Below are positions 1 through 64,000 of a DNA stretch of 64,000 nt, in pieces; within the stretch, counting starts at the first letter, position 1, and the number at the start of each line of letters is the position of its first letter. The notes under the pieces are model-generated. The model did no database searches. It was given only the letters and a program-made list of their open reading frames with translations, and was not told the origin of the DNA. Both the position numbers and the translations under genes were made by a program. The stretch is taken from sequence record NC_005260.1, one strand, 5' to 3'.

Positions 1-1
1 C

Positions 2-1075
2 TTGCTTACCTACTGGTACTTGCAACGATACGAAGGCAAAGTGTTGGTACTCGTTCCAACAACTGCGCTTGTTGATCAGATGATTGGCGACTTCGCAGAT
101 TATCGTCTTATCCCTCGCAACGCTTGTCTCGGTGTTATGGCCGGCACAAGAAAGAACGGTAGCGAGCCAATCGTTGTTTCTACATGGCAAAGTGCATGTA
201 AGATGAACTCCGAATGGTTTAAGCAGTTCGGGATGATTATAGTTGATGAATGCCATTTGTCAACAGCAAAAGAGCTGACAACGATCATTAAAGGCATGGC
301 AGATTGTCGTTTCAAAATCGGCATGAGTGGGTCTTTGCGCGACGGCAAAGCAAACGTTTTGCAATATATCGGCATGTTTGGTGATGTATTCCGTCCTGTA
401 ACAACTAAGAAACTTATGGAAGACGGACAAGTAACAGACTTAGATATCAACGCCGTGTTTTTGCGTTATCCAGATCACGAAACGATCTTGCATAAGGGTA
501 AAGCATATGCGGATGAAATCAAAGTCATTAACAATCATACCAAACGAAATGCTTGGATTTGTAGACTTGCGTTGAAGCTTGCCAAAGAACGGAACGAAAA
601 CGTGCTTATTATGTTTAAACACGTTGCTCATGGCAAGTGGCTGTATGAAGCCTTGAAAAAGAAATACGGTGAAAAAGTTCACTTTGTTTCTGGCGAGACT
701 AAGACAGATGATAGAGTTAAGCTGAAAGGCGATGCCGAGAATGAAGACGGTTTGATCATCGTCGCGTCTCTGGGAGTATTCTCTACCGGTATCAGTATCA
801 AGAAATTGCATCATGTAATCTTCTCTGCACCGACCAAGAGTAAAATCCTCGTTCTCCAATCGATAGGCCGCGTTCTCCGCAAACATAGCAGCAAAGACGT
901 AGCTACCCTTTGGGATATCATCGACGATATCTGTGTTAAGCCAAAGAGCTCCAATTCGAAGAAGAAGTATGTCCACAAAAACTACGCTTACAATCACGGG
1001 CTAGAACGGATCCAACGATACAGTTCAGAAAACTTTAACTATCGGATAAAAGAGGTGGCACTTGAAACAGTTTGA
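2..1075 (+). CDS. uvsW: UvsW SF2 DNA/RNA helicase (5'-truncated by window edge)
   Basis: DECH motif (IIVDECH), SGS motif III, QSIGRVLR motif VI; followed by a uvsW.1-like ORF. Confidence 0.95.
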   Translation: MLTYWYLQRYEGKVLVLVPTTALVDQMIGDFADYRLIPRNACLGVMAGTRKNGSEPIVVSTWQSACKMNSEWFKQFGMIIVDECHLSTAKELTTIIKGMADCRFKIGMSGSLRDGKANVLQYIGMFGDVFRPVTTKKLMEDGQVTDLDINAVFLRYPDHETILHKGKAYADEIKVINNHTKRNAWICRLALKLAKERNENVLIMFKHVAHGKWLYEALKKKYGEKVHFVSGETKTDDRVKLKGDAENEDGLIIVASLGVFSTGISIKKLHHVIFSAPTKSKILVLQSIGRVLRKHSSKDVATLWDIIDDICVKPKSSNSKKKYVHKNYAYNHGLERIQRYSSENFNYRIKEVALETV

Positions 1076-1319
1076 TTCATTTTTAGCAGAAGCAGAGGAG
1101 AAAGCCCGCGTAGCAATCGAGGGCTTTCTCGATAAGGTATATAACTGCAAAACAGTGGACGGCGTTAGCGAACTAGAGAAATTCTATTCCAAACGCAAGA
1201 AGGAAGTTAACATTAGCGATTCCGAAGATATTCAGATTCGTGATGCACTGAGCGGGCGCAAGAAAGAGATCGAATCTCAAGACAGCGCGGAAGCAGAAGG
1301 CAAGAAAGTTGACCTATGA
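1062..1319 (+). CDS. uvsW.1: UvsW.1-like small acidic protein
   Basis: 85 aa, TTG start overlapping uvsW end; resembles T4 UvsW.1 in sequence and position. Confidence 0.75.
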   Translation: MKQFDSFLAEAEEKARVAIEGFLDKVYNCKTVDGVSELEKFYSKRKKEVNISDSEDIQIRDALSGRKKEIESQDSAEAEGKKVDL

Positions 1320-1348
1320 AAAAGGGAGCCGATGGCTCCCTTTTTTTT
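1319..1348. terminator. Bidirectional intrinsic terminator
   Basis: AAAAGGGAGCC-GAT-GGCTCCCTTTTTTTT between convergent genes. Confidence 0.9.
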
Positions 1349-1661
1349 ATTTCCTGAATCTGGCAGAACCATGAAGATTGAAAATACTTTCAGATTTATC
1401 ATACACAGTAACGAGTTGATCCTGCTCCCGAACGATGTAGATAACACGGTCACTCACATAAAAATCAACGGGGTCATATCCATGACGTTCATAAATGGCA
1501 GTCATTAGCCTAGTGTTGTTCTTCATACTTGCTTCTATCTTTGCATTATAGAGATCACGGGCGATTGCATAAGCAACACCGCGACCCTCTATCAGCAAAT
1601 CGGGGAAACGCTCTTTAAAGCGAGTCATAACGTGACGGGTGAAAGTAAATTTCATGCTCAT
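1347..1661 (-). CDS. Hypothetical protein
   Basis: 104-aa ORF; TRHVMTRFKERF resembles phage HxxxRxxER proteins. Confidence 0.7.
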   Translation of the reverse strand: MSMKFTFTRHVMTRFKERFPDLLIEGRGVAYAIARDLYNAKIEASMKNNTRLMTAIYERHGYDPVDFYVSDRVIYIVREQDQLVTVYDKSESIFNLHGSARFRK

Positions 1662-1667
1662 AGTATA

Positions 1668-2078
1668 TTATTCTCCAGCTTCTAGTTTACGACAATCTAT
1701 AATAGCTCGCAATGAGAAACCACGCTGACGAACGGCTTCCATTGATTGACGACAAAAATCGGCTTTTGCTTGACTGAGTTCTACTGCCGCGTTTTTCTTG
1801 ATAACTTCCTCGTCACCCGCGATAACAGTTTTTAGCTCGGTGGGACTGTATACGTCCATGCATACTTCGTCCTCACTTCTTCCAGTATAGAACATAAACC
1901 GGTCACGTAACATCTTTTTGCGTTCGGCATCAAGTCTAGTTATTTCTCGATTTATGTCGGCGAGATACCGGTTCCATTTTCCATACAGAACCGGATTCTC
2001 TGCTACCTCAGTTTGAACCGCAGTCAACTTAATCGGCAAATCTGCCTTAAGCTCTTCCTTTAGTTCATCAAGAGTCAA
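1668..2078 (-). CDS. uvsY: UvsY recombination mediator
   Basis: LDELKEELKADL...LYGKW...RGFSLRAIID closely parallels T4 UvsY. Confidence 0.92.
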   Translation of the reverse strand: MTLDELKEELKADLPIKLTAVQTEVAENPVLYGKWNRYLADINREITRLDAERKKMLRDRFMFYTGRSEDEVCMDVYSPTELKTVIAGDEEVIKKNAAVELSQAKADFCRQSMEAVRQRGFSLRAIIDCRKLEAGE

Positions 2079-2245
2079 AGCAATTCTACCTCGTCGAGGT
2101 CAAAACTACCGTTGCTCTCATTTACCGAAGATTGTAGATCTTCTAGGTAACGTTTGCAAACTTCTTTGTGAACTTTTTTACCGTCAACAGTTTCAACGCG
2201 ATCTGTTGGCAGCAGGTGTTGTTTACAAACAGCACACTTCTCCAT
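2075..2245 (-). CDS. UvsY.-1-like small Cys protein
   Basis: Start re-called at ATG 2245 (MEKCAVCKQ...VHKEVC...DEVELL, 56 aa); resembles the small T4 ORF upstream of uvsY. Confidence 0.7.
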   Translation of the reverse strand: MEKCAVCKQHLLPTDRVETVDGKKVHKEVCKRYLEDLQSSVNESNGSFDLDEVELL

Positions 2246-2246
2246 T

Positions 2247-2729
2247 TTACACTCCCATTTCTTTGCGAACAAGAGCACCATCAAACATCTTGCCTTGTTC
2301 TTGAGCTGCTTTCTTACAAGCGCCCATGACTTGACCAATGTTGGCACCACTCATATTTACAATGATAGCACGAATGTCGGCAGAATCAAACACTTGCGGC
2401 AGATAGTTCATGTAAAGTTGACGCTCGATCAGCATGTGACAATGACGAATGTCATCTTTCAGGATATCAACGACTTCCTGGGTTGCCATTTCGTTTGCAA
2501 TCTCTTTGGCACGTGCATAAGAAACTGCCAAAGATTCATCCAAGTTCTTGACAAACTTACGAATAACAGCTTGTACCTGTTCGTCGGATACAGTAGCGTT
2601 ACCGGCCGGAGAAGCTTCGCCAATCAGAGTGGTCAGCGCGTTGATTTTCAGTTTACCGATATCAGTAGAACGGTCAGCGGATTTCCGCAGAGCGATTTGA
2701 TCTTTTTTCAGTTGTTCAAGCAAAGACAT
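2247..2729 (-). CDS. GatB/YqeY-domain protein
   Basis: MSLLEQLKKDQIALRK...LPQ...IGQVMG pattern typical of YqeY. Confidence 0.7.
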   Translation of the reverse strand: MSLLEQLKKDQIALRKSADRSTDIGKLKINALTTLIGEASPAGNATVSDEQVQAVIRKFVKNLDESLAVSYARAKEIANEMATQEVVDILKDDIRHCHMLIERQLYMNYLPQVFDSADIRAIIVNMSGANIGQVMGACKKAAQEQGKMFDGALVRKEMGV

Positions 2730-2744
2730 TTTATTTTCCTTATG

Positions 2745-2760
2745 AGGGGCCGAAGCCCCT
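2745..2760 (-). terminator. Stem-loop after dda
   Basis: AGGGGC-CGAA-GCCCCT (UUCG loop on minus strand). Confidence 0.6.
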
Positions 2761-4124
2761 TAGCAATATATTACCCATTTCTGGGCGCGTGTGCAACCGA
2801 CGTAGCCTAGTTGCGTTTGAATTTCAAATTGAGCAAAGTTCATATCACCGGTATAAACACAGACACCGATAACAGTTGTGCCTTGACTCTTGTGGAAAGT
2901 CGATGCACCCAAGCTCTTTGTGTTAACGAACATCCCTTTCACTTGCCAGAACGATTCCCAGAGCCTGGAAGTAGCTTTGCCACTGCCCATCTGTTTGTAC
3001 TGACTCGCAGCATAGGACAACGCTTCATCCAACAGGACTTGACTACTTGCATCCCACACAACAGAGATCTCTACCTCTTTATCGCTATCAACGTTGTCGG
3101 TAACGTCGGTTTCTTGGCGCTCGACCAGCATTGTTGCGACTTCGATTTGAATTGGCTCAACATACGGCAAGCTAATGTATTTCAACTGGCGCTTGATTGA
3201 TCCTGGGATAATCTTAACAGTTTCGCCGTTGTTTAGCAACGTCTCCGTGAAAGTTTCTCCACCAATTTCTTCTTCGCGCATAACAGGCTCTTGCATTACC
3301 AGATATTCGTTATCAACGAACGGCTCGGTAGTCTTGTAAACGTGTTTCCTGATTACTCGGTTGAAGCTGTTTACCACATCGTTAGTATACGCCAACATGC
3401 GGTAGTTTAGCAAGTCTTCTGGCGTTTTTACTTTCGACAAATAGATTTGCATCATTTTTGCAATCGTTTTTACATCAAGCACACCTGTTCCGGTTGCTTT
3501 GTCCCAATTTGTCTCAAACCAGCCACCATTACGAATCTTGGTAGCGACTTGAATAATCGGGTTACCGGCTTGTTGACGAACAACAGTTTTCAGCTCTGCT
3601 AACCGAAAACGCTTGTCGGTAAAGAAAGGACTAATCTCTCCCGGTGCGTGTCTGACTGGCTGAATCTGGTGTTTGTCACCGATAGCGATAATCTGACAAA
3701 ACGGATGCACAGATTTTAGCAAGATTTCAAACAAATCGTTATCTACCATACTCGCTTCATCAACGATCAGGTACCGAACGGCTTTGAGATCTTCCTTTGC
3801 TTTATCGCTTTTTGATTGTTTGAATTCCCGAACATCTTCATATGTATCTGGATGAATCTTCAATACACTGTGAATTGTGCTCGCGGTGAATCCGCTCATT
3901 TTGCTAAGAACGATCTTTGCTTGGTGTGTCGGTGCACATGTTATAACGGCACCGCTGTTCAAATCAAGCAGTTTTTGGATCAAAATCTTAGTCAAAAATG
4001 ACTTACCGCTACCAGCGGGACCAGAAATCGTGATATGTTTCTTGTCTGTTAAAACTGCATCGATTGCAGTTTTCTGGCAGTCGGTAAGAATAATTTTAGC
4101 TAATAGGCTCGCTGCCTCGCTCAT
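2760..4124 (-). CDS. dda: Dda SF1B DNA helicase
   Basis: GPAGSGKS Walker A, APTHQA, IVDEASM, GDKHQIQP, STFHKSQG, YVGCTRA. Confidence 0.93.
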   Translation of the reverse strand: MSEAASLLAKIILTDCQKTAIDAVLTDKKHITISGPAGSGKSFLTKILIQKLLDLNSGAVITCAPTHQAKIVLSKMSGFTASTIHSVLKIHPDTYEDVREFKQSKSDKAKEDLKAVRYLIVDEASMVDNDLFEILLKSVHPFCQIIAIGDKHQIQPVRHAPGEISPFFTDKRFRLAELKTVVRQQAGNPIIQVATKIRNGGWFETNWDKATGTGVLDVKTIAKMMQIYLSKVKTPEDLLNYRMLAYTNDVVNSFNRVIRKHVYKTTEPFVDNEYLVMQEPVMREEEIGGETFTETLLNNGETVKIIPGSIKRQLKYISLPYVEPIQIEVATMLVERQETDVTDNVDSDKEVEISVVWDASSQVLLDEALSYAASQYKQMGSGKATSRLWESFWQVKGMFVNTKSLGASTFHKSQGTTVIGVCVYTGDMNFAQFEIQTQLGYVGCTRAQKWVIYC

Positions 4125-4126
4125 TG

Positions 4127-4456
4127 TTACTCCTCAAAGAATGATTCAACTACCTCTTGTTCGAGATTTTGAATACAAAAATAGGTCTGACCGTTAATGT
4201 CAAACGTGAACGGATTAAACTCGTTTTCGATGTGAGTTACCCAAACGTCACCAATTGCCAATCCCAGCAGTTTAGCTCCGTGTTTTCCTTCCAGAGAATC
4301 GCGCATTGCATCGATCAGTGTATCGAGTTGCATCAGACCATCTTCCATTTCATCGTCGTTCACATGAACGGTGATAGGGAAGTTACCGACGTCTTCAACG
4401 AGACTGGACGGCAGTTGACGACGCAGGTTGTAAGCAAACAACAGGGTATTTTCCAT
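4127..4456 (-). CDS. Hypothetical protein
   Basis: 109-aa ORF with GAGGA RBS. Confidence 0.7.
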   Translation of the reverse strand: MENTLLFAYNLRRQLPSSLVEDVGNFPITVHVNDDEMEDGLMQLDTLIDAMRDSLEGKHGAKLLGLAIGDVWVTHIENEFNPFTFDINGQTYFCIQNLEQEVVESFFEE

Positions 4457-4467
4457 GATAAATTCCT

Positions 4468-4474
4468 CTAAATA
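4468..4474 (+). promoter_or_regulatory. Late promoter (CTAAATA) for alt
   Basis: Same heptamer precedes gene 34, both distal fibres and the lysis block. Confidence 0.75.
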
Positions 4475-4500
4475 AACAATATAACGTAAGGAGTTCGAAA

Positions 4501-6441
4501 ATGAGCATTAAAGAAATGTTGATGACCGAGGCATCGCCCGTTCCATACACTTCTACAAAAACAAACAAAAACTCACTGTCCGATGATCTCTGGACTTTCT
4601 CAGTAGGTCCCAAAACTCTAGGTGTGAAGGCAAACAGTATGCGTCCAACCGGTTTGGCTACCTACAAGAAGTCAGCTCTACCGTCAGTATTTCACATGTT
4701 CGAAATCGAGTCAAGTGGTAAAACAACTCGAAACATCAAAACTATTCCGAAGCCGCTTAACGCGATTGCTACCGTTGCTGAGATTATAGCAAACGAAACT
4801 CACGAAAACAAGATGAATGACGTTGTTATTTTCCGTGTTCCGTCTAGCATGGGCAAAGCCGAAAGCGTCAGTGCTATTGTATCTCGGTACGTGAAAAAGA
4901 GCGGTGTTCCTTTTGAGCCGAAGGGTGTTATCAACGTCGGTGAAAAGGGATTCAACTACATTTTCATTACTCGCAAGGGTAAAAACCCAACTGTTGCTCA
5001 AGTTTTTGGCATCAAAGACGACGAAGTGGTTACACTTGCCGACTTGTCTGCACATGAAGCAACTGTGGAAAAGATTGTAGCAAAGATTGAGCCGATGATC
5101 AAGCGGCAAGTTCCGTCTATGATTAAAGTTTCTGAAATTGTTGGTGGTAGTGATGTTCCTGCTCCGGCTGCATCATTTATTAAAGACAATCCTCCTGTGT
5201 TGGGAAACATCGATGTAAAAAAGAAAACCGAGTTCAAAGTTGCGGATTTGTTTGCTAAGTATGAGCTTGATTCAAGCAACGTGTTTATGTCGTCAACTAA
5301 CCCAACGGGTGATCGTCCGGCTAAAACAAGCAACATCGCGGGCATTATTTCCATGAACTCAATGGCAGATAGCGTAGAAGCGAAACAGTTTGCAACTCAG
5401 ATCGGTGAAATGAATATCACGATGAAAGACTTTGTGGAAAACAGCGATAAAATGGCAAGTCTGAAAAAGTTCATTGAGGATGAAATCACCGCTAATGCTA
5501 CCGAGGTTGAAAATATTATACAGTCGGTATTTACCCACGGTATCGTTGAATCGATTTCAGATAAGATAACAGGAGCATATGCCAGCTTCCGTCCTACTTA
5601 TATCGCAAAGGAAGATGCGAATATCATTGACCGTTATTGCGGCTCGGGTTATTCTCAAATCAACAATCAGCTTATTCATGGAATTATTTCAGGAAACGCG
5701 ACTGAGTGGATCAAGAAACTAGATGAAGCGTTTGATCGTTCTGGCGTTCGTGTGAATCCGGAACTAACTGTGTATCGTGGTAGTAAGCTACCTAGCTCGG
5801 AAGTGTTTGATATCACGGTTGGCAAGCTTTTCCACTTTAGAGCGTTCGTTAGTACGTCATTGAATCCACGCACCGGATTTAGCTTTGGTGGCAACGATAA
5901 ACACGACATCGCCAGAGTGTTGACCAACACACAACGAAGAGACAAGATTGATGATACCGAGCCGATGCAGGATCCAATGACTGCTGCATTTATGATCAGT
6001 GGACTTGATAAGATTCCTGTTATTATTCCAGGTACTTATAGCCCATACGAAAGAGAATGCGAAGTTGTTCTACCTCGTGGTACCACTATTCGAATCGAAG
6101 ATATGGCAACCGCGAACTTGAATAAGTTCACAAAAACACTTACCAATATTCTTTTCGTTTGTAAGGGTGTCGCTCCGTCGGAAGTAAGCATTAATGAAGT
6201 CATTTATGATGGCGATGAATTCATGAATACAGGAAGACTGGTAGAATTCTCTCAATTCTCAGATCGCGAAATTGAACTAACAGAAGCTAAGAAGAAGGCA
6301 GACAAAGCAGACAGCAAAATTAAAGCTGCTATGTTGTTCACTGCCGCTGTTAATAGCGAGTCATTCACCAAGCAAATGAGTAAGAAAGAGAAAGAAGAAA
6401 TGAAACGGATCGCAGACAAATACTGCGGGTCTATTATGTGA
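4501..6441 (+). CDS. alt: Alt-like NAD:protein ADP-ribosyltransferase
   Basis: C-terminal ART motifs YRG, STS, ERECEVVLPRG; position next to gene 30 as in T4. Confidence 0.85.
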   Translation: MSIKEMLMTEASPVPYTSTKTNKNSLSDDLWTFSVGPKTLGVKANSMRPTGLATYKKSALPSVFHMFEIESSGKTTRNIKTIPKPLNAIATVAEIIANETHENKMNDVVIFRVPSSMGKAESVSAIVSRYVKKSGVPFEPKGVINVGEKGFNYIFITRKGKNPTVAQVFGIKDDEVVTLADLSAHEATVEKIVAKIEPMIKRQVPSMIKVSEIVGGSDVPAPAASFIKDNPPVLGNIDVKKKTEFKVADLFAKYELDSSNVFMSSTNPTGDRPAKTSNIAGIISMNSMADSVEAKQFATQIGEMNITMKDFVENSDKMASLKKFIEDEITANATEVENIIQSVFTHGIVESISDKITGAYASFRPTYIAKEDANIIDRYCGSGYSQINNQLIHGIISGNATEWIKKLDEAFDRSGVRVNPELTVYRGSKLPSSEVFDITVGKLFHFRAFVSTSLNPRTGFSFGGNDKHDIARVLTNTQRRDKIDDTEPMQDPMTAAFMISGLDKIPVIIPGTYSPYERECEVVLPRGTTIRIEDMATANLNKFTKTLTNILFVCKGVAPSEVSINEVIYDGDEFMNTGRLVEFSQFSDREIELTEAKKKADKADSKIKAAMLFTAAVNSESFTKQMSKKEKEEMKRIADKYCGSIM

Positions 6442-6465
6442 AAAAGGGAGCCAATGGCTCCCTTT
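6441..6465. terminator. Bidirectional intrinsic terminator
   Basis: AAAAAGGGAGCC-AAT-GGCTCCCTTT between alt and ligase. Confidence 0.88.
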
Positions 6466-6469
6466 ATTT

Positions 6470-7957
6470 TTATCCGAAAAACTTCTTGATTGTCTTTTCA
6501 TCGAATACGTGTTCGACGTTATTTGCTTCGTCTTTGTCGATGCGGCGATGTTTGATAATCGGCAGGAAGAAACTTACTTCCTTCTTATTTTTCTTGTTGC
6601 GAGTCAAACCATTACACTCGATTTCCCAGATTGAGCCAATCAGTTCGCCGGCAATACTCATGAGATATTCACGATCCAGATAGTCGCGCTCATGCATGGG
6701 GATAACAACCCATTGCTTAGTCTTCTTATCTTTGACTTGAGTCGTATCGGTGAAACCGGAGCCACAGTTACAGCGAACTTTACCGTCGGCAGTCTCGATT
6801 GTGAATCCACCAACTTTGTTCGGATCTTTCTCATGTGGATACAAAGCGACCACTCGAACGTCAACACGAATTTTTTCTTTGAACTTCACCTGATCTTTAC
6901 TACGGGTATTCTTCCACATATTCAGACCACATTTCAGAATAATCCCTTCGTATCCAAGATCACGATAACGCTGGTAAACCGCTTTGGCGTCGGCCAGTGT
7001 GCTTACCTTAGTCTGTTCTATGATCTCTACACGGAAGCTATCGCAACGCGATACAAACGCTTCCAGCATTTCCCGACGCTTCTCAAAGTAGAAGTCTTTC
7101 GGACAATCGCGCTGACCGTAATACACATCACGCGGGATAATATCCCACACTTGATACACAATGCTATCAGCTTCATCGGCAGTGATCGAGTTTTTCAGGC
7201 TCTTGTTTACGATGCCGTTACCCTCTTCGCGATCTGATACATCTTCGGCTTTGTCAAAATCGTCGGAGTCGTCTTCCATTAGTGCGCTAAGACCAGTCGC
7301 AATTGCTTTTTGTTTGCGATATACCAACTCGCCGTCGATCACCCAGTTTTGCATACCAGATTTCTTGATCGCTTCTTTCAGCTTTTCCAAACCCATGTAT
7401 TCGTTACCAGCTCGGGAATACATAGTGATAGAATCGGTATCGGCGTCGATATCAGTAAAGCAACGCGCTCCATCTGCTTTCAATTCCGCGATAGCATGAC
7501 CGCGCTTGAGAATAGCCAGTGAAAGCTTGTCGTCTTCTGGCTGCGCGAGCATCTGCGGTTGTTTAGGACACAGATCTGCCCATACTTTATTCGCGATAGT
7601 TGCGCCAATGCCGATTTCGAGATCTCGGAACATAACTCGGCGAATGACGTCATAATCAAACGCATTACCCATAGACAACGCTTTAGCGAGTTCAGCAACG
7701 GCAGTGCCGCCAGTGAGTGCGCGAGTTACCAGATGGGTATTCATGAATGCCAGAGTTGCAATGATATCGGTCTTGTTCTGGAAATCAACAACAACTGGGA
7801 AAGTTTTCTTGTTGATGCCAAAGTTAATCTGCTTGTTATAAGCGAACTTAAAACAAGTGCTCAGACCAGGAAAATCTTTGTGAGATTCCACGATTTGCTG
7901 CTTTTTGTTGGTTGAATCTTCCGCGGCAATCGCTTTCAAAATGTCGAATACAAACAT
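6470..7957 (-). CDS. 30: ATP-dependent DNA ligase gp30
   Basis: ELKADGAR motif I, DGEL, EGIILK, VKFK; start re-called at ATG 7957 with AGAGG RBS. Confidence 0.95.
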   Translation of the reverse strand: MFVFDILKAIAAEDSTNKKQQIVESHKDFPGLSTCFKFAYNKQINFGINKKTFPVVVDFQNKTDIIATLAFMNTHLVTRALTGGTAVAELAKALSMGNAFDYDVIRRVMFRDLEIGIGATIANKVWADLCPKQPQMLAQPEDDKLSLAILKRGHAIAELKADGARCFTDIDADTDSITMYSRAGNEYMGLEKLKEAIKKSGMQNWVIDGELVYRKQKAIATGLSALMEDDSDDFDKAEDVSDREEGNGIVNKSLKNSITADEADSIVYQVWDIIPRDVYYGQRDCPKDFYFEKRREMLEAFVSRCDSFRVEIIEQTKVSTLADAKAVYQRYRDLGYEGIILKCGLNMWKNTRSKDQVKFKEKIRVDVRVVALYPHEKDPNKVGGFTIETADGKVRCNCGSGFTDTTQVKDKKTKQWVVIPMHERDYLDREYLMSIAGELIGSIWEIECNGLTRNKKNKKEVSFFLPIIKHRRIDKDEANNVEHVFDEKTIKKFFG

Positions 7958-7973
7958 ATAAACCCTCTTTGAA

Positions 7974-8010
7974 TGTGGCACCATTGTATCATAGTGCCAC
8001 ACGTTGTCAA
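7974..8010 (-). promoter_or_regulatory. Sigma70-type promoter inside an inverted repeat
   Basis: TTGACA-16-TACAAT (TGn extended); TGTGGCAC/GTGCCACA arms flank a 12-nt loop containing the -10. Confidence 0.7.
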
Positions 8011-8375
8011 TGAATAATCAGATCGCCACATGCAACATTACATTTGCCGCTTTTGCCGTTGACTCGAACATCACCACATTCCACAGTCAAGCGTTCAACA
8101 TCGCCGCCGATTACAACGCCACCAGCATCAACTTCAACACTAACGACATTGCCTTTGATTTCAACATCACCGGCACCAACTTCCAGTTTCTCAACATCGC
8201 CGACGATCTGAATCACAAGCTTAGAGCTGTTTTCTACTTCTTCACCGTCTACCATGACTTTGCCGCCGACGATATCGACATTCTTGCCAACAAGAGTCTT
8301 ACCGTTAACGGTAATGTTCACGCTGTTTTTGGCAAACATTCTTGCTTTGTTGCGAAATACATCCAGTAAACCCAT
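8007..8375 (-). CDS. Hypothetical protein with Gly/Val beta-strand repeats
   Basis: Repeated G(D/N)V-x-x-(L/V)xV-x-x-GD units. Confidence 0.7.
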   Translation of the reverse strand: MGLLDVFRNKARMFAKNSVNITVNGKTLVGKNVDIVGGKVMVDGEEVENSSKLVIQIVGDVEKLEVGAGDVEIKGNVVSVEVDAGGVVIGGDVERLTVECGDVRVNGKSGKCNVACGDLIIH

Positions 8376-8376
8376 G

Positions 8377-8775
8377 TTATCCCCTAAAGCTATGTGCTTT
8401 CGCGATAATGTCGCACAGAGTTTCGAAACTGCCGTTTGGTGCAGTAATGAAACCGTTCTTGATATTCGACTTGTAACGCTCGATCACTTCTTCCATAGCA
8501 GGAGTCGGTACCATGGCAACAGCAGTAATCGCGTGATTCAACCCAGGCTCATTAAAGCTATGCATACCGTTTCCGATTTCACCGTACTTGATAGCAAGAG
8601 CTTTCAGATCATCATGATCGCCGCCGTTCAGTAAAACTATTGTCTCATGATAACCAGCCCAAAGCAACACATCAGTTGGAGGATTGATCATCATTCTGGT
8701 AACAGCATGTGCTGCCTGAATACCAGCTTGTTTATCGCCTAAGTAGCGATTGATAAACACATAACACTTTTTCAT
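8377..8775 (-). CDS. Peptidyl-tRNA hydrolase 2-like protein
   Basis: GIQAAHA, TIVLLNGG, FNEPGLNHAITAVA resemble phage PTH2-like proteins. Confidence 0.6.
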   Translation of the reverse strand: MKKCYVFINRYLGDKQAGIQAAHAVTRMMINPPTDVLLWAGYHETIVLLNGGDHDDLKALAIKYGEIGNGMHSFNEPGLNHAITAVAMVPTPAMEEVIERYKSNIKNGFITAPNGSFETLCDIIAKAHSFRG

Positions 8776-9167
8776 TGAAAATCGGTTTCCTTATACTGCC
8801 AGTTCATCTTGGCATAGAATTTGCCGCCGTTCGGCAGAGTGTATTCGACAACAAAGTCCTGAGTTGGAAGAGTTTCGACAATACGACGGGTGCAGTTCAT
8901 GCACTTAACTACCATCGATTCGCTCCAAGCCGGCATTTTCCAACGCGGAGCTTCTTTCACAAATTGAACTTCATATTCCTTGTCGAGTTCGATATTGGGA
9001 ATCTCGAATACACGAACGGAAACGTCACACACTTTAACGACGATGCCGAATCCGTTACCACTGTGAACTACCAGATCGCCGATTTTCATTTCGTTGCCAA
9101 ACATGTCCACGTGTCCAGAAAACGCATAAACACGTTGGCCATTTTCAATCTTCATTACCGAAGGCAT
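8772..9167 (-). CDS. Hypothetical protein
   Basis: ORF; DMFGNEMKIGDLVV shared with neighbour. Confidence 0.7.
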   Translation of the reverse strand: MPSVMKIENGQRVYAFSGHVDMFGNEMKIGDLVVHSGNGFGIVVKVCDVSVRVFEIPNIELDKEYEVQFVKEAPRWKMPAWSESMVVKCMNCTRRIVETLPTQDFVVEYTLPNGGKFYAKMNWQYKETDFQ

Positions 9168-9478
9168 GACAAGTATTCCTCTTTTATGTTAACATTTTTA
9201 ATGATTCTATTCTGAATCGTGTCCACGATGTTGCAATCGTTCAAGTTTGTTTTGTAAAACAAGAACGTGTTTGTAACAATTACAGTGGAACAAGGCACTT
9301 CAATTCCGTTTGAATTAATGTCGGTAAACGTCATTTCGTGGCCGTCAGATTTAACAGCAGACACGATTCGGCATTTGTCATTCGCAACAGCAACAGTCAA
9401 GCAGATTTTTGTTCCACTTTCACCATGATAAATTACAACAGACCCACGACGAACTAGATTACCGAACATATCTTTCAT
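9155..9478 (-). CDS. Hypothetical protein
   Basis: ORF; KDMFGNLVRRGSVVI. Confidence 0.7.
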   Translation of the reverse strand: MKDMFGNLVRRGSVVIYHGESGTKICLTVAVANDKCRIVSAVKSDGHEMTFTDINSNGIEVPCSTVIVTNTFLFYKTNLNDCNIVDTIQNRIIKNVNIKEEYLSCLR

Positions 9479-9480
9479 GA

Positions 9481-10110
9481 TTATACCTTATATACCGCGT
9501 TAGCGATTTGTTCCCAACTACCCACATTATGCTTTTTGGTCATGGAAGAGTCAAGCTTTTTATTCTGTCCACGCAAAATATGGAATTTCAGCTTTTTGGA
9601 GTCGAACACACGATGAAACGCTTCCAGGTGATGATGCAGATCATCAACATATCCGATAACATTTTCCTCGCCATACCGGTCTTTAACATGACGGAACATC
9701 TTGCTCTTGGACTCATGATGATCACAAGTCAAGATCTCTTTAAACGCATTGGGAAACAACACGTTCAGATTTGACATTCGATTCACGCTAACTTGAAAGT
9801 CGGAGCCAATCGCAGTGGTAGCAACGAAATCAAAGTCCTGTTTCAGACGATTGACCCACAACAGAGCATCGTCATATGCTTTCAGACCGCGAAACCACTT
9901 GGAGTTGTTATACATCCGAATCAGGTTTTCGCCGTGCTCTTGATTGCATTGGAAGATCTCACCAGCTTTGCGGAAGCGTTCGTCGATAATCAAATCGATT
10001 ACCACATCAGTCGGGATATTGTACTCCGCACAAAAGAATGGCAGATTGGATGCCCACGACAGCAACACGCCGTCAACGTCAGTAACGATTATCTTTTTCT
10101 TAGGCAACAA
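9481..10110 (-). CDS. 30.2: gp30.2-like HAD-family phosphatase (start uncertain)
   Basis: IVTDVDGVLLSW HAD motif I, YVDDL; resembles T4 30.2. Confidence 0.8.
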   Translation of the reverse strand: MLPKKKIIVTDVDGVLLSWASNLPFFCAEYNIPTDVVIDLIIDERFRKAGEIFQCNQEHGENLIRMYNNSKWFRGLKAYDDALLWVNRLKQDFDFVATTAIGSDFQVSVNRMSNLNVLFPNAFKEILTCDHHESKSKMFRHVKDRYGEENVIGYVDDLHHHLEAFHRVFDSKKLKFHILRGQNKKLDSSMTKKHNVGSWEQIANAVYKV

Positions 10111-10354
10111 GATCGTATCGAGATTTAAGCATCCTTGCATCTTGGCCTGTTGTTGAGTTTGAGACTGGATTGCCAAGTCTGTCATAAGTAACCACCATTG
10201 TTGATTGTAAAGTGAAATAAGTAACGATGATATAATCGTTGGTATAGAGTGCAGTTTCGCCGCACTCGTGTTTGCCTTGTTGATATGATTGATACTCGAA
10301 ACCACTAACCCAGTTTCCGTTCACTCGATAATGAGATTTCAGCGTCGGTGGCAT
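10100..10354 (-). CDS. Hypothetical protein
   Basis: 84-aa ORF filling the operon between neighbours. Confidence 0.5.
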   Translation of the reverse strand: MPPTLKSHYRVNGNWVSGFEYQSYQQGKHECGETALYTNDYIIVTYFTLQSTMVVTYDRLGNPVSNSTTGQDARMLKSRYDLVA

Positions 10355-10677
10355 TTGTAAACGCTCCGTTTGTTACCGTGCATGGCCCAGAACGGGACTT
10401 CCGGTTCGAGACGGCAGCTAAATTCCATTGGCGGCTCATACATCAGACGATCAAGACTTGCGAGTGAGTCGGATATCACAATCCGCATTTTCTTTTCTTC
10501 TCGTTCGGCGTCTCGAAATTCTTCAATTCGATCCAGAATTTCATCCTCTGTTACTTCAAGATTAATGAAAGCCTGTTTGAGATCTTCATTTTCGCTGAGG
10601 ACGCGGATCAGTTCGGCTCGCATTCCTATCCTTTCACCGCCACCAATAACAGCGATCTTAATCTGTTCAGACGACAT
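10339..10677 (-). CDS. Hypothetical protein
   Basis: 112-aa ORF with GAGGA RBS. Confidence 0.7.
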   Translation of the reverse strand: MSSEQIKIAVIGGGERIGMRAELIRVLSENEDLKQAFINLEVTEDEILDRIEEFRDAEREEKKMRIVISDSLASLDRLMYEPPMEFSCRLEPEVPFWAMHGNKRSVYKCHRR

Positions 10678-11090
10678 AAAAATTCCTCTACGGTTAGTAT
10701 TGTTCGAAACGGGTCAGTGTGCCCGATAGAGTGACATAATACAGTGTTTTTGGAGTCTGTCAACGCTTTTCGGAAACTTTCGTTTTGCACAAACATTTCA
10801 TCATATGCGTTATCAAGTAAATTCTGATAAGCGTCGGTGTGTCTGCTAAACGGAACACCTTTCCAATATAGCGTTTGACCGTTATACCATTTCTTCTTGG
10901 CACCGCGAAACTTAGCAGCGGTACCACTCATAGCAGCAATCTGAATTTGCTTGTTAACGTCTTGAAACTTGAGGGACTGCAAGAGTCCCTCCATGCCACC
11001 ACATCTGATATCATCAAACACAAATGCATTATGCGCGAGATTTGACAACACGTTGCCAGGGTACGCAGTGCCGATATGAATGTCTAGCAT
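10626..11090 (-). CDS. 30.3: gp30.3-like NADAR-family protein
   Basis: LSN...F..D.I..G.MEG.LQ..K...TLYWKGVPFSR...TILT.EEF parallels T4 30.3. Confidence 0.8.
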   Translation of the reverse strand: MLDIHIGTAYPGNVLSNLAHNAFVFDDIRCGGMEGLLQSLKFQDVNKQIQIAAMSGTAAKFRGAKKKWYNGQTLYWKGVPFSRHTDAYQNLLDNAYDEMFVQNESFRKALTDSKNTVLCHSIGHTDPFRTILTVEEFLCRLNRLRSLLLVAVKG

Positions 11091-11257
11091 GTTAGCTCAC
11101 TGTATAACAGCTTGGTACGCTCGTTGGCTTGATTCAATAGCTTAGACAATGCATCCATGCTCATACTAGGCTGAATAACGCCAGAACGTCTCTGGCGTCG
11201 TCTGGCGTGACGTTCTACGTCTTTCATTAGTCTAGCTAACTTAGCCGTGTCGTCCAT
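11084..11257 (-). CDS. Small hypothetical protein, 57 aa (below ORF-track cutoff)
   Basis: MDDTAKLARLMKDVERHARRRQRRSG...; TAATG coupling to upstream gene. Confidence 0.6.
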   Translation of the reverse strand: MDDTAKLARLMKDVERHARRRQRRSGVIQPSMSMDALSKLLNQANERTKLLYSELTC

Positions 11258-11820
11258 TACTTGATCTCGATGATTTCCACTGGCTTGCGCTCTCGTCCGA
11301 GACGACCGATTGCCTGTTCAACGCTCATAACTCGACCATTTTCAACATCATCGCGGGACATCTTGATCAGTTCAACAAGTGCCTTTTCTTCTCGTTCAGC
11401 ATGAAGCTTTTCTACCAGTTCTTCGAAACCGATACGCTCCTCACCAACACAGATTACCGCTGTGCCTTTGACAACACCGTAATCAACGCCGATAGCCGGA
11501 CTCAGAACCATTTCGTAATCTTCGCTTTCAATGTCGCCATCATATTCACATGTATAAACCGGAACATCTGGGTATTTCAACAGCATTTGAGCGAATTCAT
11601 GTGTGGTCATTTGCTTCTCAATCGGAGCGATGATCTCATAAACGGTGTTGCGGGTGCGAAACCAACCCTGTCCAATCTCTTGAACGGTTGATGTCATAAC
11701 TTCGGTACCATTAGCAAATCGACCGGCTTTATCGGCGTAGATTTTACCACTTGCGCGATATCCAACACGCGGAATGGAGTCGATCACGATCTTAGCGTCA
11801 ATATTCATTTCCATTTTCAT
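11257..11820 (-). CDS. Hypothetical multi-module protein
   Basis: Start re-called at 11820 (GAGG RBS). Confidence 0.7.
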   Translation of the reverse strand: MKMEMNIDAKIVIDSIPRVGYRASGKIYADKAGRFANGTEVMTSTVQEIGQGWFRTRNTVYEIIAPIEKQMTTHEFAQMLLKYPDVPVYTCEYDGDIESEDYEMVLSPAIGVDYGVVKGTAVICVGEERIGFEELVEKLHAEREEKALVELIKMSRDDVENGRVMSVEQAIGRLGRERKPVEIIEIK

Positions 11821-12026
11821 TACCTCATTAACTTGTGGTACTTCATTAAGTGAGTACCGATTGTGTCTCGATTGACTATGTAACAGAACAGTCCATAGAA
11901 AATCATACAATAGCCCAAATAGAATGAAGTATCATAATTGAGCTGCTTATAGTAGTTAAATCCCATTGTAGCATTCACCAATGAAAAATCAATAGCAAAT
12001 GCAAAAATAATTGCCAACGCTTTCAT
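11820..12026 (-). CDS. Small membrane protein
   Basis: Two hydrophobic segments; start MKALAIIF. Confidence 0.6.
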   Translation of the reverse strand: MKALAIIFAFAIDFSLVNATMGFNYYKQLNYDTSFYLGYCMIFYGLFCYIVNRDTIGTHLMKYHKLMR

Positions 12027-12041
12027 ATTTTCACCATAAAA

Positions 12042-12074
12042 AAATGGGGACAATCTTTCGACTGTCCCCATTTT
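12042..12074 (-). terminator. Intrinsic terminator
   Basis: AAAATGGGGACA...TGTCCCCATTTT stem with a U-tract on the minus strand. Confidence 0.75.
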
Positions 12075-12098
12075 ACTAAACTTGATTTACAAAGTCAA

Positions 12099-12527
12099 TC
12101 ACTTACCGCGACGAACTTTCTTTTTTGCAACAGGCGCTTGAGTTGCTGCACCAGCAGGACGCGGAGCGTGACGCTTGAACTTGAACTCGGTACGCTGGGT
12201 TTCGGCATCAACGATGCGATTTTGCTTGCCCAGTACCAGAGCTTCGGCATCTTTCACGTACTTGTATACGCGCTCGGCCTTGCGTACCAGACGAGTCAGA
12301 GCAACGTCCAGACGGGATTCTTGTGCGCCTTTCTTCGGGTTCTTCGGACCGGCGTAGCCCCAACGAGCAGACTTGGCAACTGCTTTCTTGAGTGCAGTCT
12401 TTGCGACTTCATCTTGCGGCTGGTCAGCGATATGACGATTCAGATCGCGTTCTTTGTTCTTAGCGAACAGAGAAGTTGATTTGTAGATTGCGAAGTGACC
12501 TTTACCGCGGCGAGATTTCTTAGCCAT
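12099..12527 (-). CDS. Highly basic hypothetical protein (30.9 position)
   Basis: 142 aa, K/R/A rich, AAGGA RBS. Confidence 0.75.
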   Translation of the reverse strand: MAKKSRRGKGHFAIYKSTSLFAKNKERDLNRHIADQPQDEVAKTALKKAVAKSARWGYAGPKNPKKGAQESRLDVALTRLVRKAERVYKYVKDAEALVLGKQNRIVDAETQRTEFKFKRHAPRPAGAATQAPVAKKKVRRGK

Positions 12528-12684
12528 TTTTAATTTCCTTTTGTATGGATTCTATGAGTTCATTAACAACGTCATCACCGAAATCAGTTTCGATTTCGTC
12601 AACGCTGAGTGTCCAACGAGCTGTGATCTTTCTTGGCTTAGCCTTAATAACAGCCCGTTCGATTTTTATTTCTATCAGATCAGT

Positions 12685-12969
12685 TCAGGATTTGAAGTAG
12701 TCTTTCAGTTCAGCGGTGATGCCGCGAACAACAGAGCTATCCAGTTCTTTAGCGAAACGCAGACCGTATCCTTGTTCCATGTCCCACTGGTTGATGTATT
12801 CTACCAGTTCAACAGCTTTCTTGTTCTTGGGAAGAGCGGAAGCAACTTCCAGAGCATAAGCCAGAACGTCGATAGACGCACCTTGGTTTTCGTGACCGGC
12901 ATTCCATGCTTGACGTTGAGCAACAACACCACCACGTACCAGGGTTTCAGCAAATTGTTTTACAGACAT
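12685..12969 (-). CDS. rIII: RIII lysis-inhibition accessory protein
   Basis: QRQAWNAGHENQGASIDVLA vs T4 RIII QRNAWNNGHENYGASIDVEA; downstream of 31. Confidence 0.9.
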   Translation of the reverse strand: MSVKQFAETLVRGGVVAQRQAWNAGHENQGASIDVLAYALEVASALPKNKKAVELVEYINQWDMEQGYGLRFAKELDSSVVRGITAELKDYFKS

Positions 12970-12979
12970 TTTTATTTCC

Positions 12980-13390
12980 TTAACGAGACAGAAGAGTAAG
13001 AGAAGATTTGAACGGTTGTTCAGTTTGTTCTACGGGTTTGCCTTGTGGCTTACCATCATAGATTGTACGAATGCCTTTGTAATGCAGAGTCACGAAAATT
13101 CGTGCTTCTGTGCTGTTACGCGGGATAAGCCCGTAGGCCATTCGCGGGTCAGGTACGTTACTGTAAATCCCACTACCTTGCGGCAGCGCAACGTCTTTAC
13201 CCATCAACTCTTTGATACTTTCTGGACAGTTTTCACCAACAGAAACGACAGTTCCATACAAAGGAATGTCACCTTGATTTCTAACACCAAGAATCAATCC
13301 GGCATCAGATTTCAGTTCTTCACCCTTTCGGGCTGCATTACATTCGAGGACCACTTGTTCGTCGAATGCTCTAAAACCTAAATCACTCAT
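12980..13390 (-). CDS. 31: gp31 co-chaperonin (GroES analogue)
   Basis: RAFDEQVVL...SDAGLILG...GTVVSVG...NVPDP...FVTLHYKGI parallels T4 gp31. Confidence 0.88.
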   Translation of the reverse strand: MSDLGFRAFDEQVVLECNAARKGEELKSDAGLILGVRNQGDIPLYGTVVSVGENCPESIKELMGKDVALPQGSGIYSNVPDPRMAYGLIPRNSTEARIFVTLHYKGIRTIYDGKPQGKPVEQTEQPFKSSLTLLSR

Positions 13391-13451
13391 TCATATTTCT
13401 CAATGAGTTTAACACACGTTGTCTCTCAGGACAACTCCCTTTTGTTGTTCG

Positions 13452-13499
13452 CTGTATCGCGTCAACAAGATAATATTATCATTGCTGACGCGAACAGTA
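13452..13499 (-). promoter_or_regulatory. Promoter embedded in a 46-bp near-palindrome
   Basis: Minus strand TTTACT-17-TAATAT with TG extension; core GATAATATTATC is a perfect palindrome with TCGCGTCA/TGACGCGA arms. Confidence 0.55.
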
Positions 13500-13503
13500 A
13501 ACA

Positions 13504-13833
13504 TTAAATTCGAATCAGATCTTCGATTTTCAGAGAACCGATAGAGATCAGTTTCTTGAGCTGGAAGCTACGCCACTCTTTGGTGCCAACTTCATAGAAG
13601 CGGCAGGATTCGAAGCTTTCGCGACGTACAACAGTCGGCTTAACTTCTTTTTCGAACAGCTCTTTGCCGAGTTCGGTAGTGATCAGGCGCTCGTTCAGAG
13701 AGGCTTGAGCTACACGGATGGAGCCATCAACTTTTTCGAACACAACTTGGTGTTCACCCAATCGCAGAATTGCTTCCACGCAACGTTTTACGATTACTTT
13801 TTCGTTTTCGGTCAGGTCGTCCCACTTTCTCAT
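13504..13833 (-). CDS. 31.1: gp31.1-like protein
   Basis: VVFEKVDGSIR...EWRSFQLKKLISI parallels T4 31.1. Confidence 0.8.
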   Translation of the reverse strand: MRKWDDLTENEKVIVKRCVEAILRLGEHQVVFEKVDGSIRVAQASLNERLITTELGKELFEKEVKPTVVRRESFESCRFYEVGTKEWRSFQLKKLISIGSLKIEDLIRI

Positions 13834-14114
13834 TTTTTCAGTTCCTTACAGGTTTTGTCAGTTATATCAGTTTCTTTCATCCAACCGGATTCGCTAGAAT
13901 AGAAGAATGTTTTATTGGTCGGAGCCGGAGCATATCGAGCTTGTTCAATATGCACGATTTTACCTTTGTATGTTGCATTGCAATCAACATTGGTATCAAC
14001 CACGTTGTTCATGTATTCAGATGCGGCAGGCATAGCCATAGCCACGATTACGATACCAAATAAGATCTTCTTGGTACGTTCACTCAATTCAAAATCAAAA
14101 TTACGCAGAATCAT
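13830..14114 (-). CDS. Hypothetical protein with N-terminal TM/signal
   Basis: Hydrophobic ILFGIVIVAMAM. Confidence 0.7.
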   Translation of the reverse strand: MILRNFDFELSERTKKILFGIVIVAMAMPAASEYMNNVVDTNVDCNATYKGKIVHIEQARYAPAPTNKTFFYSSESGWMKETDITDKTCKELKK

Positions 14115-14659
14115 TCTATACGTTTCCTTTTGGATAAAACTTTTTCCCAGTTTAACATAGTCAGGTATTTCTTGTCAATCTTTATTACTTTGATACCGCT
14201 ACGTGTCAACGTTTCAGCCCAATCAGCGTTTGAGCCGTTGTAATCTTCACAATAGACAAGCGTTTTGATCTTAGCTTGTGCAATCGTTTTGGCGCACTCT
14301 GGACAAGGTGCCATAGTGCAATACATGGTAGCGCCTTCAATAGACTTGCCACCGTGTGCAGCGAACAGGATAGCGTTCATTTCAGCATGAATAACGTTTG
14401 ACTTAGCCCATGCGGAGTATTCGTCCGAACGATCTTGTCTCAGTCGCAATTCTTTACCCACGCCAGGAACATCGACGTATTCTGCCCACCCGTTTTCTTC
14501 TGCTACTTCGTCACAGTTCGGTTGACCGGAGATTGTGCCGTTGTAGCCACTACTGATTGGACGATCATCTTTAGAGATAATCGCACCAACTCGATAGCTC
14601 ACACACTTGCTTTCCTGTGCGACAAGAAAGGCATTTTGCAAAAAAGTAGTTGTTTTCAT
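14111..14659 (-). CDS. cd: dCMP deaminase
   Basis: HAEMNAI and PCPECAK zinc motifs. Confidence 0.95.
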   Translation of the reverse strand: MKTTTFLQNAFLVAQESKCVSYRVGAIISKDDRPISSGYNGTISGQPNCDEVAEENGWAEYVDVPGVGKELRLRQDRSDEYSAWAKSNVIHAEMNAILFAAHGGKSIEGATMYCTMAPCPECAKTIAQAKIKTLVYCEDYNGSNADWAETLTRSGIKVIKIDKKYLTMLNWEKVLSKRKRIE

Positions 14660-15030
14660 TTTACCGGATTCGGGTCGATAATGATAGAGTCTACCGCGAC
14701 TTTAATCACGATATTCTGATCTTTAAATAGGAGTTTACCAACTCGCGCAAACAGATCCGCATGATCGCGAATAATGTCCGGATGTTTGGCAGTGTGCCAA
14801 TGCGCATTTCGGCAACTGTAATCTGACCATGCTTCTCTTGCAATGTCAAGACACACGCCGACGTCACGCGCAATAATCCGGTGTTTCAGCTCATTCCAAA
14901 AACCGGAGTTGTAAAGCTTGAGTGTTGGATTACCACCCTTGCCGAATGTGATACCGCCGCCAACTGGAATCAGTTTCTTATATTCGGTATCGTAAAAAGC
15001 ATAGTTGCCTTTTAGATCAATAGTTTCCAT
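14656..15030 (-). CDS. Hypothetical protein
   Basis: ORF coupled to neighbours. Confidence 0.7.
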   Translation of the reverse strand: METIDLKGNYAFYDTEYKKLIPVGGGITFGKGGNPTLKLYNSGFWNELKHRIIARDVGVCLDIAREAWSDYSCRNAHWHTAKHPDIIRDHADLFARVGKLLFKDQNIVIKVAVDSIIIDPNPVK

Positions 15031-15287
15031 TAAATGTCCTTTGGCGGAAATTGTGGAAGATCACCTACGCACCAATCGATTTTGTCGCCAACATACCACA
15101 CGGTATAGTTAACAGATTGGAATCCAACCATGCCGTTTTGCATTGGCACTGGCACTCGAATCTGGAAAGAATATTCATCGGGTCTAGTTTTGCTGTAACC
15201 GAATTGAATCCCACGTTTGCCGTATTCAGAAGCAAGAACTGGAATCAGTTTCGTCTCGATCTCAGTCTCAAACTGTGCAGGAGTCAT
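15030..15287 (-). CDS. Hypothetical protein
   Basis: ORF coupled to neighbours. Confidence 0.65.
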   Translation of the reverse strand: MTPAQFETEIETKLIPVLASEYGKRGIQFGYSKTRPDEYSFQIRVPVPMQNGMVGFQSVNYTVWYVGDKIDWCVGDLPQFPPKDI

Positions 15288-15571
15288 CTTGTTTTTCCGA
15301 ACGTCAGTTTAGTTACACTTTCAATCATCATCGTGTCCAGCATTCGCTTTATACGACGGGAATCATCAAGTGCAATCGGTTTATATTTGAGTTTGCCAAA
15401 CATGCTTTTACCAGCAAACTCTCCCTTTTCCATAAGCTCTATCAGCTTAGGTACCAGTATACTCCCCTGGTAATTTTTTGCAAGCTCTTTTGTCTTAAAG
15501 ATACAAGCTTGGCCGTCTTGAATAACAACCGATCTTCGTTGATTGTCATCAAAATAGGTAATCGCGTACAT
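15284..15571 (-). CDS. Hypothetical protein
   Basis: AAGGAG RBS. Confidence 0.7.
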   Translation of the reverse strand: MYAITYFDDNQRRSVVIQDGQACIFKTKELAKNYQGSILVPKLIELMEKGEFAGKSMFGKLKYKPIALDDSRRIKRMLDTMMIESVTKLTFGKTR

Positions 15572-15622
15572 AAAAACTCCTTGTTTCTTTCTATGCTATC
15601 ACGAAAATAACACAGAAGAAAC

Positions 15623-15640
15623 AAGGGGATTTCTCCCCTT
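15623..15640 (-). terminator. Stem-loop after pseT
   Basis: AAGGGGA-TTTC-TCCCCTT. Confidence 0.6.
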
Positions 15641-15644
15641 GCGA

Positions 15645-16562
15645 TTAGAAATTAGAGTCTTGAACTTCCCAGCACTCAAGACCCAGCGAGCGCCACATAT
15701 CTACCACTTTCTTGCGGTCATCTACGGCATACAGCACGTTGAACTTGGGTGCGATATCACGGAAGAAGATTTCTTTCTTGATAACGTCATCGGGACGCTG
15801 ATCTCCGGCTTCACGCTGGAAGTGAAAATCACACGGCATACCGACTTTCTTGTACCACTCTGCGGTGGCCTCTTTACAACAGCCATCACGACCACTCAAG
15901 TTGATGATAGTTACACCACGCGCTTTCAGATCTTTAGCGTGATTGATTACATTATACTTCGGCAGATCTTGTCCAACCTTGTCCCATTCGAACGGACCAC
16001 GATTGTGCATATGAGCAGTAGTTCCGTCAGTGTCAAACATCACAGCAGTTGGCAGAGCGGTGGACGGCTCATACAGCTCAGTTTCAGCAGCAAAGTCGGG
16101 AACGTAAGAAGTGTGAACTTCCGGATTGAATTGTTCAACAAACCGCTCATGCATCGATTTAACACGTTCAGGGTCAAGTTTCCAAGGACCGCGAGTCTTG
16201 TTACGCGCAAGCAGTTCGTCCAGCTCGACGTTAAACCACAACTCACGGTATTCATAGCCTTCAACGGCAGCAAGTTCTTGCCATTGTTTACGATATACCG
16301 GGCTCAGGTTAGTATCGGAAATGATGATGTTTTTCTTGGCATTGATTGCGGCAACAATCATGGCTTCATTTGCAGCAGATACCAGATTTTCGCGATCATT
16401 GTTGAACTTGTATTCACCCCAGCCACCAATCGCAAACAGGGACTTTCGGGTATTATCACGGTTGACTTCAACGAGCAGACCACGAGATTTCTTTACTTCG
16501 CTTCTTGCGTAGGTGCTCTTACCGGAAGATGATACACCAACAGTTAATTCGATATACGGCAT
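15645..16562 (-). CDS. pseT: Polynucleotide 5'-kinase/3'-phosphatase
   Basis: GVSSSGKST P-loop, NRDNTR, DTN, DTDGT HAD motif, VDDRKKVVDMWRSLG. Confidence 0.95.
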   Translation of the reverse strand: MPYIELTVGVSSSGKSTYARSEVKKSRGLLVEVNRDNTRKSLFAIGGWGEYKFNNDRENLVSAANEAMIVAAINAKKNIIISDTNLSPVYRKQWQELAAVEGYEYRELWFNVELDELLARNKTRGPWKLDPERVKSMHERFVEQFNPEVHTSYVPDFAAETELYEPSTALPTAVMFDTDGTTAHMHNRGPFEWDKVGQDLPKYNVINHAKDLKARGVTIINLSGRDGCCKEATAEWYKKVGMPCDFHFQREAGDQRPDDVIKKEIFFRDIAPKFNVLYAVDDRKKVVDMWRSLGLECWEVQDSNF

Positions 16563-16565
16563 GTT

Positions 16566-17060
16566 TTATTCCTTATTGACTAATTCGGCGAGATACGGAA
16601 CAATTTCGTCATGTCTCACGTTTTTGCTATGTTTACCATGCATTCCACACATCCGATTATACGGGGTTTGATCGTTCAGGTAAACCACTTTTTCATTTTC
16701 TTTATACACTACATAGAATCGGTAGATATCAACGCCGAGATAAAGTGCGTTTGTAATCACTCGCACTGAGTTTGGACCAAATGCATCCCGAACGTCTTTG
16801 ACGATCTGCATCTTATCGCTGATTTCCTCAAACTCCTGTGCGCCATCGTTGCTAAAGATACGTTCACAATAATAATCTTCACCAACTTTAATTTCTAGTT
16901 CAATGCAACAAGAATCATAATATCCGTGTTCGTCATCTTCCAGCTCTTGTTGGAGCTGTGCGATTGCTTTCAAAACAGTGTCTCGTTCGAATTCTACCTC
17001 AATATCGGTAATCTCAATTCGAGCTTGATCTTCCTCGAAAGCATTCAATTTGGCTTTCAT
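16566..17060 (-). CDS. Hypothetical protein
   Basis: Start re-called at 17060 (GGAG RBS). Confidence 0.7.
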   Translation of the reverse strand: MKAKLNAFEEDQARIEITDIEVEFERDTVLKAIAQLQQELEDDEHGYYDSCCIELEIKVGEDYYCERIFSNDGAQEFEEISDKMQIVKDVRDAFGPNSVRVITNALYLGVDIYRFYVVYKENEKVVYLNDQTPYNRMCGMHGKHSKNVRHDEIVPYLAELVNKE

Positions 17061-17138
17061 TATACAGTCTCCTTTTGACTTTGCAAGACAACTTAACAAA
17101 TTATCTTGAAAAGTCAGGCAGTTTCCTGCCTAGACTTC

Positions 17139-17663
17139 TTATTGTTCGATGCAGTCACAATTCTGTAACTTTCTCATGTTCGCTTTGACTTTGGCAAGAT
17201 ACGTCTGGCCGTCTGTACCGCGATAGTTAAATCCAGCATTGTAAGACGCGACAATTTTACTCCACGACTTTTTGCCGTGAACTTCTTGCCAGTATTTCAA
17301 GTTCATTTCGGTCATAGAAGCAGATAGCTCCATGTTCTCGATTAGACCCTTTTTCAGATCACGAACTTGTTTAGCAGTCATCTTGTAACCAAGCTTCTTT
17401 TCCAGTCCGCGAACGGTGTATTTCAGATTGTTCTGGAACACGCCGTAATCACCCGAAACATTGTTTACGAGATTTTCTCCAGCTTCACTCTCAGTAAGAG
17501 CGATGGCAGCAAAAGTCATGCCGTAGTCCATATTCTGACCCAGCTCATATGCGCGATTCACAACATACAACTGATCATCGTTCAATTCAAGACTAGACGG
17601 CGCAGCGTTGACACTAACACTACTAACTGCCAATAGCAGTGTGATACAGATTTTCTTTAACAT
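17139..17663 (-). CDS. vs.1: Vs.1-like exported lytic transglycosylase (SLT fold)
   Basis: Signal peptide; AIALTES, YGVFQN, ASYNAG motifs like T4 Vs.1. Confidence 0.75.
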   Translation of the reverse strand: MLKKICITLLLAVSSVSVNAAPSSLELNDDQLYVVNRAYELGQNMDYGMTFAAIALTESEAGENLVNNVSGDYGVFQNNLKYTVRGLEKKLGYKMTAKQVRDLKKGLIENMELSASMTEMNLKYWQEVHGKKSWSKIVASYNAGFNYRGTDGQTYLAKVKANMRKLQNCDCIEQ

Positions 17664-17747
17664 TTTCTTCCTCTATTTGTTTGGAATAGAAAGATACCTT
17701 TTTCTATGCACTTCCTTTGTTTGTGGGTTGTCGATGATTGCCTAGTG

Positions 17748-17775
17748 AGTATACACGATGAAATAGCTATGTCAA
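17748..17775 (-). promoter_or_regulatory. Sigma70-type promoter
   Basis: TTGACA-16-TATACT upstream of the vs.1-like gene. Confidence 0.7.
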
Positions 17776-17805
17776 CACGTATACCCGTTTTTAGCTCATT
17801 AGCTC

Positions 17806-17967
17806 ATTAACTAATCAGCTCCAGAAATCGAACATCGTAAGATTGCGAGCGTAGCGAGCTAACTTATTGATTTCATTGAAGAAGACAAAATAGATTCTCA
17901 TTAAAGATCTATAAGACATTTTATTTTGTCTTTTCTACTCTAGCGGCTACGCCGCAGTCTATCGACA
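17806..17967. repeat. Dispersed structured repeat, copy 1
   Basis: Roughly 85% identical by eye to 61437-61600. Confidence 0.9.
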
Positions 17968-18249
17968 TTCTTCTTCCTTGAGATCTTTTCGATAGTGGCA
18001 CAGAATTTCGTTTTGCTTCTGAACGTAATTGAACACCTTTTCTAGCCAGATTCGGTATCTCACTGAGTCATCATAACTCATTGCTACATACGGCTTACCG
18101 TCGTCCAGAATCACTCTCCACTCAGGTCGATACGTCTCTACTACTTCTGGACGCGGTGGATGATAAACAACAGGATTAATCTCTTGTTGATGTTGCGCAC
18201 ATCCACCCAACATCAGAGTTAGCCCAATCAAAGCATATTTCATTTGCAT
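17959..18249 (-). CDS. pseT.2: Outer-membrane spanin (Rz1-like lipoprotein)
   Basis: Lipobox LGGC, Pro-rich PPRP segment, overlaps i-spanin end. Confidence 0.85.
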   Translation of the reverse strand: MQMKYALIGLTLMLGGCAQHQQEINPVVYHPPRPEVVETYRPEWRVILDDGKPYVAMSYDDSVRYRIWLEKVFNYVQKQNEILCHYRKDLKEEECR

Positions 18250-18626
18250 TTCTTAGCTCCCATGATGCAATCCGCGTTATCGCTGAATCCCTGATAACTG
18301 GTATTGATCTTCTTCTCTACCAGCTTAGGCTTCTTCGCAACAACGTCTCCTCTCCCAATCATCTTCTCAAGACTAGACACTTTGACATCAAGCTTCGTAT
18401 TAAGCTCTCCAATGCGTTTGCCAAGCGTTTGGCTCTGAGTTGATAGCTCCGTAATGTTCTCCCTCAACTCTTTAGCCAAACGCTCCTGGCCTTCGATTTG
18501 AGTTGATAAACTGGATATCTCTTTCTTCTGATCTTCTATTGTGTCGCTCATATACCAGAAAGCTCCGCAAAGCAGCGCAATTCCAAGTAAACCAGCAGTC
18601 CACTTATTCGCCAATAAACCTAACAT
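18240..18626 (-). CDS. pseT.3: Inner-membrane spanin (Rz-like)
   Basis: N-terminal TM followed by coiled coil; C-terminal Cys residues. Confidence 0.82.
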   Translation of the reverse strand: MLGLLANKWTAGLLGIALLCGAFWYMSDTIEDQKKEISSLSTQIEGQERLAKELRENITELSTQSQTLGKRIGELNTKLDVKVSSLEKMIGRGDVVAKKPKLVEKKINTSYQGFSDNADCIMGAKKCK

Positions 18627-19098
18627 ATTTCTCCCTATGTCTCATGATTTTATGAACATGTTCACTACTATTTACGAACGACTGAATCGTTTCTTTTGTA
18701 TGAATTTCGAGCACACCGGTAACAAAGTCCTTGATATAGAACTTACCTTTATAACGGTAAATGTGATAGGCATTGCGGCAATTTAGGATATAATGACGTT
18801 TGCCTTTATAGAAAGTGCTATCGGTTGACTTGATACAACATGCCTTGATCGGAAACACATCGGTAGCGACTGTAGGATCGATTACCTCAGCTTTCTCATA
18901 ATTAGCCATACACTCGTTCAGCTTTTTAAAGAAGACGCTGGTATCGCATTCTGACGCGCATTCTGACGGTATATCACCATGCACAATAAACGGGTGAATG
19001 GGATTACCTGTGTACTCAACGATGCCGACTTTGTTGATCTTATGCTTGTGTGCTAGATACAACTTGCCGTCTTTGTCAATATCTTTCATGCTAAACAT
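18604..19098 (-). CDS. Hypothetical protein
   Basis: 164-aa ORF with GAGGA RBS. Confidence 0.7.
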   Translation of the reverse strand: MFSMKDIDKDGKLYLAHKHKINKVGIVEYTGNPIHPFIVHGDIPSECASECDTSVFFKKLNECMANYEKAEVIDPTVATDVFPIKACCIKSTDSTFYKGKRHYILNCRNAYHIYRYKGKFYIKDFVTGVLEIHTKETIQSFVNSSEHVHKIMRHREKYVRFIGE

Positions 19099-19128
19099 AC
19101 AAAATTCCTCATAGTTAATGAGCTAACA

Positions 19129-19157
19129 TAATATCATAACTCGGTAAACATTACAAA
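19129..19157 (-). promoter_or_regulatory. Sigma70-type promoter
   Basis: TTGTAA-17-TATTAT with TG extension, just after a terminator. Confidence 0.6.
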
Positions 19158-19159
19158 CC

Positions 19160-19182
19160 AAAAAGGCACCCGGAGGTGCCTT
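19160..19182 (-). terminator. Intrinsic terminator
   Basis: AAGGCACC-TCCG-GGTGCCTTTTT. Confidence 0.85.
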
Positions 19183-19184
19183 AA

Positions 19185-19793
19185 TTAATCTTGCTCTATG
19201 TCTTCAATCATATAACGCGATACGTCATGATCATCATGGTACTGATTTCGCCAAGAGCTAACGATCATCGCTGGCTTGTAGTCGTAAATCATGAAATCGG
19301 CAATCTCTTGATATTGCTCAACTACTTTCACAATCTCTTCCCACTTCCCACCGCCAATACCAGCACCAATTCGCGGCATTAATACCAACGCTTTAACGTC
19401 TTCTTCCTCGGTAGCTTCTTCAATCCGCAACATCATTTCATCGAATGCGCGTTCGAATGCATCTAGCCGAAAATCTGGACCACCGTGAAGTTGTGAATAA
19501 AGATTGAACATCACAACACCGCCACCGATATGAGCAGCACTGAGGGTGCCGAGTTGATTTTTCTCTTTCTCTTCGTCCGTGATGAAATGCGATGCATACT
19601 TGTGATCTACGGCCGCGGCAATTGGATAATTTCTTGCTACTTGAGCAGCGAACCCAGCTCCCATTGCGGCAAAGCAGTTACAACCTTGTGCGACGTAGAC
19701 CTTACCATTTTTATAGCCAGTGTTAGATTGACGCTTTGCGATGATCATGTTAATCACCTCAATCAGATTAGCTTCGACGTAGGTAATACTCAT
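19185..19793 (-). CDS. Macro-domain (Appr-1''-p processing) protein
   Basis: AQGCNCFAAMGAGFA, NLYSQ, MPRIGAGIGGGKW. Confidence 0.88.
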   Translation of the reverse strand: MSITYVEANLIEVINMIIAKRQSNTGYKNGKVYVAQGCNCFAAMGAGFAAQVARNYPIAAAVDHKYASHFITDEEKEKNQLGTLSAAHIGGGVVMFNLYSQLHGGPDFRLDAFERAFDEMMLRIEEATEEEDVKALVLMPRIGAGIGGGKWEEIVKVVEQYQEIADFMIYDYKPAMIVSSWRNQYHDDHDVSRYMIEDIEQD

Positions 19794-19851
19794 TTTTGTT
19801 TCCTTTGATTAGAGATCTGCATCTTACTTGAGTTCAAATATAAAGTCAAAC

Positions 19852-19873
19852 AAAAAGCCTCCCTAGGGAGGCT
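19852..19873 (-). terminator. Intrinsic terminator overlapping the microprotein stop
   Basis: AGCCTCCC-TA-GGGAGGCTTTTT. Confidence 0.75.
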
Positions 19874-19967
19874 CCATATCGTCGTTGCCGCAGAAGGGGC
19901 AACTACCGTCAGACATATCGGCATGAAACAAACTAGCCGAACAACGATTGCATGTATGTACCAGCAT
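19863..19967 (-). CDS. 34-aa CxxC...CxxC zinc-ribbon microprotein
   Basis: MLVHTCNRCSASLFHADMSDGSCPFCGNDDMEPP; AGAGAGGA RBS, late promoter upstream, terminator at the stop. Confidence 0.75.
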   Translation of the reverse strand: MLVHTCNRCSASLFHADMSDGSCPFCGNDDMEPP

Positions 19968-20052
19968 TTTCTTTCCTCTCTTAGATAATGTGTTAACTCA
20001 AACGTCACCCGGCTAATGCCGGTTGTCTATAAAATAGACAATTAATCTTGCT

Positions 20053-20059
20053 TATTTAG
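20053..20059 (-). promoter_or_regulatory. Late promoter CTAAATA
   Basis: Matches heptamer upstream of structural genes. Confidence 0.6.
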
Positions 20060-20062
20060 TGA

Positions 20063-20518
20063 TCAATATTGGTAGAATGCGCGTTCTGTGAACAGACAAC
20101 GATTCTTTTTGTCTACCAGAATATCACGACAACCAAGAAACGATCTCTTTGTGCGCACTGCATTGTTCCAAAGTGCTTTTGGAAACTTATACTCTCGATT
20201 CTTCCCTGTCAATGTCATTTCATTGATGATAACGAGATTCGGAGTTTGACTTGCGAAATGATGGATCGCAGATCCATCTATACAAGCGAAATCCATCATG
20301 TTCTTGGCAATATAGAAACCGATCTGCGTTTTGCCACGCTTGAATCCACGCCACGGCTGGCCGTTTGCAACTTCATATCCCAAAGCAGACATGAAAGCAA
20401 CTAGAGATTCAAGCCGACATTTTATCGCGTCTGCTTGGTGTTCCCTGTTCTTCATAGCATCGGTCGGCTCTTTCCATGAATGTCGATGTTTCCACGGTAC
20501 AAATTCGTAATCGCTCAT
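20063..20518 (-). CDS. Hypothetical protein
   Basis: 151-aa ORF, TAATG coupled. Confidence 0.7.
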   Translation of the reverse strand: MSDYEFVPWKHRHSWKEPTDAMKNREHQADAIKCRLESLVAFMSALGYEVANGQPWRGFKRGKTQIGFYIAKNMMDFACIDGSAIHHFASQTPNLVIINEMTLTGKNREYKFPKALWNNAVRTKRSFLGCRDILVDKKNRCLFTERAFYQY

Positions 20519-21297
20519 TAACCACCCAGTTTATCCAGCTTGTTCTTGATCGTTGCAATGCCGTTGGTATAGATCTGCATATTACGCTTGGACATTTCCA
20601 ACTGCTTTGTAATATTGTTCATATGCTGTTCTTCTTGCTGGATGCGTTGCTCGGCATTATTGAGTTCGGCTTGCAGCTTCTTTCGCTCGGCATCAAAGCT
20701 ATCATAGTGGGCAAGGATACGGCGCATAGTGGCGTCAAATACTTGTGCACCAAATTCGCGTTGATACAGCTCGATTGCCCGTTGTGCTTTCTCGATGTCG
20801 ATCCGAACTACTTCTTTGAAGAAGTGTACCTCAGACGGCAGGATGATCGGGTATTTCGGGCTATACTTCGCTTTCTTGTCTCCAATCAACACCTCAACAA
20901 CTGCACTCAGGCTGTTATGATTGACGATTTCGAAAACTTCATCACCGACGATGTTAACGAAATCGGTATTCTCGGAACACTTTACCTTGTACGCATTCTT
21001 GGAGGCTTCGTCCTTGAACTTGTAAGTTTTGCCGATGCCGAGCACAAATGATACTTCGCGTTTGGTAGTAAACTGCTTGGCAGCTTTTACCGAGATCCAC
21101 CCACGCGGAGCAGTCTCACGCTTTTTACCGTCGGCACTGGCCACAGTCATATAAACGCCGTCTTTCTCGTCCAACAGACGGAATTCAAACTCTTTGTTTT
21201 CTTGTATCCACTTCACCAGTTCGAAGTGACGTTTGGTGTCGGTGAACTTATCAAGAACTCGCGGGCTCATTGACTTAATACGATACAGAGTAATCAT
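20518..21297 (-). CDS. Hypothetical protein, paralog family A, C-terminal coiled coil
   Basis: IGKTYKFKDEASKNAY...ILPSEVHFF. Confidence 0.75.
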   Translation of the reverse strand: MITLYRIKSMSPRVLDKFTDTKRHFELVKWIQENKEFEFRLLDEKDGVYMTVASADGKKRETAPRGWISVKAAKQFTTKREVSFVLGIGKTYKFKDEASKNAYKVKCSENTDFVNIVGDEVFEIVNHNSLSAVVEVLIGDKKAKYSPKYPIILPSEVHFFKEVVRIDIEKAQRAIELYQREFGAQVFDATMRRILAHYDSFDAERKKLQAELNNAEQRIQQEEQHMNNITKQLEMSKRNMQIYTNGIATIKNKLDKLGG

Positions 21298-21306
21298 TTT
21301 GTTACC

Positions 21307-21843
21307 TTACTTGAGTTGAGCTTTCATTCCTACTATTTTAGCTTTCATTTCTACGATCTTGGCTTCTTCAATTGCCAATTTCTGTTCTTCTTTCTTGATA
21401 TTCAGTTGGTGTTGAATCCAGCATTTGCGCAGAGCCGACAGTGTGATCTTGGAATCAGGTGCGGTCGGATTGTATTGCTTGAACAGCTCAATTACAGCAC
21501 ACAGTTTGGTGTTTTTGAAATCTTCTTCCATACGAACTTCCGTAGATACGTATTCCATAAAATAGCGCATTTCGGAGTTAGCAATCGCCGTTACTTGTGA
21601 CCCGGTACAAATCGGTTGACCGTTAACGGAGATAGTTTCGGCATTCTCAACAGTAGTACCAACTACAGAAGTAACGCTACCCTTTTCTTGATAACGGGTG
21701 CGGCCTGCTACTACGGTAAAAATGTCATTACCTTCACCGAGATTTGCTGTCAGTTTCGCATTGATACTGTGTGAATCAATAAAACGGCGCTTGGAATCTT
21801 CGTCTTTGAATGTGTATTGCTTGCCAACGATAAAGTTTTGCAT
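21307..21843 (-). CDS. Hypothetical protein, paralog family A
   Basis: VGKQYTFKDEDSK...NSEMRYF...PDSKIT; start re-called at 21843. Confidence 0.75.
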   Translation of the reverse strand: MQNFIVGKQYTFKDEDSKRRFIDSHSINAKLTANLGEGNDIFTVVAGRTRYQEKGSVTSVVGTTVENAETISVNGQPICTGSQVTAIANSEMRYFMEYVSTEVRMEEDFKNTKLCAVIELFKQYNPTAPDSKITLSALRKCWIQHQLNIKKEEQKLAIEEAKIVEMKAKIVGMKAQLK

Positions 21844-21905
21844 TTCATTTTCCTCATTTGTTTTGATAGGGCGATTATCTATCACAATCGCCCCGGTGTC
21901 AATAC

Positions 21906-22415
21906 TTACAGCATTTCTTTTCGCTGTGCCAGAGTCTTGGTCAGAATGTCGATCTTCTCTTCCAGCTCCAGGATGTTCTTGTTGTGCAGATCCCACGATT
22001 TGCGCATATTAACTACTGTGATCTTGGAATCGGGAGTATCCGGATGATAGGACTTGTAAATCGCCATCAGTTTCTCGAAAGAAGTCTTGGCGAATGCTTC
22101 ATCGGGATTAACTTCGACTTTCACTGCCGCTACCTGGAAGTAATTCATTTCAGATTCGCTGATCAGCGTTGCACCGCGATCATTAAAGACTACGTTGCCG
22201 TTTACATCGGTGATGGAAGTCATAACTTCATCGACATTATCGCCTTCGCTGTTGCGAGAGTTGCCATTAATTTCGCCTTCTGTGATGCGAAACACACCGC
22301 CTGCCTTTTGAATTGCTTCGGCAACACCGCGATTGATTCGGTGGGCATCTCGATAGTTTTCCATGCATTCGGTATTTTTGAACTCGTAGTTTGCGCCAAT
22401 TTTCATAACAGTCAT
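21906..22415 (-). CDS. Hypothetical protein, paralog family A
   Basis: IGANYEFKN...ESEMNYF...PDSKIT. Confidence 0.75.
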   Translation of the reverse strand: MTVMKIGANYEFKNTECMENYRDAHRINRGVAEAIQKAGGVFRITEGEINGNSRNSEGDNVDEVMTSITDVNGNVVFNDRGATLISESEMNYFQVAAVKVEVNPDEAFAKTSFEKLMAIYKSYHPDTPDSKITVVNMRKSWDLHNKNILELEEKIDILTKTLAQRKEML

Positions 22416-22441
22416 TTCAATTTCCTCGTTGTTTTCAGTAA

Positions 22442-22470
22442 GACTAAGGTATCAAATCTCGTTTTGTTCG
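22442..22470 (-). promoter_or_regulatory. Possible sigma70-type promoter
   Basis: TTGACG-17-TACCTT. Confidence 0.45.
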
Positions 22471-22476
22471 TCAAGC

Positions 22477-22827
22477 TTAATCTTTAAGAATTTCGATTAA
22501 ACTTATTTCCAGAATTTCAGACTCGCGTCCTGCTTTGAATGCTGCCTTGATTTTTTCGATCAACTTATTCATAGTTGATTGTTCGGCTTCTTCAAAGTAA
22601 ACGTAATCGGATTGAAGAATCGGATTATACGTCATTGTAACACCATTCAGCTTGTCAACGCAACCCTCAATCACGGAGTCAACGACGATAACTGGCTGAT
22701 TCATTACGTTGTGGATCTTGCGATACGCGCTTGTTCCACTCGCTAGACCCAGATTTTCGAAATACTGCTTTTTATGTTCATCGCTAACAAAACGGAGCTG
22801 TTGTCCGTCATAAACTTGTTCTATCAT
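22477..22827 (-). CDS. Hypothetical protein, paralog family A (divergent)
   Basis: DGQQLRFVSDEHKKQY...ILQSDYVYF. Confidence 0.7.
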   Translation of the reverse strand: MIEQVYDGQQLRFVSDEHKKQYFENLGLASGTSAYRKIHNVMNQPVIVVDSVIEGCVDKLNGVTMTYNPILQSDYVYFEEAEQSTMNKLIEKIKAAFKAGRESEILEISLIEILKD

Positions 22828-23018
22828 TGAACTCTCCTTAGATAGTCTTCCAGTTCTCCTGTGACTACTTTGGTGATTTTACGTCCTTGATAGAAGAATG
22901 TCAATATGCTCATGTCTTTTCTTAGCCAAAGACACGGAGTAAACATCACATCTTCTACCAACGATCCCGCTTTTACATCATGGATGTTTTTCAGCAGTCG
23001 AAATTTTAACTTTACCAT
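22824..23018 (-). CDS. Hypothetical protein
   Basis: 64-aa ORF coupled to neighbours. Confidence 0.6.
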   Translation of the reverse strand: MVKLKFRLLKNIHDVKAGSLVEDVMFTPCLWLRKDMSILTFFYQGRKITKVVTGELEDYLRRVQ

Positions 23019-23434
23019 CTTTTATCGCTCGCGTTTGCTTCGCCGATGATAGTTGTCACAATTCCGACCAGCGCCAATACGATGCCAGAAAGAAACGTCA
23101 TAACGGCATATCCAATCGTGTTCATGTGCTTCATACTCTCAGCTTCCATCGCGAACAAAGTTCCGACTGGGTAAGAACTCATTTTCTTGTATGCGAGCGG
23201 ATGATAAGATACATCAAACGTCTTGCTTGTGCGCGGATCTGTGAACTGGCAATAGAAATGCTCGTTCACGCTATGGCGAGATCCTTCTACCCGAGAATAA
23301 CAGCCTTCGATTGGCATATTAACTATCTCTTTATCCATGTTACTGGTAAAGATCATACCTGAGGCGCCGATTGCAAACAACGCGCATCCAACTGCCAGCG
23401 TTTTGATTCCAACTTTTGCCACTATATTGCTCAT
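23012..23434 (-). CDS. Membrane protein (2 TM)
   Basis: N- and C-terminal hydrophobic helices; start re-called at 23434. Confidence 0.7.
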   Translation of the reverse strand: MSNIVAKVGIKTLAVGCALFAIGASGMIFTSNMDKEIVNMPIEGCYSRVEGSRHSVNEHFYCQFTDPRTSKTFDVSYHPLAYKKMSSYPVGTLFAMEAESMKHMNTIGYAVMTFLSGIVLALVGIVTTIIGEANASDKRW

Positions 23435-23464
23435 GATGTTTTCCTCATTAGTTTTGGTACGTAT

Positions 23465-23493
23465 ATCATAGCTCCTGCCGCAGTCAGTGTCAA
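23465..23493 (-). promoter_or_regulatory. Early promoter
   Basis: TTGACA-17-TATGAT followed by ACTAATGAGGAAAACATCATG leader. Confidence 0.8.
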
Positions 23494-23601
23494 TACTATA
23501 GCGAACAAAAGTCCGAATTTTCCGAAGAAATGTACCATAGCGAAACATAGAACGTTAACGGCAATACACATTAAAACTTTTATCATGTTGATTTCCAATA
23601 G

Positions 23602-23624
23602 AAAAATCCCGCCGGAGCGGGATT
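23602..23624 (-). terminator. Intrinsic terminator
   Basis: AATCCCGC-TCCG-GCGGGATTTTT; identical stem at 26475-26497. Confidence 0.85.
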
Positions 23625-23630
23625 ATTAAC

Positions 23631-24686
23631 TTAGATTCCGGTGAAATATTGAACGATTTCAAAATGATCGTCAAAGAAGTTATGACGATTGCGACGTACC
23701 ATATGCATTGGCATCCAGAACACATCGCGAACTTCATCACGCGGTTTTACAACTGGCAGCTTGCCGTCAGCGTCAGGTTGCAGTTCGATATACAGAGCCA
23801 AAGTCGGCTTGCAGATCGGGTAACTACGACCCGGGTAATCGAAAATCTTTTCTTTGCGAACGGATCCACGAATCACGCGCTCTGGTACTTTCAGACGAAC
23901 TTCCTCGCGCAGCTCACGAATAGCACACTCTTTGAAAGTTTCATCTTCGTCCTTGTGGCCACCAGGCAGAGCAAATGCACCAAGACCAGGGAGATTACCA
24001 CGAACAGTCACAAGCAAATGACCATTACAAGTCACTACGGCGTCACCGGTACAACAGTTCAGAGACTGGCGATATGGATACGCTTCCATTTTCTTGAGTT
24101 CTTTTTTGTTGTGCTGGTGTTCTTTCGCCAGGCGATCATACTCTTCTGCTTTCTTGGCCTTGTAGCATTTCAGCCACTCAATCACACCAGGGGTAATGAT
24201 CTCGCTATGCAGACTGGTAAAATCAAATTCTGGCTCAAAGAAAGAATCGCGAATGAAAGTAGCACTGATTGGTTTCCCGTTATGCATCTGACATTCAATT
24301 TCAGTCAGTTCCCAGCCGAAAGTTTCAAGCCACCAACTGTTTTTGTCTTTCTTGTTACCAACCATGGTAATCTTGTCACCAAGTTGTTCGTCTACCGCAT
24401 CGCGGATATCAGCTTGCCAGCGTTCGTTGGTATAGTTGCTGTCGTCCACATAACGGAAGTAAACTTGATTCGGATTCAAGCCGTAATCTTTCATGCCAAC
24501 GCGGAGCATTGCTTCACGTTCAGCAGGACGGAACGGATTTTTCATGTTCGGAAACGCATTCGCAGACCCCAGGATGATGTATACCTTTTGCGCAACGCTC
24601 ATTGCGACGCGAATCATTTCCAGATGGCCAACGTGATTAATTTGGAACCGACCGTTGACAACAGCTTTATCAAATACTTTGTTCAT
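23631..24686 (-). CDS. Bifunctional NMN adenylyltransferase / ADP-ribose pyrophosphatase (NadM-Nudix, NatV-like)
   Basis: GRFQINHVGH HxGH motif, NPF...ER, Nudix box GGHKDEDETFKECAIRELREE, DDH; start re-called at 24686. Confidence 0.9.
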   Translation of the reverse strand: MNKVFDKAVVNGRFQINHVGHLEMIRVAMSVAQKVYIILGSANAFPNMKNPFRPAEREAMLRVGMKDYGLNPNQVYFRYVDDSNYTNERWQADIRDAVDEQLGDKITMVGNKKDKNSWWLETFGWELTEIECQMHNGKPISATFIRDSFFEPEFDFTSLHSEIITPGVIEWLKCYKAKKAEEYDRLAKEHQHNKKELKKMEAYPYRQSLNCCTGDAVVTCNGHLLVTVRGNLPGLGAFALPGGHKDEDETFKECAIRELREEVRLKVPERVIRGSVRKEKIFDYPGRSYPICKPTLALYIELQPDADGKLPVVKPRDEVRDVFWMPMHMVRRNRHNFFDDHFEIVQYFTGI

Positions 24687-24744
24687 TTCCCAAAACTCCT
24701 TTGGTAATGCCACACTCAGAGCGGTGGCTTAACTCATAAACACA

Positions 24745-24969
24745 TTATACACGAATTGCGACATTCATCAAGAGATTTATCGCATCTTTTCTAAAACTAT
24801 CTGGCAGATTGAAACAACAAGTGTCCCAAATGTTATTGCGCAAGATAGAGGTAGTCAAGTTCCGTGCTTCCAGTTTAACAATGTGACAATCGTCACACTG
24901 CCTCACGTATGATCCAAGATACATCACTCCGTCATAGAGCGCAAGCACTATTTCATTTTCTTCAAACAT
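24745..24969 (-). CDS. Hypothetical protein
   Basis: ORF; start re-called. Confidence 0.55.
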   Translation of the reverse strand: MFEENEIVLALYDGVMYLGSYVRQCDDCHIVKLEARNLTTSILRNNIWDTCCFNLPDSFRKDAINLLMNVAIRV

Positions 24970-25159
24970 TATCTTTGTACCAGTAGTAGCTACAGGGGAA
25001 CGTATTCGACTTTGGAACAACGGAAACACCTTTCTCCGTAGTTACCTCTATACAATCTCCCAAGTCTCGTTGGATCACGGCCTGATAGCTATAGCCGCTG
25101 ATTAACACTTTACATGGGTTACCGAGTTTATACTCTTTTAATCCGTATCTTAGACTCAT
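24962..25159 (-). CDS. Hypothetical protein
   Basis: 65-aa ORF coupled to neighbours. Confidence 0.55.
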   Translation of the reverse strand: MSLRYGLKEYKLGNPCKVLISGYSYQAVIQRDLGDCIEVTTEKGVSVVPKSNTFPCSYYWYKDNV

Positions 25160-25416
25160 TGATTTTTACAAACTTCGTTTGCCCTCTCGAACTTAGAATA
25201 ATCTCGGAACGGGTTAGAGATAACGTAAATCGAAACTAACCCGATTCGACTGTGCAGCTCACACAAATGCGGCGGTGGATTACCTTCGATGATTTGATTC
25301 TCTATTCGATTCATCAATTTTTCGGTATCTGGCTTAACTACCCACGCGGCTGCAACGGCACTTGTAGCGAAAGACAGAAGCATGATCAACAGACCGCGAG
25401 TTAAATCATTCATCAA
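25156..25416 (-). CDS. Membrane-anchored Cys protein, family B
   Basis: N-terminal TM, CELH...ANEVCK. Confidence 0.65.
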   Translation of the reverse strand: MMNDLTRGLLIMLLSFATSAVAAAWVVKPDTEKLMNRIENQIIEGNPPPHLCELHSRIGLVSIYVISNPFRDYSKFERANEVCKNQ

Positions 25417-25763
25417 TTCACCTCATTGATACAATAATTATAGATCTCCATATCACGTTTCATTCTACTGGCAAGCTCGGTCCTGAGTGTCAGTTTATAA
25501 CAAGCATTTTTCAGATATACACGATATTGTCCTCTTGCTTCGGACAAAGCCATCGTGTTGCTATCATAAATGTCTTCTTGTTCTCGGTAAGTGATTTGTT
25601 CGTCAACATGGACAAAATCGTCTCGATTTCGAATCACATCACCTTCAAGTCGGATTAACTCAGCAACATACATTTTATCCGTCTGCTTTTCCATGAACAT
25701 GATGCAGGTGCCGATTACGGCGACGATTCCAAGCAAACCAAGATAATGTTTCCACTTATTCAT
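25413..25763 (-). CDS. Membrane-anchored Cys protein, family B
   Basis: N-terminal TM, CYKL...IYNYCI. Confidence 0.65.
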   Translation of the reverse strand: MNKWKHYLGLLGIVAVIGTCIMFMEKQTDKMYVAELIRLEGDVIRNRDDFVHVDEQITYREQEDIYDSNTMALSEARGQYRVYLKNACYKLTLRTELASRMKRDMEIYNYCINEVN

Positions 25764-26184
25764 CCAGATTCACTCCATGAGCCTTACAAATTTTGTTCGC
25801 TTCGATAACGTCTTGCATGAACTTGGTGCCGTCTTTCAGATCGATCTCGGTACGTTCGTCCTGTATGCGATAGATCTTGCATGTATAATAGATCTGGCGG
25901 TGTGAGTTATCAATCAAAGTGCGATTGATTTCCTGAATTTTTTTAAGATTCTCAGGACGCATTACGTCAATCAGCTTGATTTCTTCCTCGTAATACTTTT
26001 TACGTTCTTCTTTCAGATCTGCCTGGCGCTTGATGATCTCGCTAACGGTCTGCATTTCAATTGACCAAACAGTCGGAACATCCATTTCATAATTGATTGC
26101 TCGACGTTCTTGATAAGCAGCACCAGCAATAAACGCGCCACAGAAAATGATTGTTCCCGCCAGTGCTGCTTTGTAGCGTTTCAT
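25756..26184 (-). CDS. Membrane-anchored Cys protein, family B
   Basis: N-terminal TM, CKIY...ANKICK. Confidence 0.65.
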   Translation of the reverse strand: MKRYKAALAGTIIFCGAFIAGAAYQERRAINYEMDVPTVWSIEMQTVSEIIKRQADLKEERKKYYEEEIKLIDVMRPENLKKIQEINRTLIDNSHRQIYYTCKIYRIQDERTEIDLKDGTKFMQDVIEANKICKAHGVNLDE

Positions 26185-26396
26185 TTCAGAGTCTCCAGTT
26201 TAACAGTAGAGAAGATTGCCAGCGCGCCTTGCCCACCAACATCACAATACACGATGTTTGCCAGCTTCATATACATCGGAAACTCTTCCGGGCTATAAAT
26301 CACGTATTCGTCATAACGATTTGCCAACATATAGTTGTCATATTGCTCGATGTTGTCAAACAGAGTGTAACCGATTTTGATCATAAGATCGTGCAT
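26181..26396 (-). CDS. Hypothetical protein
   Basis: Start re-called at 26396 behind the promoter cassette. Confidence 0.65.
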   Translation of the reverse strand: MHDLMIKIGYTLFDNIEQYDNYMLANRYDEYVIYSPEEFPMYMKLANIVYCDVGGQGALAIFSTVKLETLK

Positions 26397-26497
26397 GATA
26401 ATTTCCTCAGTGTTTCGTTTCGATGTGGCTATAATAACAGGACTAGATTTTGATGCAAGCACTTTCTGGAAAATAAAAATCCCGCCGGAGCGGGATT
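26394..26497 (-). promoter_or_regulatory. Terminator + early promoter + RBS cassette
   Basis: Stem-loop, A-tract, TTGCAT-16-TATTAT, leader CATCGAAACGAAACACTGAGGAA..ATG. Confidence 0.85.
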
Positions 26498-26506
26498 CTT
26501 GATTCA

Positions 26507-27070
26507 TTAGCGGAGCTTGATTGTCTCAGCTTCGCCAGTTTCGAAAGCTTTGTTGGTCTCTTTGTCCAACACAATCTTACACAGAGAATCCACGTCTTTC
26601 TTCGGGAAGCCTGCCATGCGAGAGAAGAAGCCAGACATCACAAAGTTACGTTGGTTTTCATATCCAGCACAAACATCCAGCTTTTTATCTTGACTCAGCT
26701 TGAACTCGTTGCGACCAGCTTCCATTGCAACTTGCAGGCTCTTATACATGCTGGAATCAAATTGCAGATTGTTTTCAGTCATGAACTGAGTAACAGCTTT
26801 GGATCCGTCTTTACCGTAGCGACCTTGGAAAGTTGCGTCGATCACCTTTTTCAGATCAGCGGTATACATTTCCGGGATTTGAGCCATGTCACGAATCTTG
26901 AGTGTGTAGTTGCTCAGAGTATTCTGACTCGCTTTGTGGAACTTCTCGATATTGCTTTCAAACTGAGTGTTGGTGTTTGAGGTACTTACATACATACCCA
27001 CAAAGCCCATTACAGGAACAACAATCAGACCCAGCAGCAGAACAACAACAGCGATAACAGTTTTATTCAT
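26507..27070 (-). CDS. LemA-like membrane-anchored helical protein
   Basis: N-terminal TM, helical periplasmic domain ending in FFSRMAGFP. Confidence 0.55.
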   Translation of the reverse strand: MNKTVIAVVVLLLGLIVVPVMGFVGMYVSTSNTNTQFESNIEKFHKASQNTLSNYTLKIRDMAQIPEMYTADLKKVIDATFQGRYGKDGSKAVTQFMTENNLQFDSSMYKSLQVAMEAGRNEFKLSQDKKLDVCAGYENQRNFVMSGFFSRMAGFPKKDVDSLCKIVLDKETNKAFETGEAETIKLR

Positions 27071-27132
27071 TTTCATTTCCTTTAACATCATTGTGAGTAT
27101 AACTAAGAACCAACCGAGTTTATCAATCATTT

Positions 27133-28188
27133 TTAATCTCGGGAGAAGAAGTAACCAACAGCAATAGAAGAACCGATACCCATTATAAGCGCAAGCACGA
27201 TTACCCATGTGGGAGGCTCACTCTGATTTTTAAGATATTCGAACTGTTCCATCGGCAGTCGATTGTATTTGTTTGCGATAATATTAACTTGAGATTTCAG
27301 CAAGTCAAGCGTTATTTCTTTGTCCACGGATTCATTTCGCAATGTAACGTGCAATTCTTGATTGCCCATACCGTTGCCCAAGCTAGTGCTTTGAAACCAC
27401 GATACTTTATTGCCGTCTACGCCATAAATCATCAGAACATCGTTCTTCTTGCCACCGGACCAATTGTAAATCAGTGCGTCGGCATAGTCAATCGGATTTT
27501 TAGTCAATACCACGATAATATTGATCTGTTTCTCTTTGCCGAGCGATTTCAACACGGTTTCGAGGTACATATTCCATTCTCGGGTATCTGCACCACTGTA
27601 GTTCAGTACACGATTGACATTATAATAATCGAACACTTCCGGATATTTCGGGATGTCGTTCTTGTATTTCTCGATCAGTTTCGGGTCATGCGCAAACAGA
27701 GAATCTGGTGCCGCTTTGATATAGTTGGTATATCCATGCTCTTTGGCAGCAGGATCACCAATCTGAACTTTGGAGAAACGCGGAGGCTCAAGACTACCAC
27801 GGCGATCTATACGATCAATCTCAAAGTTACCAACGGTAGTATGAACATCCCAATCCCAGTCGTTCGAGTGCTCATAACAGGTATCACATACCCGGGAGGT
27901 TGAGCAAGAACGAGACTTACCGGACCCAGAACATGAACGAACTTGACGGCACCGACAGTCATAGCTATGTGAACAGCTAACATAAGTTTGTTCTTTTGAC
28001 GTCACGTAACCACTCAGAATTTCGGTATCGTACATCGCTTGATATGCACCAAGTCCATATACCATACCCGTTAATGCCACAGCTATGGCCGCGTTGGCAG
28101 CCATTTCACCATAGGTGTATGTGCGCTTAAACCAAAACTTGTATATGAACGGTATAAGCAGTGGTACGATCAAAATCATATAGAACAT
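27133..28188 (-). CDS. Membrane protein with Cys-rich segment
   Basis: 2 N-terminal TM + C-terminal TM; CSHSYDCRC...C...C...CDTC. Confidence 0.75.
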   Translation of the reverse strand: MFYMILIVPLLIPFIYKFWFKRTYTYGEMAANAAIAVALTGMVYGLGAYQAMYDTEILSGYVTSKEQTYVSCSHSYDCRCRQVRSCSGSGKSRSCSTSRVCDTCYEHSNDWDWDVHTTVGNFEIDRIDRRGSLEPPRFSKVQIGDPAAKEHGYTNYIKAAPDSLFAHDPKLIEKYKNDIPKYPEVFDYYNVNRVLNYSGADTREWNMYLETVLKSLGKEKQINIIVVLTKNPIDYADALIYNWSGGKKNDVLMIYGVDGNKVSWFQSTSLGNGMGNQELHVTLRNESVDKEITLDLLKSQVNIIANKYNRLPMEQFEYLKNQSEPPTWVIVLALIMGIGSSIAVGYFFSRD

Positions 28189-28198
28189 TATGTTATCC

Positions 28199-29242
28199 TC
28201 ATTTCACCAAGACATCTGCGATTTTGTTGATTCGATCACACATCATTGCGTGACCAAGCTCTTTACCCTTGAGATAGTAATTCATGGCACTCACGCTGTC
28301 AAATGCTTTTTCGGCAGCTTCGAACTTTTCTTTGCTGACTTCGTTTTCATCAACAAAGTAATTCTTGATCTCCTCGCGGAACTTGTTCCGTGTTGAGTTC
28401 AGAGCTGTATACAGTCTAACGTTCAACGCGCTATCTTGCAAGCTATTTCGAACGATATCCGCAAACTTTTTGAATTCACACGGCACTTTCACAATCGAAT
28501 AGAAATGATCGCGGGCTTTCGTGTCCATATGATTGATCATCGCCGCAAATTGTTCAACAGGCGAACTATTTTTGTGACCGTGATCCATCCACAGTGTATT
28601 GATTTTTACGTCATTAACGAAACGACCGCCGATGTCCAGTGCTTTAACAGCACCCGATAAAGTCAGATGCGCAAGAAAATCATCGAACTTTGTACCAAAC
28701 GACTTTTCAAATTCAAGCCAGATTCGCTCCGATGTCAGGTGATCCATTCGTCCATCTTTGATGCACCGAAGAATGCATTCCATTGTGAGTGTGGAAAGAC
28801 GGAAATCATAACGTGCCGCAAATCGACAAGCACGAAGAACACGCACCGGGTCCTCATGGAACGCTTGTGGATTGACTACGTTTACCACTCGTTCTTTGAT
28901 GTCTTGTTGTCCATTGTACGGATCAATCACAACACCATTCATACCAAGAGCCATTGCATTCATCGTGAAATCGCGACGTTTGAGATCTTGTTCGAGTGTT
29001 ACATTCGGGTTAAAGTCAGTAACGAAATCGTTATAGCCTTTACCAGTAGAACGTTCGGTACGAGCCAGCGCGTATTCTTGACCCAAATGGTCGAGATATA
29101 CTGGAAAATCGGCGCCGACTTGTTTGTAACCTTTTGCAATCATTTCGTCGTGAGTAGATCCCACGACAACGTAATCGCGATCTTTTGGCTCGCGGTTCAT
29201 TACCATGTCGCGAACTGCACCACCAACCAGATAGATATTCAT
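28199..29242 (-). CDS. cca: tRNA nucleotidyltransferase (CCA-adding enzyme-like)
   Basis: YLVGGAVRD, DRDYVV, EYALARTER, DLKRRDFTMNAMA, EDPVRVLRACRFAA, ERIW.E. Confidence 0.9.
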   Translation of the reverse strand: MNIYLVGGAVRDMVMNREPKDRDYVVVGSTHDEMIAKGYKQVGADFPVYLDHLGQEYALARTERSTGKGYNDFVTDFNPNVTLEQDLKRRDFTMNAMALGMNGVVIDPYNGQQDIKERVVNVVNPQAFHEDPVRVLRACRFAARYDFRLSTLTMECILRCIKDGRMDHLTSERIWLEFEKSFGTKFDDFLAHLTLSGAVKALDIGGRFVNDVKINTLWMDHGHKNSSPVEQFAAMINHMDTKARDHFYSIVKVPCEFKKFADIVRNSLQDSALNVRLYTALNSTRNKFREEIKNYFVDENEVSKEKFEAAEKAFDSVSAMNYYLKGKELGHAMMCDRINKIADVLVK

Positions 29243-29469
29243 TGTTGTATCCTCACTTGATAGAATTCAGTCAGGTAACGAGCCCAGTTATCATGAACTG
29301 ACAACGTAGGATTACCGTCAACAGGGATAGTTTGACACATGGTGATATAGTTGTCAAGCTTAGTAAACGTTTCTACCGCTAGTAATTTCACAGCTGGATC
29401 GTTTTTCGACATCGACTGGATGATGTCATAACGGAGTTTATACGCTTGATCATATGTAAAGTGAATCAT
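29239..29469 (-). CDS. Hypothetical protein
   Basis: Similar to adjacent ORF. Confidence 0.65.
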   Translation of the reverse strand: MIHFTYDQAYKLRYDIIQSMSKNDPAVKLLAVETFTKLDNYITMCQTIPVDGNPTLSVHDNWARYLTEFYQVRIQQ

Positions 29470-29720
29470 TACCAGCTTCCCGAAACTGACAGTAAACGGT
29501 TGATATGAACACCATAGCTATCTTCGAATTGAATGGTATCTCCATTTTCTTCTGCATCCAACATCGAAATGTTGTCGGTAAACTCTTTGAGCTTGATCGA
29601 CAAACGATCCATAGTTGCCATAGTCAGCCCGCCAACGAGCTTAACGCGATCATCACTTTCAAACATCTTATCGATAACGGACAAGAGTTTAACAGATGTT
29701 TTGTAAGTCATGTTAATCAT
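29469..29720 (-). CDS. Hypothetical protein
   Basis: Similar to adjacent ORF. Confidence 0.65.
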   Translation of the reverse strand: MINMTYKTSVKLLSVIDKMFESDDRVKLVGGLTMATMDRLSIKLKEFTDNISMLDAEENGDTIQFEDSYGVHINRLLSVSGSW

Positions 29721-29869
29721 GATTTTGCCTTATGTGATGCGTAAAAACAAGCCATGGATGTAACGAGTTCCGCGGCGATGATCCAATTCAACTCAAATCC
29801 GTTTTGTGAGAACGTCATACCGGCCAGCATACCCAACACGGTACCGAGTGTTTGTAACATTGATTTCAT
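29717..29869 (-). CDS. Small membrane protein, 50 aa (below ORF-track cutoff)
   Basis: MKSMLQTLGTVLGMLAGMTFSQNGFELNWIIAAELVTSMACFYASHKAKS; ATGA overlap. Confidence 0.6.
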   Translation of the reverse strand: MKSMLQTLGTVLGMLAGMTFSQNGFELNWIIAAELVTSMACFYASHKAKS

Positions 29870-29870
29870 A

Positions 29871-30149
29871 TCAATCCCTTTCGTGATTTTTAACATTTAC
29901 CATAGCGTGAACAATGAACGGCACATACATAGGTTTGATATCAAGGCGATTTTCAGTCTTGTTCATCAGAGTAGTACCGATAAGTTCGCACAGCGAAACA
30001 AATGGATCGATTTCATCGCGGACAAGATTTTTCAAGTGAAACAACTCATTTCGACTATTATTCCAATCAATTGTCCCGCTTTCTACTAGCACAGATGCCC
30101 GTTTGATGTAGAATCGGATTTCTCCCGCTGATTTGAGATCAATAATCAT
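29871..30149 (-). CDS. Hypothetical protein
   Basis: ORF in operon. Confidence 0.6.
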   Translation of the reverse strand: MIIDLKSAGEIRFYIKRASVLVESGTIDWNNSRNELFHLKNLVRDEIDPFVSLCELIGTTLMNKTENRLDIKPMYVPFIVHAMVNVKNHERD

Positions 30150-30375
30150 GAAGAAGCGCTCCTATGATATCGAATTCATCAAACGAAACCGGAAAGGTAC
30201 TTTGTTCGTCCTGGACCGTTTCGCACACTTTGATAAACAGTTGCATCTTAGGACGCATACGATTCAAAACTATTCGATCTTTATTGTCAATCAATTTCCA
30301 CCGTTCGGTAGTAAGGATATTCATTTTGTGAAGAATAGACTCAATTGCCCAGTGAGATAGTTGGATGTAGTGCAT
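30139..30375 (-). CDS. Hypothetical protein
   Basis: ORF in operon. Confidence 0.6.
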   Translation of the reverse strand: MHYIQLSHWAIESILHKMNILTTERWKLIDNKDRIVLNRMRPKMQLFIKVCETVQDEQSTFPVSFDEFDIIGALLHDY

Positions 30376-30632
30376 TATGCTGCCTTTTTGTTTTGACGAC
30401 GAGTTACGGTGCTCGGCTTGGTACCAACAAACATCATTTTCTTGGTACCGCGCTTGATACCAGCGAACTTGACTTCCAGATCAGCGGCGATTTGAGCTTT
30501 AACAGCTTCGCGGCCTTGTTCTACCCAGCGACCGACAGTGCGCGGAGAAACTTCCAGTTCACGGGCAACTTGGGCCTTGGTGACGTTTTTACGAACTACA
30601 GAAACATAAGCTTGGATTTGAACGTTTTTCAT
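30375..30632 (-). CDS. Helix-turn-helix DNA-binding protein
   Basis: TKAQVARELEVSPRTVGRWV. Confidence 0.75.
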   Translation of the reverse strand: MKNVQIQAYVSVVRKNVTKAQVARELEVSPRTVGRWVEQGREAVKAQIAADLEVKFAGIKRGTKKMMFVGTKPSTVTRRQNKKAA

Positions 30633-30722
30633 GATGTATTCCTCAGAGTTTTGTTGTGAATCGCGTCTCGCGTTTCGATGTAGCTATAATAACAGGACTG
30701 AATTACCGTGCAAGCACTTTTT
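30630..30722 (-). promoter_or_regulatory. Early promoter cassette
   Basis: TTGCAC-16-TATTAT, leader CATCGAAACG...CTGAGGAATACATCATG. Confidence 0.85.
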
Positions 30723-30729
30723 AAATTTT

Positions 30730-30996
30730 TTACCAAGAAATTTTCAGATAGTCTCCGGTAGTAGATCGATGATCAGTTTCAACTACAAATTCCACTTCGT
30801 ATCCGTGTTTGGTAATCTCGTTGATTACTTCGGAACGAATGTCGGAAGCCACATCATATACATAAGTAACGCGCTTTCCCTGTACCGATGCCGACTCGAT
30901 TCGCTTGCTTATGTTGTTGATAAGATCGTTCATTCTGAGAGCGCGATCAAACTTTAGATTTTCTCTTGCTTTAGATGCTGGAATCATTTTTACCAC
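30730..30996 (-). CDS. Hypothetical protein (paralog of neighbour)
   Basis: MIPASKAR...GYEV...LKISW. Confidence 0.7.
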   Translation of the reverse strand: MVKMIPASKARENLKFDRALRMNDLINNISKRIESASVQGKRVTYVYDVASDIRSEVINEITKHGYEVEFVVETDHRSTTGDYLKISW

Positions 30997-31265
30997 TCAA
31001 TTTTCAGTTGCATTAGATTGCCGTCTCGTGGATCATTTGAACGTTCTACATCGACATTATATCCAACCCGTGATAATTCTTCCGAGATCAGACTTGCGAT
31101 TGTTTCGCCATTAACCCAATAAGAAATGGATGTTTCGCCACATACTGAACGAATTGCCGTTCGAATTTGCTTATCGATTTTTGAAATATGTTCCGATACG
31201 ACCGTATCGGAGTTTTGAAACTGTTCTTTTCTTGCATCAGCGGCACAAATCATAATTTTCTCCAA
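30990..31265 (-). CDS. Hypothetical protein (paralog of neighbour)
   Basis: MICAADAR...GYNV...LKIEW. Confidence 0.7.
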   Translation of the reverse strand: MEKIMICAADARKEQFQNSDTVVSEHISKIDKQIRTAIRSVCGETSISYWVNGETIASLISEELSRVGYNVDVERSNDPRDGNLMQLKIEW

Positions 31266-31291
31266 ATAGAGGGCCGAAGCCCTCAGTTAGT

Positions 31292-31621
31292 TTAGCCTAC
31301 ACGGATGATGTCGATACGCAGGATACCATCACAAACATCAGCACAAACACGGATGTCATTCTTACCAACTCGCAGAGTCATACCAGCTTGTTGACCTTCT
31401 ACCATGTCGTTGAACTTGATTTCTTCGTTGTTCAGACACAGATTAGCTTTTTCAGAGAAAGCGAACTCGCCTTTCTTGAGAGCTTTCTTTACCAGAGTCT
31501 TGACAGAAGCACAACCTTTGCCGGTGCGGATTGCAGTCTCGCGGCCGTTGTGTTCAAAACGTTCACAAGCACTCATTCCGAAGTAAGTCAGTTTGTAACC
31601 GGTTGGGCCGTACATGTTCAT
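31292..31621 (-). CDS. Hypothetical protein
   Basis: Start re-called at 31621 behind the cassette. Confidence 0.7.
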   Translation of the reverse strand: MNMYGPTGYKLTYFGMSACERFEHNGRETAIRTGKGCASVKTLVKKALKKGEFAFSEKANLCLNNEEIKFNDMVEGQQAGMTLRVGKNDIRVCADVCDGILRIDIIRVG

Positions 31622-31718
31622 GATGTTTTCCTCAGTGTTTCGTTTCGATGTGGTCATAATAACAGAACTGGATTATCGTACAAGCTTTTTCTAAAAAAAA
31701 TCCACCCGAAGGTGGATT
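31619..31718 (-). promoter_or_regulatory. Terminator + early promoter + RBS cassette
   Basis: AATCCACC-TTCG-GGTGGATTTTTT, TTGTAC-16-TATTAT, leader CATCGAAACGAAACACTGAGGAAAACATCATG. Confidence 0.85.
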
Positions 31719-31722
31719 CTTA

Positions 31723-31956
31723 TTAGTAGTGACCAAGCTCATTAGCTCTTGCTTTGATTTGTTCGTCGGTAAGAGCTTGTCGATTTTTGATGGTTTCGTC
31801 ATATTCGAACACACCATCGGGAGAAATCAACACGTAATCGCTCGTTCCCGTCTCCGGATTTCGGGTCATTGCTAACCCGAGTGGATGTAAAACTTGGTCA
31901 TTGATACGCTTGATAAGTCCCAGAGAGGACATATCGTTCCAATCTATCTTTTTCAT
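31723..31956 (-). CDS. Hypothetical protein
   Basis: IDWNDMSSLGLIKRINDQVLHPLGLAM, a conserved-looking phage ORF. Confidence 0.75.
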   Translation of the reverse strand: MKKIDWNDMSSLGLIKRINDQVLHPLGLAMTRNPETGTSDYVLISPDGVFEYDETIKNRQALTDEQIKARANELGHY

Positions 31957-33125
31957 TAGTAGCCTTTCGGGATGAAAGTCTTCGGATACTTCTTGATCAC
32001 TGCCACGATTTCGTCTGTCATGCTGAAATCAGGACGTTGTGCGAACATCTGCATGGCGATGTTAAACCAATGACGCTCGTTTTTGAAATCGTTGTTCATG
32101 TTGATCGCGTAATCACGACGCTCCATGCCACGATACTTTTCATAAGCTTCGGTGAGCTTCTTCATTGCATCCATAACAACGTCACGGAAGTGATTATCGA
32201 AGATCTCGATCTTTTGCAGGCTGTTTTCATCGTCACGGAACATCTGACGCAGATCGTCAGTGCAGTTTTCGGCACATGCGTAGATCAGTCGCTCGCTGTT
32301 GTTGATACTGTCTTTGGTGTGATGCAGCGCAACATACCAGTCGGTTTTCAGCTTGAACATTTGATAATCTTCCATGACTACCACGAAGCCTTCGATGCCA
32401 GTCATTTGATAGACTTCATCGATCCAAGCTTTGCCGTCGCCAGGAACTTCAAAGAAGTCAGCAGCGTATTTGACGAAAGTCGGATCTTTTTGCAGTTCGC
32501 CGAAATCAACGTATTCGCCGGTTTCGTTATGACGGATGTTCAGAATACGGAGCTGGTGTTCATTGTAGCACAGAACGATTTGATTGTGAGGAGCAGTCCA
32601 CTCCATATTCACAGTAAAACCGTTTTCTGCATATGCGGTACAGAACTCAAGCAGATCCTTATGATCTTCTTGATACAGCCAAACACTGGCATCATTCGCT
32701 TGATTGCTACGAATGGACGCTTTGGATTTCAGAAGCAGATTCTTGATCTCGCCGCTGATATCGAGATAGGTAGAGATCAGGGAGCCGTCGCGCTTGTCGA
32801 TAACATAAGCGATCTTGTTCAGATCTGGCATTTTCATGTTACCAGCAGTTTCGAGTTTTTCCCAGCCGATAACTTCGCTGTAGTTGAAGAACTTGTCCAT
32901 CGGACGGCTCATGATACGCACCGGGATTTCACCGTTCATTTCGAACATGATACCACGAGAAGCCATAGCGTCTGGACGAATCCAATCATTATAACCGGCA
33001 ACGTGATAATCAAAGATGCGAACTTTGGTACCCAGACTGGTAACCGTTTCAGCGAAATAAAACTTGGTGTTGTCGTCAACACACAGGTTAATAAGATTTT
33101 GGTACAGCTCTTTGATACTTTGCAT
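31956..33125 (-). CDS. rnlA: RNA ligase 1
   Basis: SRGIMFE, SRPMDKFFN, KRDGSLI motif I, EGFV, FKLKTDWY. Confidence 0.95.
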   Translation of the reverse strand: MQSIKELYQNLINLCVDDNTKFYFAETVTSLGTKVRIFDYHVAGYNDWIRPDAMASRGIMFEMNGEIPVRIMSRPMDKFFNYSEVIGWEKLETAGNMKMPDLNKIAYVIDKRDGSLISTYLDISGEIKNLLLKSKASIRSNQANDASVWLYQEDHKDLLEFCTAYAENGFTVNMEWTAPHNQIVLCYNEHQLRILNIRHNETGEYVDFGELQKDPTFVKYAADFFEVPGDGKAWIDEVYQMTGIEGFVVVMEDYQMFKLKTDWYVALHHTKDSINNSERLIYACAENCTDDLRQMFRDDENSLQKIEIFDNHFRDVVMDAMKKLTEAYEKYRGMERRDYAINMNNDFKNERHWFNIAMQMFAQRPDFSMTDEIVAVIKKYPKTFIPKGY

Positions 33126-33525
33126 AATGTTTATTCCATTCAGGGTTAAAGTGTTTGATTACTTTGGGTTCTTCCAAGTGCATGGATGTTACTGTTATCG
33201 CTTTAGAATTGCTACCGATAAAAAACGTCGGGCATTCTTTAACATACAATTCAACGCCGGTTTTGGCAATCGTCTTTTCGAGTAAATCCGTTTTGATTTG
33301 ATTCGACACAAACGCATTCTTCCAATTTTTGGAATTTCGGTATGTATCGAATCTCTTCCAAAGATCATTCGTCTTGCCGATGTAATGAACAACACCGTTA
33401 ACAACGAAAGCATACAGGACAAACGTCATCTGTTTAGGCTTAACGAATGATCTATCAATCTTCCCCTCTTTGTCAAGAGAAAGATCGCACATCTTTTTGA
33501 ACCCGAACTTGGTAAGATCGCTCAT
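33088..33525 (-). CDS. denA: Endonuclease II (GIY-YIG)
   Basis: VLYAFVVNGVVHYIGKTNDLWKRFDTYR...EEP..I..FNPEWN; directly upstream of rnlA as in T4. Confidence 0.88.
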   Translation of the reverse strand: MSDLTKFGFKKMCDLSLDKEGKIDRSFVKPKQMTFVLYAFVVNGVVHYIGKTNDLWKRFDTYRNSKNWKNAFVSNQIKTDLLEKTIAKTGVELYVKECPTFFIGSNSKAITVTSMHLEEPKVIKHFNPEWNKHYAKYQRAVPKSY

Positions 33526-33806
33526 ATATCCAGCTCGGTATGAGTCCCAGCTAACTTGTTGACTAACACGGCAATGATATCACCGTGACACGGCAGAGGC
33601 GAGCAGGTACATCCTAAACGCTTTCCGTGCAGACTCAGTAACATTTCTCTAGTTATATTACCACGTCTGATCTCGTCTTTCAAGTGATTTTTGAAACGTT
33701 CGATGTTTTCTGTTCGAGTTCCGTCTTTGTGAGGATTTCCCCAGATCGTTCCTCGTTGAATGTCAACATCGAACTCCGTTTTATACTTGTTTACCACATA
33801 GCACAT
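33522..33806 (-). CDS. DUF4326 (YAcAr-like) protein
   Basis: RGTIWGNP...LHGKRLGCTCSPLPCHGD. Confidence 0.8.
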   Translation of the reverse strand: MCYVVNKYKTEFDVDIQRGTIWGNPHKDGTRTENIERFKNHLKDEIRRGNITREMLLSLHGKRLGCTCSPLPCHGDIIAVLVNKLAGTHTELDI

Positions 33807-34284
33807 AAATTGCTTTCTCCGTTAAGTTCTCAGTTAGACCATATCGCTTTGGACAAACGTGCCTATCTGCTAACTCTTCGTATTCAGAAAACATTGGAAT
33901 GTCGTCAAGAATAACGAAATCCGTAATGCTATGCTGTTTGATGTGTCGGATCACCGATTCAACTCGATGATATCCGCCACCTGTGTAATCTATCAGGTCA
34001 ACGATTTCGATGTCAAGAAAATCGGCAATCTTTTTCGTTCTTTTGTCATCGCCGACTTTAAACCAAGAGCTGATACCAACAACTTTCGCGTTAGTCTCGC
34101 GAATGATCCGATGTAGACGATTGAGCATTGGAACATAAATCCAATCCATCTTGCCATATAATCGGAACACTCTTGCGTCATTCTCTTTTTTGACAAGCGT
34201 ATCAAGTTCGGAATACGAATTCAATACGCCGTCGATGTCAAGATAGATTACACTGCCATAGGTGCTTTGATAGCTGAGTGGCAC
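33781..34284 (-). CDS. HAD phosphatase, 'Swiss Army Knife RNA repair'-like
   Basis: YLDIDGVLN, ISSW, FVILDD, GLTE. Confidence 0.75.
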   Translation of the reverse strand: MPLSYQSTYGSVIYLDIDGVLNSYSELDTLVKKENDARVFRLYGKMDWIYVPMLNRLHRIIRETNAKVVGISSWFKVGDDKRTKKIADFLDIEIVDLIDYTGGGYHRVESVIRHIKQHSITDFVILDDIPMFSEYEELADRHVCPKRYGLTENLTEKAIYVLCGKQV

Positions 34285-35081
34285 TTGTAATCCTCTAGTT
34301 CAATATCATCTACAGACAGATTACACGCTTCTTCCAGGGTTGTAAAGCGGTTTTTAAACTTCAATGTCGGAAGCTTGTGTGGTTCACGCTGTAATTGCTC
34401 TTGAACTTGTTCAAAGTGATTGTGATAGATATGTGTATCATCGAGCATACCGGTAAGAATGCCAGCTTTGTATCCGGTGATCTGGGCTACGATTTCAAGC
34501 AGCAGGCCATAACTAGCGATGTTAAACGGCAGACCCAAGAAAGTATCCACAGAACGCTGATACCAAGTCAGATTCAACCGGCCGCGCTTAACGCTGAAAC
34601 GGAACAGAACGTGACAAGGAGGCAGAGCCATTTTGTCAAGATCAACCGGATTCCAAGCACAAACGATATTACGACGACATTCTGGATTAGTCTTGATTCG
34701 TTCGATAGCTTTAGCAAGTTGATCAACGCCGTTAAAGTCGCGCCATTGCTTGCCATAAACAGGACCAAGCTCACCATCGGTGTAACCCAGTGCTACCCCT
34801 TGATGATTGAAATTATCGTCCCAAATCGTTTTGGAAGACGATCCAACGCCATATGTCATCGCTCGAAGAACTTCAACGTTTGTAAAACCGTTCATAAACC
34901 ACAGACACTCACCGCGAACAGCTTTCCACGCTAACGTCTTTGTGGTAACAGCGGGGAAACCGTCTGCCATATCGTGTCGAAACACTTGACCAAGAACAGA
35001 ACGGGTACCCACACCCGTCCGATCCATTTCATCTTCGCCGTTCTCGAAAGTATAATTGATGATATCTAGATAAGCTTTCAT
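34248..35081 (-). CDS. td: Thymidylate synthase (uninterrupted)
   Basis: DRTGVGT, LGPVYGKQWR, ALPPCH, QRSVDTFLGLPFNIASY, HIYHNH. Confidence 0.97.
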   Translation of the reverse strand: MKAYLDIINYTFENGEDEMDRTGVGTRSVLGQVFRHDMADGFPAVTTKTLAWKAVRGECLWFMNGFTNVEVLRAMTYGVGSSSKTIWDDNFNHQGVALGYTDGELGPVYGKQWRDFNGVDQLAKAIERIKTNPECRRNIVCAWNPVDLDKMALPPCHVLFRFSVKRGRLNLTWYQRSVDTFLGLPFNIASYGLLLEIVAQITGYKAGILTGMLDDTHIYHNHFEQVQEQLQREPHKLPTLKFKNRFTTLEEACNLSVDDIELEDYKCHSAIKAPMAV

Positions 35082-35377
35082 AGCAGCAGAATACCACCCT
35101 CGGAGCGAGTTGACCCCATTTCACCAGCTCCCTTGATTACATCGAGTTGCTTACGCAGTTCGATCAATCCCTCTTGGAGTTCGCCGATGCATTTCTCATG
35201 CAGTTTAAAGACTTCGCCGGCTTCAATGAGGCGCTGATTTTGAGTCTTGATCACTTCGCTTTGATTTTCGATCTTGTCTGTCATTGTTTCCAGAAGATAG
35301 AAAAACAGAGTATTCGTTTCGTCCTGGGTCATTTGCTCAGGATCTTTTTCCAGTAAAGTTTGAATGCTTAAATCCAC
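35078..35377 (-). CDS. Hypothetical coiled-coil protein
   Basis: ORF coupled to td. Confidence 0.65.
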   Translation of the reverse strand: MDLSIQTLLEKDPEQMTQDETNTLFFYLLETMTDKIENQSEVIKTQNQRLIEAGEVFKLHEKCIGELQEGLIELRKQLDVIKGAGEMGSTRSEGGILLL

Positions 35378-35817
35378 TCAGATTCGTCCTCGATAATTTC
35401 AGCCATAACATAACGGCCGTACTTTTCTAAAATAAATTTCACTTCGACTACCATTTCGGAATAATCAACGATAGGAATAGTCTTGTTTGCAATGCCGCGA
35501 ATCAGCTTGTTGAAACTGTTCGTGCTGATTGCAATCTTGCGATATCGGCCGCCGTGCAGAACTTCGGCATCAATGAAATACGCAGTACCCGAATGCGAAC
35601 GGATATCACCGATTTTCATGTTCGCTTTGTACACGAAATGAGCATTCTTTGTGCCTGGAATTTCAGATGCACCGTGAAAATAATTACTGTATTCGCCTGT
35701 CTGCGGAATACCGTCATAAACACTCAGGCTCCATTTACGTTTCTTAGCGTCCTTACGAACGCCAAGAACTTCAATCACGGGTGCAATCTTATCAGTTTCA
35801 TCTACGCTAATAAACAT
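35368..35817 (-). CDS. Hypothetical protein (paralog of neighbour)
   Basis: IEVLGVR...FILEKYG..V.AE. Confidence 0.7.
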   Translation of the reverse strand: MFISVDETDKIAPVIEVLGVRKDAKKRKWSLSVYDGIPQTGEYSNYFHGASEIPGTKNAHFVYKANMKIGDIRSHSGTAYFIDAEVLHGGRYRKIAISTNSFNKLIRGIANKTIPIVDYSEMVVEVKFILEKYGRYVMAEIIEDESEWI

Positions 35818-36290
35818 TAAATCAGATCCTTTATTTCACCAAAATATGGCTCAGCATATACGTTTTCGCCTTTCTTTTCAAGGACGAAATTCAATACAAA
35901 ACGTCCGGCAACAACGTCGACCTTTCCTTCCGCAATCGCTTTAAGCAACATACAAACACCAGTCGCGCCAATCTCGATTTGCTGATCGTTATGCGGAGTG
36001 TGGAATGTCAGTTGAAAAGAACTCTGGCCGCGATACAGTTCACCAACTGATAGTTCAGCACGAAACACTGGGTGGTAAGAACGTTCACACGAAGGCGCTT
36101 GTTCATCGGGACGATAGTAATAACGACCGTAATAGCCAGTCTTAATCTGACCCGTTGTTTTGTCGATTATGATGCACCAATTACGCTTGCGGTTGTAATC
36201 TTCTCGCATACCGACAATTTCGATATCGCGAACTATAGGCAGAACTTGATCTTTTGTTAGATCGGACAAACGGAGATCTATAATGCTCAT
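35817..36290 (-). CDS. Hypothetical protein (paralog of neighbour)
   Basis: IEIVGMR...FVLEKKG..VYAE. Confidence 0.7.
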   Translation of the reverse strand: MSIIDLRLSDLTKDQVLPIVRDIEIVGMREDYNRKRNWCIIIDKTTGQIKTGYYGRYYYRPDEQAPSCERSYHPVFRAELSVGELYRGQSSFQLTFHTPHNDQQIEIGATGVCMLLKAIAEGKVDVVAGRFVLNFVLEKKGENVYAEPYFGEIKDLI

Positions 36291-36814
36291 TTCTTTTTCC
36301 TAACGGATGTGTATGTAATTGCTTCGTCTCCCAAGAACTTGTTGGACAGTACATAAAAATCAGATGTGATCTTTTCTTGTACCGTTTCGTCCAGTTCAAC
36401 GTCGCACTCTAATTTTTCTTCGTTGAGAATGACAGTATGAACTACCTGATCTGCCATGTCAATCGCTTCCTTCAACACAGTCATGCCACCGATAACACAG
36501 ATGTTATTATAAAGCGTCTGGAGCTCGCTTAGAGCTTGAGTAACATCACCGTGCATGAACATATCGGGTCGCTCGCCGTTCTTCGCCACAACGCGGTTGG
36601 TGTCGTTTGACGTACTCAATACCACGTTTACCCTGTTCTTTAATTTTGTTGGCAGACTCATGAATGTTTTTGCTCCCATGAGCAAGCATGAATCTTTAGT
36701 TGTTTCCATAAAGTTGAGCATGTCAACTCTACAGTGACCCCACGGCAGTCCGTTCTTGTTGCCGAACTCACCGAATTTACCTGTTGCAAAAACTGCTTTG
36801 ATCATTTTTATCAC
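36287..36814 (-). CDS. frd: Dihydrofolate reductase
   Basis: GNKNGLPWG...D...F...T...LMGAKTFMSLP..LKNR.NVVLS, VIGG. Confidence 0.93.
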   Translation of the reverse strand: MIKMIKAVFATGKFGEFGNKNGLPWGHCRVDMLNFMETTKDSCLLMGAKTFMSLPTKLKNRVNVVLSTSNDTNRVVAKNGERPDMFMHGDVTQALSELQTLYNNICVIGGMTVLKEAIDMADQVVHTVILNEEKLECDVELDETVQEKITSDFYVLSNKFLGDEAITYTSVRKKK

Positions 36815-36826
36815 CTCTCACTTAAT

Positions 36827-36850
36827 AAAAAAGGCACCCGAAGGTGCCTT
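36827..36850 (-). terminator. Terminator after gene 32
   Basis: AAGGCACC-TTCG-GGTGCCTTTTTT. Confidence 0.9.
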
Positions 36851-36855
36851 AGTTT

Positions 36856-37764
36856 TTAGATTTCGTTCAGCAGATCATCCAGATCGGTGTCTACAGTACC
36901 AGCGGAGCCGGTGTTGAACGGAACATCGTCATCTTCTTTCTCAGGCTTGGAAGCCGGAGTATTTTCAAACTGTTCCATCTGTTTTTCGAAGTCATCAGCA
37001 GCGCGAGCGTTAGAACGCTTCTCGGCACCCATCACACGATTGAACACAGTGGTCAGATCTTCCATAGACTTGAACTTGTCTTTGGCAATCAGATCCATGA
37101 TATCGTGCATTTGTTCGAACAACTGGGCTTGATAAGCTTCGTCTTCGATGTTTGCAATCTGGGATTGCTTGCCGAAAACAGAGTCATCATAGTTGTTGTT
37201 GCCGCCAACTTTCTTAATCTTGATAGTGAAGTTTTTACCTTCAAACGGGCAAGTTACGTCGCACGGTTCTTCGCCCAGATCGGTGTTAACATCGACCTCA
37301 GCTTGAATCTTGTCCATGATTTTCTTACCGAAACGGAACTTGAACACTTTGCCTTCGTTATCGGGATTAGCCGGGTCTTTGATTACCAGGATGTTTGCCC
37401 AGAACGCGGTCTTACGAGTGACACCGGAAGCGTACATTGCTTTCTTGTCGGCTTCAACGTTGTAATCCCAGTTTTGTTCTTTGATCCACTGGCAAGCAGG
37501 GCAGTTATCGTAATCACCGTGAGTGCTGGAGCAATTCTCGATGTACCATTTGCCGTTGCGCTGGAAGCCGTGATTTACGAGCTTAACGAAAGTGGTAGCA
37601 TTATCACCCTTAGCAGGCAGGAAGCGAATAACAGCAGCACCGTTACCATCTTTACCTTGGGTCAGTTTCCACTCGGTGGCATCAGATTCAAAACCTTTCT
37701 TAGCAGAGAAAGCAGCCAGTTGTTGTTGCAGTTGGGACGGGTCTTTGCGCTTGAAAATAGACAT
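36856..37764 (-). CDS. 32: gp32 single-stranded DNA-binding protein
   Basis: AVIRFLP, HGF...GKWYIENCSSTHGDYDNCPAC, acidic tail LDDLLNEI. Confidence 0.97.
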   Translation of the reverse strand: MSIFKRKDPSQLQQQLAAFSAKKGFESDATEWKLTQGKDGNGAAVIRFLPAKGDNATTFVKLVNHGFQRNGKWYIENCSSTHGDYDNCPACQWIKEQNWDYNVEADKKAMYASGVTRKTAFWANILVIKDPANPDNEGKVFKFRFGKKIMDKIQAEVDVNTDLGEEPCDVTCPFEGKNFTIKIKKVGGNNNYDDSVFGKQSQIANIEDEAYQAQLFEQMHDIMDLIAKDKFKSMEDLTTVFNRVMGAEKRSNARAADDFEKQMEQFENTPASKPEKEDDDVPFNTGSAGTVDTDLDDLLNEI

Positions 37765-37854
37765 TACAGTTTTTCCTTTTTACAGTTTTAGTTTGGTTTA
37801 GTTTTTTGTTTCCGTAAAGTTTGTAACGCATTATATATTCCTCACACCAAAGAT

Positions 37855-38502
37855 TTACAGTTTGTTTTGATTAGCTATTTCAATAAAACAAGCTTTCGCT
37901 TGCTCTTTATTTATGAGCGTCAGTTGGCGGTAGGCTTTGATTCTAGCCGCGTAACCGTTAGCCCATACATGGTCTTCAAGTGTATCATAACTATCAACGA
38001 ACTTAAACAAAGAATCGAGAATAATCATTGTTTCATAACTGATTGTACCAGTTTGAACGAACTTGAATATCCATGGTTGCCCGTTTGTTGAGTAAATCAG
38101 ATCCTTGAATCTCATGTCCTTTTTACGGGCGAAGTAAAACATCTGTTCCACTTCTTCTTTAAACACCGAACTCATTCGCTCATAGCGACCGAGTGCAGTA
38201 CGATAGAACGTAACGGCATCAGCGTTAGCGATGTCACCGCTCCAAGCGTCTGGGTTCGCTGCAAAGTTCACAGTCATTATCGCAGCCAATTCACCGAGAG
38301 TAAACTTTTTTGCTAATCTTTCATAGATAGCACGGCTACGATGTTTGACGAAACTTTGTTCGGATGCCCTGATAGGAGCCCACTGGTATTTGAGAATGTC
38401 ATACTTACCAGCAAAGTGATTTTTAAGCGTCAGATAAAGACGATATACACTAATGCCGTTGATCATCATTTTCGGTTTGGGCGGTAACACCAGTTCAATC
38501 AT
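37855..38502 (-). CDS. 59: gp59 helicase loader
   Basis: INGISVYRLYL.LKNHF.GKYD..KY.W; between 33 and 32. Confidence 0.92.
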   Translation of the reverse strand: MIELVLPPKPKMMINGISVYRLYLTLKNHFAGKYDILKYQWAPIRASEQSFVKHRSRAIYERLAKKFTLGELAAIMTVNFAANPDAWSGDIANADAVTFYRTALGRYERMSSVFKEEVEQMFYFARKKDMRFKDLIYSTNGQPWIFKFVQTGTISYETMIILDSLFKFVDSYDTLEDHVWANGYAARIKAYRQLTLINKEQAKACFIEIANQNKL

Positions 38503-38729
38503 TCTAAAAATGCCAACGTTGCATTATGAGTAGGTTTTACTGTTCGACACTCTATTCCTTCTTCTTCTATTTTATCTCGCAACGCGGGATAAATAAACTT
38601 TGGAATATCGTTCGGATCAATATCCATTTCTTCTGCGATCTCTAAGCAAGATTCGATTAGGGAGAGCTCCTTTTCGCGAGCCCTCTCTTCTACTTTCATG
38701 CTGAAATCAATTTTACTGATCTCTGCCAT
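38499..38729 (-). CDS. 33: gp33 late-transcription co-activator
   Basis: Size, position, acidic body and C-terminal TLAFLE. Confidence 0.85.
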   Translation of the reverse strand: MAEISKIDFSMKVEERAREKELSLIESCLEIAEEMDIDPNDIPKFIYPALRDKIEEEGIECRTVKPTHNATLAFLE

Positions 38730-38735
38730 GGTACC

Positions 38736-39029
38736 TTACTTACGCGGGAAAGCAGCGTCGTACTTTTCCAGAATCTCGTCGTTCTCGGCTTCTACTTGAT
38801 CGCGCTCGCGCTTGAAGTAGATTTTCAGCATTTTATTGAACTCTTTACCTTCCAGACCCAGTTCAGCTTTAGCGCCGTCGCGAATCTCTTTGATCATTTC
38901 TTTCAGACTTTCAATCTGAGTCAAGTGACCCTCAGCTTCTTGGATCATTTCTGCCAGACGCTCGGAGTGCGCGTTAACGTTAAATTCAACTTTCGGCTTC
39001 TTAGCTTTCTTTTCGGTAGTCATTTTCAA
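38736..39029 (-). CDS. dsbA: DsbA double-stranded DNA-binding protein
   Basis: AKAELGLEGKEFNKMLKIYFKRERD; position. Confidence 0.88.
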   Translation of the reverse strand: MKMTTEKKAKKPKVEFNVNAHSERLAEMIQEAEGHLTQIESLKEMIKEIRDGAKAELGLEGKEFNKMLKIYFKRERDQVEAENDEILEKYDAAFPRK

Positions 39030-39059
39030 TTCTCTCTGTTATTAAGTTCGTTTATCTTA

Positions 39060-39980
39060 TCAAAATTCGTTTACGTGGTCAAGCAGTTTTTTGATTGCTT
39101 TCTTCACGAAATACGGGTAAATCTTGCTACGACCGGGGACTTTGATTGTTTCAAACTCCGTGATAATCGCTTGGCGAATGTTATCAGGAATCATTTCAAA
39201 GTCAACTAATTCACGGTTTTCATTATAACGTGTGAACTCGTCGCCAGTAAACAGAACCGACGGGTCTTTCTCTTCAAACGCTTGTGCCAACAGCTTAGAG
39301 CTGATCGACTTCTGACGCTCGCCGTCTAGCTTTGTTAAAATGTAGTCGGAACGCGACTTGATGTTAGCAATACCATCACCGCCATCACCTTTGATGATCT
39401 TGGTAATCAGATCTTTGCGCCAAGTGCCTTCTTTGGGCTTAACCCACTTCTTCTGACCTGGGCTCCACTGCTTAACGTTTTTGTAACGTTGTGTTTGTGT
39501 CATATCGCCGTCAGATGATACGATCAACACAGGAGCGTCTGGGAATTTTTCATCAAAATGCTTACATAGCACACCAATAATATCATCTGCTTCCGTGTGT
39601 GGAAGAATCAGTGTTTTGTACGGCAAGTTTTCGCGCAGCTCATACGCTACCGTTTTGATGCTATCAAAAATCGATTCCCAATCCCAGTCAGATGCCTGGC
39701 GATCTTTCTCGCGGTGCTTCTTATAGAAGTAATATTTCTGACGTCTCCAGTAACCACCGTCGGCACTGTTATCCACTGCAATGATGATATTCGGATATTC
39801 TTGTTTTCGGTTGAGTACGTTGTATTTCAACGAACTCAGAATGAGGTGACGGACCAGATTGGCATCAATCTTATCGGTAGGCTCATATGTTTGCATGATT
39901 GTTGCAATGGCGATTTGGCTAAAGTCAAAGATACAAAATCCTTGGCTATCAGCTTCGTCCATAAACTGGGCTAAACTCAT
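39060..39980 (-). CDS. rnh: RNase H (5'-3' exonuclease)
   Basis: DFSQIA, YWRR, EADDIIG, SSDGD, KGDGGDGIANI. Confidence 0.95.
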   Translation of the reverse strand: MSLAQFMDEADSQGFCIFDFSQIAIATIMQTYEPTDKIDANLVRHLILSSLKYNVLNRKQEYPNIIIAVDNSADGGYWRRQKYYFYKKHREKDRQASDWDWESIFDSIKTVAYELRENLPYKTLILPHTEADDIIGVLCKHFDEKFPDAPVLIVSSDGDMTQTQRYKNVKQWSPGQKKWVKPKEGTWRKDLITKIIKGDGGDGIANIKSRSDYILTKLDGERQKSISSKLLAQAFEEKDPSVLFTGDEFTRYNENRELVDFEMIPDNIRQAIITEFETIKVPGRSKIYPYFVKKAIKKLLDHVNEF

Positions 39981-40019
39981 GTGTTTCCTTTGATTCCAAT
40001 AAATATATAATTTGGGCTA

Positions 40020-40050
40020 TATTTAGTATAGCTTAAAACCTAGCTAAATA
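40020..40050. promoter_or_regulatory. Divergent pair of CTAAATA late promoters
   Basis: CTAAATA on minus strand 40020-40026 (toward rnh) and on plus strand 40044-40050 (toward 34). Confidence 0.7.
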
Positions 40051-40075
40051 ATAGCATAACTAGAGAGGTAACGCA

Positions 40076-43000
40076 ATGGCTTTACAACCACTTCGCGCAA
40101 CAGCAGGTTTGGATGCTGCTGGTAAACGCGCTATAAACTTCGGCTACCCGGACAAGTCATTCGGTGGAGACGGCGTTAACGTTGATTTTTTCATCTACGA
40201 AAACACTATTCAACCTCACAGTCCGAGCAGAACATATCCAAAAGACTTCGCGGTAGTATACAATGACCGTATCTACATCAGTCAAGTAGAAATTACCGCA
40301 CCGGAAGCATTCAATCTCAACAAATGGAAAGCAACTCGCGTTGACCCATCATGGAGAGTTGTTACTTCCACCGCGAATTTGCAAGGCAACATTCGTCAGG
40401 GTGAATACATCCTATCGCAAGTTGTTGGTGCAAACTCAGTATACACTATGCCATTCGATGCTGCAAACGCTATTCCTACCGCTGGTGATACCGTAGTTAT
40501 CAAAGACAACGGATTCGCTACACACGATTATGAAATCGTTGTTAACGGTAACGGTAAAAACATTAACGGATCAGCAACACATCGAATCACACTAGCTGGC
40601 TCAACTACCGTGTTTATCTACAACGGTACCGAGTGGGTAGCACAGCTTTGGGCACAGGGAGATTCTAACAGAACTTATATCAGTTCGTCAAGCTATGTTC
40701 CCGGTGAAAACTACTTCCGTTCTAAAGTTGGTGATCATCTTGTTCGCGAAACTCAGTACGGTGGTGGTATTCGTGTTCGTTTGCCACGCTATGCAAATCA
40801 CGGCGACACTATCGTTACCTATGACTTGGACGGCATGAACCCAGTTACAAAGACTGAGTTTTTCATTTACCCAAACAGCGGACACAAAATTCTTACCGAA
40901 GTTGGTGCTGCTGCCGTTGACACTGCCAAGTTTGACAGTACCGGTTGGGGTTACTTGATTTTCGATTCTCGCGTAAATCAGTGGCGCGTATTTGACGCGG
41001 ACGCTAAAATTCGCTGGAACATGATTCAAGCCAACTATACAGCGACTCTTGGAGAAAAACTAGCTGTTCACGCGGCAAACAATACCGACGTGATTACAGT
41101 AACGTTTCCTCAAGAAGCGTCGAATGGTGATAGCTTTATCATCGATACCAGTTACATGGTACAGGGATCTAAGATCACTCTAAAAATTCCAGACGCACAG
41201 GCTAACGACTTCATTGTACCAGATGAAAATGCATTGTCAACTCCTTACGTGTCGAAATATCGTGATATCGTTAAAGATCTAACGAAGTTCACTACCAAAA
41301 CCGAGACGTTCACAATTGACGGACGTTCGCATCAGTGGGAGTTTACTTACTTCCGTAATGCGCTTGGTACCGGTTTAGACGTATGGATACTTGTTACAAA
41401 CATTCCGGTTCCATTCAGAGTTGATCGCAATGATACATCATTTGTTGGCCTAGCTGCAATCTCTACTCAAGCGGAAGTCAACAAAAACAAAGAGCAGATC
41501 ACAACTGGACAAAATCGCGATTGTGAAACTTTCGTTACACCAGAAACTCTGGCAAACAAATTAGCAACGCAGACTAACCGTGGTATTGCTCGACTTGCAA
41601 CCGATGCAGAATCGAAAGCAACGACAGGAACTACCGAAGCTTGGAACAGTGTAATCATGACTCCAGAGCGTGTCAACAACAGATTGGCAACTGAGACAAT
41701 GCGTGGTGTTATGACTGTTGCGACACAAGCACAAGCAAACGCAATGACCGGAACCGGTGAAATGTGGGCGCAGACTGCAATCACTCCTAAAGTGCTTGAC
41801 GGACGCAAGTCAACAGAAACGCAAACCGGTATCACTTATCAAGTGATTCAAGCTGGTGCCAAACAAGCCGAACGTGCAACTAAAGGCGTTGGTGTTCACG
41901 ACTTTGACGAACATTACCGTTATGTTACACCAAAAGTTTTGTTTGAAAAAGTAGCAACCGATACATCACAAGGTATGGGATTTACCGCAACTCAAGCAGA
42001 AGCTAACGCAGGCACAGATAATCATGTAAATGGCCCATTGCTTGTTACTGCGAAAATTTTGCACGGACGCCAAGCTACTACAGCTTTAACTGGTTTGTCA
42101 AGAGCTGTTACCGATGCTGAAATGAGTTCAAACACTCCTCCAACTGGCGATAACGTTCATGTTACTCCGGATGCGATCATTAAGCGCACAGCTAACGAAA
42201 CTCGTTGGGGTCTGGCAGAAACCGCAACTCAAGCAGAAGTCGATGCTGGTGTTTTGCATGATCGTTACTTTGTTACACCACTTACCAACAAAGTATGGTT
42301 AGATGCTACACGACTAACAGTTGAAGCGTCAAGTGGTTTAACTACTGTTGGTACAATTTGGCAGGGTCAGAAGTTTGATATCGTTTTATCAACTGAAACT
42401 CAACGTGGTACGTTGCGTGTTGCTACTCAAGCAGAAAGCAATACTATGCTCACTCCGATTGACGACGCTGTTATTACGCCAAAGAAACTCAACGACAGAC
42501 GCGCCAGTGAGACTTTGACCGGTATTATCGAACTCGCAACTAAGGCAGAAAGTGATACTGGTACCGACGCAACGAGATCAGTTACACCATTACGTGTTCT
42601 GGATTCAATTCGTACAAGTGCAAACCACAGAATGAGTGAATCCCGTTATGGGGTTGGTATGATGTGTGTGTTGGCAAATGACGCAAGTGTGAATACTGTT
42701 TGGCAAGGTGATGATATTCAGGGATCAACTCGTCCTGTTACTAATTACGCGAATGATAATATCGTTGTTAGTCCACGCGCATTGAATACCGCGCTGACTC
42801 ATTATCTTCCAATTCTTGGTGTTGCTGAAAGCTCACGTTCTATGGACACAACTGACGGAACAAGAGTTAAAGCCGATGATTGGGTACGTCGCACAGTAGC
42901 GCAAACTATTACTGGTGCAATGAAGTTCACTCAGAATACATTGTTCGAAAAATCGGCACCCGTTGTTATTCTGAATGATATTACTGCCGGAAGTCATACA

Positions 43001-43786
43001 ACTAAGATTCAATTCAAGACAAACGCAAACACAAACTGGTGGGAAACCGGAGTTTATGTTATCGACGGCGGATTTGTTATTAACTCTTATGTTGGAAATA
43101 CAGGAACTCCTAGACTGGTAATTGCTAGAGACGGTGCAACTACTTTCTCTAATAGCGTATCAAACGGCGGACAGGATCCAACAGCCGCAAATCATTTGAC
43201 TCGCTGGGATTACACTGAAAATCGATACATGAGAAAGACCGGAAATATCGCAGAAACTATCACAGGTTTCAAGACTTTCCAAAACAATACAACATTTAGC
43301 GCAGGTGCTGGTAACGCATTCAGTATTAAGATTGGTCCGGATTCTGAGAAATCTGGAATTTATGCACATCCAGATGGAACACTGGCGATTGGTTCAAACG
43401 GTATTTTGAGATTGCGTCCAAGATCAATGACCGATGCTACAAACCAAACATCCATCGAAAGCACAGGTGTTATGACTGTTGCTAGTCAAGTTAAAACGTT
43501 GGCAACTGCTCCTGTTGCTGCCAATGATCTAACTCGCAAAGATTACGTCGATGGATTAATCGATGATGTAACCAAGAGTGCCGACAGTCGCGTAAATAAG
43601 AAAGGTGACAACATGACTGGCGAATTGATTATTACGTCTCCGCAAGCTATTACAGCAAACGGTGCCGTGACAATCAAGGAACTGCTGACAGTTAAAACTT
43701 TGAGAATTGAAGTCGGTAACGGCGAGTTCTTGGAAATTAGACCTAACGCAGTTACCAGATCAGTTGATTTTGTATGGATTAGTTAA
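40076..43786 (+). CDS. 34: gp34 long tail fibre proximal subunit
   Basis: 1236 aa; repeated ATQAEVN/GxxxxAT..E..TP..L units; T4 synteny next to rnh. Confidence 0.92.
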   Translation: MALQPLRATAGLDAAGKRAINFGYPDKSFGGDGVNVDFFIYENTIQPHSPSRTYPKDFAVVYNDRIYISQVEITAPEAFNLNKWKATRVDPSWRVVTSTANLQGNIRQGEYILSQVVGANSVYTMPFDAANAIPTAGDTVVIKDNGFATHDYEIVVNGNGKNINGSATHRITLAGSTTVFIYNGTEWVAQLWAQGDSNRTYISSSSYVPGENYFRSKVGDHLVRETQYGGGIRVRLPRYANHGDTIVTYDLDGMNPVTKTEFFIYPNSGHKILTEVGAAAVDTAKFDSTGWGYLIFDSRVNQWRVFDADAKIRWNMIQANYTATLGEKLAVHAANNTDVITVTFPQEASNGDSFIIDTSYMVQGSKITLKIPDAQANDFIVPDENALSTPYVSKYRDIVKDLTKFTTKTETFTIDGRSHQWEFTYFRNALGTGLDVWILVTNIPVPFRVDRNDTSFVGLAAISTQAEVNKNKEQITTGQNRDCETFVTPETLANKLATQTNRGIARLATDAESKATTGTTEAWNSVIMTPERVNNRLATETMRGVMTVATQAQANAMTGTGEMWAQTAITPKVLDGRKSTETQTGITYQVIQAGAKQAERATKGVGVHDFDEHYRYVTPKVLFEKVATDTSQGMGFTATQAEANAGTDNHVNGPLLVTAKILHGRQATTALTGLSRAVTDAEMSSNTPPTGDNVHVTPDAIIKRTANETRWGLAETATQAEVDAGVLHDRYFVTPLTNKVWLDATRLTVEASSGLTTVGTIWQGQKFDIVLSTETQRGTLRVATQAESNTMLTPIDDAVITPKKLNDRRASETLTGIIELATKAESDTGTDATRSVTPLRVLDSIRTSANHRMSESRYGVGMMCVLANDASVNTVWQGDDIQGSTRPVTNYANDNIVVSPRALNTALTHYLPILGVAESSRSMDTTDGTRVKADDWVRRTVAQTITGAMKFTQNTLFEKSAPVVILNDITAGSHTTKIQFKTNANTNWWETGVYVIDGGFVINSYVGNTGTPRLVIARDGATTFSNSVSNGGQDPTAANHLTRWDYTENRYMRKTGNIAETITGFKTFQNNTTFSAGAGNAFSIKIGPDSEKSGIYAHPDGTLAIGSNGILRLRPRSMTDATNQTSIESTGVMTVASQVKTLATAPVAANDLTRKDYVDGLIDDVTKSADSRVNKKGDNMTGELIITSPQAITANGAVTIKELLTVKTLRIEVGNGEFLEIRPNAVTRSVDFVWIS

Positions 43787-43796
43787 CGGAGGCCAA

Positions 43797-46700
43797 ATGG
43801 CTGAATTAGTTATTGCCCGTGTTACTGAACAGGGTATACAAGCGCGTGATCTGTCAGAAACATTTTCTGGCGATAACGAGTTGATCATCAAGGGTCAACA
43901 AGGCAACGCAGGGGGAACTTGCGTTGCCACCCTAAATGGAGTCAGTCTTAGCCCTTCTCAAACGAAGGGCTTAAACTGCATTCATTTAACAGAAGATTTT
44001 AAGCCAACATTGATGTCGTTTGATTTCAGTGTTGTAACAGATACCGATAGATTCACAACTTGGGTAAACAGTTTGGCTACTGGTATTATTCTTTTAATGA
44101 GTCACACGGAAAACGTGACTAACGACAAGCTTAACACTTATTTCGATCAAATCGGAAGCGTTGGTTGGAAATATTACTGGAATCCAGATAAAGGAACTAA
44201 TCGTAGTTCTTATGTCGCTATTATTGATTGTCCTCTGAAAAAGATCATGACTGAACAGTTTATGGGACATGGTAAAACTACAATGCAAGCCCAGTTGTGT
44301 ATTGTGTTTGATACATTCGCTGACATTGGTGTTACTGGATATGGCGACATGATTGCTTGGGAAGAGAGTGAATATTTTACCAAAACGCCAGGATATGCGG
44401 TAAAAGAACTAATTAAACTGTCAAACTTGAAAGATCTTAATATACATCCAGGTGAAACAATCGAATTGACTGGAGAACTTTGGGCATCAGAGCAGGCATC
44501 CGTCGATAAGGTAAAATCATCGATATTCCTACAATATTATACCGACAATGCTTGGATTAGTAGTCATTCTATTAATTCAAGTGGAATCGAAACCTGGACA
44601 AAAGGAACTGTTACATCCGTTGTGCCTGCGAATTGCAATCGTATATTCATTAGATTATATCGATATCCAAATGTGCCATTGAGTACAGCAGAAATTGGTA
44701 TTCGTGATGTTATGGTGAAATTGAGAAAGCCCGATGTTAAGAAAGATAGAACAAACGGAACATTCGGACAATGGGGTTTTATTACTGCCAATGCCAATGC
44801 CGCTGATTCTTCTGCTAACTGGGTAGCGAGTTCCAAAGGACAGGATTTGATTACTCATTCGTATGAGGAATTAGATCAAGAGTGGTTGCCTCAGTTTAAC
44901 CAAGACGGTTGGTTTGATATTCCGGATTGGATGCCAGGATCTCGTTATGAAATTAGTCAAACAATTTCGTATGATTATCCACTCGATACGAGCGGAGATG
45001 GCAATGCGTGGATGCGTTCTGGTATGGGCGGTGTAACGGACGGATTAGAAGATCGCAGCATTAAAGTGGGTATTCGAACAGTCAAACATGCTAGAGGCGA
45101 AGGACATTTTATGTCTTATGGCGGCGCTTATGTTGATTTCGATGCAAGAATTGAATATGGCAGATCGTATACTTACAAAATTGCGGTAGACGGTGCTAAT
45201 GTCAAATTCTATTTGGACGGAGTAGAACAGACTCCAACTGGAACAGCAGTCGCATTTAGACAAATAACTCATTTCTCGGTTGGTGCAGAGAAACGCGGAA
45301 ACGTACATATGCATCCAATTCGTGGCTCAGTTCATGAATTAAGTATGGTCGACAAAACAAGAACAACCGGAACAAATGATCGTTTTTATAACTTTGTTCG
45401 TCCAGGACAATTAGACGACAACAGAACAGTACCCGGAAAATCTCGTTATTCTGGAGTCGAATACTTCGGTGATAATCTAACTCCAGATAATAGCGGTGCG
45501 TTGTTCTATTGTGGTGCTGGCTCTAAGCTTGTGCCAGGCGGTCTAAGCGACGAAAGTGAGGCTGTCTATGTCACTGTATTAGACGCGGGTGGAAATGAAC
45601 TCCAGAGCGGTGTGGAGCTTAATAAGCGATATCTATGTGATGTCGTTCAACTCGGTACTCCTAGAGCTGATTGGGTATCTTCTCCGAGTCAATATCATAT
45701 TCGAAATCCTAGCAAGGGGTCGCAGTGGATTGTGGAGACAGAAGGAAAGAACGTCAATACGATGAAAGTCAAAATCGAATGTGTTACTTCTCCTAAGATC
45801 AACGGCACTGTTACTAATGTTGATTGGGTGGATATCAATAAGCAGATTGCTAGATTCAACGGCACAAATCAATGCGCTGATATTCCTACATGGAAAGGTC
45901 CCGGTGAGTTTCAAGTCAAGTTCAATTTTGAAAGAAAAACTCCATTGACGTCCAGTTATATTCTAGAAGGAAGAACAACAACGGATGTTGATACCAAGTT
46001 TGGCGGTATGTATATCAACACAACAGATCAAGTTATTCCTTATGGTGGTTTAGTTATCGCTAGTATTAACGGAATGCCGTTTGTTGCTGGTAGCAAAGTT
46101 ATTCCTGGTGTTGATTACATCGTGTGTGGATATATCAAAGAAGGCAGTCAGATTAGCAGAATCGGTAGTAGATATAACGATGTTGAGTATCTACAGGGAT
46201 ATGTGTGGGATCTATCATTCGACGGAACCGGCGATGATCGATATTACAAGAATTATAATGTGAGTCGATATGATGCTTTCAATAACTACATCAAAGACGA
46301 ACTTGGAAAAACTCAATCGCTTTATTCCAAGGCATACGTTAGAGATTTCACCTTGTTTAGTACCGCGATCAAACAGAATGAGAAGTCATACAAATTCAAC
46401 GCGGCAACAACACCAAGCGGTGCATCTATCGCAATAGATGTTCCTAAAGGTGCGATGATTCGAGTTGACTTTGATATTGATACCGAGACTCCCAGTGAAC
46501 TAAGATGCTCAAAACACACAAGCGGTTCTGCTCCGTTGATTAAATCGTTGCCTGCTGGTCGCAATAAAGGATCAGTGTGTTACGTTGTGACTGACCCAGA
46601 TCCGGGGATTTACATTAGATCTATCGCTCCTAAGTTGAATGAACTCGTTAAGATTCATAAATTGAACGTTAGTCGTGTTTATACCGACGCAATCATTACT

Positions 46701-47735
46701 AACGCCAACGGTTCTAGTTATAAGCTAGAAGAACGTGAACAGCCGGTAATGAAAACAATCAACCGAACTAGATGGATTCCTGATTATAGAGTTGGACACA
46801 TGCATATTCAAAATGCGTGGAAACCAGATCCAAAAGATTGGGCGATTCGTATCAAGTTTAAAGTTGGTGCGTTGAAGGACGTTATGAATCCACTTATTAG
46901 TGGCTTGAAGAATGATACCAGCACAATCAATATAGATCAATACAACTCGGTAGAAAGTGTTCGTGTGTTTAGCTATGACGCAGCAAGAAAAATTAACACC
47001 GGCGTGACGTTGAATGCTGGATTCAAAGTCGGAGATATCGCTGATGTGTATGTTAATGTTCTTGGTAACAAAGTGACTATTTCGGCGAATGGAAAATCAA
47101 TAACAGGAGATTGGATTCCAGACGGCACAGAAAGCGTTAGTTTCATCGGTGCAAGAGAAGGCGCTGGATTGAGATACAACAACGATATATATCTTGTTGA
47201 GTTGATTGACAGTAGCACTAAACTTTGCAATAGCAGACGTTACGATTTGTCATATTATTCAACAGTTAAACCAACTCATACCGTAATAGAAAATGAGCTT
47301 GGTGCTATTAAATATATGAGAATTGGAGAAATAGATGCGACTAATACAATATACGGTTGGGACGGAACTAAAGGAGAAGAGTCTCAAATTGGACGTATGA
47401 AAGACTCATGGTTTATCGACGGGCATCAAATGGATCTTTTTACTACTATAAATACAAGTGGGTATAGTGCTTATTTGCATTTTGTTGGCAATAAGAGACC
47501 ATTTAATTCTGTTGATGTTGAGTTATATCAAATCGACAATAATAATAACGAGCAGTTGTTTGGAGTATACAACGCGAATCAGGCGATCAACTCGGAAGGA
47601 TATGGAATTCCGGAAAATGCTGACGTCAAAACTTGGTTTAGTGATTTGAACACTACCAAGAAAGTTATTTTCAGACCCAAAGGCGTCGGTGCATTGCTTG
47701 CATTTGTCGATGCGAAATCTTGGGTCGCTATCTAA
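43797..47735 (+). CDS. 35: gp35-like hinge connector, greatly extended (1312 aa)
   Basis: Start re-called at ATG 43797 (GGAGG RBS); N-terminal region like T4-type gp35; follows 34. Confidence 0.7.
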   Translation: MAELVIARVTEQGIQARDLSETFSGDNELIIKGQQGNAGGTCVATLNGVSLSPSQTKGLNCIHLTEDFKPTLMSFDFSVVTDTDRFTTWVNSLATGIILLMSHTENVTNDKLNTYFDQIGSVGWKYYWNPDKGTNRSSYVAIIDCPLKKIMTEQFMGHGKTTMQAQLCIVFDTFADIGVTGYGDMIAWEESEYFTKTPGYAVKELIKLSNLKDLNIHPGETIELTGELWASEQASVDKVKSSIFLQYYTDNAWISSHSINSSGIETWTKGTVTSVVPANCNRIFIRLYRYPNVPLSTAEIGIRDVMVKLRKPDVKKDRTNGTFGQWGFITANANAADSSANWVASSKGQDLITHSYEELDQEWLPQFNQDGWFDIPDWMPGSRYEISQTISYDYPLDTSGDGNAWMRSGMGGVTDGLEDRSIKVGIRTVKHARGEGHFMSYGGAYVDFDARIEYGRSYTYKIAVDGANVKFYLDGVEQTPTGTAVAFRQITHFSVGAEKRGNVHMHPIRGSVHELSMVDKTRTTGTNDRFYNFVRPGQLDDNRTVPGKSRYSGVEYFGDNLTPDNSGALFYCGAGSKLVPGGLSDESEAVYVTVLDAGGNELQSGVELNKRYLCDVVQLGTPRADWVSSPSQYHIRNPSKGSQWIVETEGKNVNTMKVKIECVTSPKINGTVTNVDWVDINKQIARFNGTNQCADIPTWKGPGEFQVKFNFERKTPLTSSYILEGRTTTDVDTKFGGMYINTTDQVIPYGGLVIASINGMPFVAGSKVIPGVDYIVCGYIKEGSQISRIGSRYNDVEYLQGYVWDLSFDGTGDDRYYKNYNVSRYDAFNNYIKDELGKTQSLYSKAYVRDFTLFSTAIKQNEKSYKFNAATTPSGASIAIDVPKGAMIRVDFDIDTETPSELRCSKHTSGSAPLIKSLPAGRNKGSVCYVVTDPDPGIYIRSIAPKLNELVKIHKLNVSRVYTDAIITNANGSSYKLEEREQPVMKTINRTRWIPDYRVGHMHIQNAWKPDPKDWAIRIKFKVGALKDVMNPLISGLKNDTSTINIDQYNSVESVRVFSYDAARKINTGVTLNAGFKVGDIADVYVNVLGNKVTISANGKSITGDWIPDGTESVSFIGAREGAGLRYNNDIYLVELIDSSTKLCNSRRYDLSYYSTVKPTHTVIENELGAIKYMRIGEIDATNTIYGWDGTKGEESQIGRMKDSWFIDGHQMDLFTTINTSGYSAYLHFVGNKRPFNSVDVELYQIDNNNNEQLFGVYNANQAINSEGYGIPENADVKTWFSDLNTTKKVIFRPKGVGALLAFVDAKSWVAI

Positions 47736-47775
47736 TCGTACCTACCCGGTACCCTTACCGCAACTTGCGGGTTTT

Positions 47776-47802
47776 GCCCTGACTTCGGTCAGGGCTTTTT
47801 TT
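47776..47802 (+). terminator. Terminator
   Basis: GCCCTGAC-TTCG-GTCAGGGCTTTTTTT. Confidence 0.92.
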
Positions 47803-47813
47803 ATTCCAAATCG

Positions 47814-47820
47814 CTAAATA
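47814..47820 (+). promoter_or_regulatory. Late promoter CTAAATA
   Basis: Between terminator and fibre 1 RBS. Confidence 0.8.
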
Positions 47821-47845
47821 AATGAAACTAACATGAGGATTAGAA

Positions 47846-50800
47846 ATGGCAGATCTTAAATTAGGGTCTCAGATTGGAGGAAATCTAATCTGGCACCAAG
47901 GAATTCTGGAATTAAATCCTGTTGACGATAAGCTGTTTTATCGTGATCAAGAAATAATGACTACCAGAGGATATCAGACTATGCTTGGTTCAATCAAGTT
48001 TGGTACTTCTAATGATGTCTATGACATCGAAAGTATGAGCGACGGCCCGGGTGGGGTTAAGCGTTATTTGCGTAAAATGCGCTCCGGTGCAGCTTCTACT
48101 ATTTGGCATGAAACTATTAATGATCGTCTATATACGATTTCAACGGGTATAACCGATGTTGCTCCTCAGTTTACGCTGAATAACGGAGACAGTGCGACGT
48201 TTCAATATCCGGTTTTAACTAACAGCCCACAATCCGGTTTAGCAAACTCATTTACCCGTAGAGATTATGTGGTAGCAGAAGATGCGAAGAAAGTTAATAA
48301 AGCTGGAGACGGAATGACCGGTAACTTGGATTTTCATAATGATAATCAAGGCATCAGAGTTAAATTTCCGGGTGGATCAGTAGCGAATAATACCGGAGTT
48401 TTCGGTGGAACAGGTGACGCCGCAGCAAAGGACAAAACCAATATTCAAATCAAATCTTGGTATGGTGTTGGATTTAGTCCAAGTGTAACAACTGCAACAA
48501 GTAAAGTCGTTGCAGATGGAGAGAACAGTATTTGGTTTGATCTCAGAAACGGTAAAATGACAACGGTAGGACGTTTATTCGTTGATACCGATAAAGAGGT
48601 ATATAGTCCAGTCAATAAGCCAACTCCCGGTGATATAGACGCTTATACAAAGAAAGAAGTTGACGAAAAAAGCTGGATTAGAGTCAAAGATGAACGAGCC
48701 GCAATGATTGCGCCGAATGCATTGGCAAATAAAACTGTTGCCGCATATTTCACTAATCAGAGCGATGTTTCGTCTGGCTGGGTATCTGGATTGACTGTAA
48801 ACGGTTGGGATACAAACTACGCCGCATGGTCATTGTTTGCTGGATCAAGATCTGATGCCGACGAAAATAAACTATGGTTTAAGCACGGACGTTCTACTTG
48901 GCTGCCTAGCTCACGCATTTATCACGAACAAGATAAGCCAACAAATGATGAACTAAACTTGGTATCGCGCGCCGGTGATATTATGACTGGTATTCTTGAT
49001 ATGAAAGTGCCTGATAGTATGGGTCATGGCAAATATAGTATCAAACTGAATAACGGCTCAATTGGTGGCATTAATCAGCTAGTGTTTAATGACCCGTCTG
49101 ATACTTTCTCGGAAGGTATTCTTTTCCCGAAAACAGGAAAGAACGATCAGGGAACGACAAGCGCGGATTATGATACTCTGTGGGCACTCGACGGCGTTTT
49201 GAAATTCAATGGTCAAGCAGCTTATGGCGAATGGAATAAGCCAAACGCAGATGACACGCAATCATTCCCGGATGTTAGAACAAAACTAGCAGTTGATTTG
49301 GATACAGTTTTAACAATTGGTGCTTATTTCCAAGATGCAAACACAAACGCGACTGTAGCATTCCATTATCCAATGCAATCAGCCGGATCTCTATTTGTAA
49401 CTCGTTCGGCTTATGGTGTTCAACAAGAGTATACAACTTTCGGCGGACGTAAATTCCAACGCGGTAGAACGAGCACGGGTGTATGGGGACCATGGACTGA
49501 GTTTTATTCTGACGCTGCACCAACTCGTTATTTGAAGACGACAGGTGATACCGTTACTGGCACGCTGAAATCAACAGCGAATATCGTAATCGAAAGTTCT
49601 TATGACGGAATGTTGACATTGAATTCTACCGATGACGGTCCGAATTATATTACATTCGCTCGCAGCGGTGATAATAGATTCTTCATTCGTCAGGCAACAA
49701 CGGGCGATATCGCAACAGATAGACTTGAATTTTTGAGTGGTGTTAAAAATACAGAAGGAGCTTATCTGACTCCACTATGGGTCGATAGCACTGGTGTTTA
49801 TTCCAATCTACCACAAAAGGATGCAAGTAACGCATTAACTCGTAAAGACTATGTAGATACCAAAGTTGGTACTGCGGTACAGAGCGTTACCGCGACCGGT
49901 GCTGTTAAGAGCACTGGCGGAATTAACCCAGTAATCAGTTTGATCAACGCGACAACTACTGCCGACGGTGCCATGAGCGCAGCCGATAAAGCTAAGTTGA
50001 ATGGACTACCTGCTGCCGCAGTCAACAAGACTGGCGATAGTATGACTGGTAATCTGACATTCACCAATAACAGCGAGTTGGTATGGAATAGAAATAGTGA
50101 TTGGGCTAAGATTGGTTTCAAGAACGATTCGGATTCCGATGTGGATGCTTATATGTGGTTTGAAGCAGGAGACAACGGAAACGAATATTTCAAATTCAGA
50201 AGTCGAATGACCGGCACAACAACACCGGTTGAACTTGTTAATATCAAGAAAGAAAACACAACTTTCATGCATGACGTTGTATTGAAGGCGAGAGAATCTA
50301 ACGAATTAACATTGACCAATGATCCAACTGCTTATACCAATAATACAGGAACAACTCGTATGATTGGTGGTGTTTATTCTCAATGGTATACCGATGCGCT
50401 GACGTTTGGACATTTCAGAGGACCATCCACTACTTCTGCTGGATTTAAAGTTAAACTGAATGACAAGGATATATTAGCAGTTGCACCTGATAGAACACTC
50501 ACAACCGGAGCCGTGATTGGTGATAGTTATGTTGCTGTCTCTAAAGCAGGTAAACTTCTAGCATTGGAAGTTGATACCACGACTAAGATTCCTTATATTA
50601 GCGTCGATGCAACTTATCAGGCGATTCGATTTGAGGATGATAAGTCAATCACTTTGCCAGCGGGTCCTCTGAGTGTTTCTGGTAATATCAGAGCAACTGG
50701 GTCCGGAGATGTTTTTGCCAAAGAGAGTGTGAACGTTACCGGTCAGATTGTTTATTTTGCCGACAAAGCTACTGGTAAGACTGCTGGTGAAACTGGTATT

Positions 50801-51922
50801 ACTACCGCGCGTTTTATTGAAATGCTAAATGAAAAAGGTGCGTTTAAGACTGTTTATTGGTGCGGCAAAGCCACATGGGATTATGCCGGAAATAACGTGA
50901 TCACAGATCTAGGACAAGGATTTGGTAATTTGCACTTGGCAGGTTGCGTTATTGAAGTAATCGGAACAAGCAGTCAATATATTATTCGAGTTACAACTCC
51001 AACAACTCACGGAACTGCATTGGGCGCAAGCGTTAATCGCGAATATATCTATTCTAATCATGGACCAACTTATGCCCCTGGTTGGAGACGTAGTATTAAT
51101 AGCCTCGATGTAAACTTGCAGCAATCTGGCTCATGGGCGACAACAATCAATAAAATTCCATATATCGGTGGAAACGGAGTAATGGAAATTGCAAAATATA
51201 TTGATTTCCATGATACGGATAGCACAGCGGATTATACCGTTAGACTAGAAAATCAAGGCGATAGTCTCTGGGTTAGAACACAACATGGTGGATTGCAGCT
51301 TGGTGCACAGAATACAAGTTACGCTCATATATACACAGATCGTCCTGTGTTCTACATGAACAAAGAGCTACAAATCAACGGAGCTCGCGTTATGTTCGAG
51401 GGTTCAACACACGGAACGTTGACTTTATCAAACTGGATTAGAACTACTGGTGACACGGGATTGTTTTGTGCATCACATGGTGGCGGTATTCATATGTCCG
51501 ATGCTACATGGGTTAGAGTTTACAACGGCAAAAAGTTCTTCGTTTCTAATGCGGATGGCGACGCGATATATACTGCCGGTGGAATGAAGGCAGAAGGAAA
51601 CGGTAGTTTTAACGACGTTCAAATTCGTTCGGATGAAAGATTGAAATCCAATTTCAAACCTATTCTGAATGCTCTGGACAAAGTTGATACTCTTTCTGGA
51701 TTGACATATGACAAAGTTGGTAAAACAACTCGCGAAGCTGGTATTATTGCGCAGAAACTAAAAGCGGTGTTGCCAGAAGCAACCGGCACAGTCTTGAATG
51801 CAATGGACCCGACTGCAATTGAGTATCTGACTGTTTCTAACTCTGGCGTCAACGCGCTATTGGTAGAAGCAATCAAAGAGCTTAGAGCAGAATTGAACGA
51901 ACTTAAATCTAAACTTAACTAA
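47846..51922 (+). CDS. Distal long tail fibre 1 (gp36-like N-terminus fused to gp37-like body) with C-terminal S74 intramolecular chaperone
   Basis: MADLKLGSQIGGNLIWHQG resembles T4 gp36 MADLKVGSTTGGSVIWHQG; SDERLK...GIIAQ...LLVEAIKEL S74 signature. Confidence 0.88.
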   Translation: MADLKLGSQIGGNLIWHQGILELNPVDDKLFYRDQEIMTTRGYQTMLGSIKFGTSNDVYDIESMSDGPGGVKRYLRKMRSGAASTIWHETINDRLYTISTGITDVAPQFTLNNGDSATFQYPVLTNSPQSGLANSFTRRDYVVAEDAKKVNKAGDGMTGNLDFHNDNQGIRVKFPGGSVANNTGVFGGTGDAAAKDKTNIQIKSWYGVGFSPSVTTATSKVVADGENSIWFDLRNGKMTTVGRLFVDTDKEVYSPVNKPTPGDIDAYTKKEVDEKSWIRVKDERAAMIAPNALANKTVAAYFTNQSDVSSGWVSGLTVNGWDTNYAAWSLFAGSRSDADENKLWFKHGRSTWLPSSRIYHEQDKPTNDELNLVSRAGDIMTGILDMKVPDSMGHGKYSIKLNNGSIGGINQLVFNDPSDTFSEGILFPKTGKNDQGTTSADYDTLWALDGVLKFNGQAAYGEWNKPNADDTQSFPDVRTKLAVDLDTVLTIGAYFQDANTNATVAFHYPMQSAGSLFVTRSAYGVQQEYTTFGGRKFQRGRTSTGVWGPWTEFYSDAAPTRYLKTTGDTVTGTLKSTANIVIESSYDGMLTLNSTDDGPNYITFARSGDNRFFIRQATTGDIATDRLEFLSGVKNTEGAYLTPLWVDSTGVYSNLPQKDASNALTRKDYVDTKVGTAVQSVTATGAVKSTGGINPVISLINATTTADGAMSAADKAKLNGLPAAAVNKTGDSMTGNLTFTNNSELVWNRNSDWAKIGFKNDSDSDVDAYMWFEAGDNGNEYFKFRSRMTGTTTPVELVNIKKENTTFMHDVVLKARESNELTLTNDPTAYTNNTGTTRMIGGVYSQWYTDALTFGHFRGPSTTSAGFKVKLNDKDILAVAPDRTLTTGAVIGDSYVAVSKAGKLLALEVDTTTKIPYISVDATYQAIRFEDDKSITLPAGPLSVSGNIRATGSGDVFAKESVNVTGQIVYFADKATGKTAGETGITTARFIEMLNEKGAFKTVYWCGKATWDYAGNNVITDLGQGFGNLHLAGCVIEVIGTSSQYIIRVTTPTTHGTALGASVNREYIYSNHGPTYAPGWRRSINSLDVNLQQSGSWATTINKIPYIGGNGVMEIAKYIDFHDTDSTADYTVRLENQGDSLWVRTQHGGLQLGAQNTSYAHIYTDRPVFYMNKELQINGARVMFEGSTHGTLTLSNWIRTTGDTGLFCASHGGGIHMSDATWVRVYNGKKFFVSNADGDAIYTAGGMKAEGNGSFNDVQIRSDERLKSNFKPILNALDKVDTLSGLTYDKVGKTTREAGIIAQKLKAVLPEATGTVLNAMDPTAIEYLTVSNSGVNALLVEAIKELRAELNELKSKLN

Positions 51923-51956
51923 GGAGGACGGGGAGAAAATCCCCGTTATTATTATG
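51920..51956 (+). promoter_or_regulatory. RBS separated from ATG by a hairpin
   Basis: TAAGGAGG + ACGGGGA-GAAAA-TCCCCGT + 7 nt + ATG. Confidence 0.75.
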
Positions 51957-52394
51957 GTAGCATTACCTTTCTGGCTTTCAACTGCAAACGCAGAATTGCG
52001 AGCTAACGGTTGGGCTAGTAACATGAGAACACAAGCTGGATTACCGGTTGCTGGTTTCATGAGTCAGTTGGTAAATAAAACAGCGATTAGTCTGATTGCC
52101 GCACCAAGTCGAACTAGCTCTATGCCTGTTTATTTCTCCTACTCAGGAGGAAAAGTTATTATGGAAGTTCCAACGTATAACTTGAAACAAGAAATCATAC
52201 TTGGTATGCCTTACGTTAATATTACAATGTCTGGACCAATACAAGCGCAGGGTTATAATGGCGGATGGCAGCGAATGGATGCGGGCATGATAAAAATGGT
52301 AAAAACATTTCAAGCAACAACTGAGTTTGTTATTACGTTTTCGAGTTCGCCGGACGGAACAACATCTAGACATCAATTTACATTTAAAAACTAA
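51954..52394 (+). CDS. 38: gp38-like fibre-tip adhesin
   Basis: LPFWLSTA...GWAS......AGLPVAGFMSQL resembles the N-terminal attachment domain of T2/T6-type gp38; follows an S74-bearing fibre. Confidence 0.65.
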   Translation: MVALPFWLSTANAELRANGWASNMRTQAGLPVAGFMSQLVNKTAISLIAAPSRTSSMPVYFSYSGGKVIMEVPTYNLKQEIILGMPYVNITMSGPIQAQGYNGGWQRMDAGMIKMVKTFQATTEFVITFSSSPDGTTSRHQFTFKN

Positions 52395-52415
52395 GCCACC
52401 TTCGGGTGGCTTTTT
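52393..52415 (+). terminator. Terminator
   Basis: AAGCCACC-TTCG-GGTGGCTTTTT. Confidence 0.9.
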
Positions 52416-52423
52416 CATTTTCA

Positions 52424-52430
52424 CTAAATA
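52424..52430 (+). promoter_or_regulatory. Late promoter CTAAATA
   Basis: Between terminator and fibre 2 RBS. Confidence 0.8.
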
Positions 52431-52456
52431 ACGATATAAACTGAGAGGAGTCTATA

Positions 52457-55400
52457 ATGGCAGATCTTAAATTAGGATCACAAATCGGAGGTAATCTGAT
52501 TTGGCACCAAGGCATTCTTGAGCTAAACCCTCTTGATGATAGCCTGTTTTATAAAGAATTCGATATGATCACCTCTAAAGGGGGTCAAACTATTAATGGC
52601 GGTATTTCTCTAAAAGGAGATATCAACTCAACTGGTAAATTTATCGGAGTTGGTAATGATGTTGGCTGGGGACAAGCTCCACACGCCGCATTTAACATGG
52701 ACAAAGATAATACATCCGGTGCTCACTGGCTTATTGCAAGCCGCAAATCAGACGGTAGTCCACGTGCTGGTATTCAAGTGCTGACAAGTGATATCGGCGA
52801 AACTCGTATTTACACAAACAAGAATGCGAACTATGTTGGATTCCGTGACGGCCAAGTGTATATCACAGCAACAACTCCTTCCGTTGCATCACATGCTGCT
52901 CGCAAAGACTACGTGGACAAAGAAGTTGATAGAGCTATGCAGTTCGCTGAAACAACTACTGACAAACTTACCACAGACTTGGCAACAGCAAACACAAAGA
53001 TCGACACATTAGACGCGCAGAATGTTAAGTTGACTGGAGATCAAACAATTAGCGGAATCAAGCGATTCAACGCTCATATTTTTGTTCCGACTGCTGATCC
53101 AACTTTAGATACACAGCTCACACATAAGGCATACGTCGATAAGAAAGTCGGTACCGCTGTTCAGGGAATCGCTGTGACTGCACCATTGACTACCACCGGC
53201 GGTGTTAACCCAACGCTGGCAATCACGGCTGCCACACGTACTGCCGCAGGTAGTATGAGTGCTGCGGATAAAGTTAAGCTAGACGATCTTCCTGCCGACG
53301 CACTGAGTCGTTCTGGTGGCAATATGAAGAACGGTGGATATATCAACTTAGAAGGTGTTGGTGGTATTCAGTCTCTTTATAACGGGAAAACTTATTCCGT
53401 TTTGAGAGATCATAATAACGGCAACGTTACATTAAGTGCCGCTAGTGGTGATTTGTATCTTGGATATCAAACTACCGCCGAAGTATATACAACCAAGAAC
53501 GTTATTCTTCATCAAACTATGAAATGGAATTCAGGAACTGGACGTGTTCTTGTTGATACCGATGGATTTATTCCGTGGGCAAGTATTAAAGATAAAGTCG
53601 GATTAGAAGGTAAGACTAAGCAAATTACGGGTCCTATCAATTTTGATGAATATGAGAGTACCGGTTTTTATAACTTGTATACAGCAAGAGCAACTGGATC
53701 AGTTAATCCACCACCATTCGATTACGGAACAATGCTTGTTCTTGGATCGGATAGAGATACTAGAACTTTTGTAACTCAAATCGCAACTGATAGAACTCAA
53801 GGATCGACTTATATCCGTACTAGAAATGATGGTGCGTTTGCTTGGACTCCGTGGGTAAAACAGATTGACGAACGTGGCGGTACTCTGAAAGATTTGACAG
53901 TTACCGAACAAGTCCAAATGAAAAAAGGATATGATGCTGATCTGAGTGGTATTATTCACAAATCATTTGAACACATTGGTAACACCGGTGATATGAAACC
54001 CATTTTGATTCTGTTGGCAAAACGTAGTTCTACTACAGCAATCGAAAGAAATGGCTTTATGGGACGGATTCATTTCAACCGTGGCGCAACGACATCGAAT
54101 CTTCAAGGCGATTATATCGATCTGGTAGCTTATTCTGGATATACCGAACAGTTCTATCGAATCAATTATATCAGTGGCGCAAAGATGGCTGGCACTAAGC
54201 TAGTTTATCATACACACACAGACGGAATTGAATATATCGCGTTGTATCGTTCGGCTAATAGTGCGTCCAACGTTGTAATCGATGGATTGTATTGGAACAC
54301 CGCACCGATTCTTATTGCTGATGCTACTGGTAGAGCAATGACTGATTTGGTAACTCGTCAATCATTCTATACCGATTATAATAAGCCGACTAACGAAGAT
54401 TTGGATTTAGTATCTCGCGCTGGCGATGAAATGACTGGAACATTAAGATCTGCCAAAATCAAAAATGCCATCATGGTAAACGATAAAGGAAGTATTAGTT
54501 TCCAAGATGGAGCAAGCACTAGATTCCATTTGGCATCCGAAGGCAATTCGCTTACGCTGAAACATGGAAACGACGGACAAAATGCGCTCGTTACATATTT
54601 GGGAGATGGCTCAATTACTTCTGTTGGACCGGTTACCGCGTCTGCATTCAGATCTAGTGGTGATTATGGGTTTGTTCGTTCAACTAATAACACCCAAGGT
54701 ATGTTCGTTGGAGCTGACGGTAGAACTATTATCGGCGGCGGTGTTAATGGCGTCGTTCATATTCGTCCGCAGGGAATTGGCACAACAACAGTTGAAACCA
54801 CGATCAACAACGACGGTACTATTACTCTAGGTAAACAAGGAACTGCTGCTGGACATTTAATTAATAAGGCTTATGTTGACGCAGTTGATGCCAAGAACGT
54901 AGCGAAAGCCGGTGATACTATGACTGGTGATTTGATTAACACAAAAAGCGTTCGCGCTCCCGTTGTATTGTCTGCCGTTGGAGATAGAAAGTTAGCACTG
55001 GAAATAAGTTCGGCAGCTGATAATCTTCCTTATATAAGTGTTGATTTTGCATATCGCGCTCTTGAGTTCAACGATAATAAATCAGTCACTGCGGTTCACG
55101 GATTTGAGGTGAACGGAAGAAACTCAACATCAAACTTTATTGTTCGTTCTACTGGATTTGTTGGTGGTTGGGCTCGTGGATTAGCTGGGCTTTCCGGGGT
55201 GGATACGATATCAACACAGAAAGCTGGAATTGGTTTCTCTGGTACAGGAGACTCAATCGCTCAAGTTTATATGGGTATGGGTTCTGCTCCTTGGGAAGCA
55301 GATAAAGGCATTCAAATTAACGCAAGTAACCAAATGTCATTTAAAAATGGACAAGACGGTGCTGCTATATTTGATGCGGGAGCGAGTGCTATGTTTAGAA

Positions 55401-56368
55401 ACGGAACAACTAACGCTTGGTATCATATAAACAATAACGTGGCGAATGACGGTGTTATGATTTCACAGGGCGCAACCGCTGGTGTTGATCCGATTTCTAG
55501 ATTCTCTGCGGCTGATATTAAGTTACATAAAAGAACTTATGTTCTTGGTAATGGTCAATTCCAGATCAACACAAGCGGTAATCCTGTTCTTGAGTTTCAT
55601 GTTCCAGGAAAACACGCTCGACTTGTTTGGCTAGATAGTACAACAGGAGATTTGAATTTCGGTCAATCTAACGGTGCATTTGGAGAAGCAAAGCGTTACA
55701 TGCAGATGCGAGCAGAAGGAACCGGACTTACTATGTATGGAAACAACTGGTCGGCAGCTGGATCACATGCATACGCAGATCAATGGGCAAGAGAAGCTCC
55801 TATTCAAGTTGATTTCGGTACTGTGAATGGTTCCTCGGATTATTATCAAATAGTCAAAGGTCGTTCCATTGCGTCTGGATTTGGATTTACAACGGACGTA
55901 GAATTCGGTACGCTTCGTTCAGGAGGTGGTACATGGGGAACGGCAGTTATTAGAGTTGGATCCGGTGAATCTGCAACACGAACATCACAGGCAGTATTTC
56001 AATTTGGAATAACAGGAAACTTTGTTGCTCCTGGTGGTGTATATGGTGGTGGTGTATATGATTCTGGCAACAGATGTTATTCAGCTAGTAACCCTCCCCC
56101 TGTTGCAGATGGAACCGAGGTTGGAACAGCAATGGCAAATATGAGTGTGTCCGCAATTGGTGCAATCGGATTTATGGTACTTAATACTCAAGTTGGAAAT
56201 AAATCCGCTGGATACGAAGTTGCTGGATCTGCATTAAGATGGTGTTCTGCTGAGGGAAACAATATCTCAAGCAACGCACCTCCTGGCACATGGAGACTAC
56301 TAGGATATATTGACGGTTCCGGTGGTTACACCAGATGGAATACATCTTTGTGGCAGAGAGTCAGATAA
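52457..56368 (+). CDS. Distal long tail fibre 2 (gp36-like N-terminus fused to fibre body, no S74)
   Basis: First 25 aa identical to fibre 1; ends PPGTWRLLGY...SLWQRVR, a common fibre C-terminus. Confidence 0.88.
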   Translation: MADLKLGSQIGGNLIWHQGILELNPLDDSLFYKEFDMITSKGGQTINGGISLKGDINSTGKFIGVGNDVGWGQAPHAAFNMDKDNTSGAHWLIASRKSDGSPRAGIQVLTSDIGETRIYTNKNANYVGFRDGQVYITATTPSVASHAARKDYVDKEVDRAMQFAETTTDKLTTDLATANTKIDTLDAQNVKLTGDQTISGIKRFNAHIFVPTADPTLDTQLTHKAYVDKKVGTAVQGIAVTAPLTTTGGVNPTLAITAATRTAAGSMSAADKVKLDDLPADALSRSGGNMKNGGYINLEGVGGIQSLYNGKTYSVLRDHNNGNVTLSAASGDLYLGYQTTAEVYTTKNVILHQTMKWNSGTGRVLVDTDGFIPWASIKDKVGLEGKTKQITGPINFDEYESTGFYNLYTARATGSVNPPPFDYGTMLVLGSDRDTRTFVTQIATDRTQGSTYIRTRNDGAFAWTPWVKQIDERGGTLKDLTVTEQVQMKKGYDADLSGIIHKSFEHIGNTGDMKPILILLAKRSSTTAIERNGFMGRIHFNRGATTSNLQGDYIDLVAYSGYTEQFYRINYISGAKMAGTKLVYHTHTDGIEYIALYRSANSASNVVIDGLYWNTAPILIADATGRAMTDLVTRQSFYTDYNKPTNEDLDLVSRAGDEMTGTLRSAKIKNAIMVNDKGSISFQDGASTRFHLASEGNSLTLKHGNDGQNALVTYLGDGSITSVGPVTASAFRSSGDYGFVRSTNNTQGMFVGADGRTIIGGGVNGVVHIRPQGIGTTTVETTINNDGTITLGKQGTAAGHLINKAYVDAVDAKNVAKAGDTMTGDLINTKSVRAPVVLSAVGDRKLALEISSAADNLPYISVDFAYRALEFNDNKSVTAVHGFEVNGRNSTSNFIVRSTGFVGGWARGLAGLSGVDTISTQKAGIGFSGTGDSIAQVYMGMGSAPWEADKGIQINASNQMSFKNGQDGAAIFDAGASAMFRNGTTNAWYHINNNVANDGVMISQGATAGVDPISRFSAADIKLHKRTYVLGNGQFQINTSGNPVLEFHVPGKHARLVWLDSTTGDLNFGQSNGAFGEAKRYMQMRAEGTGLTMYGNNWSAAGSHAYADQWAREAPIQVDFGTVNGSSDYYQIVKGRSIASGFGFTTDVEFGTLRSGGGTWGTAVIRVGSGESATRTSQAVFQFGITGNFVAPGGVYGGGVYDSGNRCYSASNPPPVADGTEVGTAMANMSVSAIGAIGFMVLNTQVGNKSAGYEVAGSALRWCSAEGNNISSNAPPGTWRLLGYIDGSGGYTRWNTSLWQRVR

Positions 56369-56371
56369 GAA

Positions 56372-56404
56372 CTAAATAACTCAAAGGGGGCTTCGGCCCC
56401 TTTT
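56372..56404 (+). promoter_or_regulatory. Late promoter CTAAATA followed by a UUCG hairpin
   Basis: CTAAATA 56372-78; AAAGGGGGC-TTCG-GCCCCTTTT 56383-56404. Confidence 0.65.
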
Positions 56405-56423
56405 CTATTATAAAGGAGATCAA

Positions 56424-56957
56424 ATGAACACTCTAGTATTATTGAGAATGCTACAACATATTATTCTTTTACCTCTTCATTTATTCATGTGCCTAACGTG
56501 CTGGATCTTATCACCAGTGCTTCCGTTGTTTGCGATAAATAAAGAGACACTGCCTAACTGGCTGAGCTGGTATCAAACTCCAGACGCTCCATTAGATGGT
56601 GATAGTGGCCACGTGGAACGTTGCGCTGGATATCCGCGTTATATTCAACGTGTGCTATGGCTTATTAGAAACCCTGCATATGGATTTGCTTGGTCAGTTC
56701 TTGCATATCAGCCAAAGAGTTCTGAATTTAAGTGGAAAGGGTCGCTAGGATATACAAAAGGCGATGAAGCTAAATTCGGCTGGTATTTTATTACCCAAGA
56801 GACTGGACATTTTCAATATAGCGTTAGATATCCTAGCGTATTTGGGAAACAGTTCAGACTGCGGTTTGGGTGGAAAATGATTGGCATTGCAACTGCTGGA
56901 ACTTGGCATGAAAGGAAGAAGTTTGTATTTACATTAAATCCACTTGACGGAGGCTGA
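56424..56957 (+). CDS. Hypothetical protein with hydrophobic N-terminus, coupled to endolysin
   Basis: 177 aa; QTPDAPLDGD...WLIRNPAYGF motif; AAGGAG RBS. Confidence 0.75.
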   Translation: MNTLVLLRMLQHIILLPLHLFMCLTCWILSPVLPLFAINKETLPNWLSWYQTPDAPLDGDSGHVERCAGYPRYIQRVLWLIRNPAYGFAWSVLAYQPKSSEFKWKGSLGYTKGDEAKFGWYFITQETGHFQYSVRYPSVFGKQFRLRFGWKMIGIATAGTWHERKKFVFTLNPLDGG

Positions 56958-56958
56958 A

Positions 56959-57456
56959 ATGCTTGCACAAATGCTAAAGCAGGATGAAGGCTACAAAGAA
57001 TCGGTATATTGGGACACAGAAGGTTATCCAACAATCGGTATCGGACACCTTATTCTGAGAAAGAAAACAAAAGACATGGGAGAAATCAATCGTGAATTGA
57101 GTTCCCATATTGGAAGAATCGTAAATGACGGGAAGATCAGCGGGGCGGAAGTGCTGGCGTTGTTCGAACGTGACTTAGCAGCTATACAGCGCACCATGAT
57201 GAATGTGCCGGCTTTGGCGAGCGTCTATGTTGAACTTGATGCGGTGCGTAAGACTGCTATTGAAAACATGGTATTCCAGATGGGAGCGATTGGCGTATCT
57301 AAGTTTCCGGGTATGCTTAGAGCACTGAAAGCGAAAGACTGGAACATGGCTTACAAACAAGCGTTGGATAGTACATGGGCAAAACAAACGCCAAATCGCG
57401 CCAATCGCGTGGCCAGCGTTTTGAAACTGGGGTCTTATGCTCCCTATGGCTTTTGA
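56959..57456 (+). CDS. e: T4-lysozyme-type endolysin
   Basis: MLKQDEG...YWDTEGYPTIGIGHL, NMVFQMG..GVSKF, DSTWAKQTPNRANRV; start re-called at 56959 (GGAGG). Confidence 0.93.
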   Translation: MLAQMLKQDEGYKESVYWDTEGYPTIGIGHLILRKKTKDMGEINRELSSHIGRIVNDGKISGAEVLALFERDLAAIQRTMMNVPALASVYVELDAVRKTAIENMVFQMGAIGVSKFPGMLRALKAKDWNMAYKQALDSTWAKQTPNRANRVASVLKLGSYAPYGF

Positions 57457-57458
57457 TT

Positions 57459-57764
57459 ATGATTACTTCCAAGTTAAGCCTAAGCGACTGGATCGCAATA
57501 GGTACTGTAGTTGGTGGAGTCTTCATTGGTGGATATCGTATTGGATCAGCGGAAGAAGCGATTTCAAAGATGATCGACAGAATGGATCGAGTTGAACAGC
57601 GAGTTAACGCAGGAGAGACTTTGAATTCCACTCAAAATACACAAATGGAATATCTACAGAAGCAACAAGAGAAGACGACCCAAGTTACCGAGAAGATGAT
57701 GGAGACATTGAACAACTTAAATGTTTCGATCAATAAATTACAGACGGTAATAGAAAACAAATAA
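57459..57764 (+). CDS. Putative holin-position membrane protein (1 TM + coiled coil)
   Basis: WIAIGTVVGGVFIGGY TM; occupies gene t position between fibres and asiA. Confidence 0.5.
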   Translation: MITSKLSLSDWIAIGTVVGGVFIGGYRIGSAEEAISKMIDRMDRVEQRVNAGETLNSTQNTQMEYLQKQQEKTTQVTEKMMETLNNLNVSINKLQTVIENK

Positions 57765-57790
57765 GGGAGCCATTGGCTCCCTTTCTTTTT
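57763..57790. terminator. Bidirectional terminator
   Basis: AAGGGAGCC-ATT-GGCTCCCTTT. Confidence 0.85.
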
Positions 57791-58082
57791 ATGCGTAATC
57801 TACATCACCGCGTGGTCCCAACATAGCATTCAACATTTCATAATGTTCTTGAGCTGAGAACTCAGAAAGAATTTCAATTCGTTCTGCCGGGGTAAGTCTA
57901 CCTATCATCTGTCTGAAACTCATTTTAGTGAATTCTAGTCCGCGAACAGTGCGGAATCCAGCTTCATTCAAAAAGTCGATCAGATTTTGTTGTGTATCAA
58001 GGATTTCACCGTCCACTTCGAGCTTGATAATAAGGGAAACAGTGGCAACGATATCCTTAATTAATTCTAGTTTAGCGTTCAT
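57789..58082 (-). CDS. asiA: AsiA anti-sigma70 factor
   Basis: IKDIVATVSLIIK...LIDFLNEAG...SFRQM...LT parallels T4 AsiA; position. Confidence 0.85.
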   Translation of the reverse strand: MNAKLELIKDIVATVSLIIKLEVDGEILDTQQNLIDFLNEAGFRTVRGLEFTKMSFRQMIGRLTPAERIEILSEFSAQEHYEMLNAMLGPRGDVDYA

Positions 58083-58339
58083 ACTTCATAGCCTACTTCG
58101 CGCAGGGTAATGTCGGCATTGAATAGCGCATTACCTTTAAATCTAATTTGGTGTCCATCATTCAGCACGATAAGGCTTGATGTAACAGTGTTTCGGTGAT
58201 CGCGATACAGAGTTACATCGGCATCTGTCATCTGATAATTTTCTAAGTTTATTTCAACTGTGGATTTAACGTCAGTTTGTTCCCAGTTCGGAGCAAGCCC
58301 TTGAACAACAGCCCCGGTTACAATAGTCATTTGCGGCAT
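58079..58339 (-). CDS. Hypothetical protein
   Basis: ORF coupled to asiA. Confidence 0.65.
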   Translation of the reverse strand: MPQMTIVTGAVVQGLAPNWEQTDVKSTVEINLENYQMTDADVTLYRDHRNTVTSSLIVLNDGHQIRFKGNALFNADITLREVGYEV

Positions 58340-58625
58340 CTAAAAGCTTTCCCTCTAATTCGGTTTCGCTAACAAGAGGAATGCCGTCTTCGATGTTAAA
58401 ATAATGTCCCTGACGTTCAAGATGTCGAATCACCGCAGCCATGTTTTCATAAACATGAGTGTCTTTGTATTTTCGATTCTTTCGACTGCGGAGAGTGCCA
58501 AAATCATCTAGTTCAAAGATGAAATCGGCAACATGCACAGCCCGCAATGGGAGTCTATAAGAGTTAACGGCGAAGACTTTATTCGATCTGAAAGCATATA
58601 CTCGTTTACATTTTACCATAACCAT
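58272..58625 (-). CDS. Hypothetical protein
   Basis: 117-aa ORF with GAGG RBS. Confidence 0.65.
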   Translation of the reverse strand: MVMVKCKRVYAFRSNKVFAVNSYRLPLRAVHVADFIFELDDFGTLRSRKNRKYKDTHVYENMAAVIRHLERQGHYFNIEDGIPLVSETELEGKLLDAANDYCNRGCCSRACSELGTN

Positions 58626-58645
58626 TTCTTCACCTCACAATCTAA

Positions 58646-58762
58646 TCAATAGTCGATTTTGTTCTTGTGCTTCACTTTACCGCGTTTGGCATCTTTCTTG
58701 CGATCAACCATAACAGCGGCCTTGTTGAATTCACGAGCATGTTTGGCAACAAAGTTATTCAT
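58646..58762 (-). CDS. arn.1: Arn.1-like 38-aa basic peptide (below ORF-track cutoff)
   Basis: MNNFVAKHAREFNKAAVMVDRKKDAKRGKVKHKNKIDY vs T4 arn.1 MNNLVAKHDFNKASVHKDKKK. Confidence 0.75.
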   Translation of the reverse strand: MNNFVAKHAREFNKAAVMVDRKKDAKRGKVKHKNKIDY

Positions 58763-58774
58763 TTCTTGTTCCTC

Positions 58775-59197
58775 TTAAAACGATAAAAAGATTGTAGCAA
58801 CAATCACATAAGAAAGCAATAGCTGGACATTCAGTTTCTTATTTATTTCTTCACGTTCCTGAGGAGTCATTCGATCAAACTTCTCTGCGACTTCATCCGA
58901 GATTTCTTTCGCGTCAGACAGACGGCAGAGATAATCGAAAATCAGGATATGTTTGAACTTATTGCCAATCATATACCGGTTGCATTCAATTTGATACGAC
59001 TTAACAAACGTCGCGAACATGAACAAAGAACACCAGATTTTGAATCCCAGTACCCAAGCAGTCTTACCGTCTGCGAACATAGCGAGAACGTTACAAGCGA
59101 CAATCACTATGCCAAACACACCAAATCCACGGCACAATGATTGCCACTCGACTTGCTCCTGTTTCATAGCACGATTCAATCGAGTGGCAAGCAGCAT
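58775..59197 (-). CDS. Membrane protein
   Basis: Three hydrophobic segments. Confidence 0.7.
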   Translation of the reverse strand: MLLATRLNRAMKQEQVEWQSLCRGFGVFGIVIVACNVLAMFADGKTAWVLGFKIWCSLFMFATFVKSYQIECNRYMIGNKFKHILIFDYLCRLSDAKEISDEVAEKFDRMTPQEREEINKKLNVQLLLSYVIVATIFLSF

Positions 59198-59475
59198 TAT
59201 TTCAGCAGCTCCGCGAACTTGTCGGCGATACGACCGGCGCGATCTGCATCTTGACGCTTGTTGGCTTGACGCTTCTGGATAACAGCGATGTCTTTGTCCA
59301 GTTGCTCAACTTGTGCGACGTCGGCAGATTGACGCTCACGAAGTTCAACGACGGTTTGTTCCAGTTGATCCACGATAGCAGTCAGAGCGCGAGGGCCGAT
59401 AGTCAGATCATCATCACCAGCCAGGTGACGGGAAACACGGGACTTGGCTTTCAGAAAAAATGCAATAATACTCAT
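59197..59475 (-). CDS. Hypothetical coiled-coil protein
   Basis: ORF coupled to 52. Confidence 0.7.
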   Translation of the reverse strand: MSIIAFFLKAKSRVSRHLAGDDDLTIGPRALTAIVDQLEQTVVELRERQSADVAQVEQLDKDIAVIQKRQANKRQDADRAGRIADKFAELLK

Positions 59476-60788
59476 TTCAAAAATTCCTTAATATCAGATT
59501 GGTATTGCTTCCGGGGAGTAGTTGTCTTCCAGAAGTCATGCTCTTTTTGAAGTTCAGCGACTTGCTTTTCCAGCTTAGCCACTTCATCTTCGGTCATATG
59601 ATACAGATTCATTTGTACCAGTTGATCTGCATAGGTTTTCAGTTCATCGAAAGCGTTGATCTGTTCGATTACCTGTTTCCGAGTCTGACGATTGAAAACA
59701 ATCTTGTCAGCAAGAACTAGCTTGATGAAATCAACCTTTGCTTGTGCGAAATCAAGTTTCTCACGTGTGGCAATGATAGCATTGTCGATTCGCTTTTGCA
59801 AGACATTAAATCTAAAATTCACGAAATCAACAATCAAATCGGATGCATTATCATACGGCTTCAAATTGCCGTTTTGATCGATAACACGGATATACTGACT
59901 CACGTTCTGAGATAGCTTAAACACCTTGATGATGTTTTCGTGGCTAACATCAAAATCACGCTTGAGAGTTACCTTAAAGCAAAACTCTCGGTCTTTCATC
60001 TTGGATTCATCATAACCCACAATCTTGTCAGTTTCAACAAGTTTGTTGAGGTGTGTGACGTACTTCAAACGATCATACTTCGGAGGCAATTCATTGATAA
60101 TCAACTTAGTTTTACCACTAAGCTCATAATCGCCTTCTACTTTCCACGACTGAGTTTCACCTTCAATCGACAGAATCTTGCCGAAGAACTTGGGAAACTG
60201 AATCTCGGGCTCGTCACACTTGCCAGATTTTAGCACTTGCTCAACGCATTTTGCAACACTCTGAACACTATGAGGCATGATCTTTGTGGCAAAACCAGTA
60301 GCGATACCGCTAACACCGTTCAGCAATACAGTCGGCAGAATCGGCAGATAATAACGCGGTAGAATAGAGCCGTCGGCAGTAGACTCTTCCAATAATTCCA
60401 TGTCCTTGAACATAGATTCGAAACGTTCGTGTTTGCTACAAAAGATGTAACGAGCCGCAGCGCCTTCTTGAACAGCACGACAACCGAAGTTGCCACGACC
60501 CTGAATAACAGGGAAGTTGTTGTTCCAAGTAGAAGCCATCAAGCAAGCGGCATCCATCGCAGCCATTTCGCCGTGATTGTATCCGTATTCAGAAATAACA
60601 CCAGCAACAGCGGCATTTTTCTTGAACTCACGCCCAGCATTCTTCAATACGCTAAAGAGAATGTACCGTTGAACCGGCTTCAATCCATCAACCATAGACG
60701 GCAGAGCACGTTCCTCGATTGTATACATTGCAAATTCTTTAGCTTCATTGTTTACCAGACTTGAGATTCCACGTTTTATTACTTGCAT
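59472..60788 (-). CDS. 52: gp52 DNA topoisomerase II medium subunit (GyrA-like)
   Basis: ERALPSMVDGLKPVQR, YNHGE, GNFG...AAARY, LLNGVSGIATGF. Confidence 0.96.
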   Translation of the reverse strand: MQVIKRGISSLVNNEAKEFAMYTIEERALPSMVDGLKPVQRYILFSVLKNAGREFKKNAAVAGVISEYGYNHGEMAAMDAACLMASTWNNNFPVIQGRGNFGCRAVQEGAAARYIFCSKHERFESMFKDMELLEESTADGSILPRYYLPILPTVLLNGVSGIATGFATKIMPHSVQSVAKCVEQVLKSGKCDEPEIQFPKFFGKILSIEGETQSWKVEGDYELSGKTKLIINELPPKYDRLKYVTHLNKLVETDKIVGYDESKMKDREFCFKVTLKRDFDVSHENIIKVFKLSQNVSQYIRVIDQNGNLKPYDNASDLIVDFVNFRFNVLQKRIDNAIIATREKLDFAQAKVDFIKLVLADKIVFNRQTRKQVIEQINAFDELKTYADQLVQMNLYHMTEDEVAKLEKQVAELQKEHDFWKTTTPRKQYQSDIKEFLK

Positions 60789-60816
60789 TCTTTACCTCTT
60801 TTCAAACAGTCATGCC

Positions 60817-60844
60817 ATTATACACAACTGCCTGAGATAGTCAA
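60817..60844 (-). promoter_or_regulatory. Sigma70-type promoter for gene 52
   Basis: TTGACT-16-TATAAT. Confidence 0.8.
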
Positions 60845-60846
60845 CA

Positions 60847-61359
60847 CTAGGATTTCTGACGGCCGAAGAATTTGTACTTGGTACGCAACTCGGTGATCAT
60901 AGCCAGTCCGTTGTTTTTCGCGCTGTATTCTTCGATTTCCAGGAATTCACGCATTTGTGAATAAGTCATGAAGTAGACTTTATGACGCGCGGCGACTTCG
61001 CGAATCGCACGGAAGATTCGTTGATCGTTAAAGATATCAGCGGAGCGTTTGCACAGGTAATCGCCCAGTGCTTTGTTTTGTTCGGTGCGCGGATTGTTCA
61101 GTCGAGATAGAACTTCCTTGAAGCCGGATTTGCGTTTCTGAATACCGACGTGATTCACGCTAACAACATCAACGGAAATACTGGCTTCGTGACAAACTCC
61201 AATCAGATAAAAGCCGGGAGTCGTCAGATCGTGATTCACATTGCCAATCTTTTCACTTTGGCAATTCTTGAACTCGATGATACCATCTTTGTTCGGGAAC
61301 AGACTACCAATATAAGTAGAACGGCCACCAATTGCGCCAATAGGCATACTATTTTTCAT
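60847..61359 (-). CDS. ndd: Ndd nucleoid disruption protein
   Basis: PGFY, VG.Q..KSGFKEVLS, VYFM..SQM parallel T4 Ndd; position next to 52. Confidence 0.75.
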   Translation of the reverse strand: MKNSMPIGAIGGRSTYIGSLFPNKDGIIEFKNCQSEKIGNVNHDLTTPGFYLIGVCHEASISVDVVSVNHVGIQKRKSGFKEVLSRLNNPRTEQNKALGDYLCKRSADIFNDQRIFRAIREVAARHKVYFMTYSQMREFLEIEEYSAKNNGLAMITELRTKYKFFGRQKS

Positions 61360-61388
61360 TTCATTTACCTTTTGTTAAGAAGTGATAC

Positions 61389-61417
61389 CAGTATCGCATA
61401 GTTGGATGATAGTGTCA
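61389..61417 (-). promoter_or_regulatory. Sigma70-type promoter for ndd
   Basis: TTGACA-17-GATACT. Confidence 0.6.
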
Positions 61418-61436
61418 ATAGATAATCAAATTGATT

Positions 61437-61600
61437 ATTAACTAACCGGCTCCAGAAATTGATGATCGCAAGATTGCGAACGTAGTGAGCTAACTCATTG
61501 ATTACCTTAAGGAAGACAAAATAGATTCTCATTAAAGATCTATAAGAGATTTTATTTTGTCTTTCTCAATTAACTAGCGGCTACGCCGCAGTCTTCGACA
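61437..61600. repeat. Dispersed structured repeat, copy 2
   Basis: Near-identical to 17806-17967, same orientation. Confidence 0.9.
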
Positions 61601-61689
61601 ATCTACTTGGAAATGATTTGGAGCGATCCCATATGATAGCTATAACATCGTATTGCTATATCACACAGAATCGCTCCAACGCTTTCCTA

Positions 61690-61905
61690 TTACTGTGGAA
61701 GCGTCATATGATCATAACAATATTGGATGATTTCTTGTTGACGCTTGTTATCCCAATAAAAGAAGTCTTTATCGGTACCACGAATTGTATCTGCCAGTTC
61801 TTGTGGCAGATTGTTAAACAACGCTTGTCCGAAACGATAGCTATCATTTGTTTGTTGAATGGACGCGCGGATCAGATCGTACATGTGCGGGATAGTGATT
61901 TTCAT
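61690..61905 (-). CDS. Hypothetical protein
   Basis: Start re-called at 61905; YRFGQALFN...TDKDFFY. Confidence 0.65.
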   Translation of the reverse strand: MKITIPHMYDLIRASIQQTNDSYRFGQALFNNLPQELADTIRGTDKDFFYWDNKRQQEIIQYCYDHMTLPQ

Positions 61906-61906
61906 A

Positions 61907-62458
61907 TTAGTTGCTCCAGTCATAGTCAATACCCAGGAAATCGAACACGCTAACGAGTTCGGACTTAACGGTACGGGCACAGTTTGAGTGCTTCAATTGC
62001 TTCATTGTTGGTGGTGTCAAATGAGCAACGATGTTGCCAAACGCTTCAATTCGATTGTGGCTTGCGTCCATGCTCAGGCGCTGCATAGTGTATAGCTCCT
62101 CTTCTGAAACGCGACACACATACAGGTGGCAATGCATACCGCTTTCTGGGATCTTGTGTGTGCAAAGATGCAGAAGATGATCGGGATTAACAGTGTAGCC
62201 GATTTCTTCTTTACATTCACGCGCCGCAGCTTCAATCAAAGTTTCGCCTGCATCTACCATGCCACCTGGGAAGCCGAAACGAGAATCCCAACGGACGTTG
62301 ATGAAGATCTTGTGGCACCAAACGTGCTTCTTGTCTTCTGGGAAAGTCGGATCAGTTGTATTGATGTACGGTTGTACTTTATCGCAGTAGAAGCATACGA
62401 AAGCAGCGTCGGAAGTTCCACGAGCGCCGGATTCTACTTCGATACATGGTTGTTTCAT
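61907..62458 (-). CDS. Nudix hydrolase
   Basis: RWDSRFGFPGGMVDAGETLIEAAARECKEEIG Nudix box. Confidence 0.9.
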   Translation of the reverse strand: MKQPCIEVESGARGTSDAAFVCFYCDKVQPYINTTDPTFPEDKKHVWCHKIFINVRWDSRFGFPGGMVDAGETLIEAAARECKEEIGYTVNPDHLLHLCTHKIPESGMHCHLYVCRVSEEELYTMQRLSMDASHNRIEAFGNIVAHLTPPTMKQLKHSNCARTVKSELVSVFDFLGIDYDWSN

Positions 62459-62555
62459 TTCTTATACCTCTTGTTGGTGTGAACTTAGTATACTGGATTG
62501 GATTTAGATATCAAGTGATTTTGGAAAATAAAAAAGCCACCCGAAGGTGGCTTTT
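62458..62555 (-). promoter_or_regulatory. Terminator + early promoter + RBS cassette
   Basis: AAAAGCCACC-TTCG-GGTGGCTTTTTT, TTGATA-16-TATACT, AAGAGG RBS. Confidence 0.85.
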
Positions 62556-62560
62556 AGTGA

Positions 62561-63895
62561 TTAGTTCTTGGTACCAATCAGGGTTTTAACTTGCGCTTCC
62601 GACAGTTCGCGAACTACGAACATCTTGCAGGTACGCATTTTTGCAGAGTTGTAATCGGCTGGGATGGATACAATGTCAGTAGGACTAACAGTACATTCCA
62701 GAATCTTACCGCTGCCACCGTGGAACTGAGGCAGGTAGCTCTTGCTACACAGGTGCAGACCGCGAGAACAGGTTGCGGAGCTCTCGTCGCACTTAGAGCG
62801 ATCCATCTTGACTTCGGTACCGACTTTGTACAGTACAGTGCCAGAATGGAAGTCTTTGAAGTCATTACGAACACGACGGTAAGCAACAACATCACCTTTA
62901 TCGTTCACAACGATGTCTTTGGCTTCCAGGAACTTGAACAGTTCACCAACAACACGCTTGTTCGGGTTAGCCAGCAGTTTCTCAAGGAAACGTACCCACT
63001 TTTCGAACGGCTTGCCTTCGTGCATAGATTGGATGATACGCTCAACAACAGAGTTACCAACTTCCATGCCTTTGAAATACACAGTATCGTTTTTGATTTC
63101 GATATTGGTACCGGCATAAGAGCTAACGCCCTTAGCAACGTTGATCAGCCCCAGAGCTTTCAGAACATCACCGGCGATACACAGATCAAGCGCCTTGCGG
63201 AAGCTTTCGTGAGTGCTATCGGCAGTGAAAGTCTTGCCGTCTGCCATGATATTGATGAACTTCGGAGAAGCGAACCACTTGAGTTCTTTCGGAGCTTCTA
63301 CTTTCGGCTCAACTTTGGCAGCAGGAGACCCCGGACGGCGAGCTTTTACACCAGCACGTTTCAGAACTTCGCCAACAGTGCTTTCAGAGCAACCAACCAG
63401 CGAGGCAACAGTCTTTTGAGACTTGTATTCTCCGGTTGAATAGAGTTCAACGATTTTGGCGTCTCGCTCGTCTGCTCGCTTGTCGGTTTCACGAAATCGA
63501 GCGCCCAGATGTTCTTCTTTCTTCTCGACTGGCGCTTTCGGAGCAACCGGAGCGACTTTTGCAACAGGCTTTTGAGCAACAACCGGTTTCTGCTTTTCGG
63601 AACGAATCGCTTCAATGATCTTACGTGCTTCGTGCTCTTTGATGCCCAGTTGCTTAGACAGAGCCAGACGACCCAGTTTGCCTTCAACGATTTGAGTACG
63701 CATTGCTTCGGTAACGCCACCGGACTGACGCTTTGCAGCCAGTTCAGCTTCGGCTTTAACGAGTTCGATCATTTTACGCGCTTCGGATTCTTTGATACCC
63801 AGTTCGCGAGACAGTACGCCACGACCCAGAGTGCCAGCCAGAATACGAGTTTTTTGTTGTTCAGTCAGTTTAGCCATTTTTACAGTTTCCTTCAT
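62561..63895 (-). CDS. rIIB: RIIB protein
   Basis: LFKFLEAKDI.....G.VVAY..V..D..D.HSG...CSRGLH.CS..Y; N-terminal HTH repeats; upstream of ndd/52 as in T4. Confidence 0.9.
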   Translation of the reverse strand: MKETVKMAKLTEQQKTRILAGTLGRGVLSRELGIKESEARKMIELVKAEAELAAKRQSGGVTEAMRTQIVEGKLGRLALSKQLGIKEHEARKIIEAIRSEKQKPVVAQKPVAKVAPVAPKAPVEKKEEHLGARFRETDKRADERDAKIVELYSTGEYKSQKTVASLVGCSESTVGEVLKRAGVKARRPGSPAAKVEPKVEAPKELKWFASPKFINIMADGKTFTADSTHESFRKALDLCIAGDVLKALGLINVAKGVSSYAGTNIEIKNDTVYFKGMEVGNSVVERIIQSMHEGKPFEKWVRFLEKLLANPNKRVVGELFKFLEAKDIVVNDKGDVVAYRRVRNDFKDFHSGTVLYKVGTEVKMDRSKCDESSATCSRGLHLCSKSYLPQFHGGSGKILECTVSPTDIVSIPADYNSAKMRTCKMFVVRELSEAQVKTLIGTKN

Positions 63896-63958
63896 TTGTC
63901 AGGTTTGATTAGTTTAACGCTTTTCAGTTTCATAATAAACATTATCTCTTTCTCAACA

Positions 63959-63997
63959 ACATGGCGCTATTGTCTCATGTCGATAGCGCCATGTCAA
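63959..63997 (-). promoter_or_regulatory. Promoter inside a 12-bp inverted repeat
   Basis: TTGACA-17-GACAAT; ACATGGCGCTAT/ATAGCGCCATGT arms, 12-nt loop. Confidence 0.65.
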
Positions 63998-64000
63998 CTA

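Follow-up and report, generated by a model that had tools for sequence, protein, structure and literature searches.

The window analyzed, a 64,000-nucleotide stretch of the genome of Aeromonas phage Aeh1 (genome bases 169235-233234), includes two copies, here named A and B, of a structured element. They are best explained as members of a family of dispersed cis-acting DNA elements that occupy seven roughly equidistant intergenic loci. We consider it probable, at about 60%, that the element is functional at the DNA level with a role on the scale of the genome. The sequence features also suggest, more tentatively, a mechanism in which the element would serve, in either orientation, as an origin-like module for unwinding and priming. 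A DNA cis-element of this kind fits best because the loci are conserved and evenly spaced, the element has been flipped in place, its core is predicted to melt easily, and mini-hairpins are found on opposite strands at its two sides.

Two copies in the window and a family at seven loci

A preliminary description of this DNA had reported an element of about 160 bp duplicated 43.6 kb apart. Both copies are where they had been placed, positions 17806-17975 aligning by BLASTN with 61437-61608 at 87.3% identity over 173 columns (E = 2e-47), and a gapless repeat finder matched copy A to copy B over 128 nt at 89%. However, whole-genome searches with a covariance model (model R1) showed that they are not a two-copy duplication but two of eight copies at seven Aeh1 loci, the gp54/gp26 locus carrying a tandem doublet. 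The core described as nearly invariant differs between A and B at a single base (C versus G), the GCGGC-TAC-GCCGC hairpin and the GCGA(G/A)CGTAG(C/T)GAGC motif are present, and a sigma-70-type promoter follows each copy on the minus strand (Table 1). The intergenic location that had been assigned to both copies does not hold strictly for copy A, as its outer hairpin contains the stop codon and the final codons of pseT.2 (ORF 17959-18249). The short minus-strand ORFs also exist, one of 34 amino acids at 17815-17919, annotated as Aeh1p285, and one of 55 amino acids at 61365-61532; the view that they are free of protein-level constraint is borne out by the change of the start ATG to ATC in other members of the family. 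Either strand folds better than 200 of 200 shuffles (z about -4.2 to -4.4), the plus strand of the window being 3.2 kcal/mol better on average, a difference that is not decisive.

Conservation in relatives had been named beforehand as a requirement for a functional element, and it was found: the same seven loci are filled, without extra sites, in phages Ah1, avDM12-TAAL, PX29 and phiAS5, which together with Aeh1 represent five genomes and three genera. The more distant Ahp1_CNU-2021, which serves as outgroup, has its own divergent seven-copy version. Aeh1 and Ahp1_CNU differ in two of their loci, and turnover of loci was seen only in this comparison; no new insertion sites were found in the whole avDM12-TAAL genome. 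The 11 places returned by BLAST for avDM12-TAAL consist of reverse-strand matches and a duplicate at the assembly ends.

Spacing between the loci is even, at about 33 kb per locus; in Aeh1 they lie near 22.4, 49.5, 89.9, 120.0, 148.8, 187.0 and 230.7 kb of the genome. The coefficient of variation (CV) of the gaps is 0.15-0.28, and the probability of a CV this low or lower for seven random points is 6e-5 to 2e-3; the tests for the five syntenic genomes are mutually non-independent. The even spacing is retained despite the two loci that differ between Aeh1 and Ahp1_CNU. The element is inverted in place at three orthologous loci, ndd, '49k' and gene 14/15, and at the '49k' locus the flanking proteins are 84-88% identical. 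It is antisense to the flanking genes at four of the seven Aeh1 loci, and all seven Ahp1_CNU copies face the downstream gene. Copies sit between transcription units, mostly just upstream of an outward-facing promoter; for some of them there is a late promoter nearby or none, and the gp54/gp26 and gene 14/15 loci are in late regions. The gene 47 copy adjoins a strong terminator that is distinct from the element. Copies within one genome share lineage-specific changes, that is, they show concerted evolution.

No comparable repeat was found in 50 kb of phage 65, so the family is not a general feature of T4-type phages. A search for the core pattern in 185,579 bacterial and archaeal species genomes gave only chance matches, in unrelated AT-rich MAGs, and in metagenomes it gave one weak chance match. 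A 16-mer from the Ahp1_CNU outgroup element had 44 unrelated single matches in viral contigs. No earlier description of the family was found in the openly searchable literature outside subscription journals.

Architecture of the element

The unit measures 120-190 bp and is composed of inverted GC-rich hairpin arms that are modular and swappable, a conserved AT-rich stem-loop core, a match to the IHF consensus beside this core and a one-sided 3' extension (Table 1); as a whole it is a composite palindrome. The arms are small hairpins with the "mini-hairpin DNA" motifs GCGNAGC, GCGNNAGC and CCGNAGG, present in 36 of 37 copies, usually two to four per about 140 bp, against a background of 67 per 64 kb. 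The motifs of the two arms are always on opposite strands, the stable version of the mini-hairpin being always on the strand where that arm is 5' of the core. In variant II the right arm repeats the left arm (about 25-30 bp) in inverted orientation. The loops of the outer hairpin h1 are of the type G..A closed by C-G in 24 of 30 cases. Within one genome the small hairpins covary (GTC/GAC, GTGC/GCAC, GTGT/ACAC), and their mean stem is 3.83 as compared to 2.43 +/- 0.14 in shuffles; for the right-arm hairpin the values are 4.6 and 3.12 +/- 0.17.

Pairing in the core stem amounts to 95.8%, PX29 showing compensatory pairs, and judging from the alignment the stem is structural, the covariation deriving from few independent events. 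In Ahp1_CNU an unrelated GC-rich stem has been substituted while the ends of the loop are still homologous, so that in this phage the easily melted part would be the loop only. Invariant loop positions are shared across lineages. An inner stem within the core loop is weakly supported. Long-range pairing between the arms (ACTGCG/CGCAGT) was considered as covariation and discarded, as it reflects sequence conservation instead. The computed duplex stability of the cores of copies A and B ranks second and third lowest in the 64 kb, using calculation windows of 40, 55 and 70 bp (z about 3.5-3.7), and cores of avDM12 rank first, third and seventh least stable in 50 kb by the same kind of computation. 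The least stable site of the 64 kb, 39999-40067, is outside any element, and AT-rich promoter regions score similarly. The IHF consensus WATCAANNNNTTR is fully matched in 22 of 30 copies and its CAA-N4-TTA part in 30 of 30; over the 64 kb there are 8 matches against 5.3 expected, which is not an enrichment. The Ahp1_CNU version includes a C(TTCG)G hairpin, with a loop typical of RNA.

Table 1. Features of copies A and B and of the adjacent promoters (positions in the 64,000-nucleotide window)
Feature	Position	Strand	Remarks
Copy A, whole element	17801..17984 (Aeh1 genome 187035-187218)	-	between pseT.2 and vs.1; model R1, 178.5 bits
Copy A, left arm	17940..17966	-	h1, TGCG, h2, GCTAG in order; overlaps pseT.2 stop codon
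Copy A, outer hairpin h1	17957-17966	-	GTC-GATA-GAC
Copy A, hairpin h2	17943-17955	-	GCGGC-GTA-GCCGC; holds mini-hairpin motif GCGTAGC, minus strand, 17946-17952
Copy A, core stem-loop	17882..17932	-	11-bp stem AAGACAAAATA / TATTTTGTCTT; 29-nt conserved AT-rich loop
Copy A, IHF consensus match	17860..17872	-	consensus as in text; matched sequence AATCAATAAGTTA
Copy A, right arm	17834..17863	-	inverted copy of left arm; inner end GTTAGC
Copy A, right-arm hairpin and mini-hairpin motif	17834-17843 (hairpin); 17849-17855 (motif)	- (motif: plus)	ATC-TTAC-GAT; GCGTAGC
Copy A, one-sided 3' extension	17801..17827	-	TTTCTGGAG, ~10 nt, ATG/TTG-containing motif; common to most copies
vs.1 early-type promoter	17748..17775	-	TTGACA-16-TATACT; context, outside repeat
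Copy B, whole element	61432..61617 (Aeh1 genome 230666-230851)	-	upstream of ndd-like gene; model R1, 180.3 bits
Copy B, left arm	61574..61599	-	h1 GTC-GAA-GAC 61591-61599; h2 GCGGC-GTA-GCCGC 61577-61589
Copy B, h2 mini-hairpin motif	61580-61586	minus	GCGTAGC
Copy B, core stem-loop	61513..61563	-	11-bp stem as in copy A; loop one base different
Copy B, IHF consensus match	61491..61503	-	AATCAATGAGTTA
Copy B, right arm	61466..61494	-	hairpin TCGCA-ATCT-TGCGA 61466-61479; inner end GTTAGC
Copy B, right-arm motif			degenerate CGTAGTG instead of GCGTAGC
Copy B, one-sided 3' extension	61432..61458	-	TTTCTGGAG and following bases
ndd-like gene early-type promoter	61390..61418	-	TTGACA-17-GATACT; context, outside repeat

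A candidate origin module

In the mechanism that we propose, the AT-rich core would open with the help of negative supercoiling, transcription through the core or IHF-type bending. On each displaced strand the arm would then fold into compact hairpins, which single-strand-binding protein would not readily coat, and these hairpins would mark the start of outward synthesis by the phage helicase loader and primase, or by a transcript. Because outward synthesis would be marked by arms on both strands, such a site could work in either orientation. Many sites around a circularly permuted genome might allow early replication and clamp loading for late promoters to start everywhere at once. In its most complete form, which on sequence evidence is conceivable although doubtful, the model would make the seven elements the replication origins of the Aeh1-like phages, portable, defined by sequence, bidirectional and selected to be equidistant. 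Each would combine the easily melted core with inverted mini-hairpins as priming signals on opposite strands and a site for bending by IHF, and by way of clamp loading it would activate the late operons next to it.

In the Aeh1 element, hairpins on opposite strands flank an AT-rich, easily melted segment; in RSF1010 oriV, ssiA and ssiB are likewise on opposite strands. The element differs from RSF1010 oriV and the G4-type sites in that it has neither iterons nor an identified initiator protein. The setting is also different, a T4-type phage with its own gp41/gp59/gp61 primosome and seven copies per genome, where priming is a prediction. The likeness to the RSF1010 oriV and to the G4, St-1 and alpha3 sites consists in the compact DNA hairpins with G..A loops (GCGNAGC, GCGNNAGC, CCGAAGG), which occur at primase-dependent initiation sites in these three phages and in RSF1010 ssiA (PMC13037366). 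A mini-hairpin DNA motif within a hairpin, as defined for such sites (PMC13037366), is thus a feature that the element has in common with single-strand initiation signals, at least one being present in 36 of 37 copies.

Phage T4 has at least 5 origins in 169 kb, without a motif common to them, and a DNA-unwinding element is needed at oriF and oriG (PMC3016281). The density of the T4 origins (oriA, C, E, F and G) is similar to that of the elements, seven loci per 218-233 kb, and the Aeh1 cores, by their computed instability, could serve for unwinding as at oriF/oriG. Several T4 origins adjoin late-transcribed regions or transcription switch points (PMC3016281), as several of the Aeh1 elements do. 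On the other hand, a T4 origin consists of a promoter and a downstream unwinding element with no shared motif, whereas the Aeh1-like phages have one conserved module everywhere and the promoter is outside of it. That T4 oriF and oriG need a promoter into the unwinding element, and that the repeat unit lacks one, speaks against the origin model. No MotA promoter directed into the element was found within the unit and no TGCTT MotA box was seen in the alignment; read-through transcripts may cross it.

T4 has served as a replication model for decades, and yet there is no clear definition of what makes an origin in phages of its type (PMC3016281). The family provides a discrete, conserved module that is easy to mutate and is found, evenly spaced, at seven loci in at least six Aeromonas phages that have been sequenced. 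If the elements are origins, they would give T4-type phages their first consensus origin sequence, and the definition and spacing of origins, as well as the coupling of replication to late transcription, would become directly testable. If they are not, they constitute an unusual REP/Correia-like repeat family fixed at syntenic, equidistant sites in the genome of a virulent phage.

Other readings of the family

The preliminary description had proposed either a cis-acting DNA element, such as an origin or primosome site, a protein-bound dyad or a packaging or recombination site, or else a structured ncRNA. The first branch agrees better with the evidence, with an origin or primosome site as the best fit, and an ncRNA gene is disfavored because no Rfam family was matched, the element lies in either orientation to the flanking transcription, and it is inverted at the same locus between relatives. 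The whole window had no match in Rfam 15 at the gathering score, and at a permissive E-value the element gave only weak chance matches to miRNA and snoRNA families (E = 0.04 to 7).

A different possibility at the RNA level, which we regard as rather unlikely, is an intercistronic element: read through, the palindrome would become a row of hairpins acting as an RNase III or RNase E processing site, a 3'-end stabilizer or a read-through attenuator insulating neighboring transcription units, as bacterial REP/BIME and Correia elements do. Being palindromic, it could lie in either orientation. The location of all copies between transcription units, in most cases shortly before an outward-facing promoter, the folding of both strands far beyond shuffles and the covarying hairpin stems are consistent with it, and Correia elements bind RNase III and IHF (PMC2649163). 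The Ahp1_CNU copies, all seven of them sense and with a C(UUCG)G hairpin in the transcript, leave room for a role of this kind. However, only 7 among many transcription-unit boundaries are occupied, the gene 47 locus already has its adjoining terminator, no Rfam family was matched, and an RNA function gives no rationale for an even genome-wide spacing that survives locus turnover. Furthermore, most loops are of the G..A type and have a pyrimidine as their third base, so that they are not GNRA, and they match the DNA mini-hairpin motifs, and the long loop and asymmetric tail are conserved in sequence, yet after an inversion they would be presented as the complement.

There is a small chance that the copies are selfish palindromic repeats, either similar in kind to MITEs, Correia elements or REPINs or the solo remains of a homing-endonuclease cassette, that spread ancestrally, have been maintained by gene conversion and have no phage function. 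The terminal inverted arms, the length of ~120-190 bp, the two orientations, the gp54/gp26 tandem doublet, the swappable modular arms and the concerted evolution within each genome agree with this, as do the two loci that differ between Aeh1 and Ahp1_CNU and the location of p224, a nuclease-less relative of homing endonucleases, abutting one copy. Like the Correia (CREE/NEMIS), E. coli BIME/RIP and REPIN repeats, the elements are palindromic, intergenic and of ~100-160 bp with inverted GC-rich ends, and they share with these repeats a conserved core, occurrence in either orientation and adjoining promoters (PMC2649163); to the IHF site in the core of those repeats there corresponds a match to the IHF consensus in the Aeh1-like family. 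Those repeats, in contrast, are bacterial, present in tens to hundreds of copies, and polymorphic or mobile, whereas the Aeh1-like family is phage-borne, limited to seven loci that are syntenic across genera and evenly spaced, and its core is absent from bacterial genomes. The terminal inverted repeats and the size, about 100-200 bp, are those of MITEs and Correia elements; the mobility is not, since among close relatives there is no empty site and all seven loci are filled. In REP/BIME/REPIN systems the GC-rich palindromes are of host type, number in the hundreds and are accompanied by a RAYT transposase; here there are 7-8 copies per genome, and no HUH-type gene was noticed in the genome annotation. 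No transposase is evident, no presence/absence polymorphism exists at the seven loci of five genomes and three genera, the copy number is fixed at seven loci in two deeply diverged lineages, even spacing would not be expected of selfish insertions, and some loop positions are invariant across lineages; the core is also missing from bacterial genomes and metagenomes.

The PeSL cassettes of RB49, phi1, T4/PST and KVP40/nt-1 are, like the elements, repeated ~100-bp intergenic stem-loop motifs of T4-type genomes, at which homologous exchange may take place (PMC2839356, PMC4122927). They differ in having a sigma-70 consensus promoter and a terminator stem-loop, the orientation of the downstream gene, and clusters in hyperplastic regions (PMC2839356), while the Aeh1-like elements have the promoter outside, varied orientation, and few, evenly spread copies that include late-gene regions. 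Membership in this class was ruled out: the promoters are 25-60 nt outside the conserved unit and beyond the alignment, and fixed orientation and clustering are lacking, 4/7 Aeh1 loci being antisense to the flanking genes and late regions being among the loci.

Another role at the DNA level is about as improbable as selfish repeats: preferred sites of the phage type II topoisomerase, domain anchoring, or palindromes at which cuts by gp46/47 or by endonuclease VII would seed recombination-dependent replication. Even spacing, independence of orientation, the potential for hairpins or cruciforms and the IHF consensus would suit it, BIMEs serving gyrase and IHF in a similar manner, and gp46/47, gp49 and the topoisomerase subunits are encoded by the phage; with an asymmetric core and a spacer of 75-120 bp, on the other hand, the element as a whole is unlikely to extrude as a cruciform. 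Such roles and the origin model overlap and are not mutually exclusive.

Binding of p224 (Aeh1p224), a nuclease-less, CapR-like putative DNA-binding protein derived from a homing endonuclease, to the asymmetric core at all loci has little probability. On this reading the loci would form an operator network of p224. The protein has the CapR homology domain PF21817, a first module whose CxxC-x22-CxC spacing is similar to the one described for CapR, and distant relatives with 3-4 tandem CapR domains. In all three genera the gene 14/15 copy contains the p224 start codon within its 3' extension, and close homologues occur in exactly those 13 phage records that have the Aeh1-type element, a co-occurrence confounded by shared ancestry. 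The candidate was downgraded because Ahp1_CNU-2021 has the seven-copy family, including the gene 14/15 locus, without p224. The AlphaFold model of p224 is poor (pLDDT 50), and p224 had no match among PDB sequences.

A small RNA gene or small protein gene, such as the 34-amino acid Aeh1p285, is highly improbable in spite of the stable fold and the GenBank ORFs annotated on two copies (Aeh1p285 and Aeh1p059), as the ATG is not conserved, frames and ORF lengths differ between copies, orientation varies, and the unit has no promoter, terminator or Rfam match. The small ORF reading itself was ruled out by the replacement of ATG with ATC in most copies, and the family thus corrects two gene calls that are likely spurious.

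Members and distribution of the repeat family

Over the element region the window matches Aeromonas phage Aeh1 (NC_005260.1) with 100% identity, base 1 of the window corresponding to genome base 169235. The two copies of the preliminary description, A and B, are real: in an alignment of 17806-17975 with 61437-61608, 87.3% of 173 columns are identical (E = 2e-47), and a gapless repeat finder returned 128 shared nt at 89%. Its near-invariant core holds, with a single base differing between copies A and B, the copies contain the GCGGC-TAC-GCCGC hairpin as well as the GCGAGCGTAGCGAGC motif, and the minus-strand promoter placed near each copy is a sigma-70-type promoter that comes after it. A simple two-copy duplication had also been considered; the window copies are instead members of a larger family, as a sequence model named R1, built from copies A and B and then used to search Aeh1, found eight copies at seven loci. 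The short minus-strand frame was earlier thought to be free of protein-level constraint, and this is supported by Aeh1p285, a GenBank 34-aa ORF on copy A that does not appear to be a gene because its start ATG reads ATC in most other copies. The annotated hypothetical gene Aeh1p059 (60 aa) also lies fully inside an element copy, neither ORF is kept in other copies, and both are probably spurious gene calls.

Locations of element copies and associated features. Orientation is given in the sense of the window minus strand; L002 to L005 are stretches of the Aeh1 genome, L043 and L047 of the avDM12-TAAL record, and L048 of a further phage.
Feature	Location	Orientation	Source
Element copy	Aeh1 22410-22487	+	R1
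Element copy	Aeh1 49512-49628	-	R1
Element copy	Aeh1 89949-90070	+	R1
Element copy, first of tandem pair	Aeh1 119921-120112	+	R1
Element copy, second of tandem pair	Aeh1 120114-120257	+	R1
Element copy	Aeh1 148790-148944	-	R1
Copy A	Aeh1 187035-187218	-	R1
Copy B	Aeh1 230666-230851	-	R1
gp54/gp26 locus	L004:21921-22257 (Aeh1 119921-120257)		
Aeh1p285	window 17815-17919		GenBank
Aeh1p059	L002:49489-49671		
Aeh1p224	L005:1189-1794 (Aeh1 148189-148794)		
Arm-abutting late-type promoters	L005:1940-1965; L003:40925-40950; L048:1140-1170		
Terminal element copy, avDM12-TAAL	L043:130-268, L047:32846-32984		
~83-nt repeat	window 26391-26473, 30646-30728, 31616-31698		D1
Intrinsic terminators	window 31695-31730, 36827-36862, 62530-62565; inverted at 52382-52419		
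Direct repeat	window 47845-47982, 52456-52593		D3

The element recurs in related phages, and BLAST limited the family to 13 phage records, with the Aeh1-type element in Aeh1, Ah1, avDM12-TAAL, phiAS5, phiWae14, PX29 and AsFcp_1/2/4. Ah1, PX29, phiAS5 and avDM12-TAAL have the same seven loci filled and no others. The core pattern gave chance matches only in bacteria and archaea (one genome per species) and was absent from metagenomes, no Rfam family matched the element, and no earlier description of the family was found in the searchable literature. The family is lineage-restricted, given that 50 kb of phage 65 included no comparable repeat.

The Aeh1-type sequence is absent from the 218 kb of the outgroup phage Ahp1_CNU-2021, the gene 14-15 spacer of which includes a homologous yet divergent element. 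Its inverted arms carry GCGTAGCGA and a CCGACC-GTA-GGTCGG hairpin, and the ends of its core loop, CTTATAGA ... GAGATTCTATT, match Aeh1, while the core stem is a GC-rich pair (GGGGGA / TCTCCCCC) unrelated to that of Aeh1. Seven copies are present in this genome. Five loci are common to both phages (upstream of the large p141-like gene, '49k', pseT.2/vs.1, gene 14/15 and gp54/gp26), and the gene 47 and ndd loci of Aeh1 give way to primase-proximal and tail-fibre loci; locus number is thus conserved and positions are changeable.

At the gp54/gp26 locus, Aeh1, Ah1 and avDM12-TAAL have two copies arranged head-to-tail, and PX29, phiAS5 and Ahp1_CNU-2021 have one; the first of the pair ends ATGAAC-TAA, i.e. 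the first two codons of Aeh1p224 and a stop. The avDM12-TAAL record begins and terminates in one element copy, and for this reason its assembly probably broke at the repeat. The record is labelled Chrysonvirus; Aeh1/Ah1 provide the nearest match for p224 (93%) and several elements of this phage, and its '49k' copy is similar to phiAS5, which suggests a mosaic genome.

Anatomy and DNA-level features

Read along the window minus strand, the left arm consists of hairpin h1 (stem GTC..GAC, GTGC..GCAC or GTGT..ACAC), TGCG, hairpin h2 (GCGGC-GTA-GCCGC or the compensated GCGAC..GTCGC) and GCTAR. A spacer of 0-45 nt leads to the core, an 11-bp stem (AAGAsAArATA / TAyyTTsTCTT) around a 29-nt AT-rich loop, CTTATAnnnCTTnnATGAnnAT, in which many bases are invariant, followed by 12 variable nt and TCAA-N4-TTAGC. 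The right arm is an inverted copy of the left or the shorter TnCGCA-GTCGC-TGGC-GCGAC, and a one-sided 3' extension comprises TTTCTGGAG and an ATG/TTG-containing motif. The small arm hairpins are real, with a mean h1 stem of 3.83 bp (2.43 +/- 0.14 in shuffles), h1 stems of unlike but complementary sequence among copies of one genome, and a value of 4.6 for the right-arm hairpin (3.12 +/- 0.17 in shuffles). Pairing in the core stem is 95.8%; PX29 has two compensatory pairs and phiAS5 shows intermediate mismatches. Each strand of the copies has a better fold than any shuffle (z about -4.3). The TCAA-N4-TTA tail matches the IHF consensus WATCAANNNNTTR, itself not rare, in 22 of 30 copies; CAA-N4-TTA is kept in all 30.

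Among duplex windows of 40, 55 and 70 bp in the 64 kb, cores A and B are the second and third least stable (z about 3.5-3.7), and avDM12 cores rank first, third and seventh in the first 50 kb. The least stable duplex of the window, at 39999-40067, is outside the family and is very AT-rich, with a palindrome, GCTATATTTAGTATAGC, and a late-promoter-like CTAAATAATA. Loops of the G..A type closed by C-G are found in 24 of 30 h1 hairpins. Mini-hairpin DNA motifs (GCGNAGC, GCGNNAGC or CCGNAGG) occur in 36 of 37 copies, usually two to four per element, against a background of 67 per 64 kb. In every copy the left and right arms carry them on opposite strands, and therefore the stable hairpins of each strand are 5' of the core. 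These motifs, reviewed by Kimoto and Hirao as unusually stable DNA hairpins, are known from the primase start sites of phages G4, St-1 and alpha3, RSF1010 ssiA (CCGAAGG) and N4 promoters (PMC13037366). At three loci, in the Aeh1 group and the outgroup, the outer hairpin of one arm is directly adjoined by a late-type promoter, CTAAATA(C/A), that points away from the element, towards gene 15, the p141-like gene, and gp26 or a tail-fibre gene.

Orientation, spacing and possible function

The early genes flanking the Aeh1 elements are on the minus strand almost throughout, so the element is found in both orientations with respect to transcription. Between Aeh1 and PX29 it is inverted at the ndd locus, even though orthologous genes flank it on the same strand in both, and phiAS5/avDM12 differ from Aeh1 in the same way at '49k', with flanking proteins of 84-88% identity. 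Its function is therefore independent of orientation to neighbouring genes, and these in-place inversions argue against a strand-specific RNA. The loci are evenly spaced: gaps are 27, 40, 30, 29, 38, 44 and 25 kb in Aeh1 and 38, 29, 25, 31, 39, 28 and 28 kb in Ahp1_CNU-2021, with coefficients of variation of 0.15-0.28. Seven points placed at random on a circle would give so low a coefficient with a probability of 3e-4 for Aeh1, 7e-4 to 2e-3 for four relatives that, being syntenic, are not independent tests, and 6e-5 for Ahp1_CNU-2021, in which two relocated loci, independent of the syntenic genomes, retain the even pattern.

This conserved, phage-specific family, with structural hairpins and an easily melted conserved core, probably represents functional DNA-level sites with a genome-scale role (a probability of about 0.6, judged from sequence). 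The favoured, still tentative reading is that they may be origin-like unwinding and priming modules. RSF1010 oriV and G4-type initiation sites have a similar architecture, and T4 origins, at least five in 169 kb (PMC3016281), are similar in number to the element loci and have the same density, one per ~33 kb. An intercistronic hairpin module acting as RNA seems unlikely; the sense orientation of all Ahp1_CNU-2021 copies and a C(TTCG)G hairpin there speak for it, but even spacing and loop types are left unexplained. A selfish MITE/REPIN-like repeat, which the inverted arms and concerted evolution would fit, is less probable still given its poor fit to the fixed locus number, synteny and spacing; Correia and BIME elements resemble it in architecture, but the element differs from them in tests of mobility, copy number and host origin. 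Equally improbable are topoisomerase sites or recombination hotspots, a reading that overlaps with that of origins. PeSL was ruled out, as the promoter is outside the element unit, orientation is variable and late regions are included.

Aeh1p224 and other repeats

Aeh1p224 (201 aa), outside the window between genes 14 and 15 and on the opposite strand, encodes a homing-endonuclease relative that lacks the nuclease and includes three zinc modules of the CapR type (PMC8096241). The 3' extension of the 148.8-kb element copy contains its start codon, and its close homologues are found in exactly the 13 element-bearing records. Every Aeh1-type phage has p224, conserved at 60-93% identity; Ahp1_CNU-2021, phage 65 and CC2 lack it, and genes 14 and 15 adjoin each other in phage 65 and CC2. 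That p224 binds the element was downgraded to very improbable, since Ahp1_CNU-2021 has the family without it; p224 looks like a homing-endonuclease relic inserted beside an element copy.

A separate ~83-nt repeat, D1, present in three copies with a TATAAT promoter-like region, resembles a PeSL-type promoter cassette. Near-identical intrinsic terminators, AAAAAAGCCACC-CGAA-GGTGGCTTTT, are found at four window positions, one of them inverted, and another, elsewhere in the genome, adjoins the element copy of the gene 47 locus. The direct repeat D3 (138 nt, 75% identity, copies 4.6 kb apart) may be paralogous coding sequence.

Follow-up and report, generated by a model that had tools for sequence, protein, structure and literature searches.

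Two complete distal tail-fibre genes of Aeromonas phage Aeh1 probably encode alternative half-fibres for one gp35 hinge

How does a T4-like phage use two distal tail fibres where T4 has one? The fibre locus of Aeromonas phage Aeh1, a T4 relative, sits between rnh and asiA in the NC_005260 annotation and raises this question. We analysed a 64,000-nt stretch of NC_005260.1 (the window); its fibre features are collected in the table. The locus resembles that of the T4 long tail fibre in its rnh-asiA neighbourhood, its gp34 and gp35 homologues, a gp36-type N-terminus and late transcription. It differs from T4 in that gp36 and gp37 are fused, two such proteins (F1 and F2) are encoded rather than one, gp35 is about 3.5 times larger and the promoter reads CTAAATA instead of TATAAATA. 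Trojet et al. 2011 (PMC3157838) reported that g37 is tandemly duplicated in Aeh1 and RB43, and suggested that the two products occur as a mixture or that a single version is used. The core finding is therefore already known, and the value of the present analysis lies in sharper evidence and scope. We consider it probable that the two Aeh1 genes specify complete, alternative distal half-fibres, which act in parallel and share one gp35 hinge.

Table. Features of the Aeh1 tail-fibre locus, in nucleotide positions of the window
Feature	Position	Strand	Support or remark
gp34, proximal half-fibre, 1236 aa	40076..43786	+	phrog_972, E 0; NC_005260 annotation
gp35 hinge connector, 1312 aa	43797..47735	+	phrog_1154 at residues 5-327
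Intrinsic terminator closing the gp34-gp35 unit	47776..47795	+	8-pair stem, then T run; conserved in relatives
Late promoter CTAAATA for F1	47814..47820	+	published Aeh1 consensus
F1 (Aeh1p335), fused gp36/gp37-type distal fibre, 1358 aa	47846..51922	+	
F1 predicted docking N-terminus, residues 1-25	47846-47920	+	
GGAGG and GC hairpin between F1 stop and ORF336 ATG	51923..51947	+	conserved in 9 phages
ORF336, 146 aa	51954..52394	+	Gp38_N-like N-terminal domain and ~100 aa beta-sandwich
Intrinsic terminator closing the F1-ORF336 unit	52393..52412	+	conserved in relatives
Late promoter CTAAATA for F2	52424..52430	+	at -28 to -33 in 9/9 Aeh1-like loci examined
F2 (Aeh1p337), second fused gp36/gp37-type distal fibre, 1303 aa	52457..56368	+	
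F2 predicted docking N-terminus	52457-52531	+	
CTAAATA, then hairpin, past F2	56372..56403	+	closes the F2 unit and opens the next

F1 and F2 do not differ in residues 1-25, and over the first 52 residues they match at 36 (BLASTP E 5e-20). The profile phrog_1425, 'hinge connector ... distal connector', covers fibre residues 1-41 (E 3e-18), and a tblastn search with residues 1-60 matched gp36 genes in 1331 Straboviridae records; only about 20 of the 1331 carry a gp36-type N-terminus twice. Past residue ~52 the two rods have different sequences, and their modules follow a different order. The block with SAADK.KL (F1 664-733, F2 221-290; 54% identity, E 5e-15) places this motif mid-protein in F1 (711) and near the N-terminus in F2 (268), and LVSRAGD.MTG (372 in F1, 651 in F2), KL(L)ALE...PYISVD (903, 845) and W.PW (547, 463) complete the four motifs whose positions confirm a different order. 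The preliminary description, which had proposed a common T4 gp36-like head followed by reshuffled shared modules, was thus right on both counts. A separate short gp36 joining a separate gp37 was not found: at 1358 and 1303 aa, F1 and F2 each have their own distal end, and they are fusions of the same kind as in phage 65. The ~1300 residues of each correspond to roughly T4 gp36 and gp37 combined.

The 25 identical residues might also permit heterotrimers that mix F1 and F2 chains. Since the rods differ and only F1 has an S74 folding domain, in-register mixed trimers would be unlikely, and we regard heterotrimers as extremely improbable.

A terminator, a CTAAATA motif and a ribosome-binding site had been noted upstream of each fibre gene, and all of them were located. 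CTAAATA is the late-promoter consensus of Aeh1 (PMC1524935). It lies 26-27 nt upstream of the ATG of both F1 and F2, and is found also before gp34 (40044-40050) and ORF338 (56372); relatives have C/A/TATAAATA at the F1 promoter position. In the window as a whole the motif is not above chance (7 observed, 7.75 expected), and 4 of the 7 copies stand directly upstream of late genes. The terminator hairpin 3' of F2 occupies 56383-56403. The late promoters of F1 and F2 are similar, and both genes have a strong ribosome-binding site at equal spacing; these signals are conserved across the clade.

Comparison of the two N-termini at the codon level bears on their age. In codons 1-25, all 12 differences between the F1 and F2 genes of Aeh1 are synonymous and 0 change the amino acid, and in seven further Aeh1-like phages 6-16 differences are synonymous and 0-2 change the amino acid; in codons 26-52 the residue is changed at 16 of 27 positions. 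Recent gene conversion as the source of the identical N-termini was rejected, as synonymous sites have diverged. The dN/dS ratio is 0.10-0.17 for F1 and 0.13-0.17 for F2, at dS of about 1-2, values that speak against a decaying duplicate. These substitution patterns indicate that neither copy is recent and that purifying selection acts on both. Between relatives, F1 residues 850-1250 are variable or swapped and the N-terminal part is conserved; likewise, the F2 tip (residues 1216-1303) is swapped and the N-terminus invariant. Such a conserved N-terminal part joined to a swapped distal part suggests a receptor-binding protein in each case.

Use of one version at a time, chosen at expression or assembly, with the other kept as a reserve copy or as a recombination donor of tip modules, is the second option of Trojet et al. 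(PMC3157838). It would suit the modules common to F1 and F2 and the segments that both have traded with prophage fibres. However, a silent donor cassette is not expected to retain a promoter, a ribosome-binding site and selection, and here both genes keep these signals at the same spacing throughout the clade and show purifying selection over long divergence, docking peptide included. We judge the use of a single version to be quite unlikely.

The two fibres end differently. F1 contains an S74 chaperone domain at residues 1262-1312 (51629-51781; PF13884, Pfam E 6e-12, above the cut-off). Its matches to PDB sequences are Mu S (5yvq), Mu S/S' (8ju3) and S16 gp37 (6f45_A), and residues 1202-1357 align to the last of these, the gp38-binding tip. 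The preliminary description had F1 end in an S74 autochaperone followed by a gp38-like adhesin. Pfam confirmed the domain, its cleavage being putative; the adhesin claim held for the N-terminal domain of ORF336 and failed for the glycine-rich gp38 body. An alignment of the ORF336 family with 20 gp38 sequences gave an hhalign probability of 95.3% (E 2.4e-8) over columns 1-55, Gp38_N (PF21721) matched 3 of 15 family members in Pfam (best E 0.002), and P0019 matched the gp38 of Cronobacter phage S13 (BLASTP E 2e-5). The link of ORF336 to Gp38_N is remote, because ORF336 itself has no direct Pfam match. None of the 15 members matched the gp38 body PF05268. A structure model of ORF336 forms a beta-sandwich (pLDDT 77) for which Foldseek returned nothing below E 0.03 in the PDB and no match to 6f45. 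A search against PDB sequences gave one insignificant match (E 0.82), and the family profile did not reach 6f45.

ORF336 starts 31 nt past the F1 stop, an arrangement that is the same in 9 phages and recurs in contigs L015 and L018. There, its relatives lie directly downstream of fibre genes with an S74 (L018) or S74-type (L015) end. These features make ORF336 a candidate for the adhesin or cap at the F1 tip. The resemblance to gp37 and gp38 of T2, T6 and S16 (PDB 6f45) thus extends to an F1 C-terminus that aligns to S16 gp37 and has an S74-type domain, and to the small protein encoded next to it, whose N-terminus is Gp38_N-like. In contrast to those gp38 proteins (~260 aa), ORF336 has 146 aa and, instead of the PF05268 body, a beta-sandwich with no significant fold match in the PDB. 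From its sequence, the GGAGG and hairpin in front of ORF336 read as a split ribosome-binding site and possibly also as a weak terminator; L018 has a hairpin of another sequence at this position. A hairpin between Shine-Dalgarno sequence and AUG, as in ORF336, has a precedent in T4 gene 38 (PMC3014915).

F2 lacks S74 and has neither a Pfam match nor a match to PDB sequences at E ≤ 0.01; it ends in WRLLGY...WQRVR with no gp38-like adhesin behind it, as had been stated earlier. Its residues 1000-1215 are shared with 'pyocin knob' fibre proteins encoded on Aeromonas chromosomes. An AlphaFold monomer model of residues 1000-1303 was unusable (mean pLDDT 54). A separate search of NCBIfam gave zero matches. 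No Tfa/gpU-type, Caudo_TAP-like gene follows F2 in Aeh1, where the next gene, ORF338, is a DUF7338 protein; PX29 has a weak Caudo_TAP gene 3' of its F2 (E 0.0018). ORF338, which has a hydrophobic N-terminus and its own promoter, was rejected as a partner of F2: 602 records from unrelated phage groups contain DUF7338, one copy each. F2 is thus without a dedicated partner gene. Trojet et al. 2011 (PMC3157838) described each g37 copy as followed by a small ORF, treated both small ORFs alike and listed Aeh1 as having no identifiable adhesin. By our analysis the two ORFs are distinct, ORF336 carrying a Gp38_N-like domain and ORF338 being a widespread DUF7338 protein not tied to fibres. The 2011 verdict probably reflects a divergent adhesin that keeps only the attachment domain of gp38.

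These ends bear on whether F1 and F2 could assemble in series, with F1 as gp36 and F2 as gp37 of one long distal fibre, an arrangement that the preliminary description had named as its refutation. The gene order 34-35-F1-F2 does resemble the 34-35-36-37 of T4, and in L018 the gene for a gp36-type protein precedes a second, separate fibre gene whose product has another N-terminus. In Aeh1, however, the N-terminus of F2 is itself gp36-type and not distinct, and either protein is by itself as long as a complete distal half-fibre. Serial assembly is further disfavoured because F1 ends in S74, a domain that is cleaved off in other fibres, followed by a Gp38_N-type cap, and because the region before S74 is swapped among relatives, whereas the F2 N-terminus is invariant. 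According to Trojet et al. (PMC3157838), the length of the fibre agrees with one gp37 trimer, which also counts in favour of parallel half-fibres. Assembly in series is accordingly very improbable.

A branched fibre carrying both F1 and F2 would likewise agree with the common N-terminus, as would attachment of one copy elsewhere, in either case with no competition for gp35. Branched multi-fibre adaptors exist in the phages G7C, CBA120 and phi92, and the gp35 of Aeh1 is very large, with an extension of ~980 aa behind its ~330 gp35-like N-terminal residues. We considered this giant gp35 as a hub with two docking sites and rejected it, as a search of the extension for an internal repeat of the gp35-like domain found none. 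Comparison with Pfam gave just Laminin_G_3 below threshold (E 0.015) for the gp35 segments, and no PDB sequence matched at E ≤ 0.01. The extension is also present in the phage 65/CC2 group, whose members have a single fibre, and missing from S13 and L026, which have two fibres and gp35 proteins of only 501 and 595 aa. The extension therefore appears to be independent of the fibre duplication. The gp35 gene itself is single-copy per genome (tblastn, 819 places in 819 records), Aeh1 included. A branched fibre or a second attachment site is, in our estimate, unlikely.

Parallel half-fibres on one hinge, the reading we prefer, would work as follows. By analogy with T4, trimers of F1 or of F2 would dock onto gp35 and thereby onto the gp34 proximal half-fibre. 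We infer docking to gp35 from the common gp36-type N-terminus, the single gp35 and the co-variation of the paired N-termini, and such docking would imply parallel rather than end-to-end assembly. F1 would follow the T2/S16 plan, its S74 domain presumably cut off once folded and its tip capped by ORF336, which would attach through the Gp38_N-like domain and display the small beta-sandwich; F2 would bear its own tip. Both would be transcribed late, each from its own CTAAATA promoter, so one cell is expected to contain both pools, from which the six fibres of each virion would be taken. The literature searched contained no virion proteomics, expression or imaging for the Aeh1 clade. The earlier proposal of two fibres competing for gp35 stands as far as genomic evidence carries it: the copies appear complete, selected and separately transcribed, with the same docking end and one gp35, and serial assembly is disfavoured. 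Mixed virions and dual-receptor use, which it also proposed, we infer from this arrangement.

Other phages display alternative receptor-binding proteins by different means. K1-5/SP6 carry two receptor-binding fibres on one particle. The same is described for Shigella phage Sf14 (PMC11821841). Aeh1 is like them in encoding two receptor-binding proteins side by side, presumably present together. It is unlike them in that their fibres use separate attachment sites or adaptor faces, which puts both on every particle, whereas Aeh1 apparently has one type of site, so that fibre copy numbers per particle would vary. As in the S/S' switch of Mu and P1 and in DGR systems, alternative receptor-binding ends are offered on one fibre base, and F1 has modules like Mu S and S'. 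In contrast to Mu and P1, both Aeh1 fibre genes are complete with their own promoters. Long inverted repeats and an invertase were sought, and an inversion switch was rejected in agreement with the earlier proposal: the only inverted pairs are four weak ones, 20-24 nt long with 77-82% match, and there is no recombinase or invertase among the ORFs at 38-58 kb.

Comparison of fibre complements among relatives, which the preliminary description had called for, showed the F1/F2 pair in 10/10 Aeh1-like phages (three genera plus Ahp1_CNU). Similar tandem pairs with a terminator and late promoter occur in Cronobacter phage S13 and in two uncultured T4-like contigs, the UViG contig L026 and the Logan contig L018, and every genome with a fibre pair carries one gp35 hinge gene. 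In phage 65 one fused fibre of 1286 aa suffices. Tentatively, and with somewhat less than even confidence, we propose that half-fibres competing for one gp35 are a recurrent T4-like design that gives a random receptor mix per particle, as bet-hedging without DNA switching, and that the Aeh1 group combines it with a previously unrecognised class of short, Gp38_N-anchored adhesins. The recurrence, the assignment of ORF336 as a Gp38_N-type adhesin and the hairpin-split ribosome site appear to be additions to published work. If both fibres do use one type of hinge, T4-like phages could carry two receptor specificities, with copy number per particle set by expression and assembly rather than by genetic switching, which matters for the evolution of host range across a very large family of phages. 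The divergent ORF336 also helps to annotate comparable small ORFs behind fibre genes with an S74 end.

Nearly all Aeh1-like phages have F1 and F2 intact. The sole exception is F2 of Ah1, annotated as two CDSs with one frame break; this may mean that not every isolate keeps both copies intact, or may be a sequencing error. The paired N-termini co-vary: those of one genome are 78-90% identical, those of different lineages 40-60%.

At 100% identity, the stretch 47846-56368 corresponds to record positions 217080-225602 of Aeromonas phage Aeh1 (NC_005260 / AY266303), a T4-like phage (Straboviridae, Cinqassovirus), and carries two fused gp36/gp37-type fibres, F1 (Aeh1p335, 1358 aa) and F2 (Aeh1p337, 1303 aa). 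A tandem g37 duplication with a small ORF after each copy was described in Aeh1 and RB43, and either a mixture or a single expressed version was considered (Trojet et al. 2011, PMC3157838); the core duplication finding is therefore already known. Our analysis appears to add evidence of selection on the common docking peptide, the single hinge gene, a Gp38_N-type candidate adhesin with a split start site (ORF336), the uncoupling of ORF338 from the fibres, and the recurrence of dual fibres in other lineages.

Features of the fibre region, with residue positions of the motifs common to F1 and F2
Feature	Position	Strand	Remark
gp34	40076-43786	+	
gp35	43797-47735	+	1312 aa
Terminator hairpin	47776-47795		
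F1 (Aeh1p335)	47846-51922	+	
ORF336	51954-52394	+	
Terminator hairpin	52393-52412		
F2 (Aeh1p337)	52457-56368	+	
Terminator hairpin	56383-56403		
ORF338	56424-56957	+	177 aa
Lysozyme e			3' of ORF338
asiA		other strand	after lysozyme e
Motif SAADK.KL	F1 711; F2 268		
Motif LVSRAGD.MTG	F1 372; F2 651		
Motif KL(L)ALE...PYISVD	F1 903; F2 845		
Motif W.PW	F1 547; F2 463		

The Aeh1 late-promoter consensus CTAAATA, derived by Nolan et al. 2006 (PMC1524935), lies 26-27 nt 5' of the ATG of gp34, F1 and F2. It is not over-represented across the whole window (7 observed, 7.75 expected); the evidence is its placement, not its count. Together with the terminators, this placement divides the genes into three late units (gp34-gp35, F1-ORF336 and F2). 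Both fibre genes are preceded by this terminator-promoter-RBS arrangement in 9/9 Aeh1-like loci examined, in agreement with the preliminary description, which gave each fibre its own set of signals. Two divergent CTAAATA copies, 24 nt apart, also occur at 40020-40050, between rnh (-) and gp34 (+).

F1 and F2 are identical over residues 1-25 and at 36/52 of the first 52 positions (E 5e-20). The PHROG family matched by residues 1-41 is that of gp36 ('hinge connector of long tail fiber distal connector'), and tblastn with residues 1-60 reached the annotated gp36 gene in 1331 Straboviridae records; of these records, only some 20 have this N-terminus at two places. The common, gp36-like head proposed from the sequence was thus borne out, as was the reshuffling of modules behind it: F1 664-733 corresponds to F2 221-290 (54% identity), F1 358-405 to F2 637-686 (46%) and, more loosely, F1 820-940 to F2 780-882 (29%), and the motif positions show the swapped order. 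The two ends are also as described, with a Peptidase_S74 domain at F1 1262-1312 and the C-terminus WRLLGY...WQRVR in F2, which has no match in Pfam or in a PDB sequence search. Over its last 156 residues, F1 aligns to the piece of S16 gp37 in the crystal structure with gp38 (6f45_A). Mu S- and S/S'-like modules within F1 (724-808 and 981-1089; 5yvq, 8ju3), and the recurrence of F2 1000-1215 in chromosomally encoded Aeromonas proteins (annotated 'pyocin knob domain-containing S74 family peptidase'), point to an exchange of modules with host-genus prophages or tailocins. Note that F2 748-842 and the C-terminal part of gp34 (1094-1196) have a common block (32% identity, E 2.5e-7). Pfam Phage_T4_gp36 matches F1 154-249 above the curated cut-off and, weakly and below it, gp34 near the F2-like block.

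The N-terminus occurs at two places in Aeh1, Ah1, avDM12, phiAS5, phiWae14, PX29, AsFcp_1, AsFcp_2, AsFcp_4 and Ahp1_CNU, and in the Cronobacter phages S13 and LPCS28. The suggested comparison of fibre complements thus finds the pair in Aeh1-like phages of three genera and Ahp1_CNU. Phage 65 has one fused fibre (1286 aa) with lysozyme e directly 3'; a gp36/37 fusion is therefore the rule in this branch of the family, and what stands out is the second copy. In codons 1-25 of Aeh1 F1 and F2, 12 codons differ, 12/12 synonymously; in codons 26-52 the residue is changed at 16/27. Seven other Aeh1-like phages have 6-16 synonymous and 0-2 changing differences in the first 25 codons, and the S13 pair 12 and 3. 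Such a pattern indicates purifying selection on the N-terminal peptide in both copies; the synonymous divergence speaks against recent gene conversion. In the conserved parts of orthologues, dN/dS is 0.10-0.17 for F1 and 0.13-0.17 for F2, at dS about 1-2. Both copies are old and appear to be functional. The Ah1 record splits F2 into two CDSs (one break), and its gp35 is matched in two pieces, as is the unannotated gp35 of PX29 (L004, 6921-11001). The annotated starts of PX29 F2 (L004 ~15698; complete N-terminus in frame) and of several GenBank ORF336 orthologues (loci L002, L005, L006, L007 and L008 of relatives) look too far downstream, because a conserved upstream ATG lies in frame.

The fibres could dock in parallel, as alternatives on the gp35 hinge, or in series, one acting as gp36 and the other as gp37. 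There is a single gp35 gene per genome (819 places in 819 records). Among F1 orthologues, residues 1-~810 and the S74 end are conserved and ~850-1250 swapped; among F2 orthologues, conservation covers at least the first ~500 residues. The Aeh1 F2 tip (1216-1303) is unlike that of phiAS5 and resembles those of phage 65 (37%) and PX29 F2; Ahp1_CNU F2 ends in S74 instead. This is the usual receptor-binding pattern in each fibre. F1, whose end is presumably removed and capped and whose sequence before S74 varies, would make a poor docking site for the F2 N-terminus, which does not vary. Each fibre alone has about the length of T4 gp36 + gp37. The fibre size fits one gp37 trimer (Trojet et al. 2011, PMC3157838). 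Identity between the N-termini (40 aa) is 78-90% within a genome versus 40-60% between lineages, as would be expected if both must fit their own lineage's gp35. Given one gp35, tip swapping, the presumably capped F1 end, protein length and the alike N-termini, we moderately favour parallel docking. Mixed virions would be its simplest consequence and are a prediction from it; no proteomic or imaging data for the Aeh1 clade were found in the literature. Aeh1 gp35 is gp35-like over the first ~330 aa only, followed by a ~980 aa extension common to the phage 65/CC2 group (25-27% identity), whose only Pfam trace is a sub-threshold Laminin_G_3 (E 0.015). This extension would lie at the fibre knee.

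The family of ORF336 (146 aa) is rare: when 1.84 billion proteins were searched exhaustively with a profile, 16 representatives reached E <= 0.001. Pfam Gp38_N matches 3/15 members, the Cronobacter S13 gp38 N-terminus aligns to one (E 2e-5), and profile-profile comparison with 20 gp38 sequences aligned the first 55 columns at 95.3% probability (E 2.4e-8). The glycine-rich gp38 body has no match in the family. Relatives lie directly 3' of a fibre gene with a Pfam S74 domain in L018, an uncultured Logan contig, and with an S74-type C-terminus by sequence likeness in L015, another uncultured contig. Of the 'gp38-like adhesin' proposed after F1, the Gp38_N-like attachment domain and the position are therefore supported, but not the gp38 body. 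In the model (pLDDT 77) the N-terminal ~44 residues are poorly defined and the rest is a confident beta-sandwich without significant match among PDB folds. ORF336 is nearly identical in Aeh1 and phiAS5, and only 45% identical between Aeh1 and avDM12, whereas F1 of the latter pair shares 72% over its whole length; ORF336 has thus been exchanged independently, as expected of an adhesin. The gap from the F1 stop to the ORF336 ATG (51923-51956) holds GGAGG, then a GC hairpin and TTATTATT; 26 nt separate the SD from the ATG, shortened to about 9 nt when the hairpin is folded. Nine phages and L015 (~4270-4310) keep this arrangement, and L018 (~9960-10003) has a hairpin of other sequence there. The arrangement recalls T4 gene 38, whose split ribosome site is a published case of a hairpin closing the SD-AUG gap (PMC3014915). 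The ORF336 hairpin might also be a weak terminator setting the fibre-to-adhesin ratio.

ORF338, a DUF7338 protein just 5' of lysozyme e, was considered as an F2 partner and rejected. It has a hydrophobic N-terminus and its own CTAAATA (at 56372, 46 nt 5' of the ATG), then a hairpin. A single homologue is present in each of 602 records, which cover FelixO1-like, T4-like, jumbo and other phages, and this single occurrence in very different groups unties ORF338 from F2. Rather than serving the fibres, ORF338 may be a membrane protein or take part in lysis. F2 is without a dedicated partner gene.

Cronobacter S13 has two distal fibres of one N-terminus type, both with S74-like ends, and a true gp38 3' of the second. 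When GGNLIWHQG was searched as a DNA pattern, six IMG/VR contigs matched, 5/6 with two copies, along with a 182.8-kb metagenome contig with two copies. The UViG contig L026 has the order gp35 (595 aa), fibre A, terminator, CTAAATA, fibre B, with 90% identical fibre N-termini. In L018 (1-11564; T4-like), two proteins have a gp36-type start: a gp36-type protein with a LamG-like end is followed by a separate S74 fibre, a fused gp36-type S74 fibre, the ORF336-family protein, M15 endolysin, holin T and asiA. This contig seems to encode a two-piece distal fibre alongside a fused one.
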